A model generated the notes under the pieces. It saw only the letters and a program-made list of their open reading frames with translations, was not told the DNA's origin and did not search any database. This document shows, piece after piece, positions 1 through 64,000 of a stretch of DNA of 64,000 bases (positions are counted from its first letter, which is position 1; every line of letters starts with the position of its first letter). Origin of the DNA: an uncultured bacterium (GTDB taxonomy: Bacteria > Patescibacteriota > Minisyncoccia > Phycocordibacterales > GWA1-40-21); contig CAWDSG010000002.1 of NCBI GenBank assembly GCA_963804975.1, positions 405,015 through 469,014 of the forward strand, in the 5' to 3' direction. Position numbers and translations under genes: made by a program.

Positions 1-246
1 AGGAACATCAATTTTTGCTGAAGAAATGCGATGGCGAATAAGCTCTTCCACTATTTCCGCCCTAGCACTTCCAAATTCGAACTGAGAACGAAAATGAAGC
101 AGTTCTTCAAGTGTTTTTATCGAATAGAGAGTGTCTTTAAATGATCCAATATCACAATCCCTCATAGGAAAGGTTGTGGGGCTTGGTAGTTCCGGAAACG
201 TAAAAACCATTTCAACAAATTCAACTTTCTTCTCTTTTTTAGCCAT
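1..246 (-). CDS. hypothetical protein, N-terminal part (gene runs off the window start)
   Basis: ATG at 246..244 on minus strand preceded by AAGGAGA SD; frame open to position 1 (MAKKEKKVEFVEMVFTFPELPSP...). Absent from ORF track because truncated. Confidence 0.4.
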   Translation of the reverse strand, partial: MAKKEKKVEFVEMVFTFPELPSPTTFPMRDCDIGSFKDTLYSIKTLEELLHFRSQFEFGSARAEIVEELIRHRISSAKIDVP

Positions 247-339
247 AATCTGTCTCCTTAAAATCCAAGTTAAAGAACCATCTTGTTTGTACTTCAAACT
301 GCTGATACAAATTTAACGCAAATTATTAAAATAGTCAAA

Positions 340-945
340 TTAAATAGGAAAACCAATGTAAGCTTTGAGAATTTTCTTGCCGCTGATTGCTAGCGCAATT
401 GATCTCATGGAACCATCGTCAATATCCCCTTTAAGTTTTTTCTTCAAGCCCTTTCTGCCATTTGTGCCTGTGCCGCCTTTAAAAATAATCGGCAGTAAAT
501 ACTTTTCCTTTTGCAAAAGGTGTATATTTGTTTTCAGCATATTGGAAATGCCATATCGTGATCTTTTTTTAAGAAGCTCGGGATTATGATTTAAAGCATA
601 TTTCACTTTTTGTGCTGTTTCAGAAAGTGAACCATTCGTCCATGATAAAGGCAGACTGCCGGCTTTTTTCCAAACCCCGACTTCGCTAATTTTTACTTCT
701 CCTAAATACCATCTGCTATTATTATAGGCAACTAATCTTTTCCTCCATAGGCCCGCTATAATCTTATTTAACTGAGATTCTTTTAATTTAATTGTTTTAA
801 TTTTAACGAGTCGTAATTTTTGTTTAAAAATCTTTTCTGGAACAAAATTCAGATGTTTCCTCCTATTTTTCTTTGTACCGATAAAATCGGAAATTACATA
901 GGCGCGTTTTACTTCAATTATTCTTACTGGTTTGAGAATTTTCAT
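340..945 (-). CDS. hypothetical basic protein (201 aa)
   Basis: ORF track. Start abuts stop of upstream GH130 gene, suggesting translational coupling. No motif I can name with confidence. Confidence 0.45.
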   Translation of the reverse strand: MKILKPVRIIEVKRAYVISDFIGTKKNRRKHLNFVPEKIFKQKLRLVKIKTIKLKESQLNKIIAGLWRKRLVAYNNSRWYLGEVKISEVGVWKKAGSLPLSWTNGSLSETAQKVKYALNHNPELLKKRSRYGISNMLKTNIHLLQKEKYLLPIIFKGGTGTNGRKGLKKKLKGDIDDGSMRSIALAISGKKILKAYIGFPI

Positions 946-948
946 ATA

Positions 949-2868
949 TTACAGCAAAGAATCCAACAATTTTTTTATCGGCACGGTTGCAACACATACG
1001 ACATCATCAGCTCCGCCATAATAAATGAACAGTGTGTCACCTCGCAAAACCGTACCGCATGGAAAAACAACTCCTGATGTTACGCCTACTTTTTCATACG
1101 GCATTTCCGGATCAAAAATCGGAGGGCTTGTTCTAGCAAGCACATTTCTTGGATTTTTCAAATCAAGCAAAGCGAGACCGATGCGATAAGTGTGATGGTT
1201 TGAAGAGACGCCATGATACAAAAGCAGCCAGCCCTTTTTTGTTTTTATCGGAGGAGCGGTGATTCCGACCTTGTCACTGTCCCAATTCCCAGGCCTTGGC
1301 AGCATGATCGGCGTGCCGCGCGTAAGCAAGAGATTGGAAAAATCAAATGAACTGAATTTATCGGCGCAGATATCCGAATTTATCCGATGGAGAATCATAT
1401 AGTCATCCCCCACTTTTTCAGGAAATATGCATGCATCCTTGTCATCCACGCCATATGGCGAAATCAAAAACGGTTTTGTCCAATTCCATAGTTTATTCAA
1501 AAAATCATTCAAATATATGGAGGTAAGCGCCACACGAGGAGGATTTACTCCGTCATACGCCGTATAACACATATAAATTGTGTTCCCAATGAGCGTCAAC
1601 CGAGGATCCTCGCAACCGGAATTTCCGGGACGGTTTTTCATTTCAAACGGCTCTCGCGGAACATATATCGGTTTTTCACTTCTATTTTTGATCGTAAATC
1701 CATCATCACTTTCGGCATACCCGATAGTTGAAGTGCTGTCATTTGACATCGCCCGATAAAGAATACAGGTTGTATTCTCGATTTGAATTGCTGCAGGATT
1801 GAAAACGCCGTTCTTTTCCCAATCATATCCTTTTCTTGACATAAGGATCGGATTTTTGTCATATCTTGTAATAAAGGTATTCAAAGCATCCGGTTTCAAA
1901 GAAAACAGAAGATTATCCAAATTTACCGTTGCTTTGCAGCATACTGTATCAGCAGCGCCATAAAAAATTTCCAGATTATCTTTGTTTAAAAGAGCACCGG
2001 AAGGAAACACGACGTCCGACACTTGTCCGTATTTTTCATAAATTTCAGTCGGCGCAAACATAGGCCCTTTAGTTTTTCCGATAATTTTCTTTGGATTATT
2101 CGGATCCAAAAGCAATGTCTCCACTCCAAAAACCTTCACAAAAGGATTATTTTCCTTGAAATAGTTTTCAATATGTCCGTAAACGAGAAGCCATCCGTCT
2201 TTTGTTTTTACCGGAGGCGCGCCGACTTCAACCTGGTCCGCAGACGATCTGCGCGGATCAATCGTATGAGAATCGATTTCCGAATACCATTTTTTCCAGA
2301 ATTTTTCGCTATACATATCTTCGATTGCATCAAATTCTGCAATGCAGATTTTTGCCGGTGTCGGAGGAATATCCGTGTCAACTGATAAAATCGCAACTAT
2401 TTTACCATTGATTCTTTCCGGAAAAAGCGCCATTGCTTTGGAATTAAACGGTGTGATCAGACGCTTGCTTTCGATTTTTTGAAAATCTTTTGTAGTGGCA
2501 ACCGCAATTTTTATTCCGCTTGCGGAAAATGGATATGTTGAAAGCGCTGTATAAAAGATATAATATTTTCCTTCAAATTTTGTGACTCTTGGATCCTCGC
2601 AGCCATATCTTTCCCAGTCATATTCGGGGAATATCAGTTGCTTTCTGTCATGAAAATCAATGCCGTTTTTACTGTATGCATAGCCGATTGAGGAGATGCT
2701 TATATTTGCCCCATAATAATTTTCGGTTGAAGACATTGCCCTGTAAACATAATGCGTTGTCTCGCCATCTTTCACCGGACACCAGTTAAATACGGCTTTT
2801 TCCTCCCAAGGTTCATTGGTATTCGGATAAAGAATAGGATTATATAAAGATCTTTTTACAATAAACAT
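949..2868 (-). CDS. GH130-family glycoside hydrolase/phosphorylase with two tandem GH130 domains (beta-mannoside phosphorylase-like)
   Basis: Two repeats of the GH130 signature (NPIL..EPWE..VFNWCPV..YRAMS..IGYA and YDKNPILMSRKGYDWEKNGVFNPAAIQIENTTCILYRAMS). 639 aa. Confidence 0.8.
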   Translation of the reverse strand: MFIVKRSLYNPILYPNTNEPWEEKAVFNWCPVKDGETTHYVYRAMSSTENYYGANISISSIGYAYSKNGIDFHDRKQLIFPEYDWERYGCEDPRVTKFEGKYYIFYTALSTYPFSASGIKIAVATTKDFQKIESKRLITPFNSKAMALFPERINGKIVAILSVDTDIPPTPAKICIAEFDAIEDMYSEKFWKKWYSEIDSHTIDPRRSSADQVEVGAPPVKTKDGWLLVYGHIENYFKENNPFVKVFGVETLLLDPNNPKKIIGKTKGPMFAPTEIYEKYGQVSDVVFPSGALLNKDNLEIFYGAADTVCCKATVNLDNLLFSLKPDALNTFITRYDKNPILMSRKGYDWEKNGVFNPAAIQIENTTCILYRAMSNDSTSTIGYAESDDGFTIKNRSEKPIYVPREPFEMKNRPGNSGCEDPRLTLIGNTIYMCYTAYDGVNPPRVALTSIYLNDFLNKLWNWTKPFLISPYGVDDKDACIFPEKVGDDYMILHRINSDICADKFSSFDFSNLLLTRGTPIMLPRPGNWDSDKVGITAPPIKTKKGWLLLYHGVSSNHHTYRIGLALLDLKNPRNVLARTSPPIFDPEMPYEKVGVTSGVVFPCGTVLRGDTLFIYYGGADDVVCVATVPIKKLLDSLL

Positions 2869-4755
2869 TTAAGAAATAATTACTTTATTAATAGTCGGAA
2901 CTACTGCCATATCGTTTTTCAAACTCTCAAGAAGAATATTGAGCGGAACAGTTGCAACACAGACATACTTGTCTCCTCCGCCATAATAAATGAATAATTT
3001 TTCATTTTTTACCACAGCTCCGCAAGCATATACTATTCCCGGTTTCCAATCGTTTTCATACCACATATCGGGAGTAAGGATCGGAATGGACAATCTGGCT
3101 ATAATTTTTGTCGGATCATTCAAATCCAGAAGTATTGCGCCGATTTTGTATCTGCCTATTTCCGCGTCGTGAGCATGATAAAGAACAAGCCAGCCGTCTT
3201 TTGTTTTTACCGGAGCTGGACCGATGCTTCTCATACGGATATGCCATGCTATCTGCTTATTTGGCATAGCTTGAGGATCAGGACTTTCAAAATCAACATT
3301 TTCGGTATTCAAAGAATCAATATTTTCAACATATTCAATTAGAACATGGTCCGCTTCATCGGCGTGAAGATTATGAAGAATCGCGTACTTGCCGTTTATT
3401 TTTTCCGGAAACAAAACCCAGTTTTTGTGCCTTCCGATCGGCGAAATAAATTTCATCTCGCTCCATTTCCACACTTTATTGAGAAAATCCTGAACGGATA
3501 TGGAAATCATTCCGACTCTGATATTATCCCAATTATCAAAAGCATTGAATGTTACATAAATCCTATCATCGATCCTGACCATCCGCTGATCTTCGCATCC
3601 GCCCCAGCTTCCGCCGGAAGGATACATCACAGGATCAAATCTTTTTTCCACCGGCCGCAAGCCGAATTTTGAATATTCCAAAGCAAATACGGGATTCGGA
3701 TATATTTCATCAATATGTATTCCGTCCTTTGTTTTTGCATAGCCGATTCTTGAGATGCCGTCTTTTCCCATCGCCCTGAAAAGCAGATGTATTGTTCCGT
3801 CAATATTAACCGCTGTCGGGTTAAGCGTAGCAGCAGAGCTCCACCAGGATTCCGGTTTTGGCCCGATAATCGGATTATTTTTGTTTTTTTTGATTTTATC
3901 GAACGGTTTTAAAATAGATGGCCGGCTGAAAGGTATAAGCATTGAGGAAGAAATGGTGCCTTCTTTTTGCGAATGCCAATATATGGAAACCGTATCGCCA
4001 AAAAACAAGACGCCGATACATTTAAGATCAGATTCATATTTGATTTTCTTTTCAAAAATAGGGAAATCCGACCTCCAGATGACTTTTTTCGGATCAAGCG
4101 GCGAAATCAGCGCAGCGCCAATCTGCAATTTAATATGCTGATCAGCTCTGACGGAAGCGTCATAAAAAACCAAAATTCCTTTTTCGCAAGGTTTTGATGC
4201 AACGAATTTCAAATTGCCATTGTCAAAAAATCCAGGCCTTGATTTCAATATCGGTTCTTTTGCTTTTCCCCATTTTTTCAAATCTCCCGAAAATGCCAGA
4301 TTAATTGACGATTCCCCGTAATATAAAGCGTATTTGCCGCCGGAAAGCTCGGAAACTATTCCTCCTCTTTCCTTTATAGAAAGGTTATCGCTTATAACAG
4401 ACCATTTATTTACACCTCTTGAAATCGCAATAATAAGTTTTTTTGTCTTACCGGTTTTATAAGTAAAAGCAATGAGTTCTTTTTTCCCTATTTTAGATGA
4501 AACAATACTGTCTATTTTTTCCAATTTTATATTTTTCCCTGTTCCGGAATCAATAGTTATATTCTTCCTGATTTTTGAAAAAACAATGGATGATTTCCCT
4601 TTATTTGAAATTAAGAATATTTTTTTCGGATTTTCTTCAGATCTGCAAAAAATGAAGGATTTTTTATCACTGTTCAAAAAACCTACGGGATAAATCTTTT
4701 CTTCTTTTATGGTTTTTTTAATCATTTTAAAATATAAAAAACACAAAAAATGCAC
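2869..4755 (-). CDS. GH130-family glycoside hydrolase/phosphorylase (paralog)
   Basis: NPIIGPKPESWWSSAATLNPTAVNIDGTIHLLFRAMGKDGISRIGYAKTKDG and GCEDQRMVRIDDRIYVTF motifs typical of GH130. Directly adjacent to the first GH130 gene. Confidence 0.75.
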   Translation of the reverse strand: MHFLCFLYFKMIKKTIKEEKIYPVGFLNSDKKSFIFCRSEENPKKIFLISNKGKSSIVFSKIRKNITIDSGTGKNIKLEKIDSIVSSKIGKKELIAFTYKTGKTKKLIIAISRGVNKWSVISDNLSIKERGGIVSELSGGKYALYYGESSINLAFSGDLKKWGKAKEPILKSRPGFFDNGNLKFVASKPCEKGILVFYDASVRADQHIKLQIGAALISPLDPKKVIWRSDFPIFEKKIKYESDLKCIGVLFFGDTVSIYWHSQKEGTISSSMLIPFSRPSILKPFDKIKKNKNNPIIGPKPESWWSSAATLNPTAVNIDGTIHLLFRAMGKDGISRIGYAKTKDGIHIDEIYPNPVFALEYSKFGLRPVEKRFDPVMYPSGGSWGGCEDQRMVRIDDRIYVTFNAFDNWDNIRVGMISISVQDFLNKVWKWSEMKFISPIGRHKNWVLFPEKINGKYAILHNLHADEADHVLIEYVENIDSLNTENVDFESPDPQAMPNKQIAWHIRMRSIGPAPVKTKDGWLVLYHAHDAEIGRYKIGAILLDLNDPTKIIARLSIPILTPDMWYENDWKPGIVYACGAVVKNEKLFIYYGGGDKYVCVATVPLNILLESLKNDMAVVPTINKVIIS

Positions 4756-4854
4756 TAAGAACTTTAAGCTGTCAATATTATATTATCTTTAAAAATATCT
4801 TGCAATATCAGCATTAATTGGTATTTTAGGATAAAAATATATATAATAAGCAGG

Positions 4855-5610
4855 ATGACAAAAAAAGTAATTGTTTTTGATTTGGATGGGACTCTTGCCG
4901 AAAGCAAACAAAATTTGGACAGTGAAATGTCTGCTCTTCTTTACGATCTTTTATACGTTAAAATGGTCGGAATAGTTTCCGGCGGAGGAATGGCACAATT
5001 TCAAAAGCAAGTTATAGACAAACTGCCGCGAGATAACGAAAGATTGAAAAATCTCATTATTTTCCCGACGAAAGGCGCAATGATGTACAAATTTGACGGA
5101 GAAAAATGGAATAAAGTGTATGAAGAAAAATTAAATCCGACGGACAAGAAAAAAATAATAAGCGCTGTTGAAAAAGCAAAAAAAGAAGTTGATTTCCTGC
5201 CGCAAAAAACTTATGGGGATGCTCTGGAAGACAGAGAAACCGAATTTACTTTTTCTGCTTTGGGGCAAGATGCGCCGCTTGAACTGAAGAGAAATTGGGA
5301 TAAGGACGTAGTAAAACGGCAAAAATTAAAAACATTGATTAAGGATTATTTGCCGGAATTTGAAGTGGAAATAGGAGGAAGCACTTCAATAGATATCACA
5401 AAAAAAGGCATAGATAAGGCCTTTGCAATCAGGCAGATTTGCAAATATGAAAATATTGCAATTGACGAGATATTATTCGTTGGAGACGCTTTATTTATCG
5501 GCGGAAACGACAGCTCAGTCAAGAAAACAGGCGTGGACACTATTGCAGTCAAAGATTATAATGAAACAAAAGAAATTATAAAAAATATAATTGAAGGAAA
5601 AATACAATGA
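4855..5610 (+). CDS. phosphomannomutase, eukaryotic-type (HAD-IIB, PMM family)
   Basis: FDLDGTL DxDxT motif, LYVKMVGIVSGGG, C-terminal FVGDALFIGGNDSSV. Matches PMM (PF03332-like) architecture. TATAAT-like box about 12 nt upstream. Confidence 0.7.
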   Translation: MTKKVIVFDLDGTLAESKQNLDSEMSALLYDLLYVKMVGIVSGGGMAQFQKQVIDKLPRDNERLKNLIIFPTKGAMMYKFDGEKWNKVYEEKLNPTDKKKIISAVEKAKKEVDFLPQKTYGDALEDRETEFTFSALGQDAPLELKRNWDKDVVKRQKLKTLIKDYLPEFEVEIGGSTSIDITKKGIDKAFAIRQICKYENIAIDEILFVGDALFIGGNDSSVKKTGVDTIAVKDYNETKEIIKNIIEGKIQ

Positions 5611-5954
5611 AAATCAAATTAGACATGCGGCCGTGGGGAAAAGAAGAATGGTTCATCGCAAAAGAACCGATACGAATGGTAAAAATTCTTACTTTCAAAC
5701 CGAATCAGGAGTGCAGCTTGCAATATCATTATCACAGAAAGGAATTTTGGAGAATTCTGGAAGGCAGTGCAATAGTAACGATCGGAAAGAAAAAAATCAG
5801 AGCGAAAGTCGGCGACAATTTTGAAATCAAGAAAAAACAGATACATAGGATGCAAGGACTTTCAAAAGGAGCTAAAATCCTGGAAATCCATTTCGGAAAA
5901 TTTGACGAAAACGATATCGTGCGGCTGGAAGACGATTACGGCAGAGTGAAATAA
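5607..5954 (+). CDS. cupin-type mannose-6-phosphate isomerase (type II PMI cupin domain)
   Basis: RPWGKEEWF...KILTFKPNQECSLQYHYHRKEFWRILEGSA...VGDNFEIKKKQIHRM is the classic PMI/GMP cupin signature. ATGA overlap with the phosphomannomutase stop. Confidence 0.65.
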   Translation: MKIKLDMRPWGKEEWFIAKEPIRMVKILTFKPNQECSLQYHYHRKEFWRILEGSAIVTIGKKKIRAKVGDNFEIKKKQIHRMQGLSKGAKILEIHFGKFDENDIVRLEDDYGRVK

Positions 5955-5965
5955 AAAAATAAGCG

Positions 5966-6068
5966 AGCAAAACATTTCGTTTTAAAAAGCCTAGCGAACG
6001 CGTCGGCGCGAGCTCGAGGAATTTTTCAGCAGAAAAATATCCGTGCTTTTTAAACGAAATGTTTTGCT
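5966..6068. repeat. hairpin-embedded element, variant copy 1 (subfamily B): 24-bp IR AGCAAAACATTTCGTTTTAAAAAGC around core CTAGCGAACGCGTCGGCGCGAGCTCGAGGAATTTTTCAGCAGAAAAATATCCGT
   Basis: Between the convergent PMI-cupin and ackA genes. Shares GAACG..CGAGGAAATTTTT with the subfamily A cores. Confidence 0.55.
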
Positions 6069-6074
6069 AGCGAT

Positions 6075-7253
6075 TTATTTAAATTTTCTCACTCGTTCAG
6101 CCATATCGGACATTTCATCCGTACAAACGACAAAAACTTTGACCGGAGAAAAAGCCGAATTTATTTTTTTATCTATACCGACAGTATTGTTATTTACTTT
6201 TTTATTGATTTTTATTCCCAAGGGTTCAAGACCTTTGCAAATCCTTTCCCTTATGACAAATGACCTTTCCCCTATCGTTCCGGAAAATACCAAAGTATCC
6301 AATCCGCCCATTTCCGCCGCATACGAACCGATATATTTCTTGATGCTCAAGATAAATTTCTGCATCGCAAGTTTGGCGTCTTTATCGCCATTCTTTTCAA
6401 GTTCCAAAAGATCCCTGACATCAGAGCTTTTGCCGGAAAGTCCGAGGAGCCCGCACTCGTTGTTAAAATAAGCTTCAAGCTCTGTCGTATTTTTGTTTAA
6501 TTTTTGCCCAAGATACATTACAGCGACAGGATCAATATCGCCCACGCGTGTGGACATTATAAGCCCCTGAAGCGGAGTATAGCCCATAGAAGTATCAAAA
6601 CTTTTTCCATTCTTAACGGCAATCACACTCAAGCCGCCTCCAAGATGACAAATTATCAATTTTTCAGGGAGATTGCCTTTGGCAGACAGTTTATTTACGA
6701 TTGAACCTGCGGAAATGCCGTGATATCCAAAATGAAATATATCCAAATTTTCAGAAACTTTTTTCGGTATAGCATAATATTTAATAAAATCCGGAACATC
6801 TTTATGAAACGCGCTGTCCGAAATTCCCACAATCGGCGTATTTGAAAATATTTTCCTGATTTCGGTTATTTCTTTCAATGTTCCCGGAACATGGCGCGGA
6901 GCTTCTTCTTTTTCGTCCGTTATTTTTGAAATGAATGATTGGTCAACAATTCTATCCGATTGAAAATAAGTTCCCGGAGCCACAACTCTAATTCCAATTG
7001 ATGAAATATCATCTTTGCTTGCAATAATTTTCATATCAGTCGCTTTTTTTATGAAATACTCCAGTGAATCATTAAAGATCTCCGTTGTAATATTTTGTGT
7101 TGCATCTTTCCCTTTTCTGCCGGTATCAAAAAAACTGACAATCGGCTTATTCGCTTCAATTTCAAAATGACCAAAAAATAATTCCTCCTTTTCATTATAG
7201 ATGGAATATTTCGCCGACACGCTCCCCGTATTTACAATTAAGTATTTTTTCAT
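6075..7253 (-). CDS. ackA: acetate kinase
   Basis: MKKYLIVNTGSVSAKYSIY N-terminus and ICHLGGGLSVIAV...MGYTPLQGLIMSTRVGDIDP motifs of the acetate/propionate kinase family. Confidence 0.85.
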   Translation of the reverse strand: MKKYLIVNTGSVSAKYSIYNEKEELFFGHFEIEANKPIVSFFDTGRKGKDATQNITTEIFNDSLEYFIKKATDMKIIASKDDISSIGIRVVAPGTYFQSDRIVDQSFISKITDEKEEAPRHVPGTLKEITEIRKIFSNTPIVGISDSAFHKDVPDFIKYYAIPKKVSENLDIFHFGYHGISAGSIVNKLSAKGNLPEKLIICHLGGGLSVIAVKNGKSFDTSMGYTPLQGLIMSTRVGDIDPVAVMYLGQKLNKNTTELEAYFNNECGLLGLSGKSSDVRDLLELEKNGDKDAKLAMQKFILSIKKYIGSYAAEMGGLDTLVFSGTIGERSFVIRERICKGLEPLGIKINKKVNNNTVGIDKKINSAFSPVKVFVVCTDEMSDMAERVRKFK

Positions 7254-7258
7254 AATGA

Positions 7259-7525
7259 TTATTTCTTATTTGAAATACGCATCTTTTCCCTAAATTCTTG
7301 CTCTTTTTTTATTCTTTCCGCATCTTTATCAATTTCTTCTAATGATTTAATTGCATTTTCTTTGTGTTCTGAACAATAAAATGATCCTTCAATATAACAT
7401 TTAGCTTCAGAAAAACAGCTATCGTTATCGCATTGTGTCAATACATCTTTAACTGGTTCAATTATATAACCTTTTTCGCGAAGTTTTTCCTCCACACTTT
7501 TTTCAATTTTAGGTTCGGTTTCCAT
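7259..7525 (-). CDS. hypothetical small Cys-containing protein (88 aa)
   Basis: ORF track. Sits between xfp and ackA in the same orientation. Confidence 0.4.
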   Translation of the reverse strand: METEPKIEKSVEEKLREKGYIIEPVKDVLTQCDNDSCFSEAKCYIEGSFYCSEHKENAIKSLEEIDKDAERIKKEQEFREKMRISNKK

Positions 7526-7528
7526 ATT

Positions 7529-9928
7529 TTATTTCTTACCTTGCCACTTCCAATTCAAAATCTCTTCCGGATCGTCCCCCACTTTCAAAATATATTCTTT
7601 GTGCTCTTTGATTTTATTTTGATATTTTTCAATCAATTTTTTGGCTTTTTCTTTTTCAATTACTCCATTCTTTGCCATTTTTTCCACCGCTTCGATGAAC
7701 AGATTATATCTGTCCGCTTTATTCCTCATCAGAATATCAAGCGGAGTTGTGGTAGAGCCGCTTTCCATATAGCCATGCACCGAAAACCTGTCCAAGCTGT
7801 TCACATAATAAAACAAAATCTGCTGAAGAGTTTCCGGATATCCGTGAAAATTGAAAATAGCCGGCTTGTCCTTCGTAAAATATTTTTCAAATTCTCCTTC
7901 AGGAAGCTTATTGTAATGGCTGACCGTATTCGGAGAAATTTCCAGGATATTCACGAATCGTACTTTCACTTCAAGGGCTTCCTCTTTCAGTAATTGAACT
8001 GCCGCAAGAGCTTCTTTCACTAAGTACTGTCCGCAGCCGCATAAAACAACATCGGGATTTTCATCAGACGCAAAATCCCATATTGAAATTCCTTTCTCCA
8101 CTTCTTTTTTTGCCTGCTCAACAGTAAGCCATACCGGCTCAACACTCTTTTCGGAAACAATGACATTTATTTCATTTTTTGAAGACAAACATTTTTCGGC
8201 AATCAGAACAGCTTCGTTTTCGTCCGCAGGAAAATATACATTTATAAAATCGTGTTTTTTCAGCAATATATCCGCAATGAATCCGGGATTCTGATGTGAA
8301 AAACCGTTGTGCTCCTGCCGCCAACCGGTTGAAGAAATAATATAATTCAAAGACGGAATATCACCCCGCCATTTTGTCTCTCTCGCAATTTTCATAAATT
8401 TGCTGAATTGATCCGCCATGCTCGCTACGATCATAATAAACGACTCATACGAAGGAAAAACTGCAAACCTGCCCGAGAGCGCGTATCCTTGAGCGAGGCC
8501 TTGCAGGGAATTTTCCGAGAGTATTTCTATAACTCTGCCATCGCGAGCAAGGTCTATGTCCCACTCTTCTATTTTTCCGACAAAAGCACGGGGAGTGGCA
8601 TCAAAAATGTAATGCAGGCGATTTGAATAAGTTTCATCAGGAGAAAACATTCTGAAATTTCTTTTTTCTTTGTTTAATCGAACAACTTCGGCAAAATATT
8701 CGCCAATTTTTTGCATTGCGCCAACTGAGGTTTCGCCCGGAGCTTTTATTTTTGTTTCAAATTTTGAAATATCCGGCAAAATTAAATCCCGCGAATTATC
8801 TCCTTTTTTTATCCCGAATGCATGCTGATTGTCGCCCATTCTCAAACCTTCTTTAGGAATATTTTCTTCAATATCTTTTGAAAAACCGGTTTGTTGATTA
8901 AATAATTCATCAAATTTATAAGATTTCATCCATTTTTCCAGCGCTTTCAGCTCTTTTTTGTCCGTTTTCATTTCCCTGCCGACGATTTGATGAGAAAAAC
9001 AATTCCCCTCTACTTTCGCGTCAAATGCCTTGCCTCGTCCCTCAAGCGCCCAACTATTCAAATATTTGATGCCTGTCCAACCCTTCGGAGTTTTTAAAAC
9101 AATCATCGGGAATCTGTAATAATCTTCTCTCGGTTTGTCAGGATTTTCTCTTGCTTCCTTTTGAATCGCTCTGATGGACGCATAAGCAATGTCCAAAGCT
9201 TTAACCATTTTTTCATAAACTTTATCGTTGTGCCCTTCCACGATTATCGGCTTATATCCGTAACCTTTGAATAAAGATTTCAAATCCGAATTATTCATTC
9301 GGCCGAAAATTGTCGGTCCGGAAATTTTATATCCGTTCAAATGAAGTATCGGCAATACCGCGCCATTTTTTGCCGGGTCAATGAATTTATACAAATGCCA
9401 CGCGGTTGCCGCAGAAGCAGTTTCTGCTTCACCGTCGCCGACAAGACAGGCCACAATAAGGTCTGGATTGTCCAAAACTGCCCCGTAGGAAGTAGAAAGT
9501 GAGTATCCTAGTTCTCCACCCTCCAAGATAACTCCGGGCGTCGCTGGGCTTGAATGGCTTGGAAAACCGTAAGGCCAGCTGAAATTTTTTGTAATATAAG
9601 CAATGCCGTTTTCATCTTTTTTCGCTTCAGGATAATATTTTCCCAAAGTGCCTTCTAGAAAAACATTTGATTGGATTGCTGGAAAGCCATGACCGGGACC
9701 GAGCACGAACATCATATTGGCGCCTGTTTTGTTTATAAGATTATTCAGGCAAGCATATGTAAAATTGATTCCCGGACAAGTACCCCAGTGGCCGAGAAGC
9801 CGCGTTTTTATATCGTCAAAAGTAAGCTTATCATTTAATAAAAAATTGGATTGCAAATATATCTGCCCGACAGAAAGATAATTCGTTGCACGAACATATT
9901 TCTTGATTCGTTCGATTTCGTCTGACAT
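7529..9928 (-). CDS. xfp: xylulose-5-phosphate/fructose-6-phosphate phosphoketolase
   Basis: 799 aa. ATNYLSVGQIYL...LLGHWGTCPGINF N-terminal signature of XFP phosphoketolases. Confidence 0.9.
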   Translation of the reverse strand: MSDEIERIKKYVRATNYLSVGQIYLQSNFLLNDKLTFDDIKTRLLGHWGTCPGINFTYACLNNLINKTGANMMFVLGPGHGFPAIQSNVFLEGTLGKYYPEAKKDENGIAYITKNFSWPYGFPSHSSPATPGVILEGGELGYSLSTSYGAVLDNPDLIVACLVGDGEAETASAATAWHLYKFIDPAKNGAVLPILHLNGYKISGPTIFGRMNNSDLKSLFKGYGYKPIIVEGHNDKVYEKMVKALDIAYASIRAIQKEARENPDKPREDYYRFPMIVLKTPKGWTGIKYLNSWALEGRGKAFDAKVEGNCFSHQIVGREMKTDKKELKALEKWMKSYKFDELFNQQTGFSKDIEENIPKEGLRMGDNQHAFGIKKGDNSRDLILPDISKFETKIKAPGETSVGAMQKIGEYFAEVVRLNKEKRNFRMFSPDETYSNRLHYIFDATPRAFVGKIEEWDIDLARDGRVIEILSENSLQGLAQGYALSGRFAVFPSYESFIMIVASMADQFSKFMKIARETKWRGDIPSLNYIISSTGWRQEHNGFSHQNPGFIADILLKKHDFINVYFPADENEAVLIAEKCLSSKNEINVIVSEKSVEPVWLTVEQAKKEVEKGISIWDFASDENPDVVLCGCGQYLVKEALAAVQLLKEEALEVKVRFVNILEISPNTVSHYNKLPEGEFEKYFTKDKPAIFNFHGYPETLQQILFYYVNSLDRFSVHGYMESGSTTTPLDILMRNKADRYNLFIEAVEKMAKNGVIEKEKAKKLIEKYQNKIKEHKEYILKVGDDPEEILNWKWQGKK

Positions 9929-9939
9929 AGGGAAATTAT

Positions 9940-9970
9940 ATCAAGCTTTTTATAAATAAAAAAGCTTGAT
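9940..9970. promoter_or_regulatory. perfect 12-bp inverted repeat (ATCAAGCTTTTT-N6-AAAAAGCTTGAT) in the divergent xfp/typA promoter region; candidate operator
   Basis: Seen directly. Lies between two divergently transcribed genes, so it is not a terminator. Confidence 0.35.
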
Positions 9971-10029
9971 TTGATTTTAAATAAAAAAAATGTTTTAATA
10001 AGAATAGCGCGAGAGCGCTTTATTTCATT

Positions 10030-11856
10030 ATGGAAATTCGCAATATAGCAATAATCGCACACGTTGACCACGGTAAAACCACCCTCACAGACGCAATTTT
10101 GAGGCAAACGGGCATGGTGGAAGAAGGCGTGAGTATGGACAGCAATAAACTCGAACAAGAGCGCGGTATTACCATTTATGCCAAGAACACCTCCATTTTT
10201 TACAAGGATACAAAAATAAACATCGTTGATACTCCCGGTCACGCGGATTTCGGCTCAGAAGTTGAACGTGTTCTCCGCTCTATTGATACGGTACTTCTTG
10301 TGGTGGATGCGCAAGAAGGCCCGATGCCGCAAACTAGATTTGTCTTGAAAAAATCTCTTGAGCTCGGACTTAAACCGATTGTCGTTATAAATAAAATTGA
10401 CAAATCTGCCGCAAGACCGGAAGAAGCTCACGAAGAAGTGCTTGAACTTTTTATGGAACTTGGCGCAAATGACGAGCAACTGAACTTCCCTACTATTTAC
10501 GCTATCGGCAAAAAAGGCGTTGCGTGGAAAAACCTGCCTACCGGCCAGGCAGGTCTGAAAGATGAACGAAAAGACCTGCCTACCGGCCAGGCAGGTCTAA
10601 CTCCTCTTTTGGATCTGATTCTTGAAAAAATTCCGTCAGCTTCAACGCAGGAAAATCTCGCCGCTCCTTTTACGGCGCAAATTTTTAATCTCGCTTACGA
10701 TAATTTTCTCGGCAGAATGGGAATCGCCAGAATCTATACCGGAAAAGTAAAAGACGGACAGACAGTTTTTGTCAAAGACACAGACGAAAAAAGCAGACAA
10801 GCAAAAATCACAAAACTTTTCACTTTCAAAGGAATTCAAAGAGATGCCGTGCCGGAAGCCGCTGCCGGAGACATTGTTATGATTGCCGGAATTCCCGACG
10901 CTTACATCGGAGAAACTCTTTGCGAAAACACAGACCAAAAAGCTCTGCCTTCCATAAATATAGATGAGCCGACAATTTCTTTGAGTTTTTTGGTCAATGA
11001 TTCCCCGTTTGCAGGAAGAGAAGGAAAATTTGTTACAGGACGACAGATAAGAGAACGACTTGAAAAAGAATTGGAAGTAAATGTCGGGCTCAAAATAGAT
11101 TTTAATACCGATCCGATCACAGTTTACGGCAGAGGCGAACTTCACATCGCAATCTTGATAGAAAATATGCGCCGAGAAGGTTTTGAGCTTCAGGTTTCCC
11201 AACCGCAAGCAATTATTAAAGAAATTGACGGCGTAAGATCCGAACCGTTTGAAGAAGTCATCGTGGACGTGCCATCGGAATTCCAAGGAACGATCATTGA
11301 AAAACTCGGCAAAAGAAAAGGGATTATGAAAGATATGAAAATCAAAGACAACCAGGTCCGCATGGTCTTTGAAATTCCAACAAGAGGACTTCTTGGATAC
11401 AGAGGGGCTTTTATTATGGATACAAAAGGCCTTGGAATCCTTTCATCGCGATTTATCGGCTTCAAGCCATACACCGGAGAAATTCAGAAGCAAGAATTCG
11501 GCTCAATGACCTCAATGATTTCCGGAAAAGCTATGGCTTACTCGCTTTGGAACTTGCAGGAGCGCGGCGTGCTTTATATTGATCCTGCCATAGATATTTA
11601 TGAAGGAATGGTCATCGGACATGTTTTGAACGGCGAAAATCTTGAGGTAAACCCGATAAAAAATAAAAATCTTACGAACGTCCGCGCCTCGGCAAGCGAT
11701 GAAGCGCTTTATCTTGTTCCGCCATTTCGCCTTGATATTGAAAAAGGTTTGGAGATTATGCAAGACGATGAATATCTGGAAATCACTCCGAAATCCGTTC
11801 GTCTCCGAAAAAAGTTTTTGACTAAAAATGATAGATCAAAAGCCGGAAGAAAATAG
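10030..11856 (+). CDS. typA: translational GTPase TypA/BipA
   Basis: [20 protein letters not shown]-domain and overall BipA architecture. Carries a tandem 42-bp GC-rich palindromic insertion encoding [23 protein letters not shown]. Confidence 0.9.
10532..10596 (+). repeat. tandem duplication of GC-rich palindromic element ACCTGCCTACCGGCCAGGCAGGT, in frame inside typA
   Basis: Two copies (10532..10554 and 10574..10596) of a 23-bp near-palindrome, GC-rich against an AT-rich background. Confidence 0.8.
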
Positions 11857-11885
11857 GTTCCGGTTTCTAGGTTTTAGGTTCTAAT

Positions 11886-11922
11886 AAAAAATCATTCTCC
11901 AAACTTGGAGAATGATTTTTTG
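11886..11922. terminator. bidirectional rho-independent terminator hairpin (typA / LysE-family gene)
   Basis: AAAAATCATTCTCCAA-AC-TTGGAGAATGATTTTTT: perfect 12-bp stem with A-run and T-run on either side. Confidence 0.75.
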
Positions 11923-11924
11923 TT

Positions 11925-12524
11925 TTAAAATACGTTTAATAAAGTTTTTATACCTAGTATCATAAGTACAATGGCAAGAATTTTAAAAGTAATGCTTACC
12001 AGATTTTTCTTTTCTAAAACTGGACGGAATTTAAAGAATACAAAAGCCAGCAATGTAGTTGCTAAGAGCCAAGCAATTTCAAATATAAACAGAAAAATGA
12101 ATTTTCCGCCAATAAGAACGCTGTCCAGTATTAAGGCCTTCGGAATTCCCACGGCTATCCAAAAGATCCAATAACCGCTGTTTAGAGCCGTTAAAATTAT
12201 GATCTGATAAAAAGTGAGAATCTGTTTTGATTCGATATTTATTTTTTCTATTTTCCAAACCTTGGAAGCCAGCCAAAAAAGAACGATTGCCCCGCCAATT
12301 GAAATGATCTGTATGGCAATTTTTGACAGACCGATCTTGTAAACAATATAAATGGCCAAAAAAGCGCCGACAGTTTCGGCAATCAGAGCCAAAAAAACAA
12401 TCCTCATTCCCTTTCGGAAACTGCTATTTAAAATCTCAGCAAACGTTCCTGTAAGAATCGGGCCGGGAGTGGCTCCGCCGATCAATCCCAAAAGAAAAGC
12501 TTCAAATAATGAACCTATGACCAT
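11925..12524 (-). CDS. LysE/RhtB-family amino-acid exporter-like membrane protein
   Basis: Multi-TM protein with GPILTGTFAEILNSSFRKG segment resembling LysE translocators. Confidence 0.5.
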   Translation of the reverse strand: MVIGSLFEAFLLGLIGGATPGPILTGTFAEILNSSFRKGMRIVFLALIAETVGAFLAIYIVYKIGLSKIAIQIISIGGAIVLFWLASKVWKIEKINIESKQILTFYQIIILTALNSGYWIFWIAVGIPKALILDSVLIGGKFIFLFIFEIAWLLATTLLAFVFFKFRPVLEKKNLVSITFKILAIVLMILGIKTLLNVF

Positions 12525-12580
12525 GTTCGTATGATATCAATAATTTAACTAACTTTAAACTCCTTATTTATATTGATAAT

Positions 12581-12614
12581 AAAAATCATTCGCCAAGTTT
12601 GGCGAATGATTTTG
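12581..12614. terminator. terminator hairpin, near-identical paralog of the 11886 hairpin
   Basis: AAAAATCATTCGCCAA-GT-TTGGCGAATGATTTTG. Differs from the 11886 copy by compensatory stem changes (TCTCC/GGAGA to TCGCC/GGCGA). Confidence 0.7.
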
Positions 12615-12628
12615 ATGAAGCTCAATAT

Positions 12629-12856
12629 TTATTTTCTTGGATAAACCCTTTTAATGGTACGGCCCATAGCTTCAGCTATTGACTTACCGATATACCGTCG
12701 TCCACGAAGAACATCATTTAGATATTGTGGCGAAATATTTAATTCTTGAGCCGCTTTTTTCTGACCTCCTTTTGATTTTACAAACTCATTAATTTCCTCT
12801 AAAAAATCTTCTTCAGAAAGCGGTTCTTTTTGATTGCTTCCTATTTTATCAGTCAT
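12629..12856 (-). CDS. XRE-like helix-turn-helix DNA-binding protein (75 aa)
   Basis: GGQKKAAQELNISPQYLNDVLRGRRYIGKSIAEAMG fits an HTH_XRE pattern. Solitary, with no toxin partner seen. Confidence 0.5.
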   Translation of the reverse strand: MTDKIGSNQKEPLSEEDFLEEINEFVKSKGGQKKAAQELNISPQYLNDVLRGRRYIGKSIAEAMGRTIKRVYPRK

Positions 12857-12988
12857 GATGACCTCCAGAAAATGTTGAGAAACTAAGTTGTATCTGTAAA
12901 AAATCTTCCGATTATCAGCATAATGTTATTTAATAATTTGTCAAATCTTATTTGTTTTAAATACTAATTTTGATACAATGTATAAGTT

Positions 12989-14083
12989 ATGCCAGAAAAT
13001 ATTAACAGAAACAAAGTTTCCACTGAACCTTACAAAGGCGTGAGGGATTTTTATCCTGAAGATATGGCCGTTCAAAACTATATTTTTGATGTCTGGAAAA
13101 AAACCGCGGAAAGCTTCGGATATCAGGAATACAACGCTTCGGTGCTAGAACCGGCAAGTTTGTATAAAGCAAAATCCGGCGATGAAATCGTAAACGAGCA
13201 AATGTATGTGTTTACCGATAAAGGCGACAGAGAAGTCGCCCTAAGGCCAGAAATGACGCCAACAGTAGCTAGAATGATAGCAGCTAAAAGAAAGGAGCTT
13301 AAATTCCCTATTCGTTGGTACTCAATACCGAATGCATTCAGATATGAAAAACCGCAGCGAGGCAGAACTAGAGAATTTTTTCAATTCAATGCAGATATTT
13401 TCGGCGTTGAAAATATTCAGGCCGATATAGAAATGATTTCTCTCGCCTACCAGATAATGAAAAACTTCGGATTCAAAGACGATCAATTTGAAATTAAAAT
13501 AAATGTTAGCGCCGGCGCAACGAAAAAAGACGCGGAATTCATGATGAAAGAGCTCGCAAAAATCGGCATCAAAAACACAAGCTTTGACGAAGGAATTGTG
13601 CGAGGAATGGAATATTACACAGGCATTGTTTTTGAAATATACGATACGGGAAAAGAAAATCCTCGAGCAATTTTCGGTGGCGGACGATATGACAATCTCC
13701 TTGATATTTTTGATGCGGAAAAGATCCCCGCTGTCGGTTTCGGCATGGGAGATGTCATTATGCGCGATATGCTTGGAACATACGGCCTATTGCCTAAAAT
13801 TGAGGCCCCTGCAAAGCTTTATGTTTGCGTCTTAAACCAAGATTCTATTGCCTATGCGCAAGATTTGGCACAAAAAACTAGAGATTCCGGTGTAAGCACG
13901 ATAGTGGATTATTCCGGAAAGAAAGTTGGAGAACAAATACAATACGCCGATAAAAACAATATTCCGTATGTTGTTATTATTGGAGAAAATGAAATTAAAA
14001 CCGGCAAATTAAAGGTAAAAGAACTTTCCACAGGAAAAGAAACGGAGGTCACGAAAGATACGATAGCTAATGCAATAAAATAA
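12989..14083 (+). CDS. hisS: histidyl-tRNA synthetase (compact form)
   Basis: Class II motifs RPEMTPTVARM, FRYEKPQRGRTREFFQFNADIFG, GGGRYDNL and a C-terminal anticodon-binding domain. 364 aa, lacks the insertion domain. Confidence 0.8.
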   Translation: MPENINRNKVSTEPYKGVRDFYPEDMAVQNYIFDVWKKTAESFGYQEYNASVLEPASLYKAKSGDEIVNEQMYVFTDKGDREVALRPEMTPTVARMIAAKRKELKFPIRWYSIPNAFRYEKPQRGRTREFFQFNADIFGVENIQADIEMISLAYQIMKNFGFKDDQFEIKINVSAGATKKDAEFMMKELAKIGIKNTSFDEGIVRGMEYYTGIVFEIYDTGKENPRAIFGGGRYDNLLDIFDAEKIPAVGFGMGDVIMRDMLGTYGLLPKIEAPAKLYVCVLNQDSIAYAQDLAQKTRDSGVSTIVDYSGKKVGEQIQYADKNNIPYVVIIGENEIKTGKLKVKELSTGKETEVTKDTIANAIK

Positions 14084-14084
14084 A

Positions 14085-14690
14085 ATGCGCAAAATAGTTT
14101 TTGATATTGAAACAAGCAATGATTTCTTGTATGTCGGACTAGGCGATCTATCCAAGCTGGATTTGTCCGTTGTCTGCATTTACGATTACGAAACCGGCAA
14201 ATATTCCAGTTTCACGGAGGGTACACTGAAGGACCTCTGGCCGATTTTAGAAAAAGCGGAATTGCTTATCGGCTACAATAGCGATCATTTTGATATTCCA
14301 ATTTTAAATAAATATTATTCCGGAGACCTTTCAAAAATCAAAAGTTTGGATCTGATGAAAGAAATAAAGAAATCCCTGGGCAGAAGAATTAAGCTTGATA
14401 CTATCGCGGAAGCAACGCTTGGCAGGAATAAAACCGGAAGCGGAATAGATGCGATTAATTGGTGGAAGGCCGGAGAAAAGCAAAAAGTCATTGATTATTG
14501 CATTGAGGATGTGAAAATAACAAAAGAAGTTTACGAATACGCTCTGAAAAACGGCTTTCTCAAATACAAAGACGGACTTGGCCGCCTGCCCGGCCAAGGA
14601 TCAGGCAAAGAAATAAAAGAAATCCCGATTGATACTTCAAAATGGCAAGATATTGATAATTCAAAAATGACTTTCACCTTGCCGTTTTAA
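14085..14690 (+). CDS. DEDD-family 3'-5' exonuclease (DnaQ/RNase D-like)
   Basis: FDIETSN (Exo I), YNSDHFDIPIL (Exo II), YCIEDV (Exo III) motifs. Contains a GC-rich palindrome insertion near the C-terminus (LPGQGSG). Confidence 0.55.
   Translation: MRKIVFDIETSNDFLYVGLGDLSKLDLSVVCIYDYETGKYSSFTEGTLKDLWPILEKAELLIGYNSDHFDIPILNKYYSGDLSKIKSLDLMKEIKKSLGRRIKLDTIAEATLGRNKTGSGIDAINWWKAGEKQKVIDYCIEDVKITKEVYEYALKNGFLKYKDGLGRLPGQGSGKEIKEIPIDTSKWQDIDNSKMTFTLPF
14585..14599 (+). repeat. GC-rich palindromic element copy (CCTGCCCGGCCAAGG), in frame in the exonuclease gene
   Basis: Same motif family as in typA, leuS, rsmH, lysS, greA and priA. Confidence 0.6.
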
Positions 14691-14693
14691 TAA

Positions 14694-14772
14694 CTCACAT
14701 TCGGTAAAAATTTTAGCTCAAAAACTCGCTTCGCTCAAACAGTTCTCGCTGAAAATTTTTACCGAATGTGAG
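14694..14772. repeat. hairpin-embedded conserved-core element, copy 2: 18-bp IR flanking core GCTCAAAAACTCGCTTCGCTCAAACAGTTCTCGC (reverse orientation)
   Basis: Sits exactly between the convergent stop codons of the exonuclease gene and mltG. Core is identical to the 57934 copy. Confidence 0.8.
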
Positions 14773-14773
14773 T

Positions 14774-15763
14774 TTACTTCAAATATTTCGCGATGTTCGT
14801 GTCCTGTTCTTCCAATGTCTTTGCATAATGTATATTTCCTTCGCTGTCGCTCAAAAAGTAGAGATACGGCGTTGCGGTCGGCTCTATCGCATCCTCTATC
14901 GCGGAAAGTCCGGGATTTGAAATCGGGGTTGGCGGCAAGCCGGAATGATTGTAAGAATTGTACAGCGAATCGGATTTCAGATCATGCGTTGTTGTGCTGT
15001 AAAGATAGTCAATATACTTAAATGAAGAATCCACCTGAAGAGCCATCCCGAGCTTGATGCGCTTCCATAAAATGCCCGCGATGATTTTTCTCGATTCGTC
15101 GGTGTTGGCCTCATCTTCAAGTATTGAGGCCATTTTGATGACATCGGATTCCGGTTTGCCGAAGGTTTTGATGCCGCTTTCAGCCATTTTTATTTTTTCA
15201 TCGAAATTGCCTTTCATAATTTTAATTATGTCGTTTTCATCCGTATTCGGCAAAAGAAGATAGGTATCCGGAAAAAGATAACCCTCAAGATTCTGGCTTT
15301 TAATCAGATTTAAAAATATCTGCTTATTGAAAGTCGGGATGTATTTCGCGTAAATATCGGCAATCTGATATGAATTAAGGCCTTCCGGAATCGTTATTTT
15401 CAGCGGCTTGACATCGAAATCGCCGTGAGAAATTCTCCATGCGAGCTCAATTGCATTTTGCCGCGCATACAAAGCGTAATCTCCGGCGATCGTTTTCCGT
15501 TCACCGAATGAAAAAAGATATATGAATGTCTTGAACCAAAACGGAGAACGTATCACCCCCATATTAAGCAGATTATAAGCGGTTTTTGCGTACACTTCTC
15601 CTGATTTCAAATCGTATGCCGAACCGGCCGGAAATGCCGCAGGCGCCGACCAAAAAAAAGCGTTGAACGACACGGCAACAACCGCTAAAAAAAGCAAAAA
15701 AAATTGCTTCGTAAAAAATCTTTTGTATGGCTTGAACCATTCAAGTAAGGCCTGGTATCGCAT
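14774..15763 (-). CDS. mltG: endolytic murein transglycosylase MltG (YceG-like)
   Basis: N-terminal TM; C-terminal GLPPTPISNPGLSAIEDAIEPTATPYLYF signature of the YceG/MltG family. Confidence 0.8.
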   Translation of the reverse strand: MRYQALLEWFKPYKRFFTKQFFLLFLAVVAVSFNAFFWSAPAAFPAGSAYDLKSGEVYAKTAYNLLNMGVIRSPFWFKTFIYLFSFGERKTIAGDYALYARQNAIELAWRISHGDFDVKPLKITIPEGLNSYQIADIYAKYIPTFNKQIFLNLIKSQNLEGYLFPDTYLLLPNTDENDIIKIMKGNFDEKIKMAESGIKTFGKPESDVIKMASILEDEANTDESRKIIAGILWKRIKLGMALQVDSSFKYIDYLYSTTTHDLKSDSLYNSYNHSGLPPTPISNPGLSAIEDAIEPTATPYLYFLSDSEGNIHYAKTLEEQDTNIAKYLK

Positions 15764-15768
15764 AATAA

Positions 15769-17160
15769 TTATACGGGAAGGTTTGCCGGGGCTTCCGATT
15801 TCTTTGAAGGAACTCTTTTGAGAGTAGGCGTCTGGGAAACAATTCCGCTCGGAAAATGGAATATGGTGGCAAGCTCTTCCGTGTTCATAATAAACGGTTT
15901 TTGGTGATAAAAATGCTTATACGGCCACTGGAAAAATGATCTAAGCTTATAAGCGTGGAAAATACCGCTTTTGTATTCAAGTATTTTGGCTTTGTTTGAT
16001 TTAAAAGAATCAAAAATATCAAAAGAAAAGTGATTTTCAAAAAATGGAAATATCCTTGTAAAATCTTTTCTTGTATCGCCAATATCGGTTAAAAAACTAA
16101 ACATTAAACCATTAAGATTCTTTGAATTATACTGTCGCAAACATCCGATTATGCCGCTTATGCGGACAGAATTAAATGCGTCTTTTTCCGCAATATACAT
16201 GCTTCGTATCATGCAATCAAAAGGCACCTTGCCCGCGCTTCTCTCAAGCGCCGCTATAACTTCCGTCTGGCCTTTTGTCGGATTCGGAAATTTAAAAATC
16301 TTTTCTTCATCTTCGCCTTCTTTCGGTTTTGGAACCGCAGCTTGCCTGACTTTTTCCACTTCAATTTCATGTTCCTCTTTGATATCCCTTGCTCTTCCAA
16401 ACAAAGAAATCCAGAATTTTTGAAAAATATTAGCTTTTTTAATATCTTTTACTTTTATAGCAAGAGTGCCGTGATGCCAAGCTTCTGGTTCATGCTTTTG
16501 CACCAATATCTGGATCCAAACATTTTCGCCTGCTTTTATTGAACCCAAAAATTCCAAAACCGATGTCAATGGATCTATTTTGTATTCTTCTTTTGCATCC
16601 TGATCAAGCCCGTAATCAATGTATGTCTTTATGGGATACGGATCAGGCTGGATGAATTTATACTGGACTCCGTACATAAAATATTTTTCCATATCAAAAT
16701 GCACAGAGGCCGTATAATCGTCTTTTTCGGAAACCTCGTAGATTTCAAGATTTGGATATTGGGCATAAAGCTGCGCCTCAATGACATTTTTATATTTTGC
16801 CTGGCTGCACCATATGAAAAATTTCACTTCCCCGCCGATGGAAACAAGCTCGCACGAAAACCACGGCCTTGTCTTGCCTTCAATGAACGCTTCTCCGTAA
16901 TTTGACGCTCCGGTTTGGGCAAGATGCGAAAAAAATATTTCCATTCCGGCCGGCGACTTCAGAATCTCTTTCGGCAATTTGATTTCAAGAAGGCAGGTCT
17001 TTTGGGCTTCAACAAATTTTAACGTAATCCATCTGTAGCGCAAAATCCAAAACGCGACAATAAGCATCAAAGGCAAAAATATCGGCAGCAAAATTATCAA
17101 CGATTTGATAACCACCGGGAAAAGCCCCTGATTAAATGATTTTATTAATATTTGGATCAC
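15769..17160 (-). CDS. hypothetical membrane-anchored protein (463 aa)
   Basis: ORF track. Two N-terminal TM helices. No recognisable motif. Confidence 0.45.
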   Translation of the reverse strand: MIQILIKSFNQGLFPVVIKSLIILLPIFLPLMLIVAFWILRYRWITLKFVEAQKTCLLEIKLPKEILKSPAGMEIFFSHLAQTGASNYGEAFIEGKTRPWFSCELVSIGGEVKFFIWCSQAKYKNVIEAQLYAQYPNLEIYEVSEKDDYTASVHFDMEKYFMYGVQYKFIQPDPYPIKTYIDYGLDQDAKEEYKIDPLTSVLEFLGSIKAGENVWIQILVQKHEPEAWHHGTLAIKVKDIKKANIFQKFWISLFGRARDIKEEHEIEVEKVRQAAVPKPKEGEDEEKIFKFPNPTKGQTEVIAALERSAGKVPFDCMIRSMYIAEKDAFNSVRISGIIGCLRQYNSKNLNGLMFSFLTDIGDTRKDFTRIFPFFENHFSFDIFDSFKSNKAKILEYKSGIFHAYKLRSFFQWPYKHFYHQKPFIMNTEELATIFHFPSGIVSQTPTLKRVPSKKSEAPANLPV

Positions 17161-17197
17161 GAGTTAATTATAACAAAATAAAAAACAAAAAGAAAAT

Positions 17198-17274
17198 CCG
17201 TTCATAATAAATTTTATACGAGAAACTGTCCGAGCGAAGCGGGTTTTTCCGAGAAGAAAATTTATTATGAGCGG
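17198..17274. repeat. hairpin-embedded conserved-core element, copy 3 (core CGAGAAACTGTCCGAGCGAAGCGGGTTTTTCCGAGAAG inside an 18-bp IR)
   Basis: IR CCGTTCATAATAAATTTT / AAAATTTATTATGAGCGG. Lies between two minus-strand genes, downstream of 17279..18313. Confidence 0.7.
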
Positions 17275-17278
17275 ATTT

Positions 17279-18313
17279 TTACTTTACCACTTCATACTTG
17301 CCATCCTTATTTTTTCTGAAATATTTTTTGTTCTGGAGATTGATGACAATAGTGTTTTCCTTGACGTATCTTTCCTTCATTACTTTGTCGATAATGTCTT
17401 TTTTCGTCATCGGACCGTTCTTTTCTATGATTTTTCGTATGACATCTTTCACCACTCCGCTCATATAGCCCCATTCCGAAAGAGCGTACAAACCTCTGCC
17501 GACAAGCACAAATCTAGGATCTTTTATAAGTTCATTATGAGTTGTAGCTATGTGCGCTTTTTTATTAAATACGGCGGTAATTGCTTTTGCAACCTCTCTG
17601 AAATGGATCGGCGAACCATGCTTTCTGATGACCAGATATGCATAATCCCTCACGCCTTTTGTGCTGATATTCGGAGATTTTGTCCGGCCCCATTCGCCAA
17701 GGGGATTTTTTGAGACCTTCTTCGAAATGTTCATCCATCTTTTTGCAATCTCTTCGGTTTTATACTGTTCGGAAATATTTTCTATATAGCTTAAAAATCT
17801 TTTTATCATTTCCGGCTCTGATACAAGCTCGTCGTCTTTTAAGCTTTCATAAAGTTTTTTTAGCGATCCTTCTATTTTTTCTCTGAGATCTTTGTCGATA
17901 AACCATCGATGTTTGAAATCTTCATCTTCTTTCATCCTATTGAACGGATGGCCGATGACAAGCAAAAAATTCATCTGATTTTGCGTACCCTTGTCTTTTG
18001 AGACATGATTGAGCAGATCATGTTCCACGACAATTCCGCCCAAACTGTGAATGAGTTTTTCTATTTCATCAAATGTGGATTTTTCTTCCGTATAGTTTTT
18101 TGATTTTCGTATGACTCCAATAGCATGGTTTTCTATCTGCCTTACCCTTTCTCTCGTAATGCCGTAAGTTTTTCCGATAGCATCTAGCGTCATATGCTCG
18201 GGATTTTTTCCCAAACCGTATCGCTTGGTAATTACGTCTCTTGACCTTTCGTGGAGTGCGAGCAGTAATTTCTTGACCGACTGCTTCGGCTTAAAACTTA
18301 TTGTGTTCTTCAT
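17279..18313 (-). CDS. sigma-70 region-4 domain protein with C-terminal HARE-HTH-like domain
   Basis: N-terminal ALHERSRDVITKRYGLG..TLDAIGKTYGITRERVRQIENHAI is sigma-70 region 4. C-terminal IHFREVAKAI...DPRFVLVGRGLYALSEWGY matches the HARE-HTH pattern of RpoE/delta. Confidence 0.5.
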   Translation of the reverse strand: MKNTISFKPKQSVKKLLLALHERSRDVITKRYGLGKNPEHMTLDAIGKTYGITRERVRQIENHAIGVIRKSKNYTEEKSTFDEIEKLIHSLGGIVVEHDLLNHVSKDKGTQNQMNFLLVIGHPFNRMKEDEDFKHRWFIDKDLREKIEGSLKKLYESLKDDELVSEPEMIKRFLSYIENISEQYKTEEIAKRWMNISKKVSKNPLGEWGRTKSPNISTKGVRDYAYLVIRKHGSPIHFREVAKAITAVFNKKAHIATTHNELIKDPRFVLVGRGLYALSEWGYMSGVVKDVIRKIIEKNGPMTKKDIIDKVMKERYVKENTIVINLQNKKYFRKNKDGKYEVVK

Positions 18314-18408
18314 ACTTTAATAATGATTAATAATGCCTAATATTTGATGAACGTCTTGTCAAGGCATATTAGCACCCCCCATAAATAAAGTCAACAGCCC
18401 CTTGACCT

Positions 18409-21276
18409 TTATACAACAAAGTTGATTACTTTGTTTTTAACGAAGATTTTTTTAATAATTCTCTTGCCGGAGAGCCACTTGACAATATCTTGATTGTTTA
18501 AAGCTGATTTTTCCACTTTATCCTCCGAAGAATCTGCCGGTACGTCAAGAGTTGCCCGAACTTTGCCGTTTATCTGCACAACGATTTTCACATTTCCCGA
18601 TTTTAATTTGCTTTCATTATATTTCGGCCAGCTTTCCAAAGCAATCATTTTTTTACCACCAAAGTTTGCCCAAATCTCTTCACAGATATGCGGAGCAAAA
18701 GGAGAAAGAATTTTTATCAAGGATAAATATGATTCCTTGCTTATCTTGTCCTCTCCTTCAAAATTATTCGCCAAAATCATCATTGCAGAGACCGCAGTGT
18801 TTGCATTGAATGATGCGATATCGTCTCCGACTTTTTTTATCGTTTGATTCAATAATATTTTCGTTTCCTCGCTGTCGGTAAAATTTTCGGCAACTTTTTC
18901 CTGAAGCTTCCAGACCTTGTCCAAAAATCTTCTTGAGCCAACCATGCTATCGGTGCTCCAAGCAATCTCCTGTTCAAACGGTCCCATAAACGACTCATAA
19001 ACCCTGAGTGTGTCGGCGCCTACATTTTTTACCACCTCATCGGGATTGACCACATTTCCCCATCTTTTTGACATTTTCCTGTTATCCGAGCCGAGTATCA
19101 TTCCCTGATTTCTAAGCTGTTTAAAGGGCTCTTTTGTGCTTACTATGCCTATATCAAAGAGAAACTTGTGCCAAAAACGAACATAAATAAGATGTCTTGT
19201 GGCATGCTCCGTACCTCCGACATACATGTCCACCGGAGCCCAATATTTTTCTTTTTTCGGATCAACCAAGGCCTTATCGTTTTTTGGATCCATATAGCGT
19301 AAATAATACCAAGATGAGCCGGCCCATTGCGGCATCGTGTTTGTTTCTCTTTTACCGGCACCGCCGCATTTCGGACACTTCACGTTTACCCATTTTGTCA
19401 TGGCGGCAAGCGGCGACTCTCCGGTTCCTGTCGGTTCGTAAAATCTGACCTTTGGAAGCATAACAGGCAGATCTTTTTCCGGAACTGCAACTGTCCCGCA
19501 TTTTTCACAATGCACTATCGGGAATGGCTCGCCCCAATATCTCTGACGCGAAAAAACCCAATCCTGAAGTTTGTATGTGACTGTCATTTTTCCGCCGGCA
19601 AATTCTGTGATTTCTTTCATTATTTCCGTATTTTTCTTGCCGTCAAATTTTCCGGAATTGATCATTATTCCATTGCCGATAAATGCATGTGGTCCTTTTT
19701 CCAAATGAGCAATAATTTCAGGGAGTTCCGAAACAGGCCAAAAAATTTTATTTATTTCTGAAATCGGCACCCATACAACAGTGTGCTTCTCCGATTCTTC
19801 ATCTGAAAGTTCATTTTTTTCGAGATTCGCTAGTTCCACAACAAAAACTTGAGTAAATGCCTGGCGATTGACATTCTTATGTGCTGCATAAAAATGCGTT
19901 TCCATTTGCCAGCCAAGTTTCTCCACTTTTTTAAAATTTTTATAGCCGGTTTCTTCTTTCACTTCCCGTGCGATAGCATCTTCGCGCGATTCGTTTTCAT
20001 CAACGCCACCGATAACAAGTGTTTTCCATGGAACTTTTTTCCATTGGATTTGAATGATCTTATCTTCGGTAGGATGCTTCACAATTGCCTGCACATTGGC
20101 TCTCGGACTCCATTGTTTATCATTTTTGGGAAGATTATCTTTATCAATAAAAAACGGTGCAATAACCTGTTTTATCGGCAAATTATATTTCTTTGCAAAA
20201 GCAAAATCGCGGTCATCATGTGCCGGCACAGCCATTACTGCCCCCGTGCCATAATTCGCCAAAACATAATCCGCGATAAATACGGGAATTTCTTCCTTGT
20301 TTACTGGATTTACGGCTTTCACTCCGTCAAGTTTAACGCCGGTTTTTTCCTTGCCTTCCGCAGTCCTTTCTATTTCCGTCCTGTTTTTTATTTCCTTCCT
20401 GTATTTCTCAACTTCAGCCCAATTTTTTATCTGCGGCTTCAATTCATCAATCAAACTATTTTCCGGAGCAATAACGACATAAGAAAGGCCGAATAAAGTA
20501 TCAGGTCTTGTAGTGAATACTTTTATTTCTTTTCCTGCCTGCGCAGGCAGGTTTGAATCCTTAATTTTAAAAGTAATTTCCGCGCCTTCCGAACGGCCAA
20601 TCCAATTCCTCTGCAATTCCTTGATGTGTTCCGGCCAGGCAAGCTCATCCAAATCATTCAAAAGCCGATCGGCATAATCGCGGATTTTCAAAACCCATTG
20701 TTTCATCTGTTTTTTCTCTACCACAGTCCCGCACTGTTCGCATTTTCCGTTCTCTATATCTTCATTTGCCAATCCGGTCTTGCAGGAAGGGCACCAATTT
20801 ATCGGCGCAAATGACTCATAAGCCAGACCTTTTTTGAACATCTGCAAGAATATCCATTGCGTCCATTTGTAATATTTCGGATCTGTTGTGTTTATTTCCC
20901 TATCCCAATCATAATCCAGACCTATAATACTTAACTGTTCTTTGTATCTTTTGACATTTTTCTTTACTGCAATTTCAGGATTTATTTTATTTTTTAAGGC
21001 GTACTGTTCTGCCGGCAAGCCAAAAGCGTCCCAACCCATCGGATGAAGAACATTAAAACCATTCATTCTTTTGAATCTTGAATAAATATCAGTAGCGACA
21101 TAACCTCGCGGATGGCCGACATGAAGGCCTTCTCCCGACGGATACGGGAACATATCAAGCACGTAACATTTCGGCTTGTCGCTCTTCTCGGTGGTCTTGT
21201 AGATTTTTTCCGCAGCCCATTTCTTTTGCCATTTCTTCTCAATCTTTATGTGGTCGTATTTGCCGGTTTTATTCAT
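18409..21276 (-). CDS. leuS: leucyl-tRNA synthetase with inserted Nudix-like domain
   Basis: HVGH, editing domain, KMSKR, anticodon-binding domains. Likely start MNKTGKYDHIKIEKKWQKKW at 21276 (ORF track extends to 21342). About 160 extra residues between the AHDDRDF..IKQVI and GIMINSGKFDG blocks contain a perfect Nudix box. Confidence 0.93.
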   Translation of the reverse strand: MNKTGKYDHIKIEKKWQKKWAAEKIYKTTEKSDKPKCYVLDMFPYPSGEGLHVGHPRGYVATDIYSRFKRMNGFNVLHPMGWDAFGLPAEQYALKNKINPEIAVKKNVKRYKEQLSIIGLDYDWDREINTTDPKYYKWTQWIFLQMFKKGLAYESFAPINWCPSCKTGLANEDIENGKCEQCGTVVEKKQMKQWVLKIRDYADRLLNDLDELAWPEHIKELQRNWIGRSEGAEITFKIKDSNLPAQAGKEIKVFTTRPDTLFGLSYVVIAPENSLIDELKPQIKNWAEVEKYRKEIKNRTEIERTAEGKEKTGVKLDGVKAVNPVNKEEIPVFIADYVLANYGTGAVMAVPAHDDRDFAFAKKYNLPIKQVIAPFFIDKDNLPKNDKQWSPRANVQAIVKHPTEDKIIQIQWKKVPWKTLVIGGVDENESREDAIAREVKEETGYKNFKKVEKLGWQMETHFYAAHKNVNRQAFTQVFVVELANLEKNELSDEESEKHTVVWVPISEINKIFWPVSELPEIIAHLEKGPHAFIGNGIMINSGKFDGKKNTEIMKEITEFAGGKMTVTYKLQDWVFSRQRYWGEPFPIVHCEKCGTVAVPEKDLPVMLPKVRFYEPTGTGESPLAAMTKWVNVKCPKCGGAGKRETNTMPQWAGSSWYYLRYMDPKNDKALVDPKKEKYWAPVDMYVGGTEHATRHLIYVRFWHKFLFDIGIVSTKEPFKQLRNQGMILGSDNRKMSKRWGNVVNPDEVVKNVGADTLRVYESFMGPFEQEIAWSTDSMVGSRRFLDKVWKLQEKVAENFTDSEETKILLNQTIKKVGDDIASFNANTAVSAMMILANNFEGEDKISKESYLSLIKILSPFAPHICEEIWANFGGKKMIALESWPKYNESKLKSGNVKIVVQINGKVRATLDVPADSSEDKVEKSALNNQDIVKWLSGKRIIKKIFVKNKVINFVV
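19678..20160 (-). other. Nudix hydrolase-like domain inserted within LeuS (Nudix box GGVDENESREDAIAREVKEETGY at about 19942..20010)
   Basis: Matches Gx5Ex7REUxEExGU exactly. Flanking beta-strand-like segments ANVQAIVKHPTEDKIIQIQ and VVWVPISEINK. Confidence 0.65.
20534..20551 (-). repeat. GC-rich palindromic element copy (CCTGCCTGCGCAGGCAGG, perfect palindrome), in frame in leuS
   Basis: Encodes NLPAQAGKE in LeuS. Confidence 0.7.
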
Positions 21277-21408
21277 ATTAAAACATAATATAACAAAAAT
21301 AGTCGGAAATAAAGAGTTCTTTGGCTTGACATAATCCGTCATTTAATTAAGATAGGACCAGAACAGGCAAGTCCGTTCCTTTCCAAAAAAATCTGTCAGG
21401 AGAGAAAA

Positions 21409-21741
21409 ATGATCAAAATTACGAAGAAATTTACAGAAAAATTTAAGGTTTTTTCGTCAAGCTTTTCAAAAGAGAAAATCTCGGAGGTTCCCGGAAAAAT
21501 TTTGGAGACTATTCTGACTCTTTTGACCGAGATAGGCAGTTTCCTGATTGGGATCGTAATCTATGCCGATGCAGTAGGTCTCCTTTTGCTGGCTGCAGGT
21601 ATGGATAAATTCCCCGTTTCTAAATTCATTTTCATTGTAGCGGCTTTTACAATGGTGGTGTCGTATCACTACGCCATGAAAACACCTCAGAAAGCGCCCC
21701 AGAAAGTGCTTCAAGAGGTGCAAGAAAAAAAGAAGAGGTAA
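21409..21741 (+). CDS. hypothetical small membrane protein (110 aa)
   Basis: ORF track. TTGACA-like box and GGAGAG SD upstream. Confidence 0.4.
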   Translation: MIKITKKFTEKFKVFSSSFSKEKISEVPGKILETILTLLTEIGSFLIGIVIYADAVGLLLLAAGMDKFPVSKFIFIVAAFTMVVSYHYAMKTPQKAPQKVLQEVQEKKKR

Positions 21742-21757
21742 GAGGCAATACATTATA

Positions 21758-21790
21758 AAGGCCCGAACACGGAAGTGTTCGGGCCTGATT
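21758..21790. terminator. bidirectional terminator hairpin GGCCCGAACAC-GGAA-GTGTTCGGGCC
   Basis: Perfect 11-bp GC-rich stem followed by a T-run, between convergent genes. Confidence 0.7.
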
Positions 21791-22987
21791 TTATTCTTCT
21801 GATTCCAGTCGTGTTATTTCCAAAATTTTTGATTTGGATTTTTTACCCACAATCTTTATTGTACGAGGTTCAATATCTATTTGGTTTGCTGAAGCATCTA
21901 TTTGTATTTTTCCGCCCAAATTATTAATATCTTTTATTTTTGGATAAACTCTTGAATCTAATGAAGCACACGCAGCATTAAATTTTTTTGTTGCTCCTTC
22001 AAGTGAGGCACCTATACCTGCAAAATGTCCAAAAAAAGTATTAATCCGATCTCCTAAATCAGTAATTTCTTCAGCAAGTTTAGAAGCATTTTCTATAGTT
22101 TTCTGTTGCCTCCACGCATGAGCAATTAAAGATAAGAGGGGCATTATTATTGCTGGACTTGCTAACATTACTTTTTTATCTTGAGCTTCTGTGTATAAAT
22201 TCATGTCTTCTTCAACGACTGCTCGTATAGCAGCTTCGCTCGGGATAAACATAACAACGTATGGTACTCTAGGATCTACATACTTCTGATATTCTTTGCT
22301 TGAAAGTTCTTTTATGCGTTCTTTTATATGTTGAGTAAATTTTACTATATGTTCTTTTCTTTTTTCAGCATTTTTTTCTACAACAGCTTTATCAAATTCT
22401 TCCAAACTAGCCTTGCTATCAATGGCAAGTTTTAATCCATCGGGAAGAGTAATAATCACGTCTGGACGTAGGTTAGCATTGTCCCCGGTAACAGTTTCTT
22501 GAGTTTGAAAAACAACACCTTCATTCAAGTCTGATTTTTCTAAAATTGTTTTCAAAAGCAATTCCCCCCATTTTCCTCTAACGGCACTGGCTGAGGATAA
22601 TAAGTTTTTAACGGTACCAACTTCCTCTTGCATTTTTGCTCCGGCGTTTAATACGGTTTCAATACTCTTTCCAAGAGATCCTGTTTGTTCTGCTCTCATT
22701 TTTTCAAAATCAGAAATTTTTTCATCAACGGCTTTCATTGACTTATTTATTTCTTGTGCAATTCTATCAAAATTTTTTTCTTTACTTTCAAGATTAATGG
22801 AAAAATCTTTTGATTGATTACGAAGAACATCACCAGCAACAGCTTTAAAACGTGATTCTAGTTGATCTATATCCTTGCCTCTTTCTTCAAGCTGGACCTT
22901 TTTAATATCTAATTCCTTATTTTTTATATAGGATGCAAGAAAAAAACCTATAATTCCTCCTAAAATTATTGTGATAATATAAATCAT
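21791..22987 (-). CDS. rmuC: DNA recombination protein RmuC
   Basis: N-terminal TM, coiled-coil, conserved RmuC C-terminal region (VMFIPSEAAIRAVVEED...ASPAIIMPLLSLIAHAWRQQ). Start set at MIYIITIILGG (22987). The longer ORF-track N-terminus overlaps yqeY and is unlikely. Confidence 0.8.
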   Translation of the reverse strand: MIYIITIILGGIIGFFLASYIKNKELDIKKVQLEERGKDIDQLESRFKAVAGDVLRNQSKDFSINLESKEKNFDRIAQEINKSMKAVDEKISDFEKMRAEQTGSLGKSIETVLNAGAKMQEEVGTVKNLLSSASAVRGKWGELLLKTILEKSDLNEGVVFQTQETVTGDNANLRPDVIITLPDGLKLAIDSKASLEEFDKAVVEKNAEKRKEHIVKFTQHIKERIKELSSKEYQKYVDPRVPYVVMFIPSEAAIRAVVEEDMNLYTEAQDKKVMLASPAIIMPLLSLIAHAWRQQKTIENASKLAEEITDLGDRINTFFGHFAGIGASLEGATKKFNAACASLDSRVYPKIKDINNLGGKIQIDASANQIDIEPRTIKIVGKKSKSKILEITRLESEE

Positions 22988-23035
22988 ATATCTATTGTAC
23001 CAAAAAAATTTGAAATATGCTAAAATAATTCCATT

Positions 23036-23488
23036 ATGACAATACAAAAACAAATCAATGACGGGATAAAAGATGCGATGATTAAAAAGGACACTGTCCG
23101 CCTCACGGCGCTTCGCGGGGTCCTCGCGACTTTTACAAATGAAATGCTTGCCAAAAAACCTGCCGTACAGGAACTTCCGGATGAAGATGCCATCGCAATA
23201 ATCAGAAGATTGGTAAAGCAAAGGAAGGACTCCATTGAACAATTCACGAAAGGCGGAAGGATGGATTTGGTGAAAAACGAAGAGGCCGAAATGAAAATTC
23301 TGGATGAATTCCTGCCCCAAATGATGAGCAAGGAAGAAATCGTGAAAGTTGTGAAAGCTAAAGTTGCCGCAGCAGGAGAAATAGACAAAACCAAACTTGG
23401 CCAATTTATGGGCGGAATTATGAAAGAATTGAAAGGAAAAGCCGATGGCGCCATTGTGAAAGAAGTGATTGAAGAGATTGTAAAATAG
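23036..23488 (+). CDS. yqeY: GatB/YqeY domain protein
   Basis: Typical YqeY sequence (IKDAMIKKDTVRLTALRGVLA...LDEFLPQMMSKEEI). Confidence 0.8.
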   Translation: MTIQKQINDGIKDAMIKKDTVRLTALRGVLATFTNEMLAKKPAVQELPDEDAIAIIRRLVKQRKDSIEQFTKGGRMDLVKNEEAEMKILDEFLPQMMSKEEIVKVVKAKVAAAGEIDKTKLGQFMGGIMKELKGKADGAIVKEVIEEIVK

Positions 23489-23561
23489 TTGACTAAATAC
23501 CTTAAATATTGCTATTATACAGACCAGAATGTTCCAAAATTAATTTTGATCGGAGAATTCC

Positions 23562-23885
23562 ATGGATTTTGATTTTCAACCAGCTTTAGATTTTTATTCT
23601 TCTCTGCGCAAAAAAGGAAAAAATCGCAAAGAAGCTTTGGAATTGGCATTGAATAAGTTTGATTTAATGCGTCCCGGTATTCACAATGAATTTGAAAAGC
23701 TTATTGAAGAAGAAATTGAACCCGGTATTGAAGCAAGAGAATGGGTTGCCAAAGAACAAAAAGAAATTCATAGGCATGATTTGACACCACCTGCAATTAC
23801 TGAAGTTTTGACCGAGAAAGAAGAAGTGGAAGATAAGATGGAACCGTGGTGTAAAGGAGCATGGGATAGCTGGAAAAAAAGATGA
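23562..23885 (+). CDS. hypothetical acidic protein (107 aa)
   Basis: ORF track only. Confidence 0.4.
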   Translation: MDFDFQPALDFYSSLRKKGKNRKEALELALNKFDLMRPGIHNEFEKLIEEEIEPGIEAREWVAKEQKEIHRHDLTPPAITEVLTEKEEVEDKMEPWCKGAWDSWKKR

Positions 23886-23951
23886 TCCGTCTAAACAATG
23901 GGTCATTTTTTCTTTATCTTAAATCCAAAAAATGATATATTTGCTTCGTAT

Positions 23952-23990
23952 GGCTCCATCGTCTAACGGTTAGGACATGCCTTCGAGAGG
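23952..23990 (+). other. tRNA 5'-half-like fragment (duplicate of the 5' half of the downstream tRNA-Glu-like gene), followed by a 10-bp perfect hairpin 23991..24023
   Basis: GGCTCCATCGTCTAACGGTTAGGACATGCCTTCGAGAGG against GGCCTTATCGTCTAACGGTTAGGACATAGCCTTCTCAAGCG. No T-arm or 3' acceptor follows. Confidence 0.4.
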
Positions 23991-24139
23991 TTAAAGTTGG
24001 AGTAAGGATCCAACTTTAAGACTTGTGATAATCTTTATACGAGCAAAGCGAAGTAGAAAGTAGAACAAGTGTACAGCTTCTGTAAGAAGAGAAATTCGGG
24101 GTTTGATATAAATTAAGTTAAAAATTGAATAGTAATGTT

Positions 24140-24215
24140 TGGCCTTATCGTCTAACGGTTAGGACATAGCCTTCTCAAGCGTTAGAATCGGGGTTCGATT
24201 CCCCGTAAGGTCACC
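24140..24215 (+). tRNA. tRNA-Glu(CUC)-like; all arms canonical except a poorly paired anticodon stem (possible pseudo-tRNA or unusual tRNA)
   Basis: Acceptor GGCCTTA/TAAGGTC, D-arm GTCT..GGAC, loop TTCTCAA with U33 and anticodon CTC, T-arm CGGGGTTCGATTCCCCG, encoded CCA. Anticodon stem TAGCC/GCGTT pairs at only 2 of 5 positions. Confidence 0.5.
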
Positions 24216-24239
24216 ATTTCGTGCTAGCACGAGATATAT

Positions 24240-24761
24240 ATGGGATATATAATCACAAACATTTCACTTCCTATACTAATTCAAGACACAGCAGCACTGG
24301 TAGTTTCTGTTTCAATAGGATTTTTTATTTGGATAATTAAGCAGTCCTATGACAAACATGAGCAAGAACTTAAATCACTAAAAAAATTAGAGATATGTTT
24401 AAGTGGTGATTTAGCCACAAATAAACATAATGAGGAATATCTAAATGATTGGATGGATAATTTAAAGAAAAATAAACTTTTTTCGTGTGCATTTAGAACA
24501 TACGAATTAGATAATTCTGAACTTGTGTATATAACAAATTTAGAACTTATAAATAAGATCAACACCCTAAGTTATGGATTAAATATTTTATTTAATGATT
24601 TAAAAAATAATTATGATGTATATACATCTAACTCGCTTAGATTTTTAGATAAAGATCTTGTTAATAATTGGAAAGAAATGAATATTAATACATTAGTGCA
24701 ATTAAACATTCCAAAAAATAACTTTTATGATTTCAAAAGACAAAAGTATTTGCGTAATTAG
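24240..24761 (+). CDS. hypothetical protein, AT-rich ORFan with N-terminal TM
   Basis: ORF track. Markedly lower GC than neighbours. Lies immediately downstream of the tRNA. Confidence 0.4.
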   Translation: MGYIITNISLPILIQDTAALVVSVSIGFFIWIIKQSYDKHEQELKSLKKLEICLSGDLATNKHNEEYLNDWMDNLKKNKLFSCAFRTYELDNSELVYITNLELINKINTLSYGLNILFNDLKNNYDVYTSNSLRFLDKDLVNNWKEMNINTLVQLNIPKNNFYDFKRQKYLRN

Positions 24762-24770
24762 AAACAAGAA

Positions 24771-24810
24771 AGACGGAGCGCGTCGGCTCAGTCGAGTTCG
24801 CGCAAAATTT
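24771..24810. repeat. variant copy (subfamily B) of the conserved-core element: GGAGCGCGTCGGCTCAGTCGAGTTCGCGCAAAATTTCAG
   Basis: Shares GCGCGTCGGC..TCGAG..AATTTCAG with the 5991..6044 core. Confidence 0.45.
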
Positions 24811-25157
24811 CAGAAATTATCTTGCATGACATTTTTTGTGCAGTCACAATTATATGCTGCCACTTTAATCCCCGACATCTCAATAATTTGTTGAGCAACG
24901 TTCCAATATTTTTTCCCTTCATAACTGCATGATATAAATCCATATTATTATTAATAAGCTCGCTAAATTTTCGCCATGTTCCACATATAAATTTGCCTAA
25001 TCTATCCCTTTCTTCTTTCCGCTCACCATAATTTTTTCAGGTTTTTTAACCAATAATTTCTTTAATATATAAAATTCCACTGCTAAACAAATTTTGCGTT
25101 TTCCATGTTTTTCTTTTTTTACATTTTCCTCATACACAATTATATTATCAAATTATT

Positions 25158-26450
25158 TTATTTCTTCTTTAGCCATTCTTCCTCCTGCCTCACCAGCAAT
25201 TCCCCTGCTTTTTCCGGCTCTGCCATTATTTCCTCCACTGTCCGCTCCATTCTCATTGATTGTGAGCCCTTCACAAGGATTATATCGTTTTCCGCAATCA
25301 TATTCTGAATTTCTTCGCCTGCTCCGACAGAATCTTCAAATTGGAAAATGTTGCTTTCATCCATTCCGGCATCAAGCGCGCCTTCGGCAATTTTTCTTGA
25401 CCTCAAGCCGACGGTTGCCAAAATATCACAGGATTTTGCTGAGAGCTTCCCCGCTTCGTAATGCTCTTTTACCGAATGTTTGCCGAGCTCCATCATATCG
25501 CCAAGAACTGCAAATTTTTTACCTTTTGCTTTAATATTTCCCAAAGTATTAAGCGCCAAAGTGACTGCAACCGGCGAGGAATTGTAAGTATCGTCGATTA
25601 TCATGGAATTTTTTATTCCGGGAATTATTTTCATCCTTCCTTTCGGCGTCTCATGGTTCAAAAGCGCCTCGCCGGCTTTCACCAAATTCACTTTGGCCGA
25701 TATGCCAACGGCAAGCGCCGCCAAAGTCGCATAAATATTTTTCATCCCAAGCGAACCATAGACCACAATCGGCACGATATTATTTTCATACTGCACTTTG
25801 AATGTCATTCCTGCCGGCTTTTCGTTCTCGTAATATATCTGTTCGTCGGATGCAACAAGATTTGACATGTTGTCCGTGCCGTAAACAATCGATAAATTTT
25901 TGGATTCATCTTTCATTTTCATCGCGTCGGCGTCATCGCCGTTGACTATAAGCGTGCCGTTATGCTTCAGGGCGTCAACCAGATATTTTTTTTCGCGCAC
26001 AATCGCGTCTCTTGTCGGAAAAAATTCAATATGAACGGGCACTTTTGCGAATGCGGTAATAACCACTGCATCGGGCTTGAGCCATTTGGCTATATTTTTT
26101 ATGTCCTTTGGCTTGTCGGCGCCGACTTCAAGCACCAGCCACTGCGGATAATTGACTCTGAAAAAAAGTTCTGAAAAACCGATCCAAATATTGTAAAGCC
26201 AAAGCAGCGGATCATTCCATGCGTTTTGACAGCCAATGACAGTGAGCGGAATGCCGATATCGCTATTGAAACTTTTTTCGCTTTTTCGAATGTAGAAAAA
26301 TTTTGACATTACCGAAAAAATCGCATCTTTTGCAGATGTTTTTCCGACGCTTCCGGTAATCGCAATTATTTTGGGCTTATATTTATTTATTATAAGCTTT
26401 GCCTGCCATTGTATTATTGAAGAAATTATTTTTTTAAATATCCGTTTCAT
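25158..26450 (-). CDS. murF: UDP-N-acetylmuramoyl-tripeptide--D-alanyl-D-alanine ligase
   Basis: ITGSVGKTSAKD P-loop and Mur ligase domain order. Sits in the division-cluster position after ftsI. Confidence 0.85.
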   Translation of the reverse strand: MKRIFKKIISSIIQWQAKLIINKYKPKIIAITGSVGKTSAKDAIFSVMSKFFYIRKSEKSFNSDIGIPLTVIGCQNAWNDPLLWLYNIWIGFSELFFRVNYPQWLVLEVGADKPKDIKNIAKWLKPDAVVITAFAKVPVHIEFFPTRDAIVREKKYLVDALKHNGTLIVNGDDADAMKMKDESKNLSIVYGTDNMSNLVASDEQIYYENEKPAGMTFKVQYENNIVPIVVYGSLGMKNIYATLAALAVGISAKVNLVKAGEALLNHETPKGRMKIIPGIKNSMIIDDTYNSSPVAVTLALNTLGNIKAKGKKFAVLGDMMELGKHSVKEHYEAGKLSAKSCDILATVGLRSRKIAEGALDAGMDESNIFQFEDSVGAGEEIQNMIAENDIILVKGSQSMRMERTVEEIMAEPEKAGELLVRQEEEWLKKK

Positions 26451-26468
26451 TTTTTATTTTTATATTTT

Positions 26469-28214
26469 TTATCTGTCCGGCGGTATCTCGTAATAATTTA
26501 TCAGAAAATTTGTGACGTCAAAAAAAGGTGCTGTTAGAGTTTGGGAAGCATAATTGACGCCCTGCGGCTCATAAGTGTAAAGGAAAACCAGAAATCTCGG
26601 GTTGTAAGCGGGAAAATAGCCGAAAAAAGAGTGCAAATACTGGTCCGTGTAATAGCCTCCTCCCTCGCTTGCCAGCCGCGCTATTTGGGCTGTTCCTGTT
26701 TTTGCGGCAATACTGTAATTTTTCATTTTCAATGTCCCGCCGGCAAGGGACTGATCCACCACATTCACAAGCATCTGTGTAATTTTCTCGCTTGTGCCCG
26801 ATTTAATAACTTGTTTCGCTTCATCGGTATAATCGATTGTCTTTGAAAGTCCCGTTATGTAATTAATTTTATCCGCCACATGCGGAGTGATCAGTTTTCC
26901 TCCGTTTGCAAGCACCGAGAGCGCGCGTGCAGTAATGATCGGCGTCATTGAAATGCCCTGTCCGAAAGATGCGGTGTCATATTCAATTTGTTTTTGATTA
27001 TTGAGATTATCCAATAAATTGCTGATATCGCCGGCTGCTTCATCCGGCAAATCTATGCCGGTTTCCGAACCGATGCCGAAATTTTCAAAACATTTCAGCA
27101 TTGTCGGTTTGCCGATTTTCGTTGCGATAAAAGATGCGCCGACATTCAGCGATTGATTTAAAATTTGCTGCATAGGAATTATACCTCTCGCTTTTCCGTC
27201 AAAATTATGTATTGTGTTTCCGTCAACATTGATAAAACCTGTGTCATTGTAAGTAGTTGTGGCGGTTATTGCTCCGCTGTCAAGGCCGGCGGCCATAGTG
27301 AGAGGTTTAATTATGGAACCCATTTCGTAAGCATCGCTTACCAAAGGATTTGAATAAATACTGGCATCTTTTTGGCTGCCGAAGCTATTCAGATTAAAAT
27401 TCGGATACATTGCCATTGCATAAATTTCGCCTGTATTCGGATCCATAACGATTGCCCCGGTCATTTGGGAATTCCATTTTTTATTCGCATCCGCAACCAC
27501 TTTTTCAACATATTCCTGCACCTCAGGATCTATTGTCGTGACAACATCTCCTTCTTTTCCGTTATTCTCTATAAAATTGATTTTGATATCGGAAAATAAT
27601 TCCGCAAAAGTATTCACATACATAGGACTGTTATTCCTGCTTAATACGTCATTGTAATATGCTTCAAGGCCGTATCTGCCTGTCAAATTTTTACCCGTGT
27701 CATCATAACCCACAAAACCGATGATACGCGACGCAAGATCGTTCCCCGGATAATATCTCCACTTCTCATTTTCAATTATAATTCCCTGCAAATTCAAAAC
27801 GCTGATTTTTTTAATCTCTTCTTCAGGCACTTCCCTTGCAATTTCTTCGTACGAATCGTCTTTTTTTAATATTTTTGAATAAAAATCCGCCTCATCAAGC
27901 GGAATTATATTCGAAATTTCCTTGTAATATTCGTCCGTATCGGTCGCCATAACTTTGACATTGAGCGCCAAAATATAGCCGGTCTTCAGGCCTGCCGCGG
28001 ATATCAACGACCCGTTTTTATCCTGAAAATAAATGGATCCGCGATCGAACGTGTCGTTTGAGACGCTTACATATTGGTTATCCGCTTTTTCGCTGTAATT
28101 ATCGCCATATACCACCTGCAAAAAATAGAGGCGGACGGCCACAATCAAGGCAAAAAAAACAATCAGGCAAAAAATTAATCTTACTCTGTTTTGAAAATAA
28201 TTAGTAATTTTCAT
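26469..28214 (-). CDS. ftsI: penicillin-binding protein (class B transpeptidase, FtsI-like)
   Basis: N-terminal TM; SIIKP (SxxK), SFGQG-type and KTGTAQ motifs. Division-cluster context. Confidence 0.85.
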   Translation of the reverse strand: MKITNYFQNRVRLIFCLIVFFALIVAVRLYFLQVVYGDNYSEKADNQYVSVSNDTFDRGSIYFQDKNGSLISAAGLKTGYILALNVKVMATDTDEYYKEISNIIPLDEADFYSKILKKDDSYEEIAREVPEEEIKKISVLNLQGIIIENEKWRYYPGNDLASRIIGFVGYDDTGKNLTGRYGLEAYYNDVLSRNNSPMYVNTFAELFSDIKINFIENNGKEGDVVTTIDPEVQEYVEKVVADANKKWNSQMTGAIVMDPNTGEIYAMAMYPNFNLNSFGSQKDASIYSNPLVSDAYEMGSIIKPLTMAAGLDSGAITATTTYNDTGFINVDGNTIHNFDGKARGIIPMQQILNQSLNVGASFIATKIGKPTMLKCFENFGIGSETGIDLPDEAAGDISNLLDNLNNQKQIEYDTASFGQGISMTPIITARALSVLANGGKLITPHVADKINYITGLSKTIDYTDEAKQVIKSGTSEKITQMLVNVVDQSLAGGTLKMKNYSIAAKTGTAQIARLASEGGGYYTDQYLHSFFGYFPAYNPRFLVFLYTYEPQGVNYASQTLTAPFFDVTNFLINYYEIPPDR

Positions 28215-28542
28215 TGAAAGACAATGCTAAGCCGCTCTCGGCTGGGGTAATGACGGCAAAATCATTTTCCGAAACGGCGACATATCCCTTTGACAATGCA
28301 AGATCCATGGTAATATTTTTTTCCATCGAAAGATATGAAAATTCCAGGGAATCAACATTTGAATTCAAAGATGACATCTGTCCTTCCAAATTTTGCTCGG
28401 CAACGGCATTTTGAAATGTTCTTTCCACCAAAAAGCCGTATAAAATAATGAGCAATGAAAATAAAGAAAAAAGAATCCAGAAAATCTTTTTTTCTCTGTA
28501 TCCTATTTTTTCTATTTGATTTTTGATTATTTGTGCCACCAT
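28201..28542 (-). CDS. ftsL: FtsL-like cell division protein (by position and topology)
   Basis: Small bitopic protein between rsmH and ftsI. Confidence 0.45.
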   Translation of the reverse strand: MVAQIIKNQIEKIGYREKKIFWILFSLFSLLIILYGFLVERTFQNAVAEQNLEGQMSSLNSNVDSLEFSYLSMEKNITMDLALSKGYVAVSENDFAVITPAESGLALSFNENY

Positions 28543-28549
28543 TTTATTT

Positions 28550-29458
28550 TCAAATTTTTTCTATGATTCTTAATTTTGCGCTTCTTGACCGAGGATTCTC
28601 TTTTAATTCATATTCACTTGGCGTAATTGGTTTTTTATTTATAAGCTTTCCTTCTTTTGATTTTGACTTGTCCCTGAAAAAATTCTTGACTTCCCTGTCC
28701 TCAACGCTGTGAAATGAAATTATTGCCATTCGTCCTTCTTTATTCAGCAAATTCCATCCTTTCTCCATTCCTTCTTTGAGAGCGCTGATCTCGTCATTGA
28801 CCGCAATCCTCAAGGCCTGGAATGTTTTTGTGGCAAAATGAATCTTTCCTTTCCTGTAAGATGCCGGAACTGCGTTTCTGATTATTTCCACTAATTCGTC
28901 CGTGGTCTTGATTTCTTTTTTCAATCTTTCTTCCACAATCGCCTTTGCGATTCTTCTTGCATATCTTTCGTCTGAATATCCGTAAAGAATGTCGGCAATG
29001 GTTTCTTCTTTCCAATTATTCAGGATTATTTCGGCCGTCAATATATTTTTTGCCGGACTTTCAGAAAAAGTCATCTGGAGAGGTTCGTTGTTTTTGAAAG
29101 TAAATCCTCTGCCGGAATTTTCTAACTGATCGCTTGAAAGCCCAAGATCCAAAAGTATCGCGTCCACTTTTTGAATATTTAAATCTTTTAGAACCACATC
29201 GATATTTCTGTAATCTGAAAGTACAAGTTTGTAATCGCATCCGATTTTTGCCTGCCCGGCCAGGGAAAGAATTTTTTCGGCATTTTTTATGGCAGACAAA
29301 TCTTTATCTACTGCAATGACCTTCACTTTGCCGCCGAATTCGGAACAGACCTTTGCAGAATGCCCCGCGCGCCCCAAAGTCCCGTCAAAAAATATTGATC
29401 CGGACTTAAGATTTAAATTTTCTATTGCTTCATTTAAAAGAACTGTCTTATGTATCAT
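28550..29458 (-). CDS. rsmH: 16S rRNA m4C1402 methyltransferase RsmH (MraW)
   Basis: MIHKTVLLNEAIENL...DGTLGRAGHS N-terminal signature. Confidence 0.9.
   Translation of the reverse strand: MIHKTVLLNEAIENLNLKSGSIFFDGTLGRAGHSAKVCSEFGGKVKVIAVDKDLSAIKNAEKILSLAGQAKIGCDYKLVLSDYRNIDVVLKDLNIQKVDAILLDLGLSSDQLENSGRGFTFKNNEPLQMTFSESPAKNILTAEIILNNWKEETIADILYGYSDERYARRIAKAIVEERLKKEIKTTDELVEIIRNAVPASYRKGKIHFATKTFQALRIAVNDEISALKEGMEKGWNLLNKEGRMAIISFHSVEDREVKNFFRDKSKSKEGKLINKKPITPSEYELKENPRSRSAKLRIIEKI
29241..29255 (-). repeat. GC-rich palindromic element copy (CCTGCCCGGCCAGGG), in frame in rsmH
   Basis: Encodes LSLAGQAKI. Confidence 0.65.
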
Positions 29459-29462
29459 ATTT

Positions 29463-29897
29463 TTATAACGCGCCCGCCTGTCCGAGTTTCTCCGCCAATT
29501 GGTCTGCTCTCTTTTCCACTCCGCCTTTGTATTCTTTCCAGGCCTCCTCGTTCCAGATTTCCACTCTGTCCTGCACGCCGACTACCGAGACCTTGTTTTT
29601 CAAATCTGCGCGCTTGACCAAGAATTCAGGCAGAAGAATCCTGCCAATAGCGTCCACTTCCACTTCGGTGGCGCTTCCGAACATATAGCGGTTGAAGCTT
29701 CTGTTGTCCGCCTGGAGCATTGAAAAGTTTGAAAGCTTTGATGAAATATTTTTCCACTGCGCGAGAGTAAAAAGCCAAAGGCAGTTATCAAGTCCGGCAG
29801 TCACGATGATTTTCTTGCCGATTTCCTTTCTGAATTTCACAGGCAAAGACACTCTTTTCTTCTCGTCCAGTGTATGTATGTATTCGCCGATTAACAT
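29463..29897 (-). CDS. mraZ: transcriptional regulator MraZ
   Basis: MLIGEYIHTLDEKKRVSLPVKFRKE; duplicated MraZ fold. Confidence 0.9.
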   Translation of the reverse strand: MLIGEYIHTLDEKKRVSLPVKFRKEIGKKIIVTAGLDNCLWLFTLAQWKNISSKLSNFSMLQADNRSFNRYMFGSATEVEVDAIGRILLPEFLVKRADLKNKVSVVGVQDRVEIWNEEAWKEYKGGVEKRADQLAEKLGQAGAL

Positions 29898-30016
29898 GAT
29901 AGATTTTTTTAAGCGAGCAAAGCGAGATTTTTAAAAATCATCACCCTGTGAAATATTTTGATTTATCAAAATCAAATCGTGGAAGATTTATATTTCACTG
30001 AGGTAAATTTTCGTAT

Positions 30017-30066
30017 CTTCCCACTTCTTCCCACCTGATGTATATTTTATTACACTTTATCCCACA
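30017..30066 (-). promoter_or_regulatory. putative MraZ operator: GTGGG direct repeats (GTGGGAAGAAGTGGG plus a third GTGGG 31 nt away) about 120 nt upstream of mraZ
   Basis: On the minus strand GGTGGGAAGAAGTGGGAAGA gives two GTGGG boxes with a 5-nt spacer, as described for MraZ-binding repeats in other bacteria. Confidence 0.45.
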
Positions 30067-30235
30067 ATACAACAAGTCATCTCACTTCTCTTCCGCTATG
30101 ATTCCGGCTGATTATTCAAAAAATATGAATAGAAAAAATACGGCTCAAAATAAGCTTATAAAAATAAAAACGAACAAAAAAGTCATTTGAAACTTTTCCG
30201 CTCGTTTTAAGTTATCAACAGGTTATGAATAGTTC

Positions 30236-30504
30236 AAAAATAAAAGGGTTCCGCACGGAACCCTTTCGGTCAAGCCACAATTTGTTAATTGGCGCGTGGT
30301 ATTTCACTTATGCTTCATTTTCGACTCCAGAATTACTGGCATAATTCTTTCAGTGTCTCCCACGTATTCTACTCAACCAAATAACTCTTATAGGCCCAGT
30401 AACGGGGATCGAACCCGTCCCACCAAAGTTCCTACTCCCATGATGCCTTTCATGAAGGAACCCGACAACTTGGTAGTGCCATGAGAACTTACTGTTGTTA
30501 TCCC
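30236..30504 (-). ncRNA. candidate ~270-nt small RNA of unknown class, with its own promoter and terminator; contains a tRNA-like T-arm
   Basis: Minus strand: TTGACT-N17-TAATAT promoter right after the lysS stop, and the intrinsic terminator GAAAGGGTTCCGTGCGGAACCCTTT + T-run at the 3' end. Internal GGGACGGGTTCGATCCCCGTTACTGGGCC T-arm/acceptor-like element. CCAGTAATTCTGGAGTCGAAA resembles a tmRNA 5' end, but no plausible tag ORF. Confidence 0.35.
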
Positions 30505-30559
30505 AAAAATATATTAATATTTTAAAATAATAAAGTCAAGAAAAAAAATAGTTTTTATT

Positions 30560-32032
30560 TTATCCCCTTGGTCGCATAAACGGAAAAATTTGGCATTCGC
30601 GGGCGGATTTGTCCATAAGAAAAATAAAGAGCAGTTCTGAAAAACCAAATCCGAATGTCGGCGGCATTCCATACTCAAGCGCTTCCACAAAATCGCTATC
30701 CATCATCTGCGCTTCCTCGTCCCCTTCTGCGCGAAGCTTTGCCTGCTCTTCAAACCTTTGCATCTGATCAATCGGGTCATTCAATTCGCTGAAACCCTTG
30801 CCCATTTCATTTCCGGCAAGTATCACTTGGAATCTTTCCACTAGATTTTTATTTTTCTCCATTCTCTTTGCAAGCGGTTCCATTATTACCGGGACATTCA
30901 CAAGAAATCCCGGGCCGGCAATCTGCTTTCTGCAATATTTCCAAAGTGCGTCAATGCCGCGATTCATATTGAATCCTTTCCTGTCATATTCCACTTTCAA
31001 ACTCTGCAATTTCTTTTCTATTTCTTTCATATCTGTTTTTAGCACATCAATATCGGTCGTTTTTTTGATCGTTTCAACATAATCATACTTTTCCCATTTC
31101 TTTCCTAAATCTATATCAAATCCTTTTATCTTGAATTTCAGCGTGCCGAATATTTCTTCCGCGATATATTTATACAAATCCTGTACAAATTTCATACCCT
31201 CGTTGTAATCGGAATATGCCTGATAAAATTCCACCTGCGTATAATCCTGCAAATGCTCGGCATCAACACCCTCATTTCTGAAAATTCTGCCGACTTCATA
31301 AACCTTCGGAAAACCGGCAACAATGAGACGCTTGAGCCAAAGCTCCAGAGAAATTCTTAAATAAACATCCGTGTCATACGCGTTATAATGCGTGATGAAC
31401 GGCTTGGCTTCCGCTCCGCCTGCGGTATTTTCAAGAACTGGTGTCTGTACTTCCATAAAACCTGATTTTTCAAGAAATTTTCGAATTGCGACGAAAAATT
31501 TTGCTTTTTTCTCAATCATATCTTTGACTTTCGGATTGAATATGATGTCCAGATATCTTTTTCTCAATCTTTCTTCTTCATCGGCAAGGCCATGCCATTT
31601 CTCCGGAAGCGGGCGCAAAGATTTGGCAAGCATTTTCCAATCCGCGACTTGCAAAGTTTTTTCTCCTCGCTTCGTCACAAAAAGTTTTCCGGAAATTTCC
31701 ACAAAATCCCCGATATCTGCCGTATCGGAAAATAAATCAAAAAGTTTGCCTGACCGGCCAGGTTCATCCATTTCGTCGCGTTTCAAAAGCCCCTGAAAAG
31801 TTCCTGTGCCGTCATTTATATTAAAAAATACAAGTCCGCCCTGCCCCCTGATGGACATTATTCTACCAACAAGATGAATATCTTTTTCTTTTTTGGATAT
31901 TTTTTCAAAATCAGAAACAACTTCAGCGAGCAAATAATCTTTTTTGGAAACTGCCGGGTAAGGATTTATACCGAGCTTCTCAAGCTTTTTCAGTTTTTCT
32001 ATTCTGGTATTTCTTAATTCTTCAAAAGCCAT
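30560..32032 (-). CDS. lysS: lysyl-tRNA synthetase (class II)
   Basis: N-terminal OB anticodon-binding domain plus class II catalytic core, 490 aa. Confidence 0.9.
   Translation of the reverse strand: MAFEELRNTRIEKLKKLEKLGINPYPAVSKKDYLLAEVVSDFEKISKKEKDIHLVGRIMSIRGQGGLVFFNINDGTGTFQGLLKRDEMDEPGRSGKLFDLFSDTADIGDFVEISGKLFVTKRGEKTLQVADWKMLAKSLRPLPEKWHGLADEEERLRKRYLDIIFNPKVKDMIEKKAKFFVAIRKFLEKSGFMEVQTPVLENTAGGAEAKPFITHYNAYDTDVYLRISLELWLKRLIVAGFPKVYEVGRIFRNEGVDAEHLQDYTQVEFYQAYSDYNEGMKFVQDLYKYIAEEIFGTLKFKIKGFDIDLGKKWEKYDYVETIKKTTDIDVLKTDMKEIEKKLQSLKVEYDRKGFNMNRGIDALWKYCRKQIAGPGFLVNVPVIMEPLAKRMEKNKNLVERFQVILAGNEMGKGFSELNDPIDQMQRFEEQAKLRAEGDEEAQMMDSDFVEALEYGMPPTFGFGFSELLFIFLMDKSARECQIFPFMRPRG
31748..31761 (-). 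repeat. GC-rich palindromic element copy (CCTGACCGGCCAGG), in frame in lysS
   Basis: Encodes EPGRSGK. Confidence 0.55.
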
Positions 32033-32043
32033 TATTTAATATT

Positions 32044-32526
32044 TTATTTTACATCAACAACTTTATATTCCATTTTCCCGCTTGGAGAATTAAAAGAAAA
32101 CGATTCGCCTTTCTTTTTGCCGAGCACCGCTGCGCCGATCGGAGATTTGTTTGATATCTTGCCGCCTGACATATTTGACTCGGCCGAACCAACAATCATA
32201 AAAGTTCTTTTTGTTCCCTGGCCGGGCAGGCCGTCATTTTTCTCCACAGTCACCGTGCTGCCTATCATCGCATGGTCGCCGTGCCTGTCTTCCACCACAA
32301 TGGAATTCTTCAATATTGATTCAAGTTTGGAAATCCTCTCTTCTATATCCGCTTGCTGGGCCCGCGCTTCATGATATTCGGCATTTTCCGAAAGATCACC
32401 GAGCCCGCGCGCATAATCAAGCGCTTCGGCAACTTCTTTTCTTTTTACATTCTTAAGTTCTTTGAGCTCGGCTGCCAATTCATCATACTTCTGTTTCGTA
32501 AGATACTCTCTTTGTACATCGGCCAT
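32044..32526 (-). CDS. greA: transcription elongation factor GreA
   Basis: LTKQKYDELAAELKELKNVKRKEVAEALDYARGLGDLSENAEYHEARAQQADIEERISKLE signature. Confidence 0.9.
   Translation of the reverse strand: MADVQREYLTKQKYDELAAELKELKNVKRKEVAEALDYARGLGDLSENAEYHEARAQQADIEERISKLESILKNSIVVEDRHGDHAMIGSTVTVEKNDGLPGQGTKRTFMIVGSAESNMSGGKISNKSPIGAAVLGKKKGESFSFNSPSGKMEYKVVDVK
32217..32230 (-). repeat. GC-rich palindromic element copy (CCTGGCCGGGCAGG), in frame in greA
   Basis: Encodes the extra loop residues GLPGQG, which are absent from E. coli GreA at this position. Confidence 0.65.
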
Positions 32527-32717
32527 CCCAGTTGTAAAATTTTAAAGCTACTAATGTTTATTTTGACCTTTATAATGATTTAAACTCACTCAAACTCTTG
32601 CTTTGTTATTGTCCTATCGGAATTTACAACGGGACAAGTGATATTAGATTTTGTTATATTTATAAACTTGCGCAAATTCTAGCAATTTTAAGGCGGAAAG
32701 TAAAGGATTTTTTATTC
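32527..32717 (-). promoter_or_regulatory. greA promoter/leader module, copy A of a duplicated element (box1 CACTTGTCCCGTTGTAAATTCCGA; box2 AGCTTTAAAATTTTACAACTGGG-ATG)
   Basis: Box2 matches 26/26 and box1 22/23 with the module in front of mrdA. Candidate -35 TTGTCC, 17-nt spacer, -10 GACAAT. Confidence 0.5.
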
Positions 32718-34421
32718 TTATTTCAGATACTCCGGTTTGTTCGCATTCATCCAGTCAAAAACCTGCCTCATCACATAAACGCCTCCGAGAGTATTCGCCG
32801 CCGGGCCTTTTTCCATAACCACGGCAAAAGCGTATTTCGGATTACCATACGGGAAAAATCCTGTCACCCAAGAATTGGTAAATTGGTTATTAACGCCAAG
32901 CTGAGCCGTGCCTGTTTTTGCGGCAATTGCCACATAAGGAACATTGAGGCCGACCGCCACGCCGCCCTCCACATCCATTCTCATGCCGGCGCGCACGATG
33001 TTAAAATAATTTTTGTCAAAATTTAATTGTGTGAAATCATTCGGATTTCCGCCTGAAATTATAGACGGCGCCAAAAGTTTTCCGCTATTTGCAATGCTTG
33101 CAATCGCCCTTGCCATCTGGATCGGAGTGACTTGCCAGCCGTATTGCCCTATCGCCGTATGATACGTGTCACCGATAAGCCAGCTTTCATTATTGAAATT
33201 TTCCGCTTTCCATTCCGGGTTCGGAACAGTGCCGGCGCTGCCATTGAAAAATCCTTCAGGCAAATCTTTTCCAAAACCGAACATATCCATATATTTGTCT
33301 ATCATATTTATGCCGAGGCCTTTCTGGTTTTCATATCCTCCGCCGATTTCATAAAAATAAACGTCTGAAGAAACGGCGATGGCCTGCTCCATATCAACCC
33401 ATCCTTGCGGCCTCCAATCTTTGAATATTGAAGGATGATTCGGATCATACGGATTGGGAACGGAAATTGAACCTGTACTTAAAATCTTGGTTTTCGGATC
33501 AATAATTTTTTCGGAAAGAGCGGCAAGAGCTATAAAAGGTTTTACGATTGAACCCGGCGTGTAGAGGCCGTTGATCGCCCTGTTCAGAAATGGATTGTTT
33601 TTATCGCTAAGAAATCGGTTGATCGCTTTTGTGTTTGTCTTATCGGTCAAAATCTGGGAATCATATTCCGGAAAGCTTGTCATGGCTATTACCTCGCCTG
33701 TGTTTGCATCCATTATGACTCCTGCGCCGCCCGTAAATCCGGTTTGCGCCGTGAGGCCGGCAATAATATTATAAAGCTCGGTTTGTACATCGGAATCTAT
33801 TGAAAGAGTGATATTTTCACCGTCAATCGGCTTTTGTTCAACGCTTTGCGACTCTATATTTCCGTTTGCATCCGTTTCAACGATGCGGAGGCCGTTTGCT
33901 CCGGCAAGCTCTCCATTAAAAAATTTTTCCACCCCGTCCTCGCCGACAAAATCCTCATTATAATAAAAACCGGAATTATCTTTCTGCGGATATTTCAAAT
34001 AACCGACGAGATCGGATAAACCCGGCGCGTCATCGTAAATTCTTAGCGAAAATTCCGGAGTGCTTGAGCCGGCAATGTTCCAAGCGAGTTCTTCGCCGTT
34101 TCTGTCGTAAATAACGCCTCTTTGCGGAAAAAGAATCGTGTATCTGAGCATGTTATTGTTGCTTTTTTCGAGATATTCGCTGCCATGAACCGCCTGCAAT
34201 AAAAAAGATTTGATAAAAAAAAGGCAAAAAATCAAAACACAGAATATGCCGAAAGAAATGAATGTTTTTGAGGAAATTGTTTTTTCAAGCCGCCCTTCAA
34301 ACTGGTTTACGTCGAATTTCGGCAGATTTTCCGAATCCAAAAAAATCTCGTCAGGATCGATATCTTTTATCCTGCTCTCGTACCGATTATTTCTGAATTT
34401 TCTCTTGAATTTATTGAACAT
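32718..34421 (-). CDS. mrdA: penicillin-binding protein 2 (elongation transpeptidase)
   Basis: SxxK (GSIVKP), SSD, KTGTAQ motifs. Follows mreBCD. Confidence 0.85.
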   Translation of the reverse strand: MFNKFKRKFRNNRYESRIKDIDPDEIFLDSENLPKFDVNQFEGRLEKTISSKTFISFGIFCVLIFCLFFIKSFLLQAVHGSEYLEKSNNNMLRYTILFPQRGVIYDRNGEELAWNIAGSSTPEFSLRIYDDAPGLSDLVGYLKYPQKDNSGFYYNEDFVGEDGVEKFFNGELAGANGLRIVETDANGNIESQSVEQKPIDGENITLSIDSDVQTELYNIIAGLTAQTGFTGGAGVIMDANTGEVIAMTSFPEYDSQILTDKTNTKAINRFLSDKNNPFLNRAINGLYTPGSIVKPFIALAALSEKIIDPKTKILSTGSISVPNPYDPNHPSIFKDWRPQGWVDMEQAIAVSSDVYFYEIGGGYENQKGLGINMIDKYMDMFGFGKDLPEGFFNGSAGTVPNPEWKAENFNNESWLIGDTYHTAIGQYGWQVTPIQMARAIASIANSGKLLAPSIISGGNPNDFTQLNFDKNYFNIVRAGMRMDVEGGVAVGLNVPYVAIAAKTGTAQLGVNNQFTNSWVTGFFPYGNPKYAFAVVMEKGPAANTLGGVYVMRQVFDWMNANKPEYLK

Positions 34422-34543
34422 CCCAGTTGTAAAATTTTAAAGCTGTTAATATTTGGTTTTATTTTTATATTAATTTTTAATTTTTCTATATTTTTCTTCG
34501 TCATTATCAGTTCGGAATTTACAACTGGACAAGTGGTTGATTT
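34422..34543 (-). promoter_or_regulatory. mrdA promoter/leader module, copy B of the duplicated element
   Basis: CACTTGTCCAGTTGTAAATTCCGA ... AGCTTTAAAATTTTACAACTGGG-ATG. Box1 and box2 contain 11-nt inverted repeats (CCAGTTGTAAA / TTTACAACTGG). Candidate -10 is TGATAAT. Confidence 0.5.
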
Positions 34544-34807
34544 TTAAATTCGGTAAAATTTTATTATTTTTTTCAATGGGAAAGACAAAATAAATATAAT
34601 GATCGCAAGCGCGGTGAAAACATAATGGAAATGGATTCCCATGAATCCTCCGCCGCCATAGAGGATATCCAGAATGAAAGCCCAGACGATTGATTCAACG
34701 AATATATGGAAAATAAAAATAAACGCGAAAATCAGAAAAAAAGTGAGATATGGCGGAAGAAGAAAAACCGACAGGATAAGTATGCAGTTTGAAAAAATCC
34801 GCGTCAT
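34544..34807 (-). CDS. mreD: rod shape-determining protein MreD-like small membrane protein
   Basis: Position after mreC; about 3 TM segments in 87 aa. Confidence 0.45.
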   Translation of the reverse strand: MTRIFSNCILILSVFLLPPYLTFFLIFAFIFIFHIFVESIVWAFILDILYGGGGFMGIHFHYVFTALAIIIFILSFPLKKIIKFYRI

Positions 34808-34809
34808 GG

Positions 34810-35616
34810 TTATTTGGTCTTATCGCCCGGCAAGACTTCCACATATTGGAGCTCCGAAATATTTACCGGATTTTTGAATAAAATTGTTTCAAAAGAATCG
34901 GCAGGCTTTGATTCTATTTTTTCCACTGCGCTGAAAACATTGTATGAAATCGACGGAACAACGATTGGATCTCCGATTTTAATATCGGAGCCGGCCGGCG
35001 TTTTGGCAACGAAATTTCCTCCTCCCATTCCATTAGCTTCTTTTTCAATTTTATCGCTGCCTATAAGCACATTCATTTTTTCTCCGGACGAAGAATATAA
35101 GACGACTTTTGACGAATAATCATACAATTCGGCGACATAGCCGATATAAATATTTCCGTTTGCCAAAACCTGATCTCCAGCCGATATGTCGTCTTCGCTC
35201 CCGGCATCGATTATCAGAGTATCATACGGCGATAAAAACGGTTTAGTTAAAATTGCCGCAAGAATTTCCTTTTGGCTGTTATTTTTCCTGCCAAGAATAT
35301 TTTTCAGGTTGTCATTCTCATTTTTTATCGCTTCAAAAAGAAGTTGATTCTCCCGGTCATTTTCCAGCGATTTTTTCAGCAGATTATTCTCGGCAATGAG
35401 CGAAGATTTGGAACGCATAAGCTCTATGCTTTCGGAAAAGAAAACTGTGATGGAATTTCTGATATTCCAAAAAGGCGAAGCAACGCCGAATAAAATATTC
35501 CTCGGCGCATAAAAAGAGAAAATCACTATGAAAAAAACAACGAAAAAACTTGCAAGAATAAATTTCTTTTTGCCGCTTCTTTGTCCAAAATTGTCATTTC
35601 TTAGGCGGAAGTTCAT
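34810..35616 (-). CDS. mreC: rod shape-determining protein MreC
   Basis: N-terminal TM, coiled-coil, C-terminal beta domain. Sits in the mreB-mreC-mreD position. Confidence 0.8.
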   Translation of the reverse strand: MNFRLRNDNFGQRSGKKKFILASFFVVFFIVIFSFYAPRNILFGVASPFWNIRNSITVFFSESIELMRSKSSLIAENNLLKKSLENDRENQLLFEAIKNENDNLKNILGRKNNSQKEILAAILTKPFLSPYDTLIIDAGSEDDISAGDQVLANGNIYIGYVAELYDYSSKVVLYSSSGEKMNVLIGSDKIEKEANGMGGGNFVAKTPAGSDIKIGDPIVVPSISYNVFSAVEKIESKPADSFETILFKNPVNISELQYVEVLPGDKTK

Positions 35617-36685
35617 CTTCTTTCTGTATTAATACATCCTTATACGTTTCCATATTTTCAAGGATGATTCCTGCTCCTCTCGCTACGGCAGTAAGCGGAT
35701 CATCGGCAATTCTCACGGGAATTTTCAGATAATTGCTCAAAAGATTGTCAAATCCTTTTATAAGCGCTCCTCCGCCGAAAAGATATATGCCGCGTTGCAT
35801 TATATCGGAAAGAATTTCCGGAGGCGTGGTTTCAAGAACTTCTTTCGTGCCTTCAACCAAACTTTCAATGGATCCCGACATTGCTTCCCTCACATCGGAA
35901 TCCGTAAGAATAACTTCTCGAGGCAGACCGGTTATCAAGTCCCTTCCTTTTATAGGAGCTTCAAGTATCTCGCATGGAACAACCGAACCGATGCATATTT
36001 TTATATTTTCAGCGGTTTTTTCTCCTATCAATATTTTAAATTCGCTTCTGATGTAGCTTATAATGTCGTTGTTCAATTTATCTCCGGCGATTCTTAAATT
36101 TTTTGACCTGACAATTCCCCCAAGCGATATGACCGCAATATCCGAAGTTCCTCCGCCGATATCTATAACCATATTTCCAACCGGATCGTGTATGGGCAAA
36201 CGAATGCCGATCGCCCCCGCCATCGGCTCTTCGACGATATGAACTTCACGTGCGCCGGCATTCCTTGCGGCATCGCGGACCGCGCGAATCTCAACATTTG
36301 TCACACCGCTTGGCACACCGACTACAACTCTCGGTCCGAGTATTTTAGGGGAAAGTTCCTCAGCTTTTTTGATGAGGTATGCGATCATTTCTTCAGTTAC
36401 TTCAAAATCAGAAATTACGCCGTCAACTAACGGCCTGACAGCCGCAATATGTGGAGGAGTTCTGCCGAGCATTTCTCTTGCTTGCGCTCCGACTGCTACT
36501 ACTTGTCCTGTTTTTTGATTCAGGGCAACTACCGACGGCTCGTTTATGACAATTCCCTTTCCGGCCAAATAAACCAGGGTATTTGCCGTACCCAGATCAA
36601 TCCCAATGTCATTGGAAAGATATTTGTCTATTTTTTTTCTGAGATTTTTAAACATTTTTTTATTTATATTTCTTAACAAAATCAA
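35594..36685 (-). CDS. mreB: rod shape-determining protein MreB
   Basis: DIGIDLGTANTLVY, actin-like ATPase motifs. True start may be the MFKNLRKK Met at 36655. Confidence 0.9.
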   Translation of the reverse strand: MILLRNINKKMFKNLRKKIDKYLSNDIGIDLGTANTLVYLAGKGIVINEPSVVALNQKTGQVVAVGAQAREMLGRTPPHIAAVRPLVDGVISDFEVTEEMIAYLIKKAEELSPKILGPRVVVGVPSGVTNVEIRAVRDAARNAGAREVHIVEEPMAGAIGIRLPIHDPVGNMVIDIGGGTSDIAVISLGGIVRSKNLRIAGDKLNNDIISYIRSEFKILIGEKTAENIKICIGSVVPCEILEAPIKGRDLITGLPREVILTDSDVREAMSGSIESLVEGTKEVLETTPPEILSDIMQRGIYLFGGGALIKGFDNLLSNYLKIPVRIADDPLTAVARGAGIILENMETYKDVLIQKEDELPPKK

Positions 36686-37925
36686 AAAGCTCTTTTTCTT
36701 TCAGCATTGAGACCTTTTCGGTTTTTCTTTCTTTGATCTCAAGCTCTCCCTTTTCCAAACCTTTTTCAGAAACGACAATTCTCAAAGGAATTCCTATCAA
36801 GTCAGAATCGGCAAATTTTTCTCCAGCGCGGGCATCTCTGTCGTCATACAAAACTTCTACGCCGACTTTTTCAAGCTCGTTGTAAATTTTTTCCGCTTCT
36901 TTTTTAACTTTTGAATTTTCCGATGGTAACTCAATCAGATGAACTTTGAAAGGCGCGACAGATACCGGCCAAACCATTCCTTTTTCATCGCAAAGTATTT
37001 CCACTATGGCACCCATTAATCTTCCAAGACCTATGCCATAACTGCCCATTATCACCAATTTATTTTCGCCTTTTTCATTATTATATTTCAAATCAAACGG
37101 CTCCGAAAATCTTGTTCCAAGAGAGAATATATTGCCAACTTCAATGGCTCTTTTCTCCGTCAAATTATCTTTTTTGAAACCCAAACTCTTTAAAATTTCA
37201 TCTGTATAAATCTCCTTATTTACAGCCATTCCTTTCTTTTCATCAAGATAAATAGTGTCTTCTCCTGCATCAGTTATAGCTTGAAATTCGTGTGAAAATT
37301 TTGAAAAGGAACCGCCAGAAGCAAAAGTGAAATAAGTCAAATCACCTATACCAACTCTTTCAAAAATTCTTTTGTAGGCCTTTTTAGCTTTTTCATAAAA
37401 ATCATTGTGTTCTTTCTCGTCTTTTGAAAAAGAATACAGCGCTTTCCAATAAAATTCCCTTCCCCGCAAAAGGCCTGATTTGCTTCTTTCCTCGTTCCTG
37501 AAAATTTCCTTGAAATCATACGGATACATCGGCAAATCTTTATAAGAACTTATGTATTGTTTCAATATGTTTGAATACGCCTCTTCGTTTGTAAAAGACA
37601 ATCCGACGTCTGTGCCGTTTTTTAATTTTGTTTTAAACCAGTTATCAACGACCTCGTCGTTCCATCTTCCCGATTTTTCCCAAACTTCTTTGCTCTGGAT
37701 GATGGATGTCTTCATTTCTTGCCCACCGATTGCATTCATTTCTTCACGGATGATAGCTTCGAGTTTTTTCATAACTCGCAGTCCAAGCGGCAAATAAGAA
37801 TAAATTCCGGCCATTTCTTTATTTATAAATCCGGCGCGAATAAGGAGATTTGCGTTTTTTGACACCTCGTCTTTTGGCCCTTCCTTGCGGGTCTTGCTAA
37901 GCAGCTCTGATTGTCTCATAAGCAA
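36660..37925 (-). CDS. proS: prolyl-tRNA synthetase (short form without editing insertion)
   Basis: LLIRAGFINKEMAGIYSYLPLGLRVMKKLEAIIREEMN N-terminus, class II motifs, C-terminal anticodon-binding domain. Confidence 0.85.
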   Translation of the reverse strand: MLMRQSELLSKTRKEGPKDEVSKNANLLIRAGFINKEMAGIYSYLPLGLRVMKKLEAIIREEMNAIGGQEMKTSIIQSKEVWEKSGRWNDEVVDNWFKTKLKNGTDVGLSFTNEEAYSNILKQYISSYKDLPMYPYDFKEIFRNEERSKSGLLRGREFYWKALYSFSKDEKEHNDFYEKAKKAYKRIFERVGIGDLTYFTFASGGSFSKFSHEFQAITDAGEDTIYLDEKKGMAVNKEIYTDEILKSLGFKKDNLTEKRAIEVGNIFSLGTRFSEPFDLKYNNEKGENKLVIMGSYGIGLGRLMGAIVEILCDEKGMVWPVSVAPFKVHLIELPSENSKVKKEAEKIYNELEKVGVEVLYDDRDARAGEKFADSDLIGIPLRIVVSEKGLEKGELEIKERKTEKVSMLKEKELFDFVKKYK

Positions 37926-37984
37926 AATGATAGCTTAATTCCATATAAAAAACAAATGTTTGACAAAAAGAAAAGTTGGTTCCA

Positions 37985-39244
37985 TTATCTAACATAACCT
38001 TTTTTATAGACCTCATCTAAAATATAAGGTAATAGTAATTTTGTTTTTCGTATAGCCATGGATAAAGCCTGTTTAACTTCTTCGTAAGTGCCAACGCAGT
38101 CAAAAGGTTTATGCCCAGATATTCCCAATAATTCTTTTGCTGTTTTTAATAAGCTTCGTTTTTCAAAAAGATTTTCTCCAAAAATTTTGATTAAATCTTT
38201 CTTATTTAAAAATGGATAAAGAATAATAAATGCAAATAAGCATTTTGAGCAATTATTGCACCATATATCTTTTTTTGAACCTTTATTACAGCTTCTGAAA
38301 ACAGAAAAATATTTTGGATATTTTGAAAATAATTTTGCAATTTGCAATTCATTCAGTGATCTCAAAAAGCTGAAATAGTTAATGTATTTTGCTAAATATT
38401 TTTTAGAATAATCATTAAATGACCTCTCAAATTGTATGGATTTTGAATATTGATGATTGATTGTGTGATTATGAAATCGAACATTGCCTTGACTAGCGCT
38501 TTTTTCATTTGAAAGAGCTATTTCACTATAATCATATAGAACTGCTACTGTGACACTGACAAAAGCCAAATAAGCGGAAAAAGGAGTATGCCCGTTTAAA
38601 TAACCTTGTTTGTTTAATTTAAGCAATTTCTTATCAAGATACCGTTTAATGATGATGGGACTTTCGCAGCCAGCAATTTTTACAACACGTAATGATGCTT
38701 TTGTCGGATTAAGCAGAAGGCAGTTATATTTTTTGACTTTCTTTTTAAATGTTTCCAAAGTTACTATTGAATCTTTGCCTCCACCAATGGGGATTAATGT
38801 ATTTTTACTTTGTTTCTTTGTATAAACAAAGTGAGAAAAGTCTTGAATAGATTTATTAATAATCTTAACAAAATTCTTCTTGGTAAAATCTATTTTGTTT
38901 ATATAAAAGAATTCTCCGAGACCTTTAGTCAAAAGATTCTTCCAGAAACGAATTTGTTCGCTGTTAAGTTTTCCTGCTTCTATGATAATTTCCGGTGAGC
39001 AAGTAGATTTCCAATAGCTTGGTATTTCCGTCAAACCTAAATAAAATGCTAAATTGTTGAGAACCTTTTTGTCTAAGTTTTTAAAGTGCCTATCTGAATC
39101 CAAAAAAACTATTTTAGGTTTAAATATAATATTCGGTTCAATTTCAAAAACAAAAGATATTGATAATTTATTTCTAGTTTGCTTTATGGAATAACTTTTA
39201 TAAATAAATCTTTGGTGCTTCTTGATAAGTTCCGATCTTTTCAT
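37985..39244 (-). CDS. PP-loop ATP pyrophosphatase superfamily protein (QueC/TtcA-like) with C-terminal Cys cluster; AT-rich
   Basis: IPIGGGKDSIVTLE PP-loop (SGGxDS-like); C-terminal WCNNCSKC and CVG cysteines. Roughly 28 percent GC, much lower than neighbours. About 150 aa of unknown N-terminal domain. Confidence 0.45.
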   Translation of the reverse strand: MKRSELIKKHQRFIYKSYSIKQTRNKLSISFVFEIEPNIIFKPKIVFLDSDRHFKNLDKKVLNNLAFYLGLTEIPSYWKSTCSPEIIIEAGKLNSEQIRFWKNLLTKGLGEFFYINKIDFTKKNFVKIINKSIQDFSHFVYTKKQSKNTLIPIGGGKDSIVTLETFKKKVKKYNCLLLNPTKASLRVVKIAGCESPIIIKRYLDKKLLKLNKQGYLNGHTPFSAYLAFVSVTVAVLYDYSEIALSNEKSASQGNVRFHNHTINHQYSKSIQFERSFNDYSKKYLAKYINYFSFLRSLNELQIAKLFSKYPKYFSVFRSCNKGSKKDIWCNNCSKCLFAFIILYPFLNKKDLIKIFGENLFEKRSLLKTAKELLGISGHKPFDCVGTYEEVKQALSMAIRKTKLLLPYILDEVYKKGYVR

Positions 39245-39272
39245 AAAGAAAGTATACCAAAAAATTCAAAGT

Positions 39273-40367
39273 TTAATGAATCAACCTCAAAATATCCTTG
39301 TAAGTTATAAAAATCATCAGTGCGATAAGAAGGACAAAACCCACCATATTTATCCAATTCAATATGACTGGTTTTATTTTTCTTCTGATAATTGTTTCAA
39401 TTATTACAAACAAAGCTCTCCCGCCATCAAGCGCCGGAAATGGAATCAGATTCAAAACCGCCAGATTTATTGAAATCATTGCAACAAAACCCAAAAGATA
39501 TGAGATGCCCAAACTGCTCGCTTGCCCTACCATTACCGCAATCCCCACCGGTCCGGCAATCTGAGAAAGAAAACCGCCATCGCCTCTGAACGCCGCACCG
39601 ATAAAACCAATTATTCCTTTTGCAATATTTCCCGTCTCTATTACCGTAAGTTTTGCTCCCTCATAAAATGACTGGAAGAAACCAAATTTAACCGTGCCGA
39701 CAAGCGCCATTGATATTCCTATGGCTTTTCTTCCGTCAACAAGACCGCTCGCCGCTATGACTTTTGCTGTGCCGGTGGCATTACCTCTTTTGTATCCTAT
39801 ATTTATTATTCCTTTGCTTCCGGCAATTATATTTTGAACATCTGAAATCCCGGGATTCAGCACTTGCGCTTTATCGGATACGATTGAGAGAATATCATCG
39901 CCTTCCTGCATTCCGGCTTTATCAGACGGAGAATCTTTTTCAACTGAAAGAACCATTACCGAGACATTTTGAGCCTTGTCCTTATACTGATCTTCAATGG
40001 AAGTCAAAAGCCCGATATTGAATGAGATTGAAATCAAAACCCAGGCAAAAACAAAGTTCATCAGGATTCCGGACAAAAGAATGACAATTTGCTTCCATTT
40101 TGAGGCATTTACCAAACTCCTCGCGCTATCAATGCCGTTCATGGATTCTTCGTCTGGATTTTCCCCGAAAATTTTCACATAACCGCCAAAAGGAATCAAA
40201 TTTAAGGAATAAACCGTCTCGCCTCTTTTCCAACTGAAAACTGTCGGCGGAAATCCGATGGCAAATTCATCCACTCTTATGCCGAATATTTTCGCCATCG
40301 TAAAATGGCCAAGCTCGTGGACGAAAACAAGAATCGCCAGAATTATCAAAAAAAGTATGACGGTCAT
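39273..40367 (-). CDS. rseP: RIP site-2 zinc metalloprotease RseP
   Basis: HELGH zinc motif in TM1, PDZ domain, C-terminal TMs. Confidence 0.85.
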   Translation of the reverse strand: MTVILFLIILAILVFVHELGHFTMAKIFGIRVDEFAIGFPPTVFSWKRGETVYSLNLIPFGGYVKIFGENPDEESMNGIDSARSLVNASKWKQIVILLSGILMNFVFAWVLISISFNIGLLTSIEDQYKDKAQNVSVMVLSVEKDSPSDKAGMQEGDDILSIVSDKAQVLNPGISDVQNIIAGSKGIINIGYKRGNATGTAKVIAASGLVDGRKAIGISMALVGTVKFGFFQSFYEGAKLTVIETGNIAKGIIGFIGAAFRGDGGFLSQIAGPVGIAVMVGQASSLGISYLLGFVAMISINLAVLNLIPFPALDGGRALFVIIETIIRRKIKPVILNWINMVGFVLLIALMIFITYKDILRLIH

Positions 40368-40369
40368 TT

Positions 40370-40921
40370 TTAACTATTTATCTCTTTTTCTTTCTTTCCA
40401 AACAAAACTTCCAGATTTTTATTCGCATCGTCTATTATTTTCTGCATCTCGTTCTTGTATCTGAATTTATCATCCTCGCCCATTCCGCCCTTTTTTTCTT
40501 GCGCCTGGATATCATTCCAGATTTCATCGCGGATAGTACGGACATTCACTCTTGCATCTTCAAGCTTCGCCTTTGCCGCCTTTACCATAAGATCTCTTTT
40601 ATCGCCTGTGAGCTCCGGGAAAAATATTCTTACTCCTTTGTCATCCACGCCGACCGAAACTCCGAGATTTGCCGCTGTTATGGCTTTTTCAATTTCTTTT
40701 GCCTGCGATTTATCGTAAGGTGAAACTCTGATGACTCTCGCATCCTCAATCCCGATGCTTGCGACTTGGTTTAAATGCATTCTTGAACCATACGCTTCTA
40801 CCTGTACACCATCCAAAATCGCTGGGCTTGCTATGCCGGTGCGCAAAGTCGTGTATTCTTTAACGAGCCAGTCCTGCGCTCCTTTTATTTTTTCTTTTAG
40901 AATATTAAAATTATACGCCAT
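40370..40921 (-). CDS. frr: ribosome recycling factor
   Basis: Full-length match to the RRF pattern (VEAYGSRMHLNQVASIGIEDARVIRVSPYD...). Confidence 0.9.
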   Translation of the reverse strand: MAYNFNILKEKIKGAQDWLVKEYTTLRTGIASPAILDGVQVEAYGSRMHLNQVASIGIEDARVIRVSPYDKSQAKEIEKAITAANLGVSVGVDDKGVRIFFPELTGDKRDLMVKAAKAKLEDARVNVRTIRDEIWNDIQAQEKKGGMGEDDKFRYKNEMQKIIDDANKNLEVLFGKKEKEINS

Positions 40922-41330
40922 GTTGTTTTTTATCTTTTTCTTTTTTTTCAGTTGAGTTCCTTTTTAATTTAGGCAGGAGTTCCTCTGCTTGTTTAAGACC
41001 AATCTCAATATGAAGATGCCTCAATGCTATTTTTAGGAGAATAGGCGTAACATTTATTCCTTCTATCATTTCCGCATGACCTTCGCGAGTTAGGCCTCCT
41101 TCTGCTCTCAAATTGTCAGCAATATCTTCAAGGGTCGCTGTTTCAAGATCTTTCAATCCTAAAATTTTTTTGAAAGCTTTTTTTTCCTGATTTGACACTT
41201 TTTCTTCTTTTGCTTTTGACACCAGCGATCTCTCTTTCCCTTCTGTTTCCAGAAATTCATTTAATTCTTTTATTTTATCTTCCGGTCGTATTGGTGATTG
41301 TTCTTTCATAATAGTCATATTATATCCCAA
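40911..41330 (-). CDS. hypothetical protein (139 aa)
   Basis: ORF track only. Confidence 0.4.
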   Translation of the reverse strand: MGYNMTIMKEQSPIRPEDKIKELNEFLETEGKERSLVSKAKEEKVSNQEKKAFKKILGLKDLETATLEDIADNLRAEGGLTREGHAEMIEGINVTPILLKIALRHLHIEIGLKQAEELLPKLKRNSTEKKEKDKKQHGV

Positions 41331-41356
41331 AATAAATATAAAAACAAAAACCCGAA

Positions 41357-42046
41357 TTATTCCGCCGGCAAAACCAGTGCCAAATACTCCAAAAGCATTT
41401 TGAGCGATGGGGATTGCTCGCTTGCATATTGGCGGACCTTTTCCATTCTTTCAAACATTTCGGTTTTTGATTTTCCTTCCTTTGAAAAATCGGTTTTATT
41501 TTTCAGTTCCGATTCCAAAGCATTGATAAATTTGGAAACTTCAATTTTAGATTTCTCTTCGTCCGTAATACTTTCCATAAGATTTTTAATCTCTTCCATT
41601 TTCTCGCCCATCGGCATCTTGATGAATTTTTTTACATCAATCGCCGAATCGCTTTTGCCAGAATGTTCAATGATGTTCATTCTTGATTTCAATGTCGCAA
41701 TAAGTCCGTTTGCGGAAGGAATTATCAGAAAAAAGTGCGTGTCGCCTCTCGGCTCTTCAAAAAGTTTCAACATCGCGTTCTGTGCTTTCTCTGTAATAAA
41801 GTTTGCGCTTACGATAAATATTTTTTTATCCGATAATACCGGCTTGTTTCCGTGAAGGTTTTTTATGGTTCTTGAATCCTCAATATCCATTACATCATAA
41901 ACTCCTCGCCAAAAATCCGGATTGCCTTCCGTTTTAAAACCAAGTTCCTTTTTCAAAAAATTTTCAAGTTCGGAAACAATCTCATCCGCATTGCCGACAA
42001 TGCAATATGCGTGATGCAGATTTTTGTCTTTAATATACAAATCCAT
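41357..42046 (-). CDS. holB: DNA polymerase III delta-prime-like subunit (short HolB-like)
   Basis: HAYCIVGN...KIFIVSANFITEKAQNAMLKLFEEPRGDTHFFLIIPSANGLIATLKSRMNII matches the delta' clamp-loader pattern without an intact Walker A. Confidence 0.55.
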   Translation of the reverse strand: MDLYIKDKNLHHAYCIVGNADEIVSELENFLKKELGFKTEGNPDFWRGVYDVMDIEDSRTIKNLHGNKPVLSDKKIFIVSANFITEKAQNAMLKLFEEPRGDTHFFLIIPSANGLIATLKSRMNIIEHSGKSDSAIDVKKFIKMPMGEKMEEIKNLMESITDEEKSKIEVSKFINALESELKNKTDFSKEGKSKTEMFERMEKVRQYASEQSPSLKMLLEYLALVLPAE

Positions 42047-42063
42047 ATCAATATCAATTTGTA

Positions 42064-43077
42064 TTACCTTTTAGCTATAATAGATTTCTTATACGTATCC
42101 AAATGCTCCAGTGCAATTCCCGTCCCTTTTGCCACACAGTAAAGCGGTTCGTCCGCAACCTGCGCTTTCACTCCAGTTCTTCTGAAAACAAGCTCTGTCA
42201 TATTTCTAAGCTGGCTTGAACCACCAGTCATTATTATTCCGTTGTCAATAATATCCGCGGCAAGTTCAGGTGGAGTTTCCTGCAAAACATCTTTTATCGC
42301 TTTCACCATATCTTTCAATTCTTTTGAAATAGCTTTGACAACTTCATTGGTTTTGAGTTCTGTAGAGCGAGGAAGTCCGGTCATAAAGTCCCTGCCTTTT
42401 ACAATCATAACCAGTTCTTCTTCCACGGGAACGGCACTTCCGATTTTTATCTTGATATCTTCCGCGGTCTTGTCTCCCACAGCAAGATTGAAAGTTTTTT
42501 TCAAATAATCTGCGATAGCAGCATCAATTTTATTTCCTGCGCATTTCACGGAAGTTGAAGATACGATTCCTCCCAAAGAAATGACTGCAACATCCGTCGT
42601 TCCCCCGCCAATATCCACCACCATGTGCCCCATTGCTTCATAAATGGGAATGCCGGCTCCGATAGCAGCTAAAATGGGCTCCTTGACCACGTAAGCGTTT
42701 TTTGCTCCGGCTCTTATCGCCGCCTCAACTACTGCCCTTCTTTCCGTTGATGTGATTCCCGCGGGTACGGAGACCATGACTTCCGGTTTGAAAATATTCC
42801 ATTTGCCGAGAGCTTTGTCTATAAAATATCTGAGCATTGCTTCGGTAATTCTGTAATCGGCAATGACGCCGTCTTTCATCGGACGATAAGCGATAATGGA
42901 ATCCGGAGTCCTTCCGATCATGCTTTTTGCTTCAATCCCGACTGCAAGAATTTTGTTGTCCTGCTCGGCTATGGCAACGACGGATGGCTCAAAGAGAACC
43001 ACTCCTTTATTCGGCAAAAAAACCAGCGTATTCGCCGTTCCCAGATCTATCCCCAATTTGCGAATGAATATGCTCAT
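42064..43077 (-). CDS. MreB/Mbl-like actin homolog (second paralog)
   Basis: LGIDLGTANTLVFLPNKGVVLFEPSVVAI and the full actin-fold motifs. Confidence 0.85.
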   Translation of the reverse strand: MSIFIRKLGIDLGTANTLVFLPNKGVVLFEPSVVAIAEQDNKILAVGIEAKSMIGRTPDSIIAYRPMKDGVIADYRITEAMLRYFIDKALGKWNIFKPEVMVSVPAGITSTERRAVVEAAIRAGAKNAYVVKEPILAAIGAGIPIYEAMGHMVVDIGGGTTDVAVISLGGIVSSTSVKCAGNKIDAAIADYLKKTFNLAVGDKTAEDIKIKIGSAVPVEEELVMIVKGRDFMTGLPRSTELKTNEVVKAISKELKDMVKAIKDVLQETPPELAADIIDNGIIMTGGSSQLRNMTELVFRRTGVKAQVADEPLYCVAKGTGIALEHLDTYKKSIIAKR

Positions 43078-43129
43078 TAAAGTTATATTATATCTTTTTT
43101 AAGTAATTGCAAATTAAAAATACCAGAGG

Positions 43130-43321
43130 TTGACAAAATAGTTTGTTTTGGTAGTATACTGATTAAGTGCGCTCACAAATGGTTACCGTGCTTGTGACCT
43201 GAGAACCTTATGGTAATGCACACCAAGAGGTTGGAGGTTAGATTCTTAATCTCTATGAGCGTCACCAAAACACCCATAAAAAATATTGGGTCAGCCATCT
43301 CTTCGGGGATGGCTTTTTTTA
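43130..43321 (+). ncRNA. candidate structured leader or small RNA upstream of murA: consensus sigma-70 promoter plus ~150 nt plus intrinsic terminator
   Basis: TTGACA at 43130 and TAGTAT/TATACT at about 43152..43160. Closing helix GCGCTCA...TGAGCGT encloses about 110 nt. Terminator GCCATCTCTTCGGGGATGGC + T7 ends at 43321, 45 nt before the murA ATG. Confidence 0.4.
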
Positions 43322-43366
43322 TGTTTCATTTATACAAAAAATCTATAAATATGCTAGAATCTTTTT

Positions 43367-44674
43367 ATGACCGACAAAGGACCGATGAATTTCGAGATAG
43401 ACGGCGGGAAAAAACTTTCCGGCACCGTCATAACCAAAACATCAAAAAACGGCGCGATGGGCATTATTTCCGCATCACTATTGAACAAAGGAAAAACGCT
43501 TCTCAAAAATGTTCCTAAAATCGAAGAGGTTTACAGGATGGTGGAAGTGCTTCAAAGCATCGGTGTATCGGTGCGATGGATCGACAGCAACCTTGAAATC
43601 AAAGCGGATAAAATAAATCTGAAAAATATCAACAAAGAATCTGCGGAAAAAACAAGAAGTATCATCATGCTCATCGGCCCGCTTGCCCATAGATTCAAAA
43701 AATTTTCGCTTCCGCATTCCGGCGGATGTAAGCTAGGAAGTCGCACCGTAATGCCTCATTTCTTTGCGCTAGAAAATTTAGGCATCAGTATCAAAACAAG
43801 GCATGATAGCTACAGTATTTCGCATAAAAAACTTTCGCCCAGCGAATTCACGCTCTATGAGTCCGGAGATACCGTCACAGAAAATGCAATTATGGCCGCA
43901 TCGCTTATTCCCGGAAAAACAAAGATTAAATTCGCCTCCGCAAATTATCAGGTGCAGGATTTATGCTTCTTTCTGCAGAAATTCGGCGTCAAAATTGACG
44001 GAATCGGCACAACCACGATTGCAGTCCATGGCGTCAAAAAAATAAATAAAAATATCACGTATTATCTTGCCGAAGATCCGATAGACAGCATGTTTTTTAT
44101 CGCAGTTTCAGCTGTGACCAAATCCGGCATCATTATCAAGCGTTGCCCTATTGATTTCCTTGAAATAGAACTATTGAAACTCAAAAAAATGGGTTTTAAA
44201 TATAAAATTTTGAAAAAATATAAAGCGCTGAATAGAAAAACAAATCTGGTTGATATCAAAACATTTCCGTCAAATCTTGTCGCTCTCGGCGACAAAATAG
44301 AATCCCGGCCGTATCCGGGGCTCAATATAGACAATCTTCCCTTTTTTGCTGTCATTGCCACGCAAGCAAAAGGCCAGACGCTCATCCACGACTGGGTTTA
44401 TGAAAAAAGAGCGATACATTATAAAGAGCTGGATCGGTTGGGCGCTGATACAATCCTTGCCGATCCGCACAGATTTTACGTAAACGGAAAAACGAAGCTC
44501 AAGCCCGCAGAAATTATTTCCCCTTCCGCTCTCCGTCCTGCAGCTGTTGTGCTTATCGGAATGCTGGCCGCACACGGAAAATCCATCTTGAGAAATGTTT
44601 ACAACATCAACCGCGGGTATGAGGATATCGCGAAAAGATTGAATGAGCTCGGAGCAAAAATAAAGATTCTCTAG
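43367..44674 (+). CDS. murA: UDP-N-acetylglucosamine 1-carboxyvinyltransferase
   Basis: 435 aa EPT-fold sequence (LSGTVITKTSKNGAMGIISASLL...). Confidence 0.9.
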   Translation: MTDKGPMNFEIDGGKKLSGTVITKTSKNGAMGIISASLLNKGKTLLKNVPKIEEVYRMVEVLQSIGVSVRWIDSNLEIKADKINLKNINKESAEKTRSIIMLIGPLAHRFKKFSLPHSGGCKLGSRTVMPHFFALENLGISIKTRHDSYSISHKKLSPSEFTLYESGDTVTENAIMAASLIPGKTKIKFASANYQVQDLCFFLQKFGVKIDGIGTTTIAVHGVKKINKNITYYLAEDPIDSMFFIAVSAVTKSGIIIKRCPIDFLEIELLKLKKMGFKYKILKKYKALNRKTNLVDIKTFPSNLVALGDKIESRPYPGLNIDNLPFFAVIATQAKGQTLIHDWVYEKRAIHYKELDRLGADTILADPHRFYVNGKTKLKPAEIISPSALRPAAVVLIGMLAAHGKSILRNVYNINRGYEDIAKRLNELGAKIKIL

Positions 44675-44677
44675 AAA

Positions 44678-44881
44678 TTAATCCGTACCTAATATTTCGG
44701 AATGATTTTCCTTTGCTAATTTTCTTAATTTTATAACAGCTTCAATTTCTTTAATATCTTTCTCAGTAATAGGATGTACACCTTTTTCTTCTACCTTTTT
44801 TAGAATTTCTTTCCAAGACATATCATCAGTTAACTGAAGTATAAATTCTTTTGTATTTTCTGGATTTGCTGGTAATTCCAT
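44678..44881 (-). CDS. hypothetical small protein (67 aa)
   Basis: ORF track. Immediately downstream of the GNAT gene. Confidence 0.35.
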   Translation of the reverse strand: MELPANPENTKEFILQLTDDMSWKEILKKVEEKGVHPITEKDIKEIEAVIKLRKLAKENHSEILGTD

Positions 44882-44913
44882 ATAATTTTATATTAATCAT
44901 TAATAAGTTAAAG

Positions 44914-45405
44914 TCAACCAACGAACATTTCTAAAGTTAAATCATGATCTTTAAATCCGATTTTTTTGTAAAAACTTATTCCTTCTCTATTTTTTGCAGA
45001 AGCTTTAACAGTAATGCGATAAACTCTGTTTTTCCTACACCAATTCATAAAATTTTTCGCTAATTTCGTACCTATTCCTCTGCCTCTAAAACTTTTTTCG
45101 ATAGACATGTTTTCCAATTCGGCATATTTTGCTTTTTTGAGAAAAAATTCTCTTTCAGAAATTCCACCGCATAAATAGCCAATAATTTTACCTTTTAGTT
45201 CTGCTATTTCTACAAAGCTGTTTTTCCCCATAATTCTATTTTTAAAATACTTTTTTCCTTCATTGTAAGTCCATTTTAAATTTAAACTCTTGTCATACTC
45301 CTTGTATTCTTTTTTAAATAAATTAAAATTTAATTTCAAAATACCGCCAAGATCTTCAATTTTTGCCTTTTTAATTAAAATATCGTTTTTTATGAAGGAT
45401 TCCAT
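44914..45405 (-). CDS. GNAT family N-acetyltransferase
   Basis: ENMSIEKSFRGRGIGTKLAKNF acetyl-CoA binding motif (R/QxxGxG/A). Confidence 0.75.
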   Translation of the reverse strand: MESFIKNDILIKKAKIEDLGGILKLNFNLFKKEYKEYDKSLNLKWTYNEGKKYFKNRIMGKNSFVEIAELKGKIIGYLCGGISEREFFLKKAKYAELENMSIEKSFRGRGIGTKLAKNFMNWCRKNRVYRITVKASAKNREGISFYKKIGFKDHDLTLEMFVG

Positions 45406-45468
45406 AAATTCATTATATCAGATTTTGAAAAGTTGAAAAACCGCCTATTTTCTGTCATTATACAGCTA

Positions 45469-47400
45469 ATGAAAATTCTGGAAGTTATTCCAATTTCAAA
45501 AGGAATCACAATGGAAACGCTTACGTATTTTACCGGAAGCGATGTTCCCGCTGGTTCCGTGGTAAAAGTTCCGCTCAGGAAAAAAGCGATTTCGGCAATC
45601 GTCCTGTCCGTCAGAGAGGCGGAAATCATGAAGTCGGAAATAAAAAAATCAGCATTTTCGCTGAAAAAAATCGAAAAGATAAAACATTCAAATTTGCTTA
45701 GAAAAGAATTTGTGGAAGCATCGGTGGATACGGCCGAATATTATGCCGGCTTTACCGGAGCTGTACTTGGTTCAATGATTCCTAAGGTTTTTTTCGAAAA
45801 TCTGGACAAGCTTAAAATCCCAAAAAGTGAAGTTTTAGCCGAAACGCCAAAAGCTGCGGAAAAATTCGCCATCCAATCAAATGACGAAGACAGATACGCC
45901 CATTATAAAAGCATTATTCGGGAAGAATTCGCAAAAAACTATTCCGTGTTTTTCTGTCTGCCGACAATTCAGGATATTAAAAAAGCAACTGAGACCTTGA
46001 AAAAAGGAATTGAACATTACACCTTTACGCTTCATGGACTGATGAAAAAGAAAGAAATCATAGAAATTACAAATAAAATCCTCAAAGAAAAACATCCTAT
46101 TTTGATAATCGCCACAGGCGCATTTTTGAGCATTCCAAAAGAAAAAATCGGCACGATAATAATAGACAAGGAAAATTCGCGGGCTTACAAGCAGCAGACA
46201 AGACCATACATTGACATCAGAAATTTCGCTGAAGCATTCGCAAATAAAATAAAAGCAAAAATAATTTTCGGCGACCTGCTTCTGCGCGCAGAAACGATAT
46301 ACCGATACAAAAAAGGAGAGCTGATAGAAATCGCTCCGCTCAAATTCCGTTCGCTCACTACTTCAAATGAAGTGCTTATAGATATGAAGCAAAAAAAGAC
46401 GGGCAAAAATGATGAGAAAGAAACAAAAAAAGACGAATTCAGGATATTCAGTCCGGAGCTTGAGAAAAAAATAAAGGAAAATATCGAGAATAACGAGCAT
46501 ATGTTCATTTTCACCGCAAGGCGAGGCCTTTCCCCTTCCACACTCTGCTCCGATTGCGGAAATATAGTCAAATGCAATTCTTGCGGAGCTCATGTAGTTT
46601 TGCACCTACCTAGCCGGCAGGCAGGTAAAGCGACGGAGAATTTCTTTTTGTGCCACAGATGCGGAGAAAGAAGAAGTGCAAATGAAAAATGCGTAAACTG
46701 CGGAGGATGGAAGCTTGCAACGCTTGGAATCGGCGCAGAACTGATTGAAGAAAAATTGAAGGAAATGTGCCCAAAATGCAAAATCTGGAGATTGGATGCC
46801 GATGTTGCCAAAACCCACAAAAAAGCCGGAGAGATTGCGGAAAAATTTTACAATTCTCCGGAAAGCATTCTGATCGGAACGGAAATGGCGCTTCTTTATC
46901 TTTCAAAAAAAGTTGAAAATTCCGCCGTGGTTTCCATGGATACTTTTTTCTCAATCCCCGATTTCAGGGTAAACGAAAAGGTTCTGAATATTCTGCTGAA
47001 AATACGCGCTATTACGGACAGAAGTCTGATAATACAGACCCGCGACAGCTCGCAGAAAGTTTTCAACTACGCTTTGACCGGGAATTTGATTGACTTCTTC
47101 AAAGATGAAATTGACGATAGGAAAGCTCTCGGCTATCCGCCATTTTCAACTCTCATAAAAATATCCGTTTCAGGTTCCAAAGAAGACGTTTTGAAATCCG
47201 CGGAAGATTTGCAAAAAACTATAGAACCGTACGAAATGGATGTATTCCCCGCGTTTATTCCGCAGAAAAAAGGAAAATGCGGCATAAATGGAATAATAAA
47301 AATCCCAGGAGGAAAATGGCCCGACAAAAATATTTCCGAAAAACTGAAATATCTTCCGATGAATTTCTCCGTGAATGTGGATCCGGATAGTTTATTGTAA
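45469..47400 (+). CDS. priA: primosomal protein N' (PriA) with degenerate helicase motifs
   Basis: N-terminal 3'-binding domain, Cys-rich zinc-binding region (CSDCGN..CNSCGAH..CHRCGE..CVNCGG), RRG and GTEM motifs. Walker A is absent and the DEEH box reads IIIDKENSRAYKQ. ORF track start at 45433; the Met at 45469 is more likely. Confidence 0.8.
   Translation: MKILEVIPISKGITMETLTYFTGSDVPAGSVVKVPLRKKAISAIVLSVREAEIMKSEIKKSAFSLKKIEKIKHSNLLRKEFVEASVDTAEYYAGFTGAVLGSMIPKVFFENLDKLKIPKSEVLAETPKAAEKFAIQSNDEDRYAHYKSIIREEFAKNYSVFFCLPTIQDIKKATETLKKGIEHYTFTLHGLMKKKEIIEITNKILKEKHPILIIATGAFLSIPKEKIGTIIIDKENSRAYKQQTRPYIDIRNFAEAFANKIKAKIIFGDLLLRAETIYRYKKGELIEIAPLKFRSLTTSNEVLIDMKQKKTGKNDEKETKKDEFRIFSPELEKKIKENIENNEHMFIFTARRGLSPSTLCSDCGNIVKCNSCGAHVVLHLPSRQAGKATENFFLCHRCGERRSANEKCVNCGGWKLATLGIGAELIEEKLKEMCPKCKIWRLDADVAKTHKKAGEIAEKFYNSPESILIGTEMALLYLSKKVENSAVVSMDTFFSIPDFRVNEKVLNILLKIRAITDRSLIIQTRDSSQKVFNYALTGNLIDFFKDEIDDRKALGYPPFSTLIKISVSGSKEDVLKSAEDLQKTIEPYEMDVFPAFIPQKKGKCGINGIIKIPGGKWPDKNISEKLKYLPMNFSVNVDPDSLL
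46605..46626 (+). repeat. GC-rich palindromic element copy (CCTACCTAGCCGGCAGGCAGGT), in frame in priA between zinc-finger cysteines
   Basis: Encodes HLPSRQAGKA. Confidence 0.6.
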
Positions 47401-47403
47401 AAA

Positions 47404-47476
47404 AACAAGCGCAATTAAAAAAATTCTCCGAGAACTGTTTGAACGAAGTGAGTTTTCGAGGAGAAATTTTTTAATT
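47404..47476. repeat. hairpin-embedded conserved-core element, copy 5 (22-bp IR around core GAGAACTGTTTGAACGAAGTGAGTTTTCGAG)
   Basis: AACAAGCGCAATTAAAAAAATT ... AATTTTTTAATTGCGCTTGTT, between the convergent priA and ftsQ stops. Confidence 0.8.
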
Positions 47477-47493
47477 GCGCTTGTTTATATTAA

Positions 47494-48345
47494 TTAATTT
47501 TTACACACTGCAGCAGGACTGCATACAACCCTGTTTCCGTAACGCAAATCAACATAATTTATTTTTGCAAGCGATGCTTTGTCCATTTTGATAAATCCGT
47601 CATTTACAAGCGCCTGCAAATTTATCAATGATTGTCCGAATGTTTTTTCGTCATTGAGCAAAATCTTGCCTCCATTTTGCAAATAAACTTGATATGTATG
47701 AGCATCAACCGCATAAAAATACTCCGGATAAAAATCAAGCTGGCTCAAAGCTCCGATAAAAGCTGAGATTTCGGCAAATCTATGGCTGTCAAAATAAAAT
47801 TCTCCTATCGGATTTTGATTCGTTATCATGCCGAAATATTCAGGAAACGCGCTTATCACCGTTGAACTTGCAAACACAAAACCTGTCTTATCCATCAGAA
47901 AACAATTTCCCGGCACATCCGGAGTGCCTCCGCACCAATGATTTTGGGCAACCCGCTCGGACACTTTAATTTCTATATCATTTAAATTTTTGAATGATAT
48001 TTTTACCGAATTTATTGTTTTTATATCGCTCAAAATCTGATTTTTAATATCATTTCTTTCCAAAAGCAAATAATTATCTGTCGGAATAATCAGCAGATAT
48101 CTTTTGTTAAGCTCCGCATTCACAATCGCCGAAATTTCACTGCTTGATACGGATGAATTGCCGGCAATGGAAACATTCCGTATCCGCACCTTATCCGAGG
48201 TAAGTCCGAGAATGCACAGCGAAATGAGAAATAAAATATAAAGAGCCGAGAGGCCGATTTTTCTTATGCGGCTCAATCTCCTCTTTTTCCTCAAGGATTG
48301 GTTTATATTTGATCGCTGCTGCATAGCGAATTTATTTCTTTCCAA
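47494..48345 (-). CDS. ftsQ: FtsQ/DivIB-like cell division protein (POTRA domain)
   Basis: N-terminal basic region plus TM, POTRA-like segment; typical bitopic layout. Confidence 0.5.
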   Translation of the reverse strand: MERNKFAMQQRSNINQSLRKKRRLSRIRKIGLSALYILFLISLCILGLTSDKVRIRNVSIAGNSSVSSSEISAIVNAELNKRYLLIIPTDNYLLLERNDIKNQILSDIKTINSVKISFKNLNDIEIKVSERVAQNHWCGGTPDVPGNCFLMDKTGFVFASSTVISAFPEYFGMITNQNPIGEFYFDSHRFAEISAFIGALSQLDFYPEYFYAVDAHTYQVYLQNGGKILLNDEKTFGQSLINLQALVNDGFIKMDKASLAKINYVDLRYGNRVVCSPAAVCKN

Positions 48346-49609
48346 TAACTTCTTTTCCGCCCATGTATTTTTGCAAACCTTTTGGAATTTTTATGCTTCC
48401 GTCCGCCTGCTGATTATTTTCCAAAATCTGGATCAATATTCTCGGAGTGGCAATAGCGGTGTTATTCAAAGAATGGACGAATTTTGATTTGCCGTCCGCA
48501 TCTTTGTATTTTATATTCAATCTTCTCGCCTGAAAATCATGGAAATACGAGCAAGAATGCGTTTCGCCATATTTATTCTTTGACGGCATCCATGTCTCAA
48601 TATCATATTTTTTCACCTGCCCTTGGCCGAGATCGCCTCCGCAATTTACAACCACTCTGTAAGGCAAATCCATCGCCTGCAAAATTTCTTCGGCATTTTT
48701 CAAAAGTTCCTCGTGAAATTTCACGGATACCTCGTGCGACGCTTCGCAAAGTATCACTTGTTCAAATTTCATAAATTCGTGCAAGCGATAAAGACCTTTG
48801 ACATCCTTGCTGTAGCTTCCCGCTTCCCTTCTGAATGCCGGAGAAAACGCGAATTTTTTCATTGGCAAATCTTTTTTATTCAAAACTTTGTCTGCAAAAT
48901 AACCCATTGTGGCAACTTCCGCCGTGCCGGCAAGATAATCGTTATCTTGTGTTTTATACAAATCATCTTCTCCTTGCGGCAGATATCCTGTACCAAATAA
49001 TGTTTCTTTTCTGACAAGCGACGGGACCATCATAAATCCATAATCGCTTTTTTTCTCCCTGAAAATATCTATCGCAAGCTGCCAGACGGCAAATGCAAGC
49101 TCAGCTCCTTCGTTTTTCAAAAAATATCCGCGGAATCCGGCTACTTTTGTCCCCGCTTCAAAATCGGCAAGGTCGTGCTTTTCCATGAGTTCAATATGGT
49201 CTTTCGGCTTGAAATCGAATTTTGGAATCTTGCCCCAAACTTTTATTTCCTTGTTGTCGGCATCGGAATCGCCTTTAGGCACGGATACATCCGGAATATT
49301 CGGAACTTGAAGCATCAGCATTTGCCAGTTTTTCATCACTTCTTTGAGTTTTTCTTCCTCTTTCTGAAGTGCTTCTTTCAGAATTTTCATCTGGCTAAGC
49401 AATTCTTTTTTTTGTCCTTCGTCTTTTAAATCAGGCAAACGGAAAGAAACCTCATTCTGCTCAGCTCTCTTTTTTTCTATTGAAGTCAGCAATTCCCTTC
49501 TTTTGTCGTCTACGGAAATCAAATCGTCCACATTAAACTTAATGTGCTTTTTCCTGGCGCCTTCCGTGATTAATTCTTTGTTTTCTCTGATGAATTTGAT
49601 ATCAAGCAT
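48332..49609 (-). CDS. serS: seryl-tRNA synthetase
   Basis: N-terminal coiled-coil arm (MLDIKFIRENKELI...) plus class II core, 425 aa. Confidence 0.9.
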   Translation of the reverse strand: MLDIKFIRENKELITEGARKKHIKFNVDDLISVDDKRRELLTSIEKKRAEQNEVSFRLPDLKDEGQKKELLSQMKILKEALQKEEEKLKEVMKNWQMLMLQVPNIPDVSVPKGDSDADNKEIKVWGKIPKFDFKPKDHIELMEKHDLADFEAGTKVAGFRGYFLKNEGAELAFAVWQLAIDIFREKKSDYGFMMVPSLVRKETLFGTGYLPQGEDDLYKTQDNDYLAGTAEVATMGYFADKVLNKKDLPMKKFAFSPAFRREAGSYSKDVKGLYRLHEFMKFEQVILCEASHEVSVKFHEELLKNAEEILQAMDLPYRVVVNCGGDLGQGQVKKYDIETWMPSKNKYGETHSCSYFHDFQARRLNIKYKDADGKSKFVHSLNNTAIATPRILIQILENNQQADGSIKIPKGLQKYMGGKEVIGKK

Positions 49610-49663
49610 AAAATATTTGATTCGTATATATTATATTAACAATAAATGTTAGAATAAACAACA

Positions 49664-50536
49664 ATGCTCAATAATTTTAAAACGGAGACACTCATCGGCA
49701 AAAATATTCCGAAAAAACTCCGTGAAATTTCCGATGCTCCGAAGAAATTATATCTGCAAGGAAAACTTCCCTCGCCGGATACCAAAATCCTCTGCGTCGT
49801 TGGTTCCCGCAACTATACATCCTATGGCAAAGATGCGTGCGAAAAACTCATTGCCGGGCTTGCCGGATATGATATCTGCATTGTTTCAGGTCTTGCGCTT
49901 GGAATAGACGCTATTTCGCATAAAGCCGCGCTTCTCGCAGGATTAAAAACTGTTGCAATTCCCGGTTCCGGACTTGATCCGTCCGTTTTGTACCCAATTA
50001 CGAATAAAAATCTCGCGGAAAAAATCCTTGAGGCCGGCGGAGCGCTGCTTAGCGAATTTGAACCGACTTTCCGCGCCACCCCATATAGCTTCCCTCAAAG
50101 AAACAGGATTATGGCCGGGATATCCGACGCCACGCTTGTTGTGGAAGCCGAACTTAAATCCGGGACTTTAATCACTTCAAAATACGCGACCGAATACAAT
50201 CGCGATGTGCTCGCCGTCCCTGGTTCTATCTTTTCCAAAAATTCTGACGGACCGCATATGCTCATCCGCCTTGGCGCCACTCCGGTGCGGACGAGCGAAG
50301 ATATTTTGGAAGCTCTTGGCTTTAAAGTGGAACAGAAAATAGAAAATCTGAAATTGAAATATGCCGATTGCTCGGATGAAGAAATGCTTATCGTCAAACT
50401 TTTGGCAGAGCCGCTTCAAAAAGACGAGCTTATCCGCCAATCAAAAATGCCGATTTCCAAAGTTAGCGGAGTGCTTTCAATAATGGAAATTAAAGGTTTG
50501 ATAAAAGAAAGTATGGGAGAGATAAGATTAGTTTAG
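49664..50536 (+). CDS. dprA: DNA processing protein DprA (Smf)
   Basis: VVGSRNYTSYGKDACEKLIAGLAGYDICIVSGLALGIDAISHKAALLAG Rossmann-like DprA signature. Confidence 0.85.
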   Translation: MLNNFKTETLIGKNIPKKLREISDAPKKLYLQGKLPSPDTKILCVVGSRNYTSYGKDACEKLIAGLAGYDICIVSGLALGIDAISHKAALLAGLKTVAIPGSGLDPSVLYPITNKNLAEKILEAGGALLSEFEPTFRATPYSFPQRNRIMAGISDATLVVEAELKSGTLITSKYATEYNRDVLAVPGSIFSKNSDGPHMLIRLGATPVRTSEDILEALGFKVEQKIENLKLKYADCSDEEMLIVKLLAEPLQKDELIRQSKMPISKVSGVLSIMEIKGLIKESMGEIRLV

Positions 50537-50787
50537 AAACTAAAAGTTTTTAAAGCAATAACGACCCACAAAATAAAAAATAATATTGCTAGTTCTCCAA
50601 TAAAAAACATGACTGTTTTAAAACTAATTATTTTCCCTTCTTTCTTTACTTGTTTTATATGTCCAGAAATAAGACTCACGAATAAATATATAAGAATTAA
50701 ACCTATCAATAAAATAATTGGCATTGTTTTTAAAATTATTATAAATACTAATAAGTTAATTATACCAAAATTTGCATAAAATAACAT
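50533..50787 (-). CDS. hypothetical small membrane protein (84 aa)
   Basis: ORF track; two predicted TMs. Confidence 0.35.
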   Translation of the reverse strand: MLFYANFGIINLLVFIIILKTMPIILLIGLILIYLFVSLISGHIKQVKKEGKIISFKTVMFFIGELAILFFILWVVIALKTFSF

Positions 50788-50809
50788 TTATGTGTAATAC
50801 TAGGGTGCA

Positions 50810-52978
50810 ATGAAACTTTTAATTGTAGAATCACCGTCGAAAGCGAAGACGATAGAAAAATATTTGGATGGAAAATATACCGTCAAAGCGTCTGTCGGAC
50901 ATATTCGGGATTTGCCAAAATCCAACAAGAAAGCCATTGATATAGAAGGCGGTTTTATTCCTCATTACGAAATCAGCCCAGGCAAAGAGAAAATCGTTTC
51001 CGAAATAAAAAGCTTGGCAAATAAAGCCGATGAGGTCTTGCTTGCAACCGACCCTGACCGAGAAGGAGAAGCTATAGCTTGGCATATCAAAGAAGCCGTC
51101 GGACTGAAGAATCCGAAAAGAATCCGTTTCCATGAAATTACAAAAGATGCGATAAAAGAAGCGATTCAGAATCCTACCGAAATAGACGACAACCTAAGAA
51201 AAGCGCAGGAAGCAAGAAGGGTTTTAGACCGCCTTGTCGGATATGACCTTTCCGGACTTATTTGGAAAAAAATCCGCTACGGACTTTCCGCGGGGCGCGT
51301 ACAATCACCTGCACTTCGCATCGTAATGGAACGCGAGAGAGAAATCCGCGCATTCAAACCGGAACAGTTCTGGGTTATTGAAGCCGATACCGAAACAAAA
51401 AAAAGAGAAAAAATAACTTTGACCTGCGATAAAGAACCTCGCGACATAAAAGAAGTTGAAAAAATACTTGAAATCGGAAATAAAGAAACTTGGACTGTAA
51501 AAGACGTTACAGAAACCGAGACAAAAAGAACTCCAAAAGCGCCGTTCACCACTTCCACTCTCCAGCAAGCGGCAAGCACCCGCCTCGGCTACGCTCCGTC
51601 AAATACTATGCGCATAGCGCAAAAACTTTACGAAGCCGGACTTATCACTTATATGAGAACCGACAGCACAAACTTGGGCGCTACAGCACTGGATCAGATC
51701 GGCGCAGTTGTCTCCAAAAAATACGGGGTAAATTATGCAAAAAGAAATATTTATATTACAAAAAGCAAAAACGCGCAGGAAGCGCACGAAGCGATAAGGC
51801 CGACAGATGCGAGCCGTGAAATCGCCGGACACGCAGATGACCAGAAAAAGCTTTACCGCCTTATTTGGCAAAGAGCTGTTGCATCGCAAATGTCTGATGC
51901 AAAAATATTGAGGACAAAAATTATCGCTCAAGCCGGCGTTGACAAAGAAATTCCCACTTTTTCAATAAACGGTTCACGCACGCTTTTTGACGGATGGCTT
52001 AAAGCGGATCCGGATGCCCGCGGAGAGGATGTTGAATTGCCAAAAGTGGAAATCAATGAGATTTTGAAGCTTTTGGATATTCGTTCGGCAGAAAAATTCA
52101 CAGAACCTCCTTCAAGATACACCGAGGCCGGGCTCATCAAAGAACTTGAAAAAAGAGGAATCGGCAGACCTTCAACATACGCCACGATTATGAAAACTCT
52201 TGATGAGAGGGGTTATACGACAAAAGAAGGAAAAACTCTGATACCGACGGACACGGGCGATGTGGTAAGCACTTTCCTTGAAAATAATTTTGCAAATTAT
52301 ATAAGCGACACTTTCACGGCAGAAATGGAAGACGAGCTTGACGATATCGCAACCGGCAAGCGAGAATACGTAAAAACCTTGAAAGATTTTTACGGGCCAT
52401 TTTCAAAAGATATAAAAGCAAAAGACAAGATCGCAAAAGTGACAAACTTGGGTGAAGCCGATAAAAAATATAAATGTCCTGTCTGCGGCGGCCCGATGGT
52501 CATCAAACTTTCAAAGAACGGGAAATTCTTGAGCTGCAAGAAATACCCGAAATGCATGGGCGCGAGAACAATCACCGGTGAAGAGCTTGAAGGGCCGAAA
52601 GAAACCGGCGAGATGTGCCCGGAATGTAAAGACGGCAAACTCATAGAACGAGAAGGAAAATTCGGCAGATTCGTGGCTTGTTCAAATTATCCGAAATGCA
52701 AATATATAAAAAAAGACGCGATTACGCAAAATACCACGGGAATAAAGTGTCCTGTCTGTAAAGCTGGAGAGATGACGGAGCGAAAAGGAAGATTTGGAGT
52801 ATTTTACAGCTGTACGAATTACCCGAAATGCAAATATACCATAAAAGCAAAACCGACCGGCAAACTCTGCCCTACTTGCGGAAGTTTGATGATGGAAGGC
52901 ACAAAAACAATTCCTGAAAGATGCAGTGATGTAAAATGTTCGAACAATAGACCGGACAAGATTGAAAAGAAAAATTAA
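50810..52978 (+). CDS. topA: DNA topoisomerase I
   Basis: MKLLIVESPSKAKTIEKYLDG TOPRIM start and C-terminal tandem zinc ribbons (CPVCGG..CKKYPKC, etc.). Confidence 0.9.
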   Translation: MKLLIVESPSKAKTIEKYLDGKYTVKASVGHIRDLPKSNKKAIDIEGGFIPHYEISPGKEKIVSEIKSLANKADEVLLATDPDREGEAIAWHIKEAVGLKNPKRIRFHEITKDAIKEAIQNPTEIDDNLRKAQEARRVLDRLVGYDLSGLIWKKIRYGLSAGRVQSPALRIVMEREREIRAFKPEQFWVIEADTETKKREKITLTCDKEPRDIKEVEKILEIGNKETWTVKDVTETETKRTPKAPFTTSTLQQAASTRLGYAPSNTMRIAQKLYEAGLITYMRTDSTNLGATALDQIGAVVSKKYGVNYAKRNIYITKSKNAQEAHEAIRPTDASREIAGHADDQKKLYRLIWQRAVASQMSDAKILRTKIIAQAGVDKEIPTFSINGSRTLFDGWLKADPDARGEDVELPKVEINEILKLLDIRSAEKFTEPPSRYTEAGLIKELEKRGIGRPSTYATIMKTLDERGYTTKEGKTLIPTDTGDVVSTFLENNFANYISDTFTAEMEDELDDIATGKREYVKTLKDFYGPFSKDIKAKDKIAKVTNLGEADKKYKCPVCGGPMVIKLSKNGKFLSCKKYPKCMGARTITGEELEGPKETGEMCPECKDGKLIEREGKFGRFVACSNYPKCKYIKKDAITQNTTGIKCPVCKAGEMTERKGRFGVFYSCTNYPKCKYTIKAKPTGKLCPTCGSLMMEGTKTIPERCSDVKCSNNRPDKIEKKN

Positions 52979-53003
52979 AAAACCGCCTGAAAGCGGTTTT
53001 TTA
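52979..53003 (+). terminator. rho-independent terminator after topA (AAAACCGC-CTGAAA-GCGGTTTTTT)
   Basis: Seen directly. Confidence 0.7.
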
Positions 53004-53047
53004 ATTCCTTTATGGACTTTATGGATTTTTAATTTTATACTGATTAT

Positions 53048-54565
53048 ATGCCTTTGGAAGAAATCATAAAACTATTGGAATCGCCGCCGCAAAAAGACAA
53101 GGAGCTTATACAAAAAGCTTATGATTTTTCGCTGAAAGCTCACGAAGGACAGTTGCGAAAATCCGGAGATCCTTATTTCAGCCATGTGTTTGAAACAGTA
53201 AAAATTCTTGCCGAATTGAAGATGGATGCTCCCACTCTTGCTGCCGGATTTTTGCATGATGCGATAGAAGACGGTGTCGCTACGGAAGAACAGATACAAA
53301 AAGAATTTGGAGACGAGGTTTTGTTTCTGGTAAACGGCGTTACCAAGCTCGGCAAAGTCAGATACAAAGGCGCGGAAAAACACGTTGAATCCCTGCGAAA
53401 ATTTCTCGTGGCCACCGCGCAGGATATCCGCGTGCTTATCATAAAACTTGCGGACCGGCTTCACAATATGCGCACGCTTGAATTCGTGGACAAAGATAAA
53501 CAGAAAAAAATCGCTCTTGAAACATTGGAAATATACGCTCCCCTTGCTGACCGGCTTTCCATCAGGATGCTGTCCCGCGAACTTGAAGACCTGTCTTTCA
53601 AATATGTCCATCCGAAAGAATATGAGGAAACTTTCCAACTCATAAAAAGCAAAGAAAAAGAAGCTGCGCCGGTACTTGAAAAATTCCTTAAGACCGTCAA
53701 GAAAGCTTTAGCCGAAGAAAAAATCACCGACTTTAAAACGGATTACAGGCATAAAGGCATTTACAGCTTGTACAGGAAATTGATCAGGAAAGATTATCAG
53801 GTGGAAAAAGTTTATGACATTCTCGCGGCCAGAATAATGGTAAAAACAGTATCCGATTGCTACAAAGTTCTAGGAGTAATTCACAGCATTTTCAGGCCGA
53901 TACCGGGAAGAATCAAGGATTACATCGCTTATCCAAAACCGAATGGCTACCGAAGCTTGCATACGACTGTTCTTATCGGAGACGGTTCCTCGGTTGAAGT
54001 GCAGATAAGAACATATGAAATGCATTATGAATCGGAATATGGAATCGCTTCCCACATCTCTTATAAAAAATATGGTTCGAGAAATACCGCAGATTCGGAA
54101 AAAAGATGGTTTGCCAAATTTCTGCCGAAAATAATAAACTTTTCCAGAAATTCAAAAAATACCGATGAAAAAGAGACACCGAAATGGATAAAGGATCTGG
54201 CGGAATCCCAAAAAAACATCAAAACCGATTTGGAAAAAAACCAATTTATAAAAGATTTAAAATCAGATTTTTTCAGCGAAAGGATATTCGTCCTGACGCC
54301 CAAAGGCGACGTCATAGACCTGCCGATAGGATCAATGCCGGTTGATTTTGCTTATGCGATCCATTCAAATGTTGGAAACCATATGAGCGGAGTGAAAATA
54401 AACAATAAAATGGTCTCGCTTGATACGGAACTGAATAATGGCGATATCGTTCAAATAGTAACGAAGGAATCAGCGAAACCGTCTGCCAAATGGATGGATA
54501 TCGCCAAAACGAATATGGCAAAGCGCCATATAAGCAATTTTGTAGAAAAGAATCAAAGAAAATAG
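53048..54565 (+). CDS. rel: bifunctional (p)ppGpp synthetase/hydrolase Rel/SpoT homolog (short, no ACT domain)
   Basis: HD domain (HVFETVKILAELKMDAPTLAAGFLHDAIEDG), synthetase domain (YPKPNGYRSLHTTV), TGS domain. Confidence 0.85.
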   Translation: MPLEEIIKLLESPPQKDKELIQKAYDFSLKAHEGQLRKSGDPYFSHVFETVKILAELKMDAPTLAAGFLHDAIEDGVATEEQIQKEFGDEVLFLVNGVTKLGKVRYKGAEKHVESLRKFLVATAQDIRVLIIKLADRLHNMRTLEFVDKDKQKKIALETLEIYAPLADRLSIRMLSRELEDLSFKYVHPKEYEETFQLIKSKEKEAAPVLEKFLKTVKKALAEEKITDFKTDYRHKGIYSLYRKLIRKDYQVEKVYDILAARIMVKTVSDCYKVLGVIHSIFRPIPGRIKDYIAYPKPNGYRSLHTTVLIGDGSSVEVQIRTYEMHYESEYGIASHISYKKYGSRNTADSEKRWFAKFLPKIINFSRNSKNTDEKETPKWIKDLAESQKNIKTDLEKNQFIKDLKSDFFSERIFVLTPKGDVIDLPIGSMPVDFAYAIHSNVGNHMSGVKINNKMVSLDTELNNGDIVQIVTKESAKPSAKWMDIAKTNMAKRHISNFVEKNQRK

Positions 54566-54589
54566 CCGAGAATACATTTCGTACCCCGG

Positions 54590-54931
54590 CTATGATCGCT
54601 TCTCAGAGAAAAATCGTTTAATTTTTTTGTTTATTATTGTATCGATAAATTTTTCTTGTGCATCTATATCACCGTAAGGAATATTAAGATATTCTTTAAC
54701 AGTTTCTTCTCCATAAGATCTTTTTATTAAAGAAGTTATTGATTTTCTTGCATTAAGAAACTGATCTTGATAAAAAGACGCTGAAGAATATTCGAAAAAG
54801 CTTGAACGATTGGCTCTGTCTAAAAGATTCATGTATGTTTCCATATCCCAAACATACATTATAATTCTCATATCAATCAAACCCCGACAACGAAAAATCC
54901 ACACTAAATTCCATACCAAACATTTCATCAT
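54590..54931 (-). CDS. hypothetical protein (113 aa), AT-rich
   Basis: ORF track only. Confidence 0.3.
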   Translation of the reverse strand: MMKCLVWNLVWIFRCRGLIDMRIIMYVWDMETYMNLLDRANRSSFFEYSSASFYQDQFLNARKSITSLIKRSYGEETVKEYLNIPYGDIDAQEKFIDTIINKKIKRFFSEKRS

Positions 54932-55000
54932 TCTATACCCTCCAATTTAAAAGAGCTTTTTGCCAAGATTAATCTAGCACAATAATATATGTTCGTCTAT

Positions 55001-55996
55001 TTACAAGCTAAAATTCTTGACCGAATATAAGTCCTCGTCCTTTTTTTCCTGAATATCTTTTTCGTCGTTCATTTCAGTCGCTTCCTCATCATTAAGCTTC
55101 GGCTGCGATTCGACATTGCCGATTTCAGAAATATGCTTATCCAAAAGCTCGTCAACTTTTCTTTTTTTCTGGGAATTCAAAAGATCAAATATCGCCCTGA
55201 CATCGTCGTTTGAAAAGAAATCTATGATAATAGTCCCGCCGTTAAGGCCTTTCTCAATATGAACTCTTGTGCCGAGCGATTCGGCAAATTTTTCTTCAAG
55301 CGCGGTAAGCTCCGGATCAAACACGACTTCTTTTTTTCTGGCCTTCTCAACAGCGATTTTTCTGGCAATTATTTCCGCATCCCGCACGGTTATCTTTTTG
55401 TAAATAATTTCCTTGAATAAAGTTTCCTGCTCGTCCTTTCTGTCTATAAGCATCAGAAGCGGCCTTGTATGACCTTCAAGAATCTTGCCTTCGGAAATCG
55501 CCTGAAGCATGTGTTCCGGCAAAGACAAAATTCTCAAGCTGTTTGAAACATACTCCCTGCTTTTGCCGATTTTTTCCGCAATTTTGGTATGCTTCAAACC
55601 GAAATCATCCACAAGTTTCTGGAATGCTTTTGCCCTGTCCACGCAATTCAAATCTTCTCTCTGAAGATTTTCAATAATTGAAAGTTCAAGCTTCATCAGA
55701 TCGGATTCCTCGTTTGAGCGGATTACCACCGGAATTTGCGCTATACCCGCTATTTTTGACGCCCTTAATCTTCTTTCTCCGGAAATGAGCTCGTACTCGA
55801 CGGCAAGCCCGCCATCGGGTTTCTGAATTTCTTTTCTTGTGACGACTATCGGCTGAAGAACTCCGTATTGCCTGATGGATTCGGCAAGATCCCTTAATTT
55901 TGATTCGTCAAAATCTTTTCTCGGCTGAAAAGGGTTCGGTTTGACCTTATCAAGCTCAACCCAAAATATAGAATCGTTATAAAACTGTGAGGCCAT
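55001..55996 (-). CDS. parB: ParB/Spo0J-like partition protein
   Basis: KVKPNPFQPRKDFDESKLRDLAESIRQYGVLQPIVV...GERRLRASKIAG ParB box. Start Met ambiguous (55996 or 56014). No parA in window. Confidence 0.8.
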   Translation of the reverse strand: MASQFYNDSIFWVELDKVKPNPFQPRKDFDESKLRDLAESIRQYGVLQPIVVTRKEIQKPDGGLAVEYELISGERRLRASKIAGIAQIPVVIRSNEESDLMKLELSIIENLQREDLNCVDRAKAFQKLVDDFGLKHTKIAEKIGKSREYVSNSLRILSLPEHMLQAISEGKILEGHTRPLLMLIDRKDEQETLFKEIIYKKITVRDAEIIARKIAVEKARKKEVVFDPELTALEEKFAESLGTRVHIEKGLNGGTIIIDFFSNDDVRAIFDLLNSQKKRKVDELLDKHISEIGNVESQPKLNDEEATEMNDEKDIQEKKDEDLYSVKNFSL

Positions 55997-56072
55997 ATGG
56001 GAACATTTTATCACATAAAATAATTTAGTAAAAATTGATTTTTGTTAATAAATCGTATATTATTGGCCGGAA

Positions 56073-56154
56073 GCCAGAGTGATGAAATTGGCAAACATAC
56101 TCGACTCAAAATCGAGCGCCGAAAGGCTTGTGGGTTCAAGTCCCACCTCTGGCA
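56073..56154 (+). tRNA. tRNA-Leu(CAA), class II with long variable arm
   Basis: Acceptor GCCAGAG/CTCTGGC, anticodon stem CTCGA/TCGAG, loop CTCAAAA, variable hairpin GCCGAAAGGC, T-arm GTGGGTTCAAGTCCCAC, discriminator A. Confidence 0.8.
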
Positions 56155-56169
56155 CAAACAACACAAATT

Positions 56170-56448
56170 ATGAACTTAGAAAATATTAAAATAATTAAAT
56201 CTGATGATAGGGGTATTATTTATGATTGTGGCAAATCAAGTTTTATTGCAAGAAAAAAAGGTAGTATCAGTGCCAATCATATACATGAAGATGCTGAGAC
56301 TATTTATCTAGTTAAAGGAAAAATTGAGCTAACTATCGGCAAAGAAACTAAAATAGTTAAAGCTCCAATAAAATTTAGTTATACTTCGAATATCTACCAT
56401 AAATTAGTTGCTCTTACAGATATTGAACTTATCATAGATAGAGATTAG
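56170..56448 (+). CDS. small cupin-domain protein (92 aa)
   Basis: Start at MNLENIKIIKSDD (the ORF-track start overlaps the tRNA). Single cupin beta-barrel pattern. AT-rich. Confidence 0.4.
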   Translation: MNLENIKIIKSDDRGIIYDCGKSSFIARKKGSISANHIHEDAETIYLVKGKIELTIGKETKIVKAPIKFSYTSNIYHKLVALTDIELIIDRD

Positions 56449-56456
56449 TTAATTTT

Positions 56457-57353
56457 ATGAGATCAAAAGTTTTAGTTGTTCTTGGCCCTACTGCAACCGG
56501 TAAAAGCGATATTGCTATTCAAATCGCCAAAAAATGTAATGGTGAAATTATAAGTGCTGATTCACGGCAGGTTTATAAAAGAATGAACCTCGGTAGCGGT
56601 AAAATTACTAAAAAGGAAATGGTGGGTGTTCCTCACCATTTACTTGATGTAGTTAAACCAAGTACCAGATTTTCGGTTGCTCATTATAAAAAACTTGCCG
56701 AAAAAGCGATTGAAAAAATAATCTCGCACGGAAAATTACCAATTATCTGCGGAGGAACGGGTTTTTACATTGATAGCATTGCCAAAAATATATTGCTTCC
56801 GGAAGTTTCGCCAAATCAAAAATTAAGAAAAATTCTTGAGAAAAAATCCGCCGAAAAGCTTTTCAAAAAACTAAAAAAACTTTCTCCTTCCCGCGCCAAA
56901 TCCATTGACCGGCACAACAAAGTCCGCCTTATACGGGCAATTGAAATAGCAAAATCTCTCGGCAATATTCCGAAAATAAAAGAATTGCCGAGCAAATACG
57001 ATTTCATTTTTATCGGTCTTGATCTGCCTGATAAAGAATTGGAGAAAAGAATAGAAATTCGCCTGCTTGCGCGAATAAAAAAAGGAATGATAAAAGAAGT
57101 TGAAAATTTGCATAAGCAAGACGTGTCTCGGAGAAGATTGGAGTCATTCGGGCTTGAATACAGGCAAACTGCTTTATATTTACAAGGAAAAATTACTCTC
57201 AAACAAATGATTGAAAATATCAAAAATGAAAGCTGGCAATACGTGAAGCGTCAAAGGACTTGGTTTAAAAGGAATAAGCAAATTAAATGGTTTGAACCTA
57301 AAGAAATAAAGAAAATATTGAGTTTAATTAAAAATAAAATATTAAAATCCTAA
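56457..57353 (+). CDS. miaA: tRNA dimethylallyltransferase
   Basis: VLGPTATGKSDIAIQIA P-loop and SADSRQVYKRMNLGSGK motif. Confidence 0.9.
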   Translation: MRSKVLVVLGPTATGKSDIAIQIAKKCNGEIISADSRQVYKRMNLGSGKITKKEMVGVPHHLLDVVKPSTRFSVAHYKKLAEKAIEKIISHGKLPIICGGTGFYIDSIAKNILLPEVSPNQKLRKILEKKSAEKLFKKLKKLSPSRAKSIDRHNKVRLIRAIEIAKSLGNIPKIKELPSKYDFIFIGLDLPDKELEKRIEIRLLARIKKGMIKEVENLHKQDVSRRRLESFGLEYRQTALYLQGKITLKQMIENIKNESWQYVKRQRTWFKRNKQIKWFEPKEIKKILSLIKNKILKS

Positions 57354-57839
57354 AACTTTAATTTTATCCAGAGAACCTTTTTCTATATGTTTGAAACAGC
57401 CGGCAAGCTCCTTAAGCCACTTCTTTTTCTTCTCAACAATATCTTTAAAAGTGAATATAAAAATCTTATCAAAACCGTTGTAAGCGGATAAAACCTTTAC
57501 ATCGCCGTTCACATGACAAAGCACCGTGGCTATATCATCCACAGGAATAACAACTCTGGCGCTAATGCCCATATCGTCAAACATATCCTGAACAAGCTCC
57601 TGATTTTCTTCCAAAATATCCCTTGCCAGCTGTTTTTCTTTTAAAGTTTTTGTGACTCTTCCTAAAGGGCCGAATTTCACTTTCCACCCCTTTTTTCTGA
57701 AAGCTTTGTTTATTTTTTCTCCGCCGCCAATCAAAATCACCGTAAAATATTTTTTTGATATTTTTCTTATCTCTCCGATTGCTTTTTTATTCTTTAGCAA
57801 TGAACCGGAAATCTTGATTAGAGCGTTTTGTTTTATCAT
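57342..57839 (-). CDS. amino-acid kinase superfamily protein (UMP kinase-like, short)
   Basis: IKISGSLL and ILIGGGEKINKAF resemble the N-terminal motifs of the carbamate/UMP kinase fold. Only 165 aa. Confidence 0.35.
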   Translation of the reverse strand: MIKQNALIKISGSLLKNKKAIGEIRKISKKYFTVILIGGGEKINKAFRKKGWKVKFGPLGRVTKTLKEKQLARDILEENQELVQDMFDDMGISARVVIPVDDIATVLCHVNGDVKVLSAYNGFDKIFIFTFKDIVEKKKKWLKELAGCFKHIEKGSLDKIKVLGF

Positions 57840-57842
57840 ATG

Positions 57843-57913
57843 CGGGAGATGGAGGAATCGGACCTCCGACAGCGGTTTTGGAGACCGCAGTTATACCACT
57901 TAACTAATCTCCC
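57843..57913 (-). tRNA. tRNA-Trp(CCA)
   Basis: Minus strand GGGAGAT..GTTA-AGTGGTA-TAAC..GCGGT-CTCCAAA-ACCGC..GGAGGTCCGATTCCTCC..ATCTCCC-G. Confidence 0.85.
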
Positions 57914-57933
57914 CTATACAAACACTATACCAA

Positions 57934-58013
57934 AAAGGGCGGCATGGCGCAAAAATTTTCTTCGAGAACTGTTTGAGCGAAGCGAGTTTTTGAGAAGATA
58001 ATTTTTATGCCAT
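57934..58013. repeat. hairpin-embedded conserved-core element, copy 6 (20-bp IR AGGGCGGCATGGCGCAAAAATT around core CGAGAACTGTTTGAGCGAAGCGAGTTTTTGAG)
   Basis: Between rpmG and tRNA-Trp. Confidence 0.8.
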
Positions 58014-58031
58014 GCCGCCCTTACCCCGTTT

Positions 58032-58190
58032 TTATTTCTTGGCTTCTTTGTGCACTGTCTGTTTTCTGCACCATTTGCAAAATTTCTTAAGCTCTATTTT
58101 GCGCTCAACTTTCTTTTTATTTTTTCTCGTCCAATAATTGATCCTTCTACAATCCTTGCAGGCAAGTTTTATCAGTTGTGGCTGTGGCAT
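58032..58190 (-). CDS. rpmG: 50S ribosomal protein L33
   Basis: MPQPQLIKLACKDCRRINYWTRKNKKKVERKIELKKFCKWCRKQTVHKE: L33 zinc-ribbon pattern. The ORF-track ORF is longer; the true start is the internal Met. Confidence 0.75.
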   Translation of the reverse strand: MPQPQLIKLACKDCRRINYWTRKNKKKVERKIELKKFCKWCRKQTVHKEAKK

Positions 58191-58252
58191 ATATATTAAA
58201 TTAAGTTTTGAGAGTATATCGCAAACCGCCGGAAAATGCAATTGCAGGCGTA

Positions 58253-59932
58253 TTATTTGAGATCCGTAGTACTTGTATCCGGCACAATCGGCCTGACTTT
58301 CCAAAACTTCTCATGGAGCGTATGGACTGTTTCTTCAAATTCGCGGCTCTTCAAAAGCTTGAGGACAATTATAAGTGCGGCTATGCCTAGAATTCCGGCG
58401 CAAAAACCCTGCATAAAAATGCCTCCGGTTTTGTTCAGATTAAAAATATTATTGAACAGATTCAAGCCGAGATATGCCACAAAACCCATGATTACAGAAG
58501 CGGAAAAGGACTGGAAAAGTGTTTTAATAAGCGGAATCGAAAAACCTGAATGTTCCTTTTCAAACCATTTCCAGAGGATAATGCAATTGATGATCTGGGC
58601 GAGAGAAAACCCAAGCGCAAGCATCAGCACTTCGGTTCCGGCAATATCATCAACACGGAAAAGATGTTCTATAAAAAATCTGAAGAAATAAATATTATAA
58701 AATATTTTTATGAATGCGTAAGAAAGCCCGATTGACAAGATTCCTGTAATCAAGCTCGCATACAAAGATTTTTTCGTATTTCCCTTGGCGTAATATCCTC
58801 TGATAAAAATAAGCACCAGCGATTGAGCCATAACGGAAAAAGCGAATATGGCGAGAGATGCGGCGGTAAGCTTGGTGCCGTTCCAGCCAAATTTTCCCGC
58901 TCCGTATATCACTCTTACGATCTGGGCGCGAAGCACAATAAAGATGACGCTGATCGGTATGGACCAAAAAATGGTATGGCGAAGCGCAGCGGAAATATGC
59001 GAGAGAAATTCTTCTTTCAGATTTTTGGTGATGAATCGCGACAATGTGGGAAATGCGGCAAGCGAATAACTCATGCCGATTATTGAGAGCGGAACCCCTT
59101 GAAGATTGCTTGAAAAATTAAAAACCGAAATCGAACCGACAGTCATTAAAGACGCCATGCCGACAAGAGCAAGCATTGTAATCTGAGTCATGGCAAGCGT
59201 AATTGTACGCGGTATTGATGTGAGGAAAACATTTTTTATGATCGGCCAGTCAAAATGAAACGGCCACGCCCTGAAAAATCCGCTTTTGAAGACAAACGGA
59301 AGCTGAATGGAAAGATGCATAATCGTGCCGAGAATAACGCCGTAAGCAAGGCCATAAATGCCAAAAAACGGATAAAAAAACAATGCGCCTATTATAATGC
59401 CGACATTGTAGACAAGAGGACAAAGAGCGTAAACAAGAAATCTTTTTCCGACCTGTGTAATGCTTGCAAGAAAATTCGAGGTTCCCAGAAAAATCGGCGA
59501 TAAAAGCAGGATTCTGGCCATACGTATAAGGGCCGTCTTATCGGCAATTCCCGGAAAAATGTGCGGGGCGAGAAACGGTATTAAAAAGAATGTAATGATG
59601 CTTGCGCCGACAATAAGCAGCGAAAAAAACGAGAAAATCGTATTGATGAAAGATTTCGTCTCTTCGGTTGATTTTTCAAGCCGATTTGTAATGAAAGGCA
59701 CAAGAACCGAAATGGAAACGATTGAGCCGACCGTGGCAAAAATAAAATCCGGAATTTCAAAAGAAGAATAATAAATATCCAGCGTATGGCCGATGCCAAA
59801 AGAAGATGCCAGAACTCTATCCCTCAAAAGCGCAAGCACTTGTGATAAAATAGCGAAAAGGCCTAGAAGATACGCCGCTTCATGAAGGCCTTCTATTTTT
59901 TTATAGAAAATATTGAAAAAATTTTTAACCAT
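58253..59932 (-). CDS. murJ: lipid II flippase MurJ (MviN)
   Basis: 559 aa polytopic protein with MurJ-like N-terminus (AAYLLGLFAILSQVLALLRDRVLASSFG). Confidence 0.8.
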   Translation of the reverse strand: MVKNFFNIFYKKIEGLHEAAYLLGLFAILSQVLALLRDRVLASSFGIGHTLDIYYSSFEIPDFIFATVGSIVSISVLVPFITNRLEKSTEETKSFINTIFSFFSLLIVGASIITFFLIPFLAPHIFPGIADKTALIRMARILLLSPIFLGTSNFLASITQVGKRFLVYALCPLVYNVGIIIGALFFYPFFGIYGLAYGVILGTIMHLSIQLPFVFKSGFFRAWPFHFDWPIIKNVFLTSIPRTITLAMTQITMLALVGMASLMTVGSISVFNFSSNLQGVPLSIIGMSYSLAAFPTLSRFITKNLKEEFLSHISAALRHTIFWSIPISVIFIVLRAQIVRVIYGAGKFGWNGTKLTAASLAIFAFSVMAQSLVLIFIRGYYAKGNTKKSLYASLITGILSIGLSYAFIKIFYNIYFFRFFIEHLFRVDDIAGTEVLMLALGFSLAQIINCIILWKWFEKEHSGFSIPLIKTLFQSFSASVIMGFVAYLGLNLFNNIFNLNKTGGIFMQGFCAGILGIAALIIVLKLLKSREFEETVHTLHEKFWKVRPIVPDTSTTDLK

Positions 59933-59984
59933 GATAAATTCGCTTTTAGTATACAGTATTTTTTATGATATTCAATTCAAAAGA

Positions 59985-60011
59985 AAAGGGCCCGCTTTTC
60001 GCGGGCCCTTC
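59985..60011 (-). terminator. terminator hairpin for rnpB (AGGGCCCGC-GAAAA-GCGGGCCCT + T-run on minus strand)
   Basis: Seen directly. Confidence 0.7.
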
Positions 60012-60416
60012 CCATAAACCTTTCTACCTGTAAGCCGAATTCTGTTGATCATATTGCTATGATCAGATAGCCATCTGTCTGGGCCAACGATTGCTCACTG
60101 GCTCAAGCGGCGCTTCCGCACTGAAACGGACACGGCCTTGCATTCAAGTAAGGATTTTGCCGTTGCACTCTTTTAGTCGCCTAAAAGATTTATCCTGTCT
60201 TGCGGCAGGATAGATTTTTTCTTTCGAAAAAATCCGTCACTGTTCTCACCTCTCATATCGCTATGGACGGGCGTTACCCGCTACCTTTCCCAGCACTTTT
60301 ATACTACCAATGATGAATATTTTAATACCGATATAATTCGTAGTATAAAGGTGCTGGGTGAATGTTCGGACTTTCCTCCCCGATTAAAAACCGGAGTAAC
60401 TATCCGATAAAAAGGA
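60010..60416 (-). ncRNA. rnpB: RNase P RNA (bacterial type A)
   Basis: Minus strand contains GGAGGAAAGUCCGAACA (P4 5'), GGGUAACGCCCG, AGUGCAACGG, UGAGCCAGUGAGCAAUCGUUGGCCCAGACAGAUGGCUAUC, ACAGAAUUCGGCUUA (P4 3'). TTGATT-N17-TATAAT promoter at about 60452..60424. Confidence 0.85.
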
Positions 60417-60458
60417 TACTTGTATTATATAACAATATATAAATTAAATCAAGTAAAT

Positions 60459-60490
60459 AAAAATCCGCGCTTTTTAAGCGCGGATTTTTA
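60459..60490. terminator. hairpin AAATCCGCGC-TTTTTA-AGCGCGGATTT terminating the pilin-like operon
   Basis: Seen directly. Confidence 0.6.
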
Positions 60491-60507
60491 TTTACAAAAT
60501 TTTTCGG

Positions 60508-60810
60508 TTAAATGGTGGCAAGAATGATATTGATGATTCCAATTGCCGAAACCATAATGAATATGCCGATTACTCCCCATATCATATGCTGATAACCCTC
60601 TTTTCTTTTGTCGGGAACATCGGCATTCTGAATGAAAACCATCACGCCCCAGACAAAATAAACAACTGCAAGAGCAAATAAAAGATAAATAACCGGCTTG
60701 ACGATCTGATCCAACACATTCTGATATAACTTACTGAAGGTAATATTGGTATTAGTGCCGCTCGGAACAATAATGGCGGCATATGTTTTTTGGATTATAA
60801 AATCCAGCAT
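60508..60810 (-). CDS. TrbC/VirB2-like small 2-TM protein (paralog 5 of 5)
   Basis: C-terminal MIWGVIGIFIMVSAIGIINIILATI shared with the paralogs. Confidence 0.45.
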   Translation of the reverse strand: MLDFIIQKTYAAIIVPSGTNTNITFSKLYQNVLDQIVKPVIYLLFALAVVYFVWGVMVFIQNADVPDKRKEGYQHMIWGVIGIFIMVSAIGIINIILATI

Positions 60811-60816
60811 ATTGTT

Positions 60817-61173
60817 TTATATGGTTGGAATCTGGCTGCCGATATTTTCCTGTACGCCCGATGTGCCGAATGTCGCCTGAAGTATCGCCACAAGTCCCCA
60901 AACTGACACCATTATGAATATGCCGATAATTCCCCAGAGCATGCCTGATTTTGCCGCTTTTTTCTTTTCTTCATTTCCGGACATAACGTAAAGAATAACG
61001 TTCCAAATAAACCAGACTACCGCCAAACCTATAAGCAAAGGCACCAATCTGTTCAGTATCACACCGGCAAAACTAAACAATCCCATAATACCCTGATTTG
61101 GAGCATATCCTTGAGCGAGTGCCACAAGAGGAGAAACTCCAACCGAAGCGCTTGCTAATATTCTTTTCATCAT
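60817..61173 (-). CDS. TrbC/VirB2-like pilin paralog (4 of 5)
   Basis: Signal peptide plus two hydrophobic helices; LWGIIGIFIMVSVWGLVAILQATFG. Confidence 0.5.
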   Translation of the reverse strand: MMKRILASASVGVSPLVALAQGYAPNQGIMGLFSFAGVILNRLVPLLIGLAVVWFIWNVILYVMSGNEEKKKAAKSGMLWGIIGIFIMVSVWGLVAILQATFGTSGVQENIGSQIPTI

Positions 61174-61283
61174 AAATAAATTACTTTTAATGAATAAACT
61201 TCGCGACCTTAATTATAATATAAACATTATAAATCTTACAAAAGCAACAATCAAGTGGATAATTACGCCTAAAGATCCGTCAT

Positions 61284-61838
61284 TTATCTTGGCATATTGA
61301 TGCTGCTGGTATTCAATCTAAACGTAGATTGAAGAATATTTACGATTCCCATAACCGAAAAAATGACAAATAGGCCTATAATCCCCCATAAAATAAACTG
61401 TTTTCCCGTATCTTTGTCTTCTTTGCCGCTTGCGCGTATGATTTTGAATATTCCCCAAAGGAAAAAAACAAGAGCAAGGCCGATAATAATGCGAACCACC
61501 AGATAATAGAAGCATCCTACCACAAGGTTCATGATTAAGCTCTTAAAATCCGTTACCGCTCCGGGGTTGCAGCTGAAAGAATTTGTTGTTGCGGAGCCGT
61601 TTACAGCTGAACTAGCTCCGCCGCAAAAAGCCGGGTCGTTTCCGACATAAACATGATTGACGCAGCTTGGATCGTGGCCGTTCGGAAAAACCGCCAGATT
61701 CGGCTCGCAATAACAGCCGGTAGCCGCATAAGAAATACGAGCTCCGGCAAAAAAAGAAACGGAAACACTAAAAGCAACGAGTAGAGATAAAATAAAAACT
61801 GAAATTATTTTTTTATTTTCGATATTTGATCTTTGCAT
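61284..61838 (-). CDS. TrbC/VirB2-like pilin paralog with Cys-rich N-terminal extension (3 of 5)
   Basis: ILWGIIGLFVIFSVMGIVNILQSTF, compared with the NVMSTFFG C-terminus of TrbC as recalled. Eight Cys in the extracellular part. Confidence 0.5.
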   Translation of the reverse strand: MQRSNIENKKIISVFILSLLVAFSVSVSFFAGARISYAATGCYCEPNLAVFPNGHDPSCVNHVYVGNDPAFCGGASSAVNGSATTNSFSCNPGAVTDFKSLIMNLVVGCFYYLVVRIIIGLALVFFLWGIFKIIRASGKEDKDTGKQFILWGIIGLFVIFSVMGIVNILQSTFRLNTSSINMPR

Positions 61839-61846
61839 TTTGATTT

Positions 61847-62215
61847 TTACGATTGCAGATTCTTTATCGTGCTGATAATGATCGTTGCGATTATTTTTGC
61901 GCCAAGCAGGATGGCAACGCCAATGCAGGTATTGAAAAAAATATCTTTCGCTTTTTTAAGCCCTTCAGGATTTCCCCGCGCCGCCACAAACTTATATCCG
62001 GAATAAATAAAAGCAACAATCGCGACGACACTTCCCACTTCCAAAACATAACCCAGAATTGTATTCACGAGAGTCGGAACATCGGTAATGTTTTTTAAAG
62101 GATTCTGTATTACTCCGGCCTGCGCAGCGTAAGAAACCGAGGGAATAAAAATTGCCGAAGCGGAAACCAAAAACATAAAAATTGTTATTCTTATTTTTTT
62201 ACAATATTTTTTCAT
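61847..62215 (-). CDS. TrbC/VirB2-like pilin paralog (2 of 5)
   Basis: PTLVNTILGYVLEVGSVVAIVAFIYSGYKFVAARGNPEG resembles the TrbC core. Confidence 0.5.
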   Translation of the reverse strand: MKKYCKKIRITIFMFLVSASAIFIPSVSYAAQAGVIQNPLKNITDVPTLVNTILGYVLEVGSVVAIVAFIYSGYKFVAARGNPEGLKKAKDIFFNTCIGVAILLGAKIIATIIISTIKNLQS

Positions 62216-62235
62216 TTTTTTAATTTAATTGATAA

Positions 62236-62619
62236 TTAACTTCCTAAAAATCTCAATGCTCCCGTGCTTGAATTTACAAGCGCCGCGATAACCGTATGGA
62301 TAATAAGCCAAGCGCATAGCACGATAAGTATGCCGATAATGGTTTTCTTGAACATCCCGAGAGCTTCTTCTATTTTGACTGTATTGCCGGGATTGAAAAG
62401 CATTTCTCCGCCTGCAATCGCAAAAGTAATGGCTGCCACTGAAACAGATATTCCTAAAAACCAATTGATGATGTTATTTACAAGAGTCGCCAGAGAACTG
62501 AAATCGCAATCGGGACCGTTGCACGGAACAAGCCCGGCTGCAAGAGCGGCCATCGGAACACCAATGAATGCAAAAAATAAAAACGGAAGGATTTTATAAT
62601 AAAGATTGTTATTCTTCAT
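62236..62619 (-). CDS. TrbC/VirB2-like pilin paralog (1 of 5)
   Basis: Long signal peptide, then ATLVNNIINWFLGISVSVAAITFAIAGGEMLFNPGN, compared with VirB2 ATMVNNICTFILGPFGQSLAVLGIVAIG as recalled. Confidence 0.55.
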   Translation of the reverse strand: MKNNNLYYKILPFLFFAFIGVPMAALAAGLVPCNGPDCDFSSLATLVNNIINWFLGISVSVAAITFAIAGGEMLFNPGNTVKIEEALGMFKKTIIGILIVLCAWLIIHTVIAALVNSSTGALRFLGS

Positions 62620-62682
62620 AAAATATTTTTAAACCGATGTTCTCTTTATTTTCTCATATTTCAAGGACATTCTCAACATTAT

Positions 62683-63984
62683 TCACTGGAACAGATTATT
62701 CAATTCGGTATCGGCTTTTTGCACTGAATCGTCAACGCTGAGATTGCCTGTGGTTATATCCCTGATCATTCCTTTAAATATGCTGTTTGTGCCGTCAATA
62801 CTCGGGTCAACCCATCCTTTGGCAATAAGCGCTGAATTATAAAATACGGTTTTTTGCGGATCAGGCGTGCCGGCAGCGATCAGGTCTATCCTTGCCGGCG
62901 CCGCATCATAAACCTGCAAAAATTCGGAAACGCCGTCGGAATCGGCCAAAACGGAAATCAAGTTATACGCGGCAAGATTATTCGGCGAACTTTTCAAAAA
63001 AGCAAAGCCGTACAATTCTCCGAACGTCGTTTTGGCGGTTGCATTCAGCGTTTGCGGCATCATTGTCACGTCAAAATTGAGATTTGGATTTTTATCGGCG
63101 ATATCGGCCGCTTCCGAAGCAAAACCGAAATAAGTGGCGAGATTTCCGGAAAGGAAAAAGTTTTTTGACAGCGGAAGAGAGCTGTTCCACGAATAAACTG
63201 ATTTTTTCGGATTTGAATAATCGGTGAAGAATTGCACGGCCGAAACCGCCGGTATCATTGAGCTGTTTGCCAATTTTTGGTACAAGTTTGATATGAAAGA
63301 ACCGGTTGAACTATCATATGAAACTATCGGGCTTCCCGCCTGCATGATAAGCGCGCTCAAAAACGCTTTTGCGTTATTGATATTGTCGTACTCACCGAAA
63401 GATGCGATACTTTGATTGATATTTCCGTTCTGATCTATTTTGGTAAGCTTTTCTGCAAGCAGTGGAAATTCGGACCAGGCCGCCGGCGGATTTGCTATCA
63501 GCGCATTTGCAAAAATATCTTTGTTCCAGTACATAACCATCGGGTCAACAAAAAATGGGATAGCGAACATTCCGCTTGGCTGAATATAAATTTCCGCCTC
63601 TTGGATATAAGTGTCCAAAAATGTCCTTTGCGGAATTGAAGTGATAAAGGCAACCTTATCCAAATATCGGTCCATTAGCTCCTGCGGTATGAGTATGACA
63701 TCCGGCCCTTTGCCTGTGGCAATCGCTTCCACAAGATCGCTATCTATTGTAGAAATATTTTTTTCTACATAAGTAAGCTTGAATTGCAGATTCTTGTCCT
63801 GCTCGTATTTTGAAATAAAATTATCAAAAGTGGTTTTGGCCACCGTGCCCCAGATGGAAACATTCACCTGGCTGTTCGCGGAATTATTTGACCTGAACAA
63901 GGAAAACGAAAGGAGCCCGACAACGATAAAAAAACCGAATACCGACAAAAGAACCATTTTGAATTTATTGCTGCCTTTTTCCAT
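62683..63984 (-). CDS. ABC transporter extracellular solute-binding protein (family 1, sugar-binding-like), TM-anchored
   Basis: VSIWGTVAKTTFDNFISKYEQD...ATGKGPDVILIPQELMDRY: SBP_bac_1 pattern. N-terminal TM anchor. Confidence 0.7.
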   Translation of the reverse strand: MEKGSNKFKMVLLSVFGFFIVVGLLSFSLFRSNNSANSQVNVSIWGTVAKTTFDNFISKYEQDKNLQFKLTYVEKNISTIDSDLVEAIATGKGPDVILIPQELMDRYLDKVAFITSIPQRTFLDTYIQEAEIYIQPSGMFAIPFFVDPMVMYWNKDIFANALIANPPAAWSEFPLLAEKLTKIDQNGNINQSIASFGEYDNINNAKAFLSALIMQAGSPIVSYDSSTGSFISNLYQKLANSSMIPAVSAVQFFTDYSNPKKSVYSWNSSLPLSKNFFLSGNLATYFGFASEAADIADKNPNLNFDVTMMPQTLNATAKTTFGELYGFAFLKSSPNNLAAYNLISVLADSDGVSEFLQVYDAAPARIDLIAAGTPDPQKTVFYNSALIAKGWVDPSIDGTNSIFKGMIRDITTGNLSVDDSVQKADTELNNLFQ

Positions 63985-64000
63985 GATTGATTTTTAATGA

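Follow-up and report, generated by a model that had tools for sequence, protein, structure and literature searches.

A putative cytoplasmic beta-1,2-mannoside processing cassette adjoining a separate phosphoketolase/acetate kinase operon in an uncultured Patescibacteriota bacterium

The window analysed here (a stretch of 64,000 nucleotides from an uncultured bacterium of the Patescibacteriota) carries, between positions 949 and 9928, genes for GH130 proteins, a hexose-phosphate mutase, a phosphomannose isomerase (PMI), a phosphoketolase (Xfp) and an acetate kinase (AckA). This raises the question of whether these genes form one module leading from beta-mannosides to acetate and ATP, as a preliminary description had proposed. 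Drawing on family assignments, the architecture of the modules, conserved residues and conserved gene neighbourhoods, we favour, with about an even chance of being right, a cytoplasmic beta-1,2-mannoside processing cassette, which adjoins the phosphoketolase/acetate kinase operon but is genetically separate from it. Such a cassette is typical of Paceibacteria-type Patescibacteria (ultra-small bacteria).

The genes occupy both strands and are arranged in three units. On the minus strand lie two abutting in-frame GH130 genes, the upstream one at 2869-4725 (family match of 152 bits, with an ATG at 4725 as a likelier start than a GTG at 4755) and the downstream one at 949-2868 (305 bits). A divergent intergenic region (4726..4854) separates them from the plus-strand mutase (4855..5610) and PMI (5607..5954) genes, and it holds one promoter-like site per direction, as judged by consensus comparison only (TTGGTA-18-TATAAT at 4818-4847 on the plus strand and TTGCAA-17-TATAAT at 4805-4777 on the minus strand, each with 10/12 consensus matches). 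The third unit, convergent with the second and on the minus strand, consists of xfp (7529..9928), an 88-residue Cys-rich ORF (7259..7525) and ackA (6075..7253). All six metabolic genes, and their families, are therefore where they had been described, but the run is not uninterrupted, the small ORF being packed between xfp and ackA; this ORF gave no Pfam or NCBIfam match, and no tblastn match in loci L001-L012. None of the six proteins has an N-terminal hydrophobic segment and the cassette enzymes are predicted to be cytoplasmic. The solute-binding protein at 62683..63984, which does have such a segment, had been put forward as a candidate mannan transporter; it lies 53 kb away, with no evidence linking it to the cassette.

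Between them, the two GH130 genes specify four GH130 modules, A-B in the upstream one and C-D in the downstream one. The fusion already noted for the downstream gene holds, and the upstream gene turned out to be double as well, its N-terminal 265 residues being a degenerate GH130. Family profiles assign the modules to the mannoside type, every one of the four scoring far under the NCBIfam equivalog cut-offs. In sequence and structure, all modules are best matched by Teth514_1788 (a 1,2-beta-oligomannan phosphorylase) and Teth514_1789 (a beta-1,2-mannobiose phosphorylase), both GH130_6 enzymes of Thermoanaerobacter sp. X-514, at an identity of only 29-38%. The two systems have in common tandem genes, a cytoplasmic location without signal peptides, and a Glu/Lys signature: in modules B, C and D, neither the Glu beside the catalytic Asp nor the +1-subsite Lys ever varies, and both residues are features of beta-1,2 linkage according to published criteria (PMC7660257, PMC4599007, PMC12814180). 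Based on this signature and on the best matches, the linkage is predicted to be beta-1,2 and not beta-1,4, which turns the likely substrate from a plant-type beta-1,4-mannan into a beta-1,2-mannoside. Modules B, C and D would each accommodate two beta-1,2-linked mannoses in the -1/+1 subsites, while differing at the nucleophile pocket. The Thermoanaerobacter proteins are single-module and both true phosphorylases, whereas here four modules are fused and a single one of them is canonical.

That one is module D (949..1884, minus strand; residues 329-639 plus the stop codon), the only one of the four to keep every phosphate-binding residue, including the Arg/His pair. In 56 orthologues, and likewise in 12 tabulated lineages, E420, D421, K477, H494, R495 and H552 are invariant, with K533 being either Lys or Arg; among PDB entries, module D matches 7FIP and 9FJ8 best (E about 1e-52), and its NF052550 score is 232 bits. 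Module D would act as a phosphorylase, (Man)n + Pi -> Man1P + (Man)n-1. The two GH130 phosphorylases of the preliminary description are in this way reduced to one module in four, since in C the signature is replaced, B is without the key Arg and A is without the catalytic motif.

In module C (1885..2868, minus strand; residues 1-328 of the downstream protein), the sugar subsites are intact and the nucleophile pocket is rebuilt. Taking residue equivalents from the alignment to Teth514_1788/1789, the Arg has become Ser/Thr162, the Arg/Lys has become His/Gln212 and a Gly has become Glu214, which is invariant in 56 orthologues; in the same alignment, Asp166 is also invariant and Asp211 nearly so, and the pocket signature is found in 12/12 tabulated lineages. 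These conserved polar and acidic replacements look hydrolase-like. With both basic residues gone and an invariant Glu gained, module C would most likely be a water-using beta-1,2-mannosidase, acting on what module D leaves unfinished. The Bacteroides GH130_3 beta-1,2-mannosidases BT3780 and BACOVA_03624 show the same kind of change (basic phosphate residues lost for carboxylates, with the sugar-binding residues and the beta-1,2 Lys kept), a likeness drawn at the level of residue type. On the BT3780 model, module C scores 94.7 bits (cut-off 550), being closer to the phosphorylase model (176 bits), and it differs from BT3780 in being cytoplasmic and in its fusion to a phosphorylase. Its Glu214 and Asp166 are candidate counterparts of the catalytic glutamates of BT3780, Glu227 and Glu268.

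Module B (2869..3930, minus strand; residues 266-618 of the upstream protein plus the stop codon) also retains its -1/+1 sugar subsites: E378-D379, K434 and H451 are invariant in 46 orthologues, with R499 and H517 kept in at least 90% of them. The phosphate-binding Arg is Asn here and Ser, Asn or Gly in the orthologues (Arg at position 452 in 0/46); L010 and L011, two distant lineages, retain an 'FHR' motif. In structure, module B matches Teth514_1788 best (TM 0.81). With the key Arg missing in this clade, it would probably be either a phosphorylase of low activity or a variant of different specificity. Module A (3931..4725, minus strand; residues 1-265) is a degenerate GH130 beta-propeller, matched only over the later part of the profile (Pfam GH130 30.8 bits; NF052550 9e-13). 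Its AlphaFold model is all-beta, with about 21 strands and a pLDDT of about 90; the model of the whole upstream protein has a mean pLDDT of 86.9, with Teth514_1788 as its best structural match. No Glu-Asp catalytic motif was found in the sequence of module A, which is probably a non-catalytic propeller. Some lineages have a shortened module A or none, their upstream gene encoding 408-478 residues.

Modules A, B and C might then be dead copies providing only oligomer contacts, with D as the sole phosphorylase. Free-standing GH130 enzymes do act as oligomers, forming dimers to hexamers in which loops of neighbouring subunits line the active site; module A clearly has no catalytic motif, and in a close relative (L008) a deletion truncates B and C while D is intact. 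Against this, the catalytic Asp, the adjacent Glu, the +1 Lys and other sugar-binding residues of B and C are invariant down to 35-50% identity, and the replacement residues in the pocket of C are themselves conserved across lineages, a pattern which fits working active sites, so that we consider scaffold modules quite improbable. The GH130 modules work together, as indicated by the stop and start codons of the two genes, which are adjacent or almost adjacent in the majority of relatives (a few have gaps reaching about 200 bp), and by the occurrence of B-C-D on a single polypeptide in four proteins (P0031, P0033, P0036 and P0039).

The mannose 1-phosphate released by module D would be taken to mannose 6-phosphate and fructose 6-phosphate by the divergently transcribed mutase and PMI, whose genes are coupled, the PMI start overlapping the mutase stop (ATGA). 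The PMI is, as had been described, a cupin enzyme, stand-alone and of type II (PF01050, 68.6 bits), with the motifs RPWG, QYHYHRKEFW and IHR. The mutase is a HAD-IIB protein, and the profiles (TIGR01484, 79 bits with a cut-off of 41.8; PF03332, 42.7 bits) place it in the PMM/alpha-PGM mutase family and not in a phosphatase family. The label "eukaryote-type PMM" has to be abandoned: the nearest solved relative is the Lactococcus lactis alpha-phosphoglucomutase PgmH (4BND; E 3e-42, 36.6% identity), while eukaryotic PMMs match far more weakly (E about 1e-13 to 1e-9). PgmH is glucose-specific. The Lactococcus alpha-phosphoglucomutase was reportedly found inactive on mannose phosphates by Neves et al. 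in 2006. Mannose specificity can therefore only be inferred from context, in which the window mutase differs from PgmH, PMM1 and PMM2, sharing with them the HAD-IIB fold family, DxDxT (here DLDGT) and GGND; since it is translationally coupled to the PMI and linked to the GH130 genes, mannose phosphates are favoured as its predicted substrates.

Gene neighbourhoods define the extent of the cassette. The PMI gene adjoins the GH130 pair in 13/14 distinct cassette loci with a readable upstream flank, and the mutase (PMM) gene is also there in 11 of these loci, mostly in closer relatives plus L020. The conserved core is thus PMI plus the two GH130 genes, with PMM added in most closer relatives, and not a single six-gene module. 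In L006/L007, L011, L013, L018, L019, L020 and L021, the cassette stands without Xfp-AckA. Conversely, the GH130 genes are missing at 4/5 further Xfp loci sampled (L022 and L024-L026), and all that L023 has of the cassette is a remnant of PMI. L024-L026 share a conserved backbone of sigma/HARE-HTH, DUF8128, YceG, RNase H-like, HisRS, TypA, Xfp and AckA genes, downstream of which GH130, PMM and PMI are all missing; L022 likewise has none of the three. The window carries the same backbone genes at 10030-18313. The Xfp-AckA pair is independent of the cassette and fixed in this TypA/HisRS backbone.

The phosphoketolase itself is well supported (NF003616, 869 bits with a cut-off of 777; XFP_N 449, XFP 227 and XFP_C 209 bits), as is AckA (PF00871, 311 bits; TIGR00016, 317 bits with a cut-off of 293). 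With its three XFP domains, a passed subfamily cut-off and an operon with ackA, the pair resembles the bifidobacterial enzymes of the 'bifid shunt' and could turn fructose 6-phosphate into acetyl phosphate, and then ATP, although the Xfp class covers both fructose 6-phosphate and xylulose 5-phosphate and the sequence does not tell the preference. No transketolase or transaldolase was found within the window. The whole route from beta-mannoside through mannose 1-phosphate, mannose 6-phosphate, fructose 6-phosphate and acetyl phosphate to acetate and ATP is biochemically possible with these genes; it is the dedicated module that fails. In our judgement, it is somewhat probable that the cassette, as a variable insert, happens to adjoin a conserved pair of central metabolism, given the backbone loci devoid of the cassette and the convergent, apparently separately transcribed units. 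The six-gene block nevertheless stays together where its outer neighbour differs, this being TypA in the window, L008 and L016 and a Pif1 helicase in L002-L004, and fructose 6-phosphate is a genuine Xfp substrate, so that a metabolic connection exists regardless of gene order.

At none of the loci examined is the cassette linked to a sugar importer, a mannokinase or a regulator, and we know of no natural beta-1,2-mannan source for such organisms. Without a linked importer, an internal reserve cycle becomes possible, in which a cytoplasmic beta-1,2-mannan would be built from fructose 6-phosphate through the PMI and the mutase, and later remobilised by D with phosphate and by C with water; polymerisation would fall to B and/or C (which have no phosphate Arg), using nucleotide-mannose, or to D in reverse. 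The predicted cytoplasmic location of all modules and the reversible PMI and PMM as sole conserved partners agree with such a cycle. Three active sites with one sugar site and three nucleophile pockets also recall the mannogen cycle of Leishmania, whose GT108 enzymes (MTP1-7, a separate CAZy family from GH130, likened here by description only) have the same five-bladed propeller fold and mechanism, a beta-1,2-mannan substrate, a cytoplasmic location and an array of paralogues differing at the phosphate-binding Arg. Those with His replacing this Arg are strict GDP-mannose transferases, and all tested beta-1,2 GH130 phosphorylases have some GDP-mannose transferase activity. Also in favour of a reserve cycle, L013 and L020 have an RfaE-domain-II-like sugar-1-phosphate nucleotidyltransferase gene next to the cassette. 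However, GT108 activity is not decided by the Arg/His position alone, and the GH130 transferase activity may have no physiological role, according to its authors (PMC12814180). Moreover, beta-1,2-mannan is unreported in these bacteria and, in contrast to Leishmania, no GDP-mannose supply gene is linked: no cassette was found to include a GDP-mannose pyrophosphorylase, and apart from L013 and L020 no RfaE-II-like gene was found, either in the window or at the other loci examined. A storage role is accordingly hypothetical and, we believe, unlikely.

Mannose 1-phosphate, as the direct predicted product of module D, could alternatively be salvaged for nucleotide-mannose and envelope mannosylation instead of energy, with PMI and PMM balancing the pool. 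The Thermoanaerobacter cluster of the closest characterised enzymes is read in this way, but it comprises an ABC importer, GH5, ManC and GT4, whereas the partners in the window cassette are PMM and PMI; no guanylyltransferase or mannosyltransferase was found in or near the cassette at the loci sampled, and the PMI linkage indicates exchange with fructose 6-phosphate, which makes salvage very improbable. Between the convergent PMI and ackA genes lies an imperfect inverted repeat (5944..6090; 44-nt arms around a 59-nt core), whose arm occurs nowhere else in the window; it could serve as a terminator in both directions or mark a cassette junction.

The region between positions 949 and 9928 contains six large ORFs and one small ORF. 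On the minus strand lie two GH130 genes, the downstream one at 949-2868 (639 aa; 305 bits over two matched stretches, PF04041 cut-off 26) and the upstream one at 2869-4755 (618 aa from the ATG at 4725; 152 bits, also over two matched stretches). They are followed on the plus strand by a HAD-IIB mutase at 4855-5610 (251 aa; TIGR01484, 79 bits; PF03332 PMM, 42.7 bits against a cut-off of 22.4) and by a PMI cupin at 5607-5954 (115 aa; PF01050, 68.6 bits against a cut-off of 23.6), whose ATG overlaps the mutase stop, and then, again on the minus strand, by acetate kinase (AckA) at 6075-7253 (392 aa; TIGR00016, 317.1 bits against a cut-off of 293.4) and phosphoketolase (Xfp) at 7529-9928 (799 aa; XFP_N, XFP and XFP_C; NF003616, 868.8 bits against a cut-off of 777). 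Based on these profile matches and on a G+C content similar to that of the remaining window, the genes are real and their families correctly named, in agreement with the preliminary description. The nearest protein relatives are 55-79% identical and are labelled Paceibacterota, Nomurabacteria, Minisyncoccia, Moraniibacteriota and Levyibacteriota, and the source genome belongs to the Patescibacteria (CPR). All other Pfam-matching ORFs in the window are housekeeping genes (among them aminoacyl-tRNA synthetases, mur/mre/PBP, topoisomerase I, RelA, MurJ and ParB). The small ORF of the region, orf88 (7259-7525, minus strand, 88 aa), has no family match; it encodes a Cys-rich product (C-x4-C ... C-x7-C-x2-H) and is separated from the xfp stop by 3 nt and from the ackA start by 5 nt, and no counterpart between Xfp and AckA was found in relatives. 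A further ORF, orf201 (340-945), showed neither a family match in profile searches nor a conserved counterpart in related loci.

The stop codon of the upstream GH130 gene (2871-2869) directly abuts the ATG of the downstream one (2868) in the same frame, and each of the four gene halves, searched separately, matches GH130. For these halves, designated modules A and B (upstream gene, aa 1-265 and 266-618) and C and D (downstream gene, aa 1-328 and 329-639), the best-matching model is in every case the NCBIfam equivalog NF052550 (beta-1,2-mannobiose phosphorylase), with 48 bits for A (9e-13, later profile part only), 175 for B, 176 for C and 232 for D, all below the curated cut-off of 450 bits. 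Family membership (PF04041) was judged by a significant profile match together with a five-bladed beta-propeller fold, and by this standard the proteins belong to GH130. The closest solved structures are the Thermoanaerobacter beta-1,2-mannoside phosphorylases Teth514_1788 and Teth514_1789 (29-38% identity); the AlphaFold model of the upstream protein (mean pLDDT 86.9) is all-beta, with Teth514_1788 as its top structural match (TM 0.81), and module A is modelled in it with confidence, as all-beta with about 21 strands. The two genes are contiguous or nearly so in relatives, apart from a few in which up to about 200 bp separate them. Since B, C and D also occur in this order in one polypeptide of 971-1110 aa (P0031, P0033, P0036 and P0039), and since module A is variable (absent or short where the upstream gene encodes 408-478 aa), the conserved unit is B-C-D. 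GH130-GH130 fusions are rare and uncharacterised according to CAZy. In one close relative, L008 (OY970290.1, ~9545-12285; 75% identical), a deletion of about 1.1 kb truncates B and C (proteins P0139, 479 aa, and P0062, 458 aa) but spares module D; cassette decay is under way at this locus.

The activity of each module was read against published criteria (PMC7660257, PMC4599007, PMC12814180), according to which GH130 phosphorylases have a catalytic Asp and hold the phosphate nucleophile with an Arg/His pair and a further basic residue, hydrolases carry carboxylates in place of these basic residues, and linkage specificity is marked by a Glu/Lys pair (beta-1,2) or by Tyr/Arg (beta-1,4). The phosphorylase test of Li et al. 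2020 (PMC7660257) comprises the catalytic Asp, no catalytic base, the Arg/His phosphate pair and no signal peptide. Positions were mapped through HMMER alignments to Uhgb_MS and Teth514_1788, plus a MAFFT alignment, with R168 of Uhgb_MP and R202 of Uhgb_MS as the reference phosphate Arg, and conservation was followed in 56 downstream-gene orthologues, 46 upstream-gene orthologues and a table of 12 lineages.

Modules B, C and D share their sugar-site residues (FNP Asn, YRA Arg, Glu-Asp, +1 Lys and YYGGxD Asp). The Glu/Lys pair is invariant in the orthologues and in the 12 lineages (E378/K434 in B, E91/K144 in C, E420/K477 in D), from which all three are predicted to be specific for beta-1,2 linkages. 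A beta-1,4-mannan substrate was rejected, as every catalytic module has Glu/Lys and none the Tyr/Arg pair; the beta-1,4 enzymes Uhgb_MP, RaMP2 and BfMGP are the weakest PDB matches. The phosphate pockets, on the other hand, come in three versions. In module D, D421, H494-R495 and H552 are invariant, K533 is Lys or Arg, and there is no hydrophobic N-terminus; it alone shows all the features of the test in PMC7660257, and is by its residues a canonical beta-1,2-mannoside phosphorylase. In module B, position 452 is Ser, Asn or Gly and never Arg (46 orthologues), with H451, R499 and H517 kept, and the distant versions in L010 and L011 retain the Arg (FHR). Module C has Ser or Thr at position 162 in 12/12 tabulated lineages and in 53 of the 56 orthologues, the others carrying Ala or Asn and none Arg. 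The second basic residue is replaced by His/Gln212, and an invariant Glu214 takes the place of the Gly that is invariant in phosphorylases. Asp166 does not vary and Asp211 hardly does; this pocket pattern recurs in all 12 lineages, including Levyibacteria at 50% identity.

Modules B and C thus lack the Arg/His pair of GH130 phosphorylases, and module A has no Glu-Asp motif. Replacing the phosphate Arg by Ala lowers phosphorylase activity 16-fold in Uhgb_MS (PMC12814180), and a His at the equivalent position abolishes it in GT108 (the Leishmania mannosyltransferase/phosphorylase family of the mannogen cycle). For these reasons the genes do not encode two phosphorylases, as had been proposed: one clear phosphorylase (D) stands, together with a hydrolase-like module (C), an Arg-less module (B) and a probably non-catalytic propeller (A). 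The hydrolase-like character of C is a prediction from its pocket. GH130_3 beta-1,2-mannosidases such as BT3780 of Bacteroides have catalytic carboxylates in place of the basic phosphate ligands, and most of them are secreted. Module C is devoid of the basic ligands and carries the invariant Glu214 and Asp166 and the nearly invariant Asp211; it reaches 94.7 bits against the BT3780-type model NF058598 (cut-off 550) and has no signal peptide, and the five best PDB alignments are all with phosphorylases. Module C may represent an uncharacterised cytoplasmic GH130 activity. We regard it as quite improbable that the modules are dead scaffolds.

A eukaryote-type phosphomannomutase would match PF03332, carry a DxDxT nucleophile motif and GGND, and act on Man1P/Man6P. 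The HAD mutase matches the profile and has the DLDGT nucleophile and GGND motifs of the PMM family. Among solved structures it is closest to 4BND, an alpha-phosphoglucomutase from Lactococcus lactis (E 3e-42, 36.6% identity), and eukaryotic PMMs match it at about 1e-13 to 1e-9. The Lactococcus enzyme (PgmH) is reportedly glucose-specific. All significant PDB matches are PMM or alpha-PGM mutases, which dismisses the non-PMM phosphatase that the preliminary description had raised as a possible objection; the protein is a hexose-phosphate mutase, and its gene context suggests that it acts on mannose phosphates. The cupin was assigned to type-II PMI by its PF01050 match and by the RPWG and QxHxHRxExW motifs. 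Together with IHR these motifs are typical of type-II PMI, and the protein carries RPWG, QYHYHRKEFW and IHR.

Conservation of the neighbourhood was analysed in 11 loci reached via the downstream GH130 protein, nine more carrying its relatives and five reached via Xfp relatives. The PMI gene and both GH130 genes (which, with the mutase, we call the cassette) occur together in 13 of the 14 distinct cassette loci with a readable upstream flank, a count that leaves out the duplicates L014, L015 and L017 (of L013 and L016) and the loci L005, L009, L010 and L012, whose flank is too short. The exception is L011 (Levyibacteria), with the GH130 pair only. PMM also adjoins the cassette in L002-L004, L006-L008, L016 and L018-L020; in L020, CTP_transf_like, PMM, PMI, the two GH130 genes and iPGM all lie on one strand. 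The conserved core is PMI plus the two GH130 genes, joined by PMM in most closer relatives. Directly downstream of the L011 GH130 pair (11982-14828) are genes for cytochrome oxidase subunits II and I (COX1, 457 bits), on a contig labelled Levyibacteriota; they are unexpected in a CPR genome and may reflect mis-binning.

The Xfp-AckA pair behaves differently. TypA, Xfp and AckA precede the cassette in the window and in L008, HisRS, TypA, Xfp and AckA in L016/L017, and Pif1 helicase, Xfp and AckA in L002-L004; L006/L007 have a P-type ATPase instead of Xfp-AckA. Among the loci reached via Xfp, L024-L026 show sigma/HARE-HTH, DUF8128, YceG, RNase H-like, HisRS, TypA, Xfp and AckA (the same backbone genes lie in the window at 10030-18313) with no GH130, PMM or PMI downstream, L022 is devoid of cassette genes, and in L023 only a PMI gene adjoins AckA (12963-13307), GH130 genes and PMM being absent; this lone PMI is likely a cassette remnant. 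Xfp-AckA stands without GH130 genes in four of the five further Xfp loci sampled, and the cassette lies beside it only in relatives about 70-75% identical. Between AckA and the peptidase S24 gene, the cassette and a ClpP gene are present in L016 and absent from L025, so that the cassette is a variable insert beside a fixed Xfp-AckA pair and not part of one module with it. In the window the six genes form three transcription units on two strands, and the 129-bp gap between GH130 and PMM has promoter-like sites facing both ways (consensus matches only). A single six-gene module, as first envisaged, or an operon would show as co-transcription or as co-location kept across lineages; this layout and the independent occurrence of Xfp-AckA do not support it. 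The adjacency survives far-flank change within one clade; we nevertheless consider it probably incidental, a separate question that is compatible with all four readings of the pathway (breakdown, reserve cycle, salvage or scaffold). An imperfect 44-nt inverted repeat around a 59-nt G+C-richer core lies at 5944-6090, between the convergent PMI and ackA genes; it occurs nowhere else in the window and marks the junction where relatives have or miss the mannoside cassette.

An N-terminal hydrophobic segment is absent from all six proteins and present in the distant solute-binding protein at 62683-63984. The latter had been put forward as a candidate mannan transporter; it lies 53 kb away with housekeeping ORFs between, its neighbours are small ORFs (one pilin-like) and no permeases, and we do not retain it as a mannoside importer. 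A Pfam scan of 48 window ORFs revealed no sugar permease, and neither the transketolase nor the transaldolase expected to handle erythrose-4-phosphate. Near the cassette, in any locus examined, there is no importer, mannokinase, regulator or GDP-mannose pyrophosphorylase; the Thermoanaerobacter cluster, in contrast, carries an ABC importer, GH5, ManC and GT4.

The best-supported reading of the cassette, to which we would give an even chance, is cytoplasmic breakdown of beta-1,2-manno-oligosaccharides. Module D would release Man1P in a phosphate-dependent manner, module C would probably hydrolyse what D leaves, module B would have a variant specificity, and mutase and PMI would bring the carbon to fructose-6-P, usable by the neighbouring Xfp-AckA. 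The proposed mannan-to-acetate module is unfit as an annotation: beta-1,2-mannosides are the predicted substrate class, mannose phosphates are a putative substrate of the mutase, and Xfp-AckA is a pair of its own. The four readings are mutually alternative. The main rival is an internal beta-1,2-mannan reserve cycle, in favour of which speak the absence of any importer, the reversibility of the partner enzymes and the lack of the Arg in B and C; it lacks a gene for nucleotide-mannose supply, and we hold it to be rather unlikely. Its specific form, in which Paceibacteria-type Patescibacteria would build and remobilise an intracellular beta-1,2-mannan reserve with B-C-D as a synthase/hydrolase/phosphorylase array, joined to fructose-6-P only by PMI and the HAD mutase, deserves less credence still. 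If true, bacteria would possess an equivalent of the Leishmania mannogen cycle. A GT108-like system would require GDP-mannose-dependent beta-1,2-mannosyltransferase activity and the polymer itself; the sole resemblance to such a system is that B and C have lost the phosphate Arg. An RfaE-domain-II-like sugar-1-P nucleotidyltransferase (78-79 bits against a cut-off of 181) adjoins the cassette in two lineages, L013 and L020, and in L013 it is also flanked by an aldose 1-epimerase and an MsbA/ChvA-like ABC exporter; the stretches concerned are 6992-7492 and 12013-13794 in L013 and 7135-7611 in L020. These genes might point to a donor of nucleotide-mannose or to export. Neither this nucleotidyltransferase nor the epimerase was found in the window or in the related loci covered by this search, L013-L015 and L020 excepted. 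Salvage of Man1P for glycoconjugates seems very unlikely to us.

Patescibacteria are thought to have almost no storage metabolism and possess very few sugar-handling genes. Because such genes are so few, a cassette conserved in many lineages is likely to point to a carbon source or reserve of central importance. In the literature searched, GH130 combined with Patescibacteria, Candidate Phyla Radiation or Parcubacteria gave one relevant line only, on two signal-peptide-less GH130 enzymes in a Microgenomates genome (PMC7143001), and neither the B-C-D array nor its linkage to PMI/PMM was found described. Folds and chemistry are known ones; the widely conserved multi-module arrangement is undescribed, and one new activity probably resides within it. 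As a pathway it is ordinary. What merits attention is a conserved three-pocket GH130 array in minimal bacteria, where three active-site versions (phosphate, carboxylate and Arg-less pockets around the same sugar site) are kept in fixed order in abutting or fused polypeptides, a natural experiment on how GH130 enzymes change over among phosphorolysis, hydrolysis and perhaps transfer, a matter of current research (PMC12814180, PMC10913872).

Some further features of the window were observed. A 21-nt palindrome, CCTGCCTACCGGCCAGGCAGG, occurs twice in frame in typA (10533-10553 and 10575-10595), each copy adding LPTGQAG, and precisely these two inserts of 7 residues are missing from the TypA proteins of four relatives. 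A third, diverged copy (46605-46625) encodes LPSRQAG in a zinc-ribbon stretch of a PriA-like gene (45433-47400). With three sites against 0.01 expected, and no exact copy in 26 related loci, the palindrome looks like a tiny in-frame palindromic insertion element. The leucyl-tRNA synthetase (18409-21342, minus strand, 977 aa) contains, downstream of its editing domain, an inserted NUDIX domain (aa 437-532, 48.9 bits), and the synthetase of L024 is only 806 aa long with no NUDIX domain listed. A tRNA gene lies at 24141-24216 (plus strand; Rfam 45 bits, no ARAGORN assignment). Its anticodon loop, UUCUCAAG, is 8 nt long and the stem is closed by a C-C mismatch; the tRNA is probably Glu(CUC)-like, its loop being one base too long. 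Finally, two MreB paralogues lie on the minus strand (35594-36685 and 42064-43077, both 440.5 bits in Pfam); one belongs to the mreC/PBP cluster, and the other is 6 kb distant.

Follow-up and report, generated by a model that had tools for sequence, protein, structure and literature searches.

Ultra-short GC-rich palindromes found as in-frame insertions in housekeeping genes of a Paceibacterota genome

The window analysed here, a stretch of 64,000 nucleotides from a Paceibacterota (Patescibacteria) genome, has a GC content of 39% and is 91% coding. It contains exactly eight copies of a palindrome of the form CCTGCC...GGCAGG, all of them inside genes, and the ORFs of the host genes are intact. 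The genes and the copies are as follows.

10030-11856, + strand: typA gene
10533..10553, + strand: typA copy 1, subfamily C 21-mer CCTGCCTACCGGCCAGGCAGG, exact match; adds LPTGQAG
10575..10595, + strand: typA copy 2, subfamily C 21-mer, identical to copy 1 and 21 bp downstream
14085-14690, + strand: RNase_H_2/exonuclease-fold gene
14574..14603, + strand: 30-bp insertion in the exonuclease-fold gene, with subfamily A core GCCTGCCCGGCCAAG; adds GLGRLPGQGS
18409-21342, - strand: leuS gene
20534..20551, - strand: leuS copy, subfamily B, perfect 18-bp palindrome CCTGCCTGCGCAGGCAGG; adds LPAQAG
28550-29458, - strand: rsmH gene
29250..29264, + strand (antisense to the gene): rsmH copy, subfamily A 15-mer GCCTGCCCGGCCAGG, exact match; adds LAGQA
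30560-32032, - strand: lysS gene
31748..31762, + strand (antisense to the gene): lysS copy, subfamily A 15-mer with one mismatch, GCCTGACCGGCCAGG; adds PGRSG
32044-32526, - strand: greA gene
32217..32231, - strand (sense strand of greA): greA copy, subfamily A 15-mer GCCTGCCCGGCCAGG, exact match; adds (G)LPGQ
45433-47400, + strand: priA gene
46605..46625, - strand: priA copy, subfamily C variant CCTGCCTGCCGGCTAGGTAGG; adds LPSRQAG, with a net gain of 6 aa

An earlier note on this DNA had named these copies, and each was found at, or a few bases from, the place given there. Only the coordinates for rsmH (29241-29255) were wrong, the true position being 29250-29264. The identities of typA, leuS, rsmH, lysS, greA and priA were confirmed, and the peptides quoted for the copies were correct. 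The product of the gene called an exonuclease gene is an RNase_H_2/3'-5' exonuclease-fold protein. ParB and DprA are also encoded in the window.

The repeat unit is 15-21 bp long, with conserved arms CCTGCC(T)/(A)GGCAGG and a variable centre. By base count, the elements have ~67-87% GC, against 39% for the window. Three subfamilies were distinguished: A, a 15-mer (rsmH, greA, lysS and the exonuclease gene); B, an 18-mer (leuS); and C, a 21-mer (both typA copies and priA). The lengths of the inserts are 15, 15, 15, 18, 21, 21, 21 and 30 bp, and their density is about one per 8 kb. Identical copies occur at unrelated sites, in rsmH and greA and again at the two typA sites. A search of the window for the pattern CCTGSC-N0-6-GSCAGG gave five matches, where 0.01 were expected. 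The 15-mer, with up to three mismatches allowed, gave nine strand-hits at five sites against 0.39 expected, one of the five being merely the leuS 18-mer matched at three mismatches. For the 18-mer and the 21-mer, the expectation was 0.00 each. As eight copies were seen and ~0.01-0.4, thus at most 0.4, were expected by chance, the copies are not due to chance. We found no further degenerate copies in the window beyond these eight, and no match in Rfam at any of them.

The earlier note had further claimed that the motif is absent from intergenic DNA. In a window that is 91% coding, chance alone would put 8/8 copies in genes in roughly every second case, so this absence is uninformative. As a property of the family it failed: 37 of 122 metagenome copies were not within an ORF of 450 nt or more.

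The idea that the copies are lineage-specific, in-frame insertions into housekeeping genes was supported by gaps in orthologs at all eight sites. The number of orthologs compared was one each for the exonuclease gene and leuS, and 16 to ~120 for the others. The inserted peptide segments were lacking from orthologs at all eight sites, although one PriA ortholog (P0204) has LPTQTS in the same column as the priA copy, which was absent from the remaining 118 of 119. Where a window copy could be aligned with an ortholog at the DNA level, the inserted block was exactly the palindrome, without target duplication. We also compared 17 window genes regardless of the motif, and three of the four window-specific insertions belonged to the palindrome family. 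The insertions lie in A/T-rich sequence, and the sites, too few for a consensus, show weak A^T or ^GAA patterns. No direct repeats were found flanking the gene copies. Among the metagenome copies, ~9 of 119 were flanked by direct repeats of 8-12 bp, against 0.05 expected; these repeats were variable in length, and many lay within local tandem repeats.

In typA, copy 1 is absent from 119 TypA orthologs, and a codon alignment with the closest genome showed a clean 21-bp gap (AA^T -> AAC...GGT). The pair had been described as tandem. There are indeed two identical copies, but they are two separate 21-bp insertions and not a tandem duplication, as the orthologs carry the intervening LKDEQKD segment once, without both flanking 7-aa blocks. 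This ancestral LKDE(Q/R)KD segment is present once in all 119 orthologs. In the AF2 model, the inserts fall in a low-confidence coil (residues 165-188), and the rest of the G domain is confident. With its A/T flanks, the 21-mer is predicted to form a DNA hairpin with an 8-bp stem (-7.5 kcal/mol).

The copy in the exonuclease gene is present as claimed, but its extent had been understated. Its core, one mismatch away from the 15-mer, sits within a 30-bp insertion that has its own perfect 8-bp stem (CTTGGCCG/CGGCCAAG) around the loop CCTGCC (-8.2 kcal/mol); the closest genome's ortholog, the sole one for comparison, has a 10-aa gap. For leuS, a single ortholog, the closest, covers the site, and it has a gap of exactly 18 bp there. 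The rsmH copy corresponded to a 15-bp gap in 16/16 orthologs, the lysS copy to a 15-bp gap in all orthologs compared (30 in the alignment, 77 in the cluster), and the greA copy to a gap in all 29 orthologs in the alignment. The priA copy falls in a zinc-ribbon loop. It has three mismatches to the typA 21-mer and is one insertion and one substitution away from a 20-mer, CCTGCCTGCCGGTAGGCAGG, found in loci L049, L054 and L109.

All eight insertion lengths are multiples of three, which has a probability of ~1.5e-4 without translation. Seven of the eight copies lie in one codon phase and read Leu-Pro/Ala-x-Gly-Gln-Ala-Gly; the exception is the copy in lysS. The same preference was seen in the metagenomes, where the 18-mer copies in ORFs (n = 85) were distributed 56:14:15 among the phases (chi-square ~41), with 29 in the minority phases. 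Thus, the phase is not random. The earlier note had named random phase, and orthologs with the peptides but without the palindrome, as results that would speak against its insertion idea; neither was seen. The 18-mer reads LPAQAG at offset 2, PACAGR at offset 0 and CLRRQ at offset 1. Since the lysS copy stands in another phase and the codons elsewhere are identical, the inserted unit is DNA and not a peptide.

The distribution of the family is patchy. The closest genome, OY970290.1, had no copies in 43 kb of syntenic DNA (loci L070 and L081), and more distant Patescibacteria had either the 20-mer or an exact copy of the 18-mer, in each case at different sites. The exact leuS 18-mer was found twice in L019 and also in L025, L067 and L205; overall, at least 120 contigs from metagenomes and 25 from viruses carried it. 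In L205, typA carries the exact 18-mer, and its relative L206 has it at the same site with three substitutions; inheritance and decay after insertion are therefore visible. Degenerate LPAQ-type inserts were also seen, and the decayed peptides include LPAQGG and LPAQTG. Compared with L067, L025/L051 have a further GC-rich block of 18 bp, placed precisely at the centre of the dyad. Subfamilies B and C were found together on the same contigs.

The viral contigs contained 72 copies of the 21-mer family in 55 stretches. One bona fide phage contig alone had at least 10 copies, some inside others, and one phage variant, CCTGCCTACCGGACAGGCAGG, occurred in 18 copies. The palindromes were also found in high-GC phage contigs. 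A Terriglobia protein has the 18-mer in a hypervariable loop, where its status as an insertion is ambiguous. Some occurrences of the 18-mer in high-GC genomes may not be insertions.

We also looked for a gene that could mobilise the repeats. Pfam searches revealed no transposase or integrase, and no Y1 transposase in particular, among the ~50 window genes. No mobilising gene was shared across 120 metagenome loci, where all-against-all clustering gave housekeeping families only. The heavily colonised phage likewise had no transposase or integrase; it carried structural, replication and lysis genes and a PD-(D/E)XK nuclease only. RAYT-like Y1 transposase genes were present in five loci (L040, L090, L120, L129 and L186). 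A link with them was rejected: where repeats could be seen beside such a gene, as in L090, they belonged to another palindrome, TGTCAAGGAC.GTCCTTGACA in the case of L090.

We consider it probable, at roughly 0.6, that these palindromes form an ultra-short GC-rich repeat family that spreads by insertion and is filtered by selection in coding DNA. The family would multiply, as non-autonomous or selfish DNA, through new copies inserted at unrelated sites, and its recent activity seems to extend over this Paceibacterota lineage, other Patescibacteria and some phages. Insertion would be largely indifferent to coding status, and with 91% of the sequence coding, most new copies would land in genes. 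Only those with a length divisible by three would survive, in loops or linkers that tolerate them and for the most part in the Leu-Pro-(x)-Gly/Ala-Gln-Ala-Gly phase. They would then be translated as small loop extensions and later decay by point mutation. The copies appear to arise by copy-and-paste, the inserted codons are probably translated, and the comparative data, in which no single population was seen with both filled and empty sites, suggest that mobility may be ongoing.

As for the mechanism, our favoured guess, which is speculation, is that a trans-acting enzyme or a replication template switch might act on the hairpin form of single-stranded DNA. The absence of target duplication from the gene copies, the occurrence of both orientations and the insertions into the centres of other copies would agree with such a process. 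The 18-mer, the 21-mer with its flanks and the exonuclease-gene hairpin had predicted folding energies of -6.5 to -8.2 kcal/mol (z from -2.3 to -3.2). The 15-mer reached only -1.7 kcal/mol, no better than shuffles, which weakens a strictly hairpin-dependent mechanism.

Two other origins seem unlikely, and about equally so. One is that the inserts are repair scars. In that case, a sequence CCTGCCTGC... would be added, by templated or sequence-specific addition, to both 3' ends at a double-strand break, and the joined ends would put the junction at the centre of the palindrome. The dyad symmetry of the inserts, with conserved outer arms and variable centres, agrees with such a process, as do the gene copies without target duplication and the second 18-bp block at the dyad centre in L025/L051 versus L067. 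The 15-mer looks like a hybrid of half-sites (CCTGCCC joined to GGCCAGG), and a transposase was found neither in the window, nor among the 120 loci, nor on the colonised phage. However, identical asymmetric variants recur at several sites, such as the typA 21-mer and the phage variant with 18 copies, so the pattern looks like the copying of whole units and not like independent end-joining. Nor did we find an enzyme or template that adds this sequence; to our knowledge, none is known.

The other is spread by template switching during replication, with no dedicated enzyme involved. A stalled nascent strand would pair beside a copy by 1-3 nt of microhomology, copy the hairpin and switch back. The flanks A...TCT are common to the two typA copies, which lie 21 bp apart, and outside the core the identical rsmH and greA copies both have G...GAA. 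Copies also stand in tandem-repeat contexts prone to slippage, and the failure to find a transposase is consistent with this process. However, the common flanks are only 1-3 nt in a very small sample, and long-range jumps between unlinked loci, or between genomes or phages with the same 18-mer, would be hard to explain.

It is still less probable that the palindrome is a DNA motif maintained by the host, such as a site bound by a protein that organises the chromosome, a signal for uptake or a hairpin with a regulatory role. The parS, NBS, matS, DUS and HIP1 motifs are likewise palindromic and over-represented, and genes for ParB and DprA lie in the window. Against this, every copy is an insertion and none was built by substitution, the sequence varies, with lengths of 15, 18, 20, 21 and 30 bp, and the copies decay once inserted. 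The closest relative carries no copy, unrelated phages of high GC content share these sequences, and the density is just one per 8 kb.

Selection of the peptide LPxGQAG itself, which would make it a short linear motif gained by many proteins, is disfavoured and very improbable. LP(x)(G/A)QAG is encoded by seven of the eight window copies and by 66% of the 18-mer copies in ORFs. However, the lysS copy gives PGRSG from the same DNA in another phase, 29 of the 85 ORF copies are in other phases, and 37 of 122 copies are outside ORFs. Moreover, the codons are identical between copies despite the AT-rich genome, the peptides decay, and the host proteins are cytoplasmic enzymes with no relation to one another. 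An artefact of assembly or sequencing, for which nothing specific speaks except that the source is a metagenome-assembled genome, is hardly credible, given that TypA and PriA proteins identical down to the inserts come from an independent short-read Logan assembly too, the reading frame is kept in all copies and assemblies of many different projects contain these elements.

The spreading repeat family thus set against its alternatives is apparently an undescribed and exceptionally small kind of repeat, which adds 5-7 aa to protein loops. In the literature we found no paper with the 18-mer or its 12-mer halves, and nothing on palindromic in-frame insertions in Patescibacteria. If confirmed, the size limit for DNA that multiplies by insertion would fall to ~15-21 bp, and the question would arise how so little sequence can reach new sites in bacteria and phages whose base compositions differ widely. 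The family also offers a testable source for many small lineage-specific insertions in Patescibacteria proteins. Its copies could serve as clean presence/absence markers for tracing strains and lineages, and they map sites in TypA, LeuRS, LysRS, GreA, PriA and RsmH that tolerate 5-7 extra residues. A bolder reading, which we put forward tentatively and at somewhat less than even odds, is that this is the smallest self-propagating DNA element recognised so far, spreading within and between Patescibacteria, other bacteria and phages and supplying essential proteins of reduced genomes with many of their new loop residues, as a major source of them. What would then propagate is a palindrome of 15-21 bp that has conserved arms and no coding capacity, possibly by a process that acts on hairpins and needs no dedicated enzyme. 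Together with sister mini-palindrome families, it could cover a large share of recent in-frame insertions.

Among the known systems compared, the palindrome family has the full set of defining features of none; its closest analogues are Rickettsia palindromic elements (RPEs), mitochondrial GC clusters, cyanobacterial small dispersed repeats (SDRs) and REPs. HIP1 of cyanobacteria, DNA uptake sequences (DUS) and the Neisseria dRS3 repeats are short, often palindromic, frequent in genes and have reading-frame preferences. They accumulate by substitution and reach a high density of ~1 per kb, whereas the family described here consists of discrete insertions at ~1 per 8 kb. MITEs are ~50-500 bp long, with a target-site duplication of fixed length and a related autonomous IS that has the same terminal repeats. 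In contrast, our family is 15-21 bp long, target-site duplication is absent from the aligned window copies (with variable direct repeats at ~9/119 metagenome copies), and no IS or transposase was shared among the 120 loci or found on the colonised phage.

REPs and REPINs are non-autonomous, GC-rich imperfect palindromes of 20-40 bp, which fold into DNA hairpins and are mobilised by RAYT, a Y1/HUH transposase (PMC3116915, PMC3733652). They lie outside genes, on either side of the RAYT gene that they belong with, and in most cases bear a GTAG or CGTC tag (PMC3116915, PMC3733652). The likeness lies in the short GC-rich palindromes. As to hairpins the picture is mixed: the 18-mer and the 21-mer with its flanks are predicted to fold, and the 15-mer reaches only -1.7 kcal/mol, no better than shuffles. 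However, all eight window copies are intragenic, and the family lacks the GTAG/CGTC end tag, starting with (G)CCTG and ending with CAGG(C). There was no Y1 transposase in the window, and no association with RAYT-like genes was found elsewhere.

The GC clusters of yeast and fungal mitochondria are GC-rich palindromes in AT-rich genomes with a sporadic distribution among relatives (PMC4478555). They diversify fast, merge or nest and pass between genomes, with no transposase known; they are ~30-60 bp long (GC42 has 42 nt), organellar and mostly non-coding (PMC4478555). The family resembles them in its GC-rich palindromes within a 39% GC window, its absence from the closest genome and its nested copies. 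It differs in being half as long, bacterial or viral, and wholly coding in the window. SDRs of cyanobacteria are reportedly 21-27 nt long, some of them hairpin-forming; they are said to appear as insertions relative to orthologous sequences, nested ones included, and to be mainly intergenic, with an unknown mechanism. Our repeats are likewise dispersed short insertions relative to orthologs, some of them nested. They are set apart by description, as they belong to another phylum, have another sequence and are shorter (15-21 bp), and the same sequence spans very different genomes.

The earlier note had likened the family to RPEs. RPEs are reportedly palindromic repeats inserted in frame, even in essential genes. 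They are ~100-150 bp long, are not known from outside Rickettsia, and are translated and end as extra surface segments. The analogy failed in length, the window inserts having 15-30 bp and the unit 15-21 bp instead of 100-150 bp, so that the family is set apart from RPEs by description. It also failed in range, as the family is GC-rich in an AT-rich genome, common to distant bacteria and phages, and not confined to this genome type (it occurs in high-GC phages). What stood is that the family works like RPEs: all eight window copies are inserted in frame and leave the host ORFs intact.

The search of the window bore out all eight copies that the earlier note had reported and confirmed its gene names. 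Its positions also stood to within a few bases, except that of the rsmH copy, which was about 10 bases off and actually occupies 29250-29264. The pattern CCTGSC-N0-6-GSCAGG gave 5 matches against 0.01 expected. When up to 3 mismatches were allowed, exactly eight copies in three subfamilies were found and no further copy in the window.

Copies of the CCTGCC...GGCAGG element in the window (A, 15-mer GCCTGCCCGGCCAGG; B, perfect 18-bp palindrome CCTGCCTGCGCAGGCAGG; C, 21-mer CCTGCCTACCGGCCAGGCAGG)
29250-29264, + strand: rsmH, A, reference copy
32217-32231, - strand: greA, A, identical to the rsmH copy
31748-31762: lysS, A, 1 mismatch
14584-14598: exonuclease gene, A, 1 mismatch
20534-20551: leuS, B
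10533-10553: typA copy 1, C, identical to copy 2
10575-10595: typA copy 2, C, identical to copy 1
46605-46625, - strand: priA, C, 3 mismatches

Besides those of the family, the window had just two GC-rich perfect hairpins with a stem of 7 bp or more, at 21759-21786 (12-bp stem) and 59986-60010 (10-bp stem), both intergenic. They had no relation to the CCTGCC family and are probably terminators.

The copies had been claimed to be lineage-specific insertions, and at all eight sites the inserted segments were missing from orthologs. RsmH, LysS and GreA each had one 15-bp block that was absent from all 16-30 orthologs, also at the DNA level, and the LeuS insertion relative to the closest genome was exactly the 18-mer. 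In PriA, LPSRQA(G) in a zinc-ribbon loop was missing from 118 of 119 orthologs. The exonuclease-fold gene had a 30-bp inserted block, with an 8-bp stem (CTTGGCCG/CGGCCAAG) around CCTGCC. TypA read KN/LKDEQKD/LTPLL in the 119 orthologs aligned, with extra blocks only in the window protein; the pair described as tandem copies is two separate 21-bp insertions. Wherever a DNA-level alignment existed, the inserted block was the palindrome itself, and no target duplication was found at these copies. The usual insertion point was behind the second codon base (GA^T -> GAC CTG ... GGT). The GreA, LysS and PriA copies lay at alignment positions of variable length among relatives. In a motif-independent test, 17 window genes were aligned with at least four orthologs each and scored for internal insertions of 2 aa or more. 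Three motif copies and an unrelated KSDY made up all the window-specific ones.

The inserted unit is DNA, not peptide: rsmH and greA have one and the same 15-mer, each on a different strand, lysS reads this DNA in another phase (PGRSG), and the typA copies match at 21/21 bases in a genome otherwise preferring AT-rich codons. Every copy was in frame, as had been claimed, all eight lengths being multiples of three. The reading phase was also non-random. Seven of the eight window copies shared a codon phase, only lysS differing, and among the metagenome matches listed, 18-mers within ORFs of at least 450 nt were read as LPAQAG in 56 cases, PACAGR in 14 and CLRRQ in 15 (chi-square ~41). Multiples of three and a common phase are the pattern that purifying selection on translated insertions would give. 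In the AF2 model of TypA the G domain was confident, and residues 165-188, spanning both inserts, formed a coil with pLDDT <50, flanked by strand 163-165 and helix 191-200.

The nearest relatives of the window's housekeeping genes were metagenome-assembled Paceibacterota and other Patescibacteria. The closest genome in collections, OY970290.1 (682-kb chromosome, protein identity 82-88%; pieces L070 and L081 of the compared stretches, which are numbered with L), had zero copies over 43 syntenic kb, and almost none were seen in the next-closest 16 loci. The exact 18-mer occurred at other sites in more distant Patescibacteria, namely L019 (two copies), L025, L067 (inside lysS) and L205 (a different typA site), and a 20-mer, CCTGCCTGCCGGTAGGCAGG, in L049, L054 and L109. 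In L206, a relative of L205, that typA site differed by three substitutions (peptide LPAQGG); thus, copies are inherited and decaying. At lysS ~residue 390, L067 had the palindrome CCTGCCCGC/GCAGGCGGG, and L025 and L051 had an extra 18-bp GC-rich block exactly at the dyad centre.

The exact 18-mer was present in at least 120 metagenome contigs, with GC from 0.30 to 0.67 among the matches listed. As a property of the family, restriction to coding DNA did not hold: 37 of 122 copies among the matches listed lay outside ORFs of at least 450 nt, so intergenic copies are common. Some of the copies in non-coding DNA, a minority, were flanked by 8-12 bp direct repeats, in about nine cases against 0.05 expected (L086, L090, L103, L110, L123, L150, L157, L200). 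They often lay in short tandem-repeat tracts, and the repeats may be target duplications or slippage products. In L105, two 18-mers (11371-11388 and 11755-11772) with common flanks (gaaactgNtagaC...cgcgcacgc) adjoined a tRNA gene as well as a duplicated 3' tRNA fragment, a layout typical of integration sites.

In IMG/VR the 18-mer was found in 25 stretches and the 21-mer family CCTGCCTRCCGGNNAGGCAGG in 55 (72 copies, median GC 0.59); subfamilies B and C occurred together on the same contigs. The phage contig IMGVR_UViG_3300038551_000082 (L240, L245, L255 and L277 together; 28.8 kb, GC 0.58), with terminase, portal, primase, endolysin and P22-type coat protein genes, carried 10 or more 21-mer-family copies, several nested within other copies. 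A 99-bp composite of such copies was seen in the linker of its primase gene. One high-GC 18-mer host was a member of Terriglobia, in which the insertion status was ambiguous; therefore, the cross-phylum range rests mainly on phage contigs.

We consider these to be copies of a self-spreading repeat family, with a probability of about 0.6. Several features limit the choice of mechanism. Both orientations were present, arms were conserved and centres variable, and insertions into the centres of other copies were seen. Hairpins are strong in subfamilies B and C and in the exonuclease-gene element, but not in the 15-mer. Hairpin-directed single-strand transposition by a trans-acting enzyme would be one possible route. 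No mobilising enzyme was recognised among the window genes or on the phage contig, and none was common to the 120 metagenome loci listed. RAYT-like Y1 transposases occurred in five loci, and the single case with visible flanking repeats uses another palindrome: in L090, TGTCAAGGAC-N-GTCCTTGACA lies perfect on both sides of the gene (2228-2248 and 2863-2883), and it recurs in L129 (4875-4897). This is a classical REP-RAYT layout on a Patescibacteria-like contig, unrelated to the CCTGCC family. Microhomology-guided template switching is another possible route of spread, and symmetric healing of breaks a possible source of the insertions; the data do not firmly discriminate among the three.

We also surveyed insertions of 4-20 aa across 30 groups of orthologs, drawn from the window and 81 Patescibacteria loci. 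Among the 71 lineage-specific insertions, 21% had a perfect stem 6 bp or longer, compared with 6.8% of controls (p = 7.5e-5), and 45% exceeded the GC of their own gene by >0.2. Other in-frame mini-insertions recurred: a mini-family GACCCAAAGGGT(A/G)CC in five genes (L024, L027, L030, L050; peptides RDPK, DPKG, PKGA, PEGA), a GC-rich 'SAKASARQG' block in three genes (L025, L038, L042) and a TCCGC..GCGGA family (GFSAQGGP) in LysS of L018 and L038. At LysS ~residue 76, L032 had an 81-bp in-frame insert containing a perfect inverted repeat of 19 bp (TCCATCACTAACTTTGGGC ... GCCCAAAGTTAGTGATGGA). At least eight lineages had different insertions there, and it is therefore an insertion hot spot.

The window (39% GC, coding density ~91%) comes from a 606-kb contig and had several other features. 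LeuS (18409-21342, - strand) was 977 aa long, and that of the closest genome 801 aa; the surplus of ~176 residues, within the editing (CP1) domain (residues about 400-575), contained a NUDIX hydrolase domain (PF00293, E = 8e-13, aa 437-532). The RmuC-family protein (21791-23404, - strand) had 537 aa, with an N-terminal extension of ~210 aa, and that of the closest genome 349 aa. RmuC has been linked to restraint of rearrangements at short inverted repeats. ARAGORN called a tRNA at 24141-24216 (+ strand) with an 8-nt anticodon loop and a four-base 'anticodon', ctca, which it left unassigned; its Rfam tRNA score was 45 bits. Four to five small, clustered T4SS-pilin-like genes (PF18895; 60508-62619, - strand) adjoined a solute-binding protein gene.

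In the literature searched, we found no papers containing the element sequences or describing such insertions in Patescibacteria. The overall interpretation in the earlier note, in-frame insertion of palindromic mini-elements, was supported. Its comparison with Rickettsia palindromic elements (RPE) was apt in part: both are palindromic insertions that are in frame and, here presumably, translated, but the present elements do not have RPE length. They differ from REP/REPIN sequences in defining features, namely extragenic location, the GTAG/CGTC tag and RAYT association (PMC3733652), and from MITEs in size, target duplication and a parent IS. HIP1/DUS-type words are built by substitution, unlike these elements. 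Yeast mitochondrial GC clusters are similar in being GC-rich palindromes in AT-rich DNA, sporadic, merging and without a transposase (PMC4478555). Cyanobacterial small dispersed repeats, as far as Elhai 2008 is cited in PMC3116915, are closest in size and nesting. The elements are best classed as miniature palindromic repeats invading ORFs; they are unusually small and unusually widely distributed.

Follow-up and report, generated by a model that had tools for sequence, protein, structure and literature searches.

How did a conserved bacterial gene come to carry the same palindrome twice, both times in frame and only 42 nt apart? This question is raised by the typA (bipA) gene in the 64,000-nt stretch of a 606-kb contig analyzed here, which we call the window. 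The initial annotation had read the feature as a 42-bp unit duplicated head to tail from 10532 to 10615 in a G-domain surface loop, and had taken it as a sign of recent or ongoing expansion or slippage of a palindromic element. Based on our findings, we propose a different origin: typA has probably received two separate in-frame insertions of a 21-nt palindromic unit, which would belong to a cross-phylum family and represent a minimal selfish element. The features on which this proposal is built are collected in Table 1.

Table 1. Positions in the window of typA, its two insertions and the other palindromes discussed in the text.
Feature	Coordinates	Strand	Description
typA/bipA, host of both insertions	10030..11856	+	Intact 608-aa ORF
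Insertion 1, 21-nt unit CCTGCCT-ACCGGCC-AGGCAGG	10533..10553	+	Encodes LPTGQAG, residues 169-175
typA sequence between the units, T CTG AAA GAT GAA CGA AAA GA	10554..10574	+	Encodes LKDERKD, no repeat
Insertion 2, 21-nt unit identical to insertion 1	10575..10595	+	Encodes LPTGQAG, residues 183-189
Other GC-rich palindrome, CTTGGCCG-CCTGCC-CGGCCAAG	14577..14598	+	In RNase_H_2-like gene
leuS 18-nt perfect palindrome, CCTGCCTGCGCAGGCAGG	20534..20551	-	Encodes LPAQAG, in frame
priA unit CCTACCT-AGCCGGC-AGGCAGG (CCTACCTAGCCGGCAGGCAGG)	46605..46625	+	Encodes LPSRQAG, in frame, slightly decayed

The host gene is well defined. Its product carries the GTP_EFTU, EFG_C and BipA_C domains (precomputed Pfam), is 71-88% identical to TypA of other Patescibacteria, and aligns end to end with Escherichia coli BipA (5a9v, E 2.5e-179). 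A 23-nt palindrome, ACCTGCCTACCGGCCAGGCAGGT, is present in it at 10532-10554 and again at 10574-10596, and none of 100 dinucleotide-preserving shuffles of the window gave a match to it. The inserted part of each copy is the symmetric 21-nt unit CCTGCCTACCGGCCAGGCAGG. At insertion 1 a host A and T on either side stretch it to the 23-nt palindrome, and at insertion 2 the stem reaches 10 bp with host AGA and TCT; the flanks are GAAAA/TCTG for copy 1 and AAAGA/TCTA for copy 2. As DNA, the hairpins have calculated energies of -8 kcal/mol (insertion 1) and -10.7 kcal/mol (insertion 2), and the two units paired with each other would form a 22-bp hairpin of -23.5 kcal/mol (z = -5.9).

Taken with its flanks, the repeat covers 29 nt (10528-10556 versus 10570-10598, 28/29 identical, spacing 42 nt). 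It therefore stops at 10598, well short of 10615, and only 29 of the 42 positions of the supposed unit are repeated. Copy 1 is followed by 13 nt (GAAAGATGAACGA) that have no counterpart behind copy 2, and adjacent 42-nt blocks agree in 33/42 positions in the best register. Tandem Repeats Finder, run on 9500-12000 with a minimum score as low as 30, reported no array at the typA site. A 42-bp duplication would give LKDERKD twice, and these results contradict a tandem duplication. The relatives of TypA point the same way. Among 5.8 billion proteins searched, we retrieved, besides the TypA of the window itself, its 119 closest relatives, which come from Patescibacteria/Paceibacterota, are mostly 592-595 aa long and are 71-88% identical to it (BLASTP). 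In the alignment, every one of the 119 reads GVAM-KN-LKDEQKD-LTPLL, with both palindrome blocks missing. Because all of them keep LKDEQKD without the element, LKDERKD is an ancestral spacer; L001, the closest relative, has near-identical DNA there (TTG AAA GAT GAA CAA AAA GAT). The net gain is thus two separate 21-nt blocks, and expansion of a 42-bp unit by slippage does not agree with it.

The locus does look like an intragenic tandem duplication or microsatellite slippage, in that two identical blocks stand at a short fixed spacing with the frame kept; here, however, the intervening sequence is ancestral and unrepeated, and the relatives carry zero copies, not one. Had replication slippage truly duplicated 42 bp in tandem, and had the second spacer then diverged or been lost, the 42-nt spacing and the near-perfect identity over 29 nt would be explained. 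We nevertheless find this scarcely credible, given the unrepeated spacer, the best register of 33/42, the silence of Tandem Repeats Finder and the relatives that have the spacer and no unit. Moreover, the net gain of 14 codons equals exactly 2 x 7 palindrome codons, and a perfect palindrome adjoining 13 fully diverged nucleotides is implausible as the product of such an event. The remainder of the initial annotation agrees well with our results: a palindromic element does underlie the feature, both copies leave the reading frame of an intact ORF undisturbed, the site is a G-domain loop (see below), and recent activity of the element in this lineage is borne out by units that the relatives do not have. 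The polymorphism to be expected among strains is accordingly the presence or absence of each 21-nt unit, and not one, two or three units of 42 bp.

The relatives also show what the sites may have looked like before insertion. Empty site 1 reads AAA AAT CTA AAA in L142 and L143, with AAC in L144, AAT TTA in L145 and GAA TTG in L001. Empty site 2 (AAA GAT CTN ACT) reads AAA GAT CTG ACT in L142; 4/5 relatives have GAT at this site and L144 has GAC. In the simplest reconstruction, the unit would have entered between bases 2 and 3 of AAT and of GAT (AA^T, GA^T). The Asn and Asp flanks would then be unchanged and LPTGQAG added, while host A...T or AGA...TCT lengthen the stem. Alternatively, the unit may have been placed behind AAC or GAC, in which case microhomology of 2-3 nt would be involved. 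The choice between AAT and AAC is ambiguous because the nearest relative is just ~90% identical (88-90% in TypA) and L144 has both AAC and GAC; for this reason, the exact empty sites of the present lineage are those we infer from its relatives.

In the protein, the insertion site follows the G5 region and precedes the final helix of the G domain; E. coli BipA (5a9v) is 14 residues shorter at this point. In the AlphaFold2 model, residues 171-187 have pLDDT <50 and are flanked by a confident strand and a confident helix. The site is a flexible loop behind G5, and the extra residues are tolerated there.

The unit is not restricted to typA. In the leuS orthologue of L001, exactly the six residues encoded by the leuS palindrome are missing. 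The priA unit has one stem mismatch; at this position 119/119 PriA relatives read VLH-KS-PAENFF, whereas the window reads VLH-LPSRQAGK-ATENFF, a gain of 6 aa. The palindrome in the RNase_H_2-like gene sits in a window-specific insert of eight codons, GLGRLPGQ. It is possibly a product of the same process, but it belongs to a different family, and no further copy of it was found in the 265 loci searched. In an unbiased comparison of 11 syntenic genes with two relatives, for which palindromes were not preselected, the short window-specific inserts comprised both typA units, the one in leuS and the RNase_H_2-like palindrome, besides just two short non-palindromic insertions. Since the palindrome family is absent from ~76 kb of five relatives' loci and occurs four times in the 64-kb window, the element has expanded in this lineage. 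All four window copies are intragenic. From their sequences, the identical and perfect typA copies look younger than the priA copy.

Beyond this lineage, we looked for the unit with two patterns. A scan of GTDB species genomes with ACCTGCCT-N7-AGGCAGGT gave at least 120 matches, and a metagenome scan with CCTGCCTRCCGGMCAGGCAGG, which leaves the flanks unconstrained, gave at least 122 copies. Of the 120 genome matches listed, 88 have CGG in the free 7-base loop and most are centered on CCGG, the dominant loops being GTCCGGC/GCCGGAC, TGCCGGC/GCCGGCA and GTCCGGT/ACCGGAC. The hosts among the matches listed are mostly Bacteroidota and Ignavibacteria, joined by about a dozen Patescibacteria lineages, Planctomycetota, Omnitrophota, Elusimicrobia and others; cultured isolates are included. 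The family is accordingly defined by a stem, CCTGCCT/AGGCAGG, and a loop of ~7 nt centered on CCGG; it is 21 nt long, with variants of 18 and 20 nt, and the identity of its stem across phyla is in part a product of the search patterns. The same pattern as in the genome scan, applied to viral genomes (IMG/VR), gave only 19 matches, mostly with random loops, and serves as a chance control; since these matches are few and random-looped, the unit is not evidently phage-borne. A BLAST search of PLSDB plasmids with a two-unit query returned one weak Citrobacter match, and therefore the unit is not plasmid-borne in PLSDB.

Many of these copies are translated, and in a preferred frame. Among the genome matches listed, 70/120 lie inside open frames of at least 150 aa, and 50 of these 70 are read in the LPxGQAG frame; among the metagenome copies listed, 79/122 are intragenic and 40 of the 79 read LP[TA]GQAG, against an expectation of 1/6. 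The preferred frame reads (D/N/Y/H)-L-P-(A/T)-G-(Q/K)-A-G. The host proteins are unrelated to one another and carry their copies in frame: glucuronate isomerase (UxaC), a UvrD-type helicase-nuclease, an S9 peptidase and the PheRS beta subunit. The pheT genes of two Chitinophagaceae (Bacteroidota) provide an empty/filled pair, in which TGC AAT GCA GAA becomes TGC AA[C CTG CCT GCC GGA CAG GCA GG]T GCA GAA with no duplicated bases at the insertion. The filled gene (L106) holds two copies that L036 is without, and the same two genes share an older, mutated copy whose peptide is kept, the PheT proteins being 68% identical. Copies can also cluster. In L243, three in-frame 21-nt units abut (LPAGQAG-LPTGKAG-LPTGQAG), and close pairs within one gene occur in L106 (two NLPAGQAG, 117 nt apart), L063 and L038. 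Decayed LPAQAG-like inserts are found in relatives of TypA and PriA, at other positions (P0070, P0071, P0074, P0107, P0182, P0156, P0201, P0204), and decayed copies drift to LPAQT, LPAQG and NSAQAG. An all-versus-all BLAST of the 150-nt flanks of 249 copies revealed no parent element, the matches being orthologous genes or overlapping neighbors. As the flanks are mutually unrelated, the 21-nt unit itself is the repeat.

The bases next to the unit are not random. In the 122 metagenome copies listed, position -1 is hardly ever T and position +1 hardly ever A, and identity of one flanking base with the unit's own end is enriched (86/122 versus ~46 expected). This bias is not explained by a simple blunt, sequence-blind insertion; joining assisted by microhomology fits better than the action of a classical transposase. 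A target motif of the kind suggested by typA (TCT, AAARA) was sought at other copies and none was found. The absence of a target-site duplication in the pheT pair is matched by typA sites that are consistent with it.

Taking these results together, we suggest the following scheme. The unit would be a non-autonomous selfish element of minimal size, which is copied in the form of a hairpin-forming 21-mer and enters DNA by blunt joining. Having seven codons, it would be frame-neutral, and selection on frame and orientation would leave mainly copies that read LP(A/T)G(Q/K)AG. We infer the mobility of the unit from presence/absence patterns. That it can colonize the coding sequence of essential genes would follow from its length of exactly seven codons and from its being open in 5/6 readings. 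Both typA copies probably have the same orientation because the reversed typA subtype, in the LP frame, would read CCT GGC CGG TAG and end in a stop. The rare loop of the two copies, ACCGGCC, is present in 7/122 metagenome copies listed and is not that of leuS or priA, which makes the two sister copies: a single master copy may have given rise to both, or one of them to its neighbor. Of additional note, the ancestral typA loop holds an imperfect direct repeat at a distance of 21 nt (AAAAATCTG, AAAGATCTA), which could be a shared target or a guide for template switching. If dozens of copies exist genome-wide, two of them could also come to lie 42 nt apart in a permissive loop by chance. For the family as a whole, our proposal is more tentative, and we give it somewhat less than even credence: an undescribed minimal selfish element of Bacteroidota/Ignavibacteria, Planctomycetota/Omnitrophota, Patescibacteria and others, which would enter essential genes without target duplication or flank homology.

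Other explanations have to be weighed against two separate insertions. The one we take most seriously, while still thinking it unlikely, is local copying within typA: a double template switch or a short-patch conversion would have made copy 1 the source of copy 2. In the template-switch version, a nascent strand would pause at one of AAAAATCTG/AAAGATCTA, re-pair at the other, copy the hairpin and return. Such a route would readily explain why the identity of the copies extends to one to three bases of their flanks, why both have the rare loop when the other window copies have different ones, and why the two inferred targets are near-identical; hairpins are, in general, known to favor polymerase stalling. 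It requires two precisely placed switches, however, and the close pairs in L106, L063 and L038 have no similar flanks. Even then, the first insertion would need another route. A different view would start from the protein and regard LPxGQAG as a convergent motif, such as a linker or a recognition site, whose palindromic DNA is incidental. The strong bias of frame and orientation toward LP(A/T)G(Q/K)AG would be expected from this, as would the old shared pheT copy that keeps its peptide though the PheT proteins are 68% identical. We consider it very unlikely all the same: the hosts are unrelated cytoplasmic enzymes, copies are found also in the other five frames and orientations and in intergenic DNA, decayed copies drift freely, and a loop and its reverse complement are both found, as for a DNA unit (some bases were fixed by the scans).

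There is a similarly slim chance that the palindromes are excision footprints, that is, the joined terminal inverted repeats of a larger transposon. Constant outer arms around a variable center, in variants of 18, 20 and 21 nt, do resemble joined element ends, but a full transposon would have inactivated essential hosts such as leuS, pheT and priA, and the unit also occurs in head-to-tail arrays. Nor did we see a larger element with these arms at its ends; the stretch between the copies in L198 consists of ordinary genes. The paired copies in L198/L209 were considered as transposon ends and rejected; between them lies an ORF resembling a membrane transporter, and a second ORF, serine-recombinase-like, has a copy within it. 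As for an artifact of assembly or sequencing, hairpins disturb some sequencing chemistries, but the probability that the typA pair arose in this way is next to negligible. An independent Logan assembly of run ERR10755942 is identical over 3393 nt (3.4 kb) from window position 9464 onward, both copies included, a match at the level of assemblies, not of reads. Because of it, an assembler artifact is unlikely. Moreover, the frame is preserved, the same unit is found in isolate genomes and in many unrelated projects, and mutated copies are common to orthologues. We retain two separate insertions of the 21-nt unit as the preferred reading of typA.

For annotation, this reading means that the typA locus should be described as a small-element insertion polymorphism, and not as a microsatellite-like expansion. 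If the family is confirmed genome-wide, the unit would be a simple sequence marker of recent lineage-specific protein insertions, and its copies would form a natural experiment on which protein loops tolerate seven extra residues. If the broader proposal is true, the element would be a measurable source of LPxGQAG loop insertions in bacterial proteins, and its insertion chemistry, of which a one-base terminal microhomology and the avoidance of T/A flanks give a hint, would lie outside the known IS, MITE and REP-RAYT models. How a 21-nt hairpin is copied to new sites without duplication or homology is a tractable question; because cultivable Bacteroidota, such as Chitinophaga, Maribacter and Winogradskyella strains, carry the unit, it could be approached by experiment.

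Lastly, we compared the unit with known systems. An intrinsic terminator was considered and rejected, since the typA unit is located in the middle of an ORF and has no T-run. True terminators do occur in the window (e.g., at 21759, 59986 and 60461), and their sequences are different from the palindromic unit. Searches of Rfam 15 gave just sub-threshold miRNA hairpin matches at the typA site and, at 14 other loci, nothing overlapping the unit; two unrelated Acido-Lenti-1 matches lie near the L121 copy. Bacterial MITEs, such as those of Coxiella, are 50-500 bp long, produce target-site duplications and are derived from identifiable IS. Like them, the present unit has the character of a non-autonomous inverted-repeat element able to add peptide segments, but the pheT pair, with which typA is consistent, lacks the target-site duplication. 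An unsystematic look through the ~2 Mb of loci examined showed no parent IS with the same terminal inverted repeats. Mitochondrial GC clusters, double-hairpin elements and the PstI palindromes of Neurospora are short, GC-rich sequences spread in AT-rich compact genomes. They are lineage-specific, usually 30-60 nt long, in some cases flanked by short target duplications, and sometimes found in frame in genes. We know of no identified agent that mobilizes these organellar sequences, and their relation to the present unit is one of analogy only.

The closest parallels are found among bacterial palindromes. Ogata and colleagues reportedly described, in 2000, the Rickettsia palindromic elements (RPEs) as selfish sequences inserted in frame in unrelated, often essential genes. 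RPEs occupy surface-exposed positions, are translated as an extra peptide and vary in presence between close relatives; they are ~100-150 bp long and confined to Rickettsia. The likeness to our unit is in-frame insertion in unrelated genes whose orthologues lack it (typA, leuS, priA, and pheT in Bacteroidota). The differences are that our unit has 21 nt (18-20 nt in the variants), encodes 6-7 residues, is unrelated in sequence and has a stem found in several phyla. RPEs are also discussed by Di Nocera et al. 2013 (PMC3733652), in whose account GTAG/CGTC-tagged REPs are 20-40 nt long, palindromic and GC-rich in their stems; those located inside ORFs form a minority. Intragenic REPs are reported there in tRNA synthetase and DNA repair/replication genes, some ORFs having two close inserts (PMC3733652). 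The typA unit, a GC-rich palindrome of 21-23 nt with a stem of 7-10 bp and a 7-nt loop, resembles such REPs. In contrast to them, it has neither a GTAG/CGTC terminal tag nor an unpaired tail, as the flanks of the 122 copies listed are variable. In addition, REPs are mostly extragenic, whereas all four window copies and 70/120 and 79/122 of the listed copies are inside long frames, and each REP family is specific to its species, whereas the present stem is found again in different phyla.

In the searchable literature, whose coverage is incomplete, no report of the DNA strings, the peptides or such an element was found, and the nearest work is that of Di Nocera et al. 2013. Thus, the element resembles both RPEs and intragenic REPs, is a member of neither, and apparently represents an undescribed family. 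Compared with the palindromic selfish DNA found in protein genes of Rickettsia, among REPs and in organelles, it is far smaller: its seven codons are found in several phyla, including the ultra-small genomes of Patescibacteria.

In L243, one of the loci from the metagenome scan, three 21-nt units lie head to tail at 716-778 and are translated in frame as LPAGQAG-LPTGKAG-LPTGQAG; outside the window, therefore, the unit does form genuine tandem arrays, with a period of 21 nt and not 42. The pheT gene of a Chitinophagaceae locus (L106) also carries three LPAGQAG units. One of them, slightly mutated, is common to the Ferruginibacter pheT (L036) and is an old copy; the other two are missing from that gene, so that exact empty and filled sites can be compared. 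Among the listed matches of the metagenome scan with unconstrained flanks (L146-L265), T directly 5' of the unit (-1; 4%) and A directly 3' of it (+1; 2%) are nearly missing, and enrichment is seen for G at -1 and for C at +1, which corresponds to one base identical to the unit's own ends.

Variably decayed LPAQAG-like inserts are found at other loop positions in relatives of two of the window's proteins: in the TypA relatives P0070, P0071, P0074, P0107, P0036 and P0113, and in the PriA relatives P0182, P0156, P0201, P0204 and P0224. The insert of P0204, LPTQTS, occupies the same alignment column as the copy in the window priA.

Two further inserts in the window are set out in the table. The palindrome in the RNase_H_2-like gene is a window-specific insert of eight codons (GLGRLPGQ) and differs from the main-family unit: CCTGCC, the stem hexamer of the main family, here forms the loop. 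No further copies of this palindrome were found among the 265 loci searched. The NUDIX insert of leucyl-tRNA synthetase, about 150 aa long, follows the editing domain, and the orthologues in two relatives (801 and 806 aa) are without it. Elsewhere in the window, as annotated on Logan contig L266, whose sequence is identical, a row of five small genes with T4SS_pilin/TrbC matches adjoins murJ and a solute-binding protein gene.

Positions of features in the window
Feature	Position	Strand	Details
Palindrome CTTGGCCG-CCTGCC-CGGCCAAG, GC-rich	14577-14598	+	within ORF 14085-14690
RNase_H_2 / 3'-5' exonuclease-like gene	14085-14690	+	
leuS	18409-21342	-	leucyl-tRNA synthetase
NUDIX domain insert in leuS	19675-20157	-	Pfam PF00293, residues 437-532
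T4SS_pilin/TrbC gene run	60508-62619	-	

Copies in intergenic context in other phyla came from L070, L101, L116, L121 and L193, and from L009/L030, L105/L265 and L022/L035/L077/L130. Some such copies are flanked by short tandem repeats (in L193, for example, AATTTCTAATTT on both sides), others are nested in longer palindromes (CATTCCC...GGGAATG; ATTCCGAA...TTCGGAAT), and further ones stand immediately 3' of a TAA stop, with a second hairpin, CTCCCC-CGG-GGGGAG, adjacent. The Acidobacteriota genome locus L121 also contains two Acido-Lenti-1 RNA motifs (Rfam RF01687; 5310-5355 and 5517-5562), 120-380 nt from its unit copy, a proximity that is probably coincidental.
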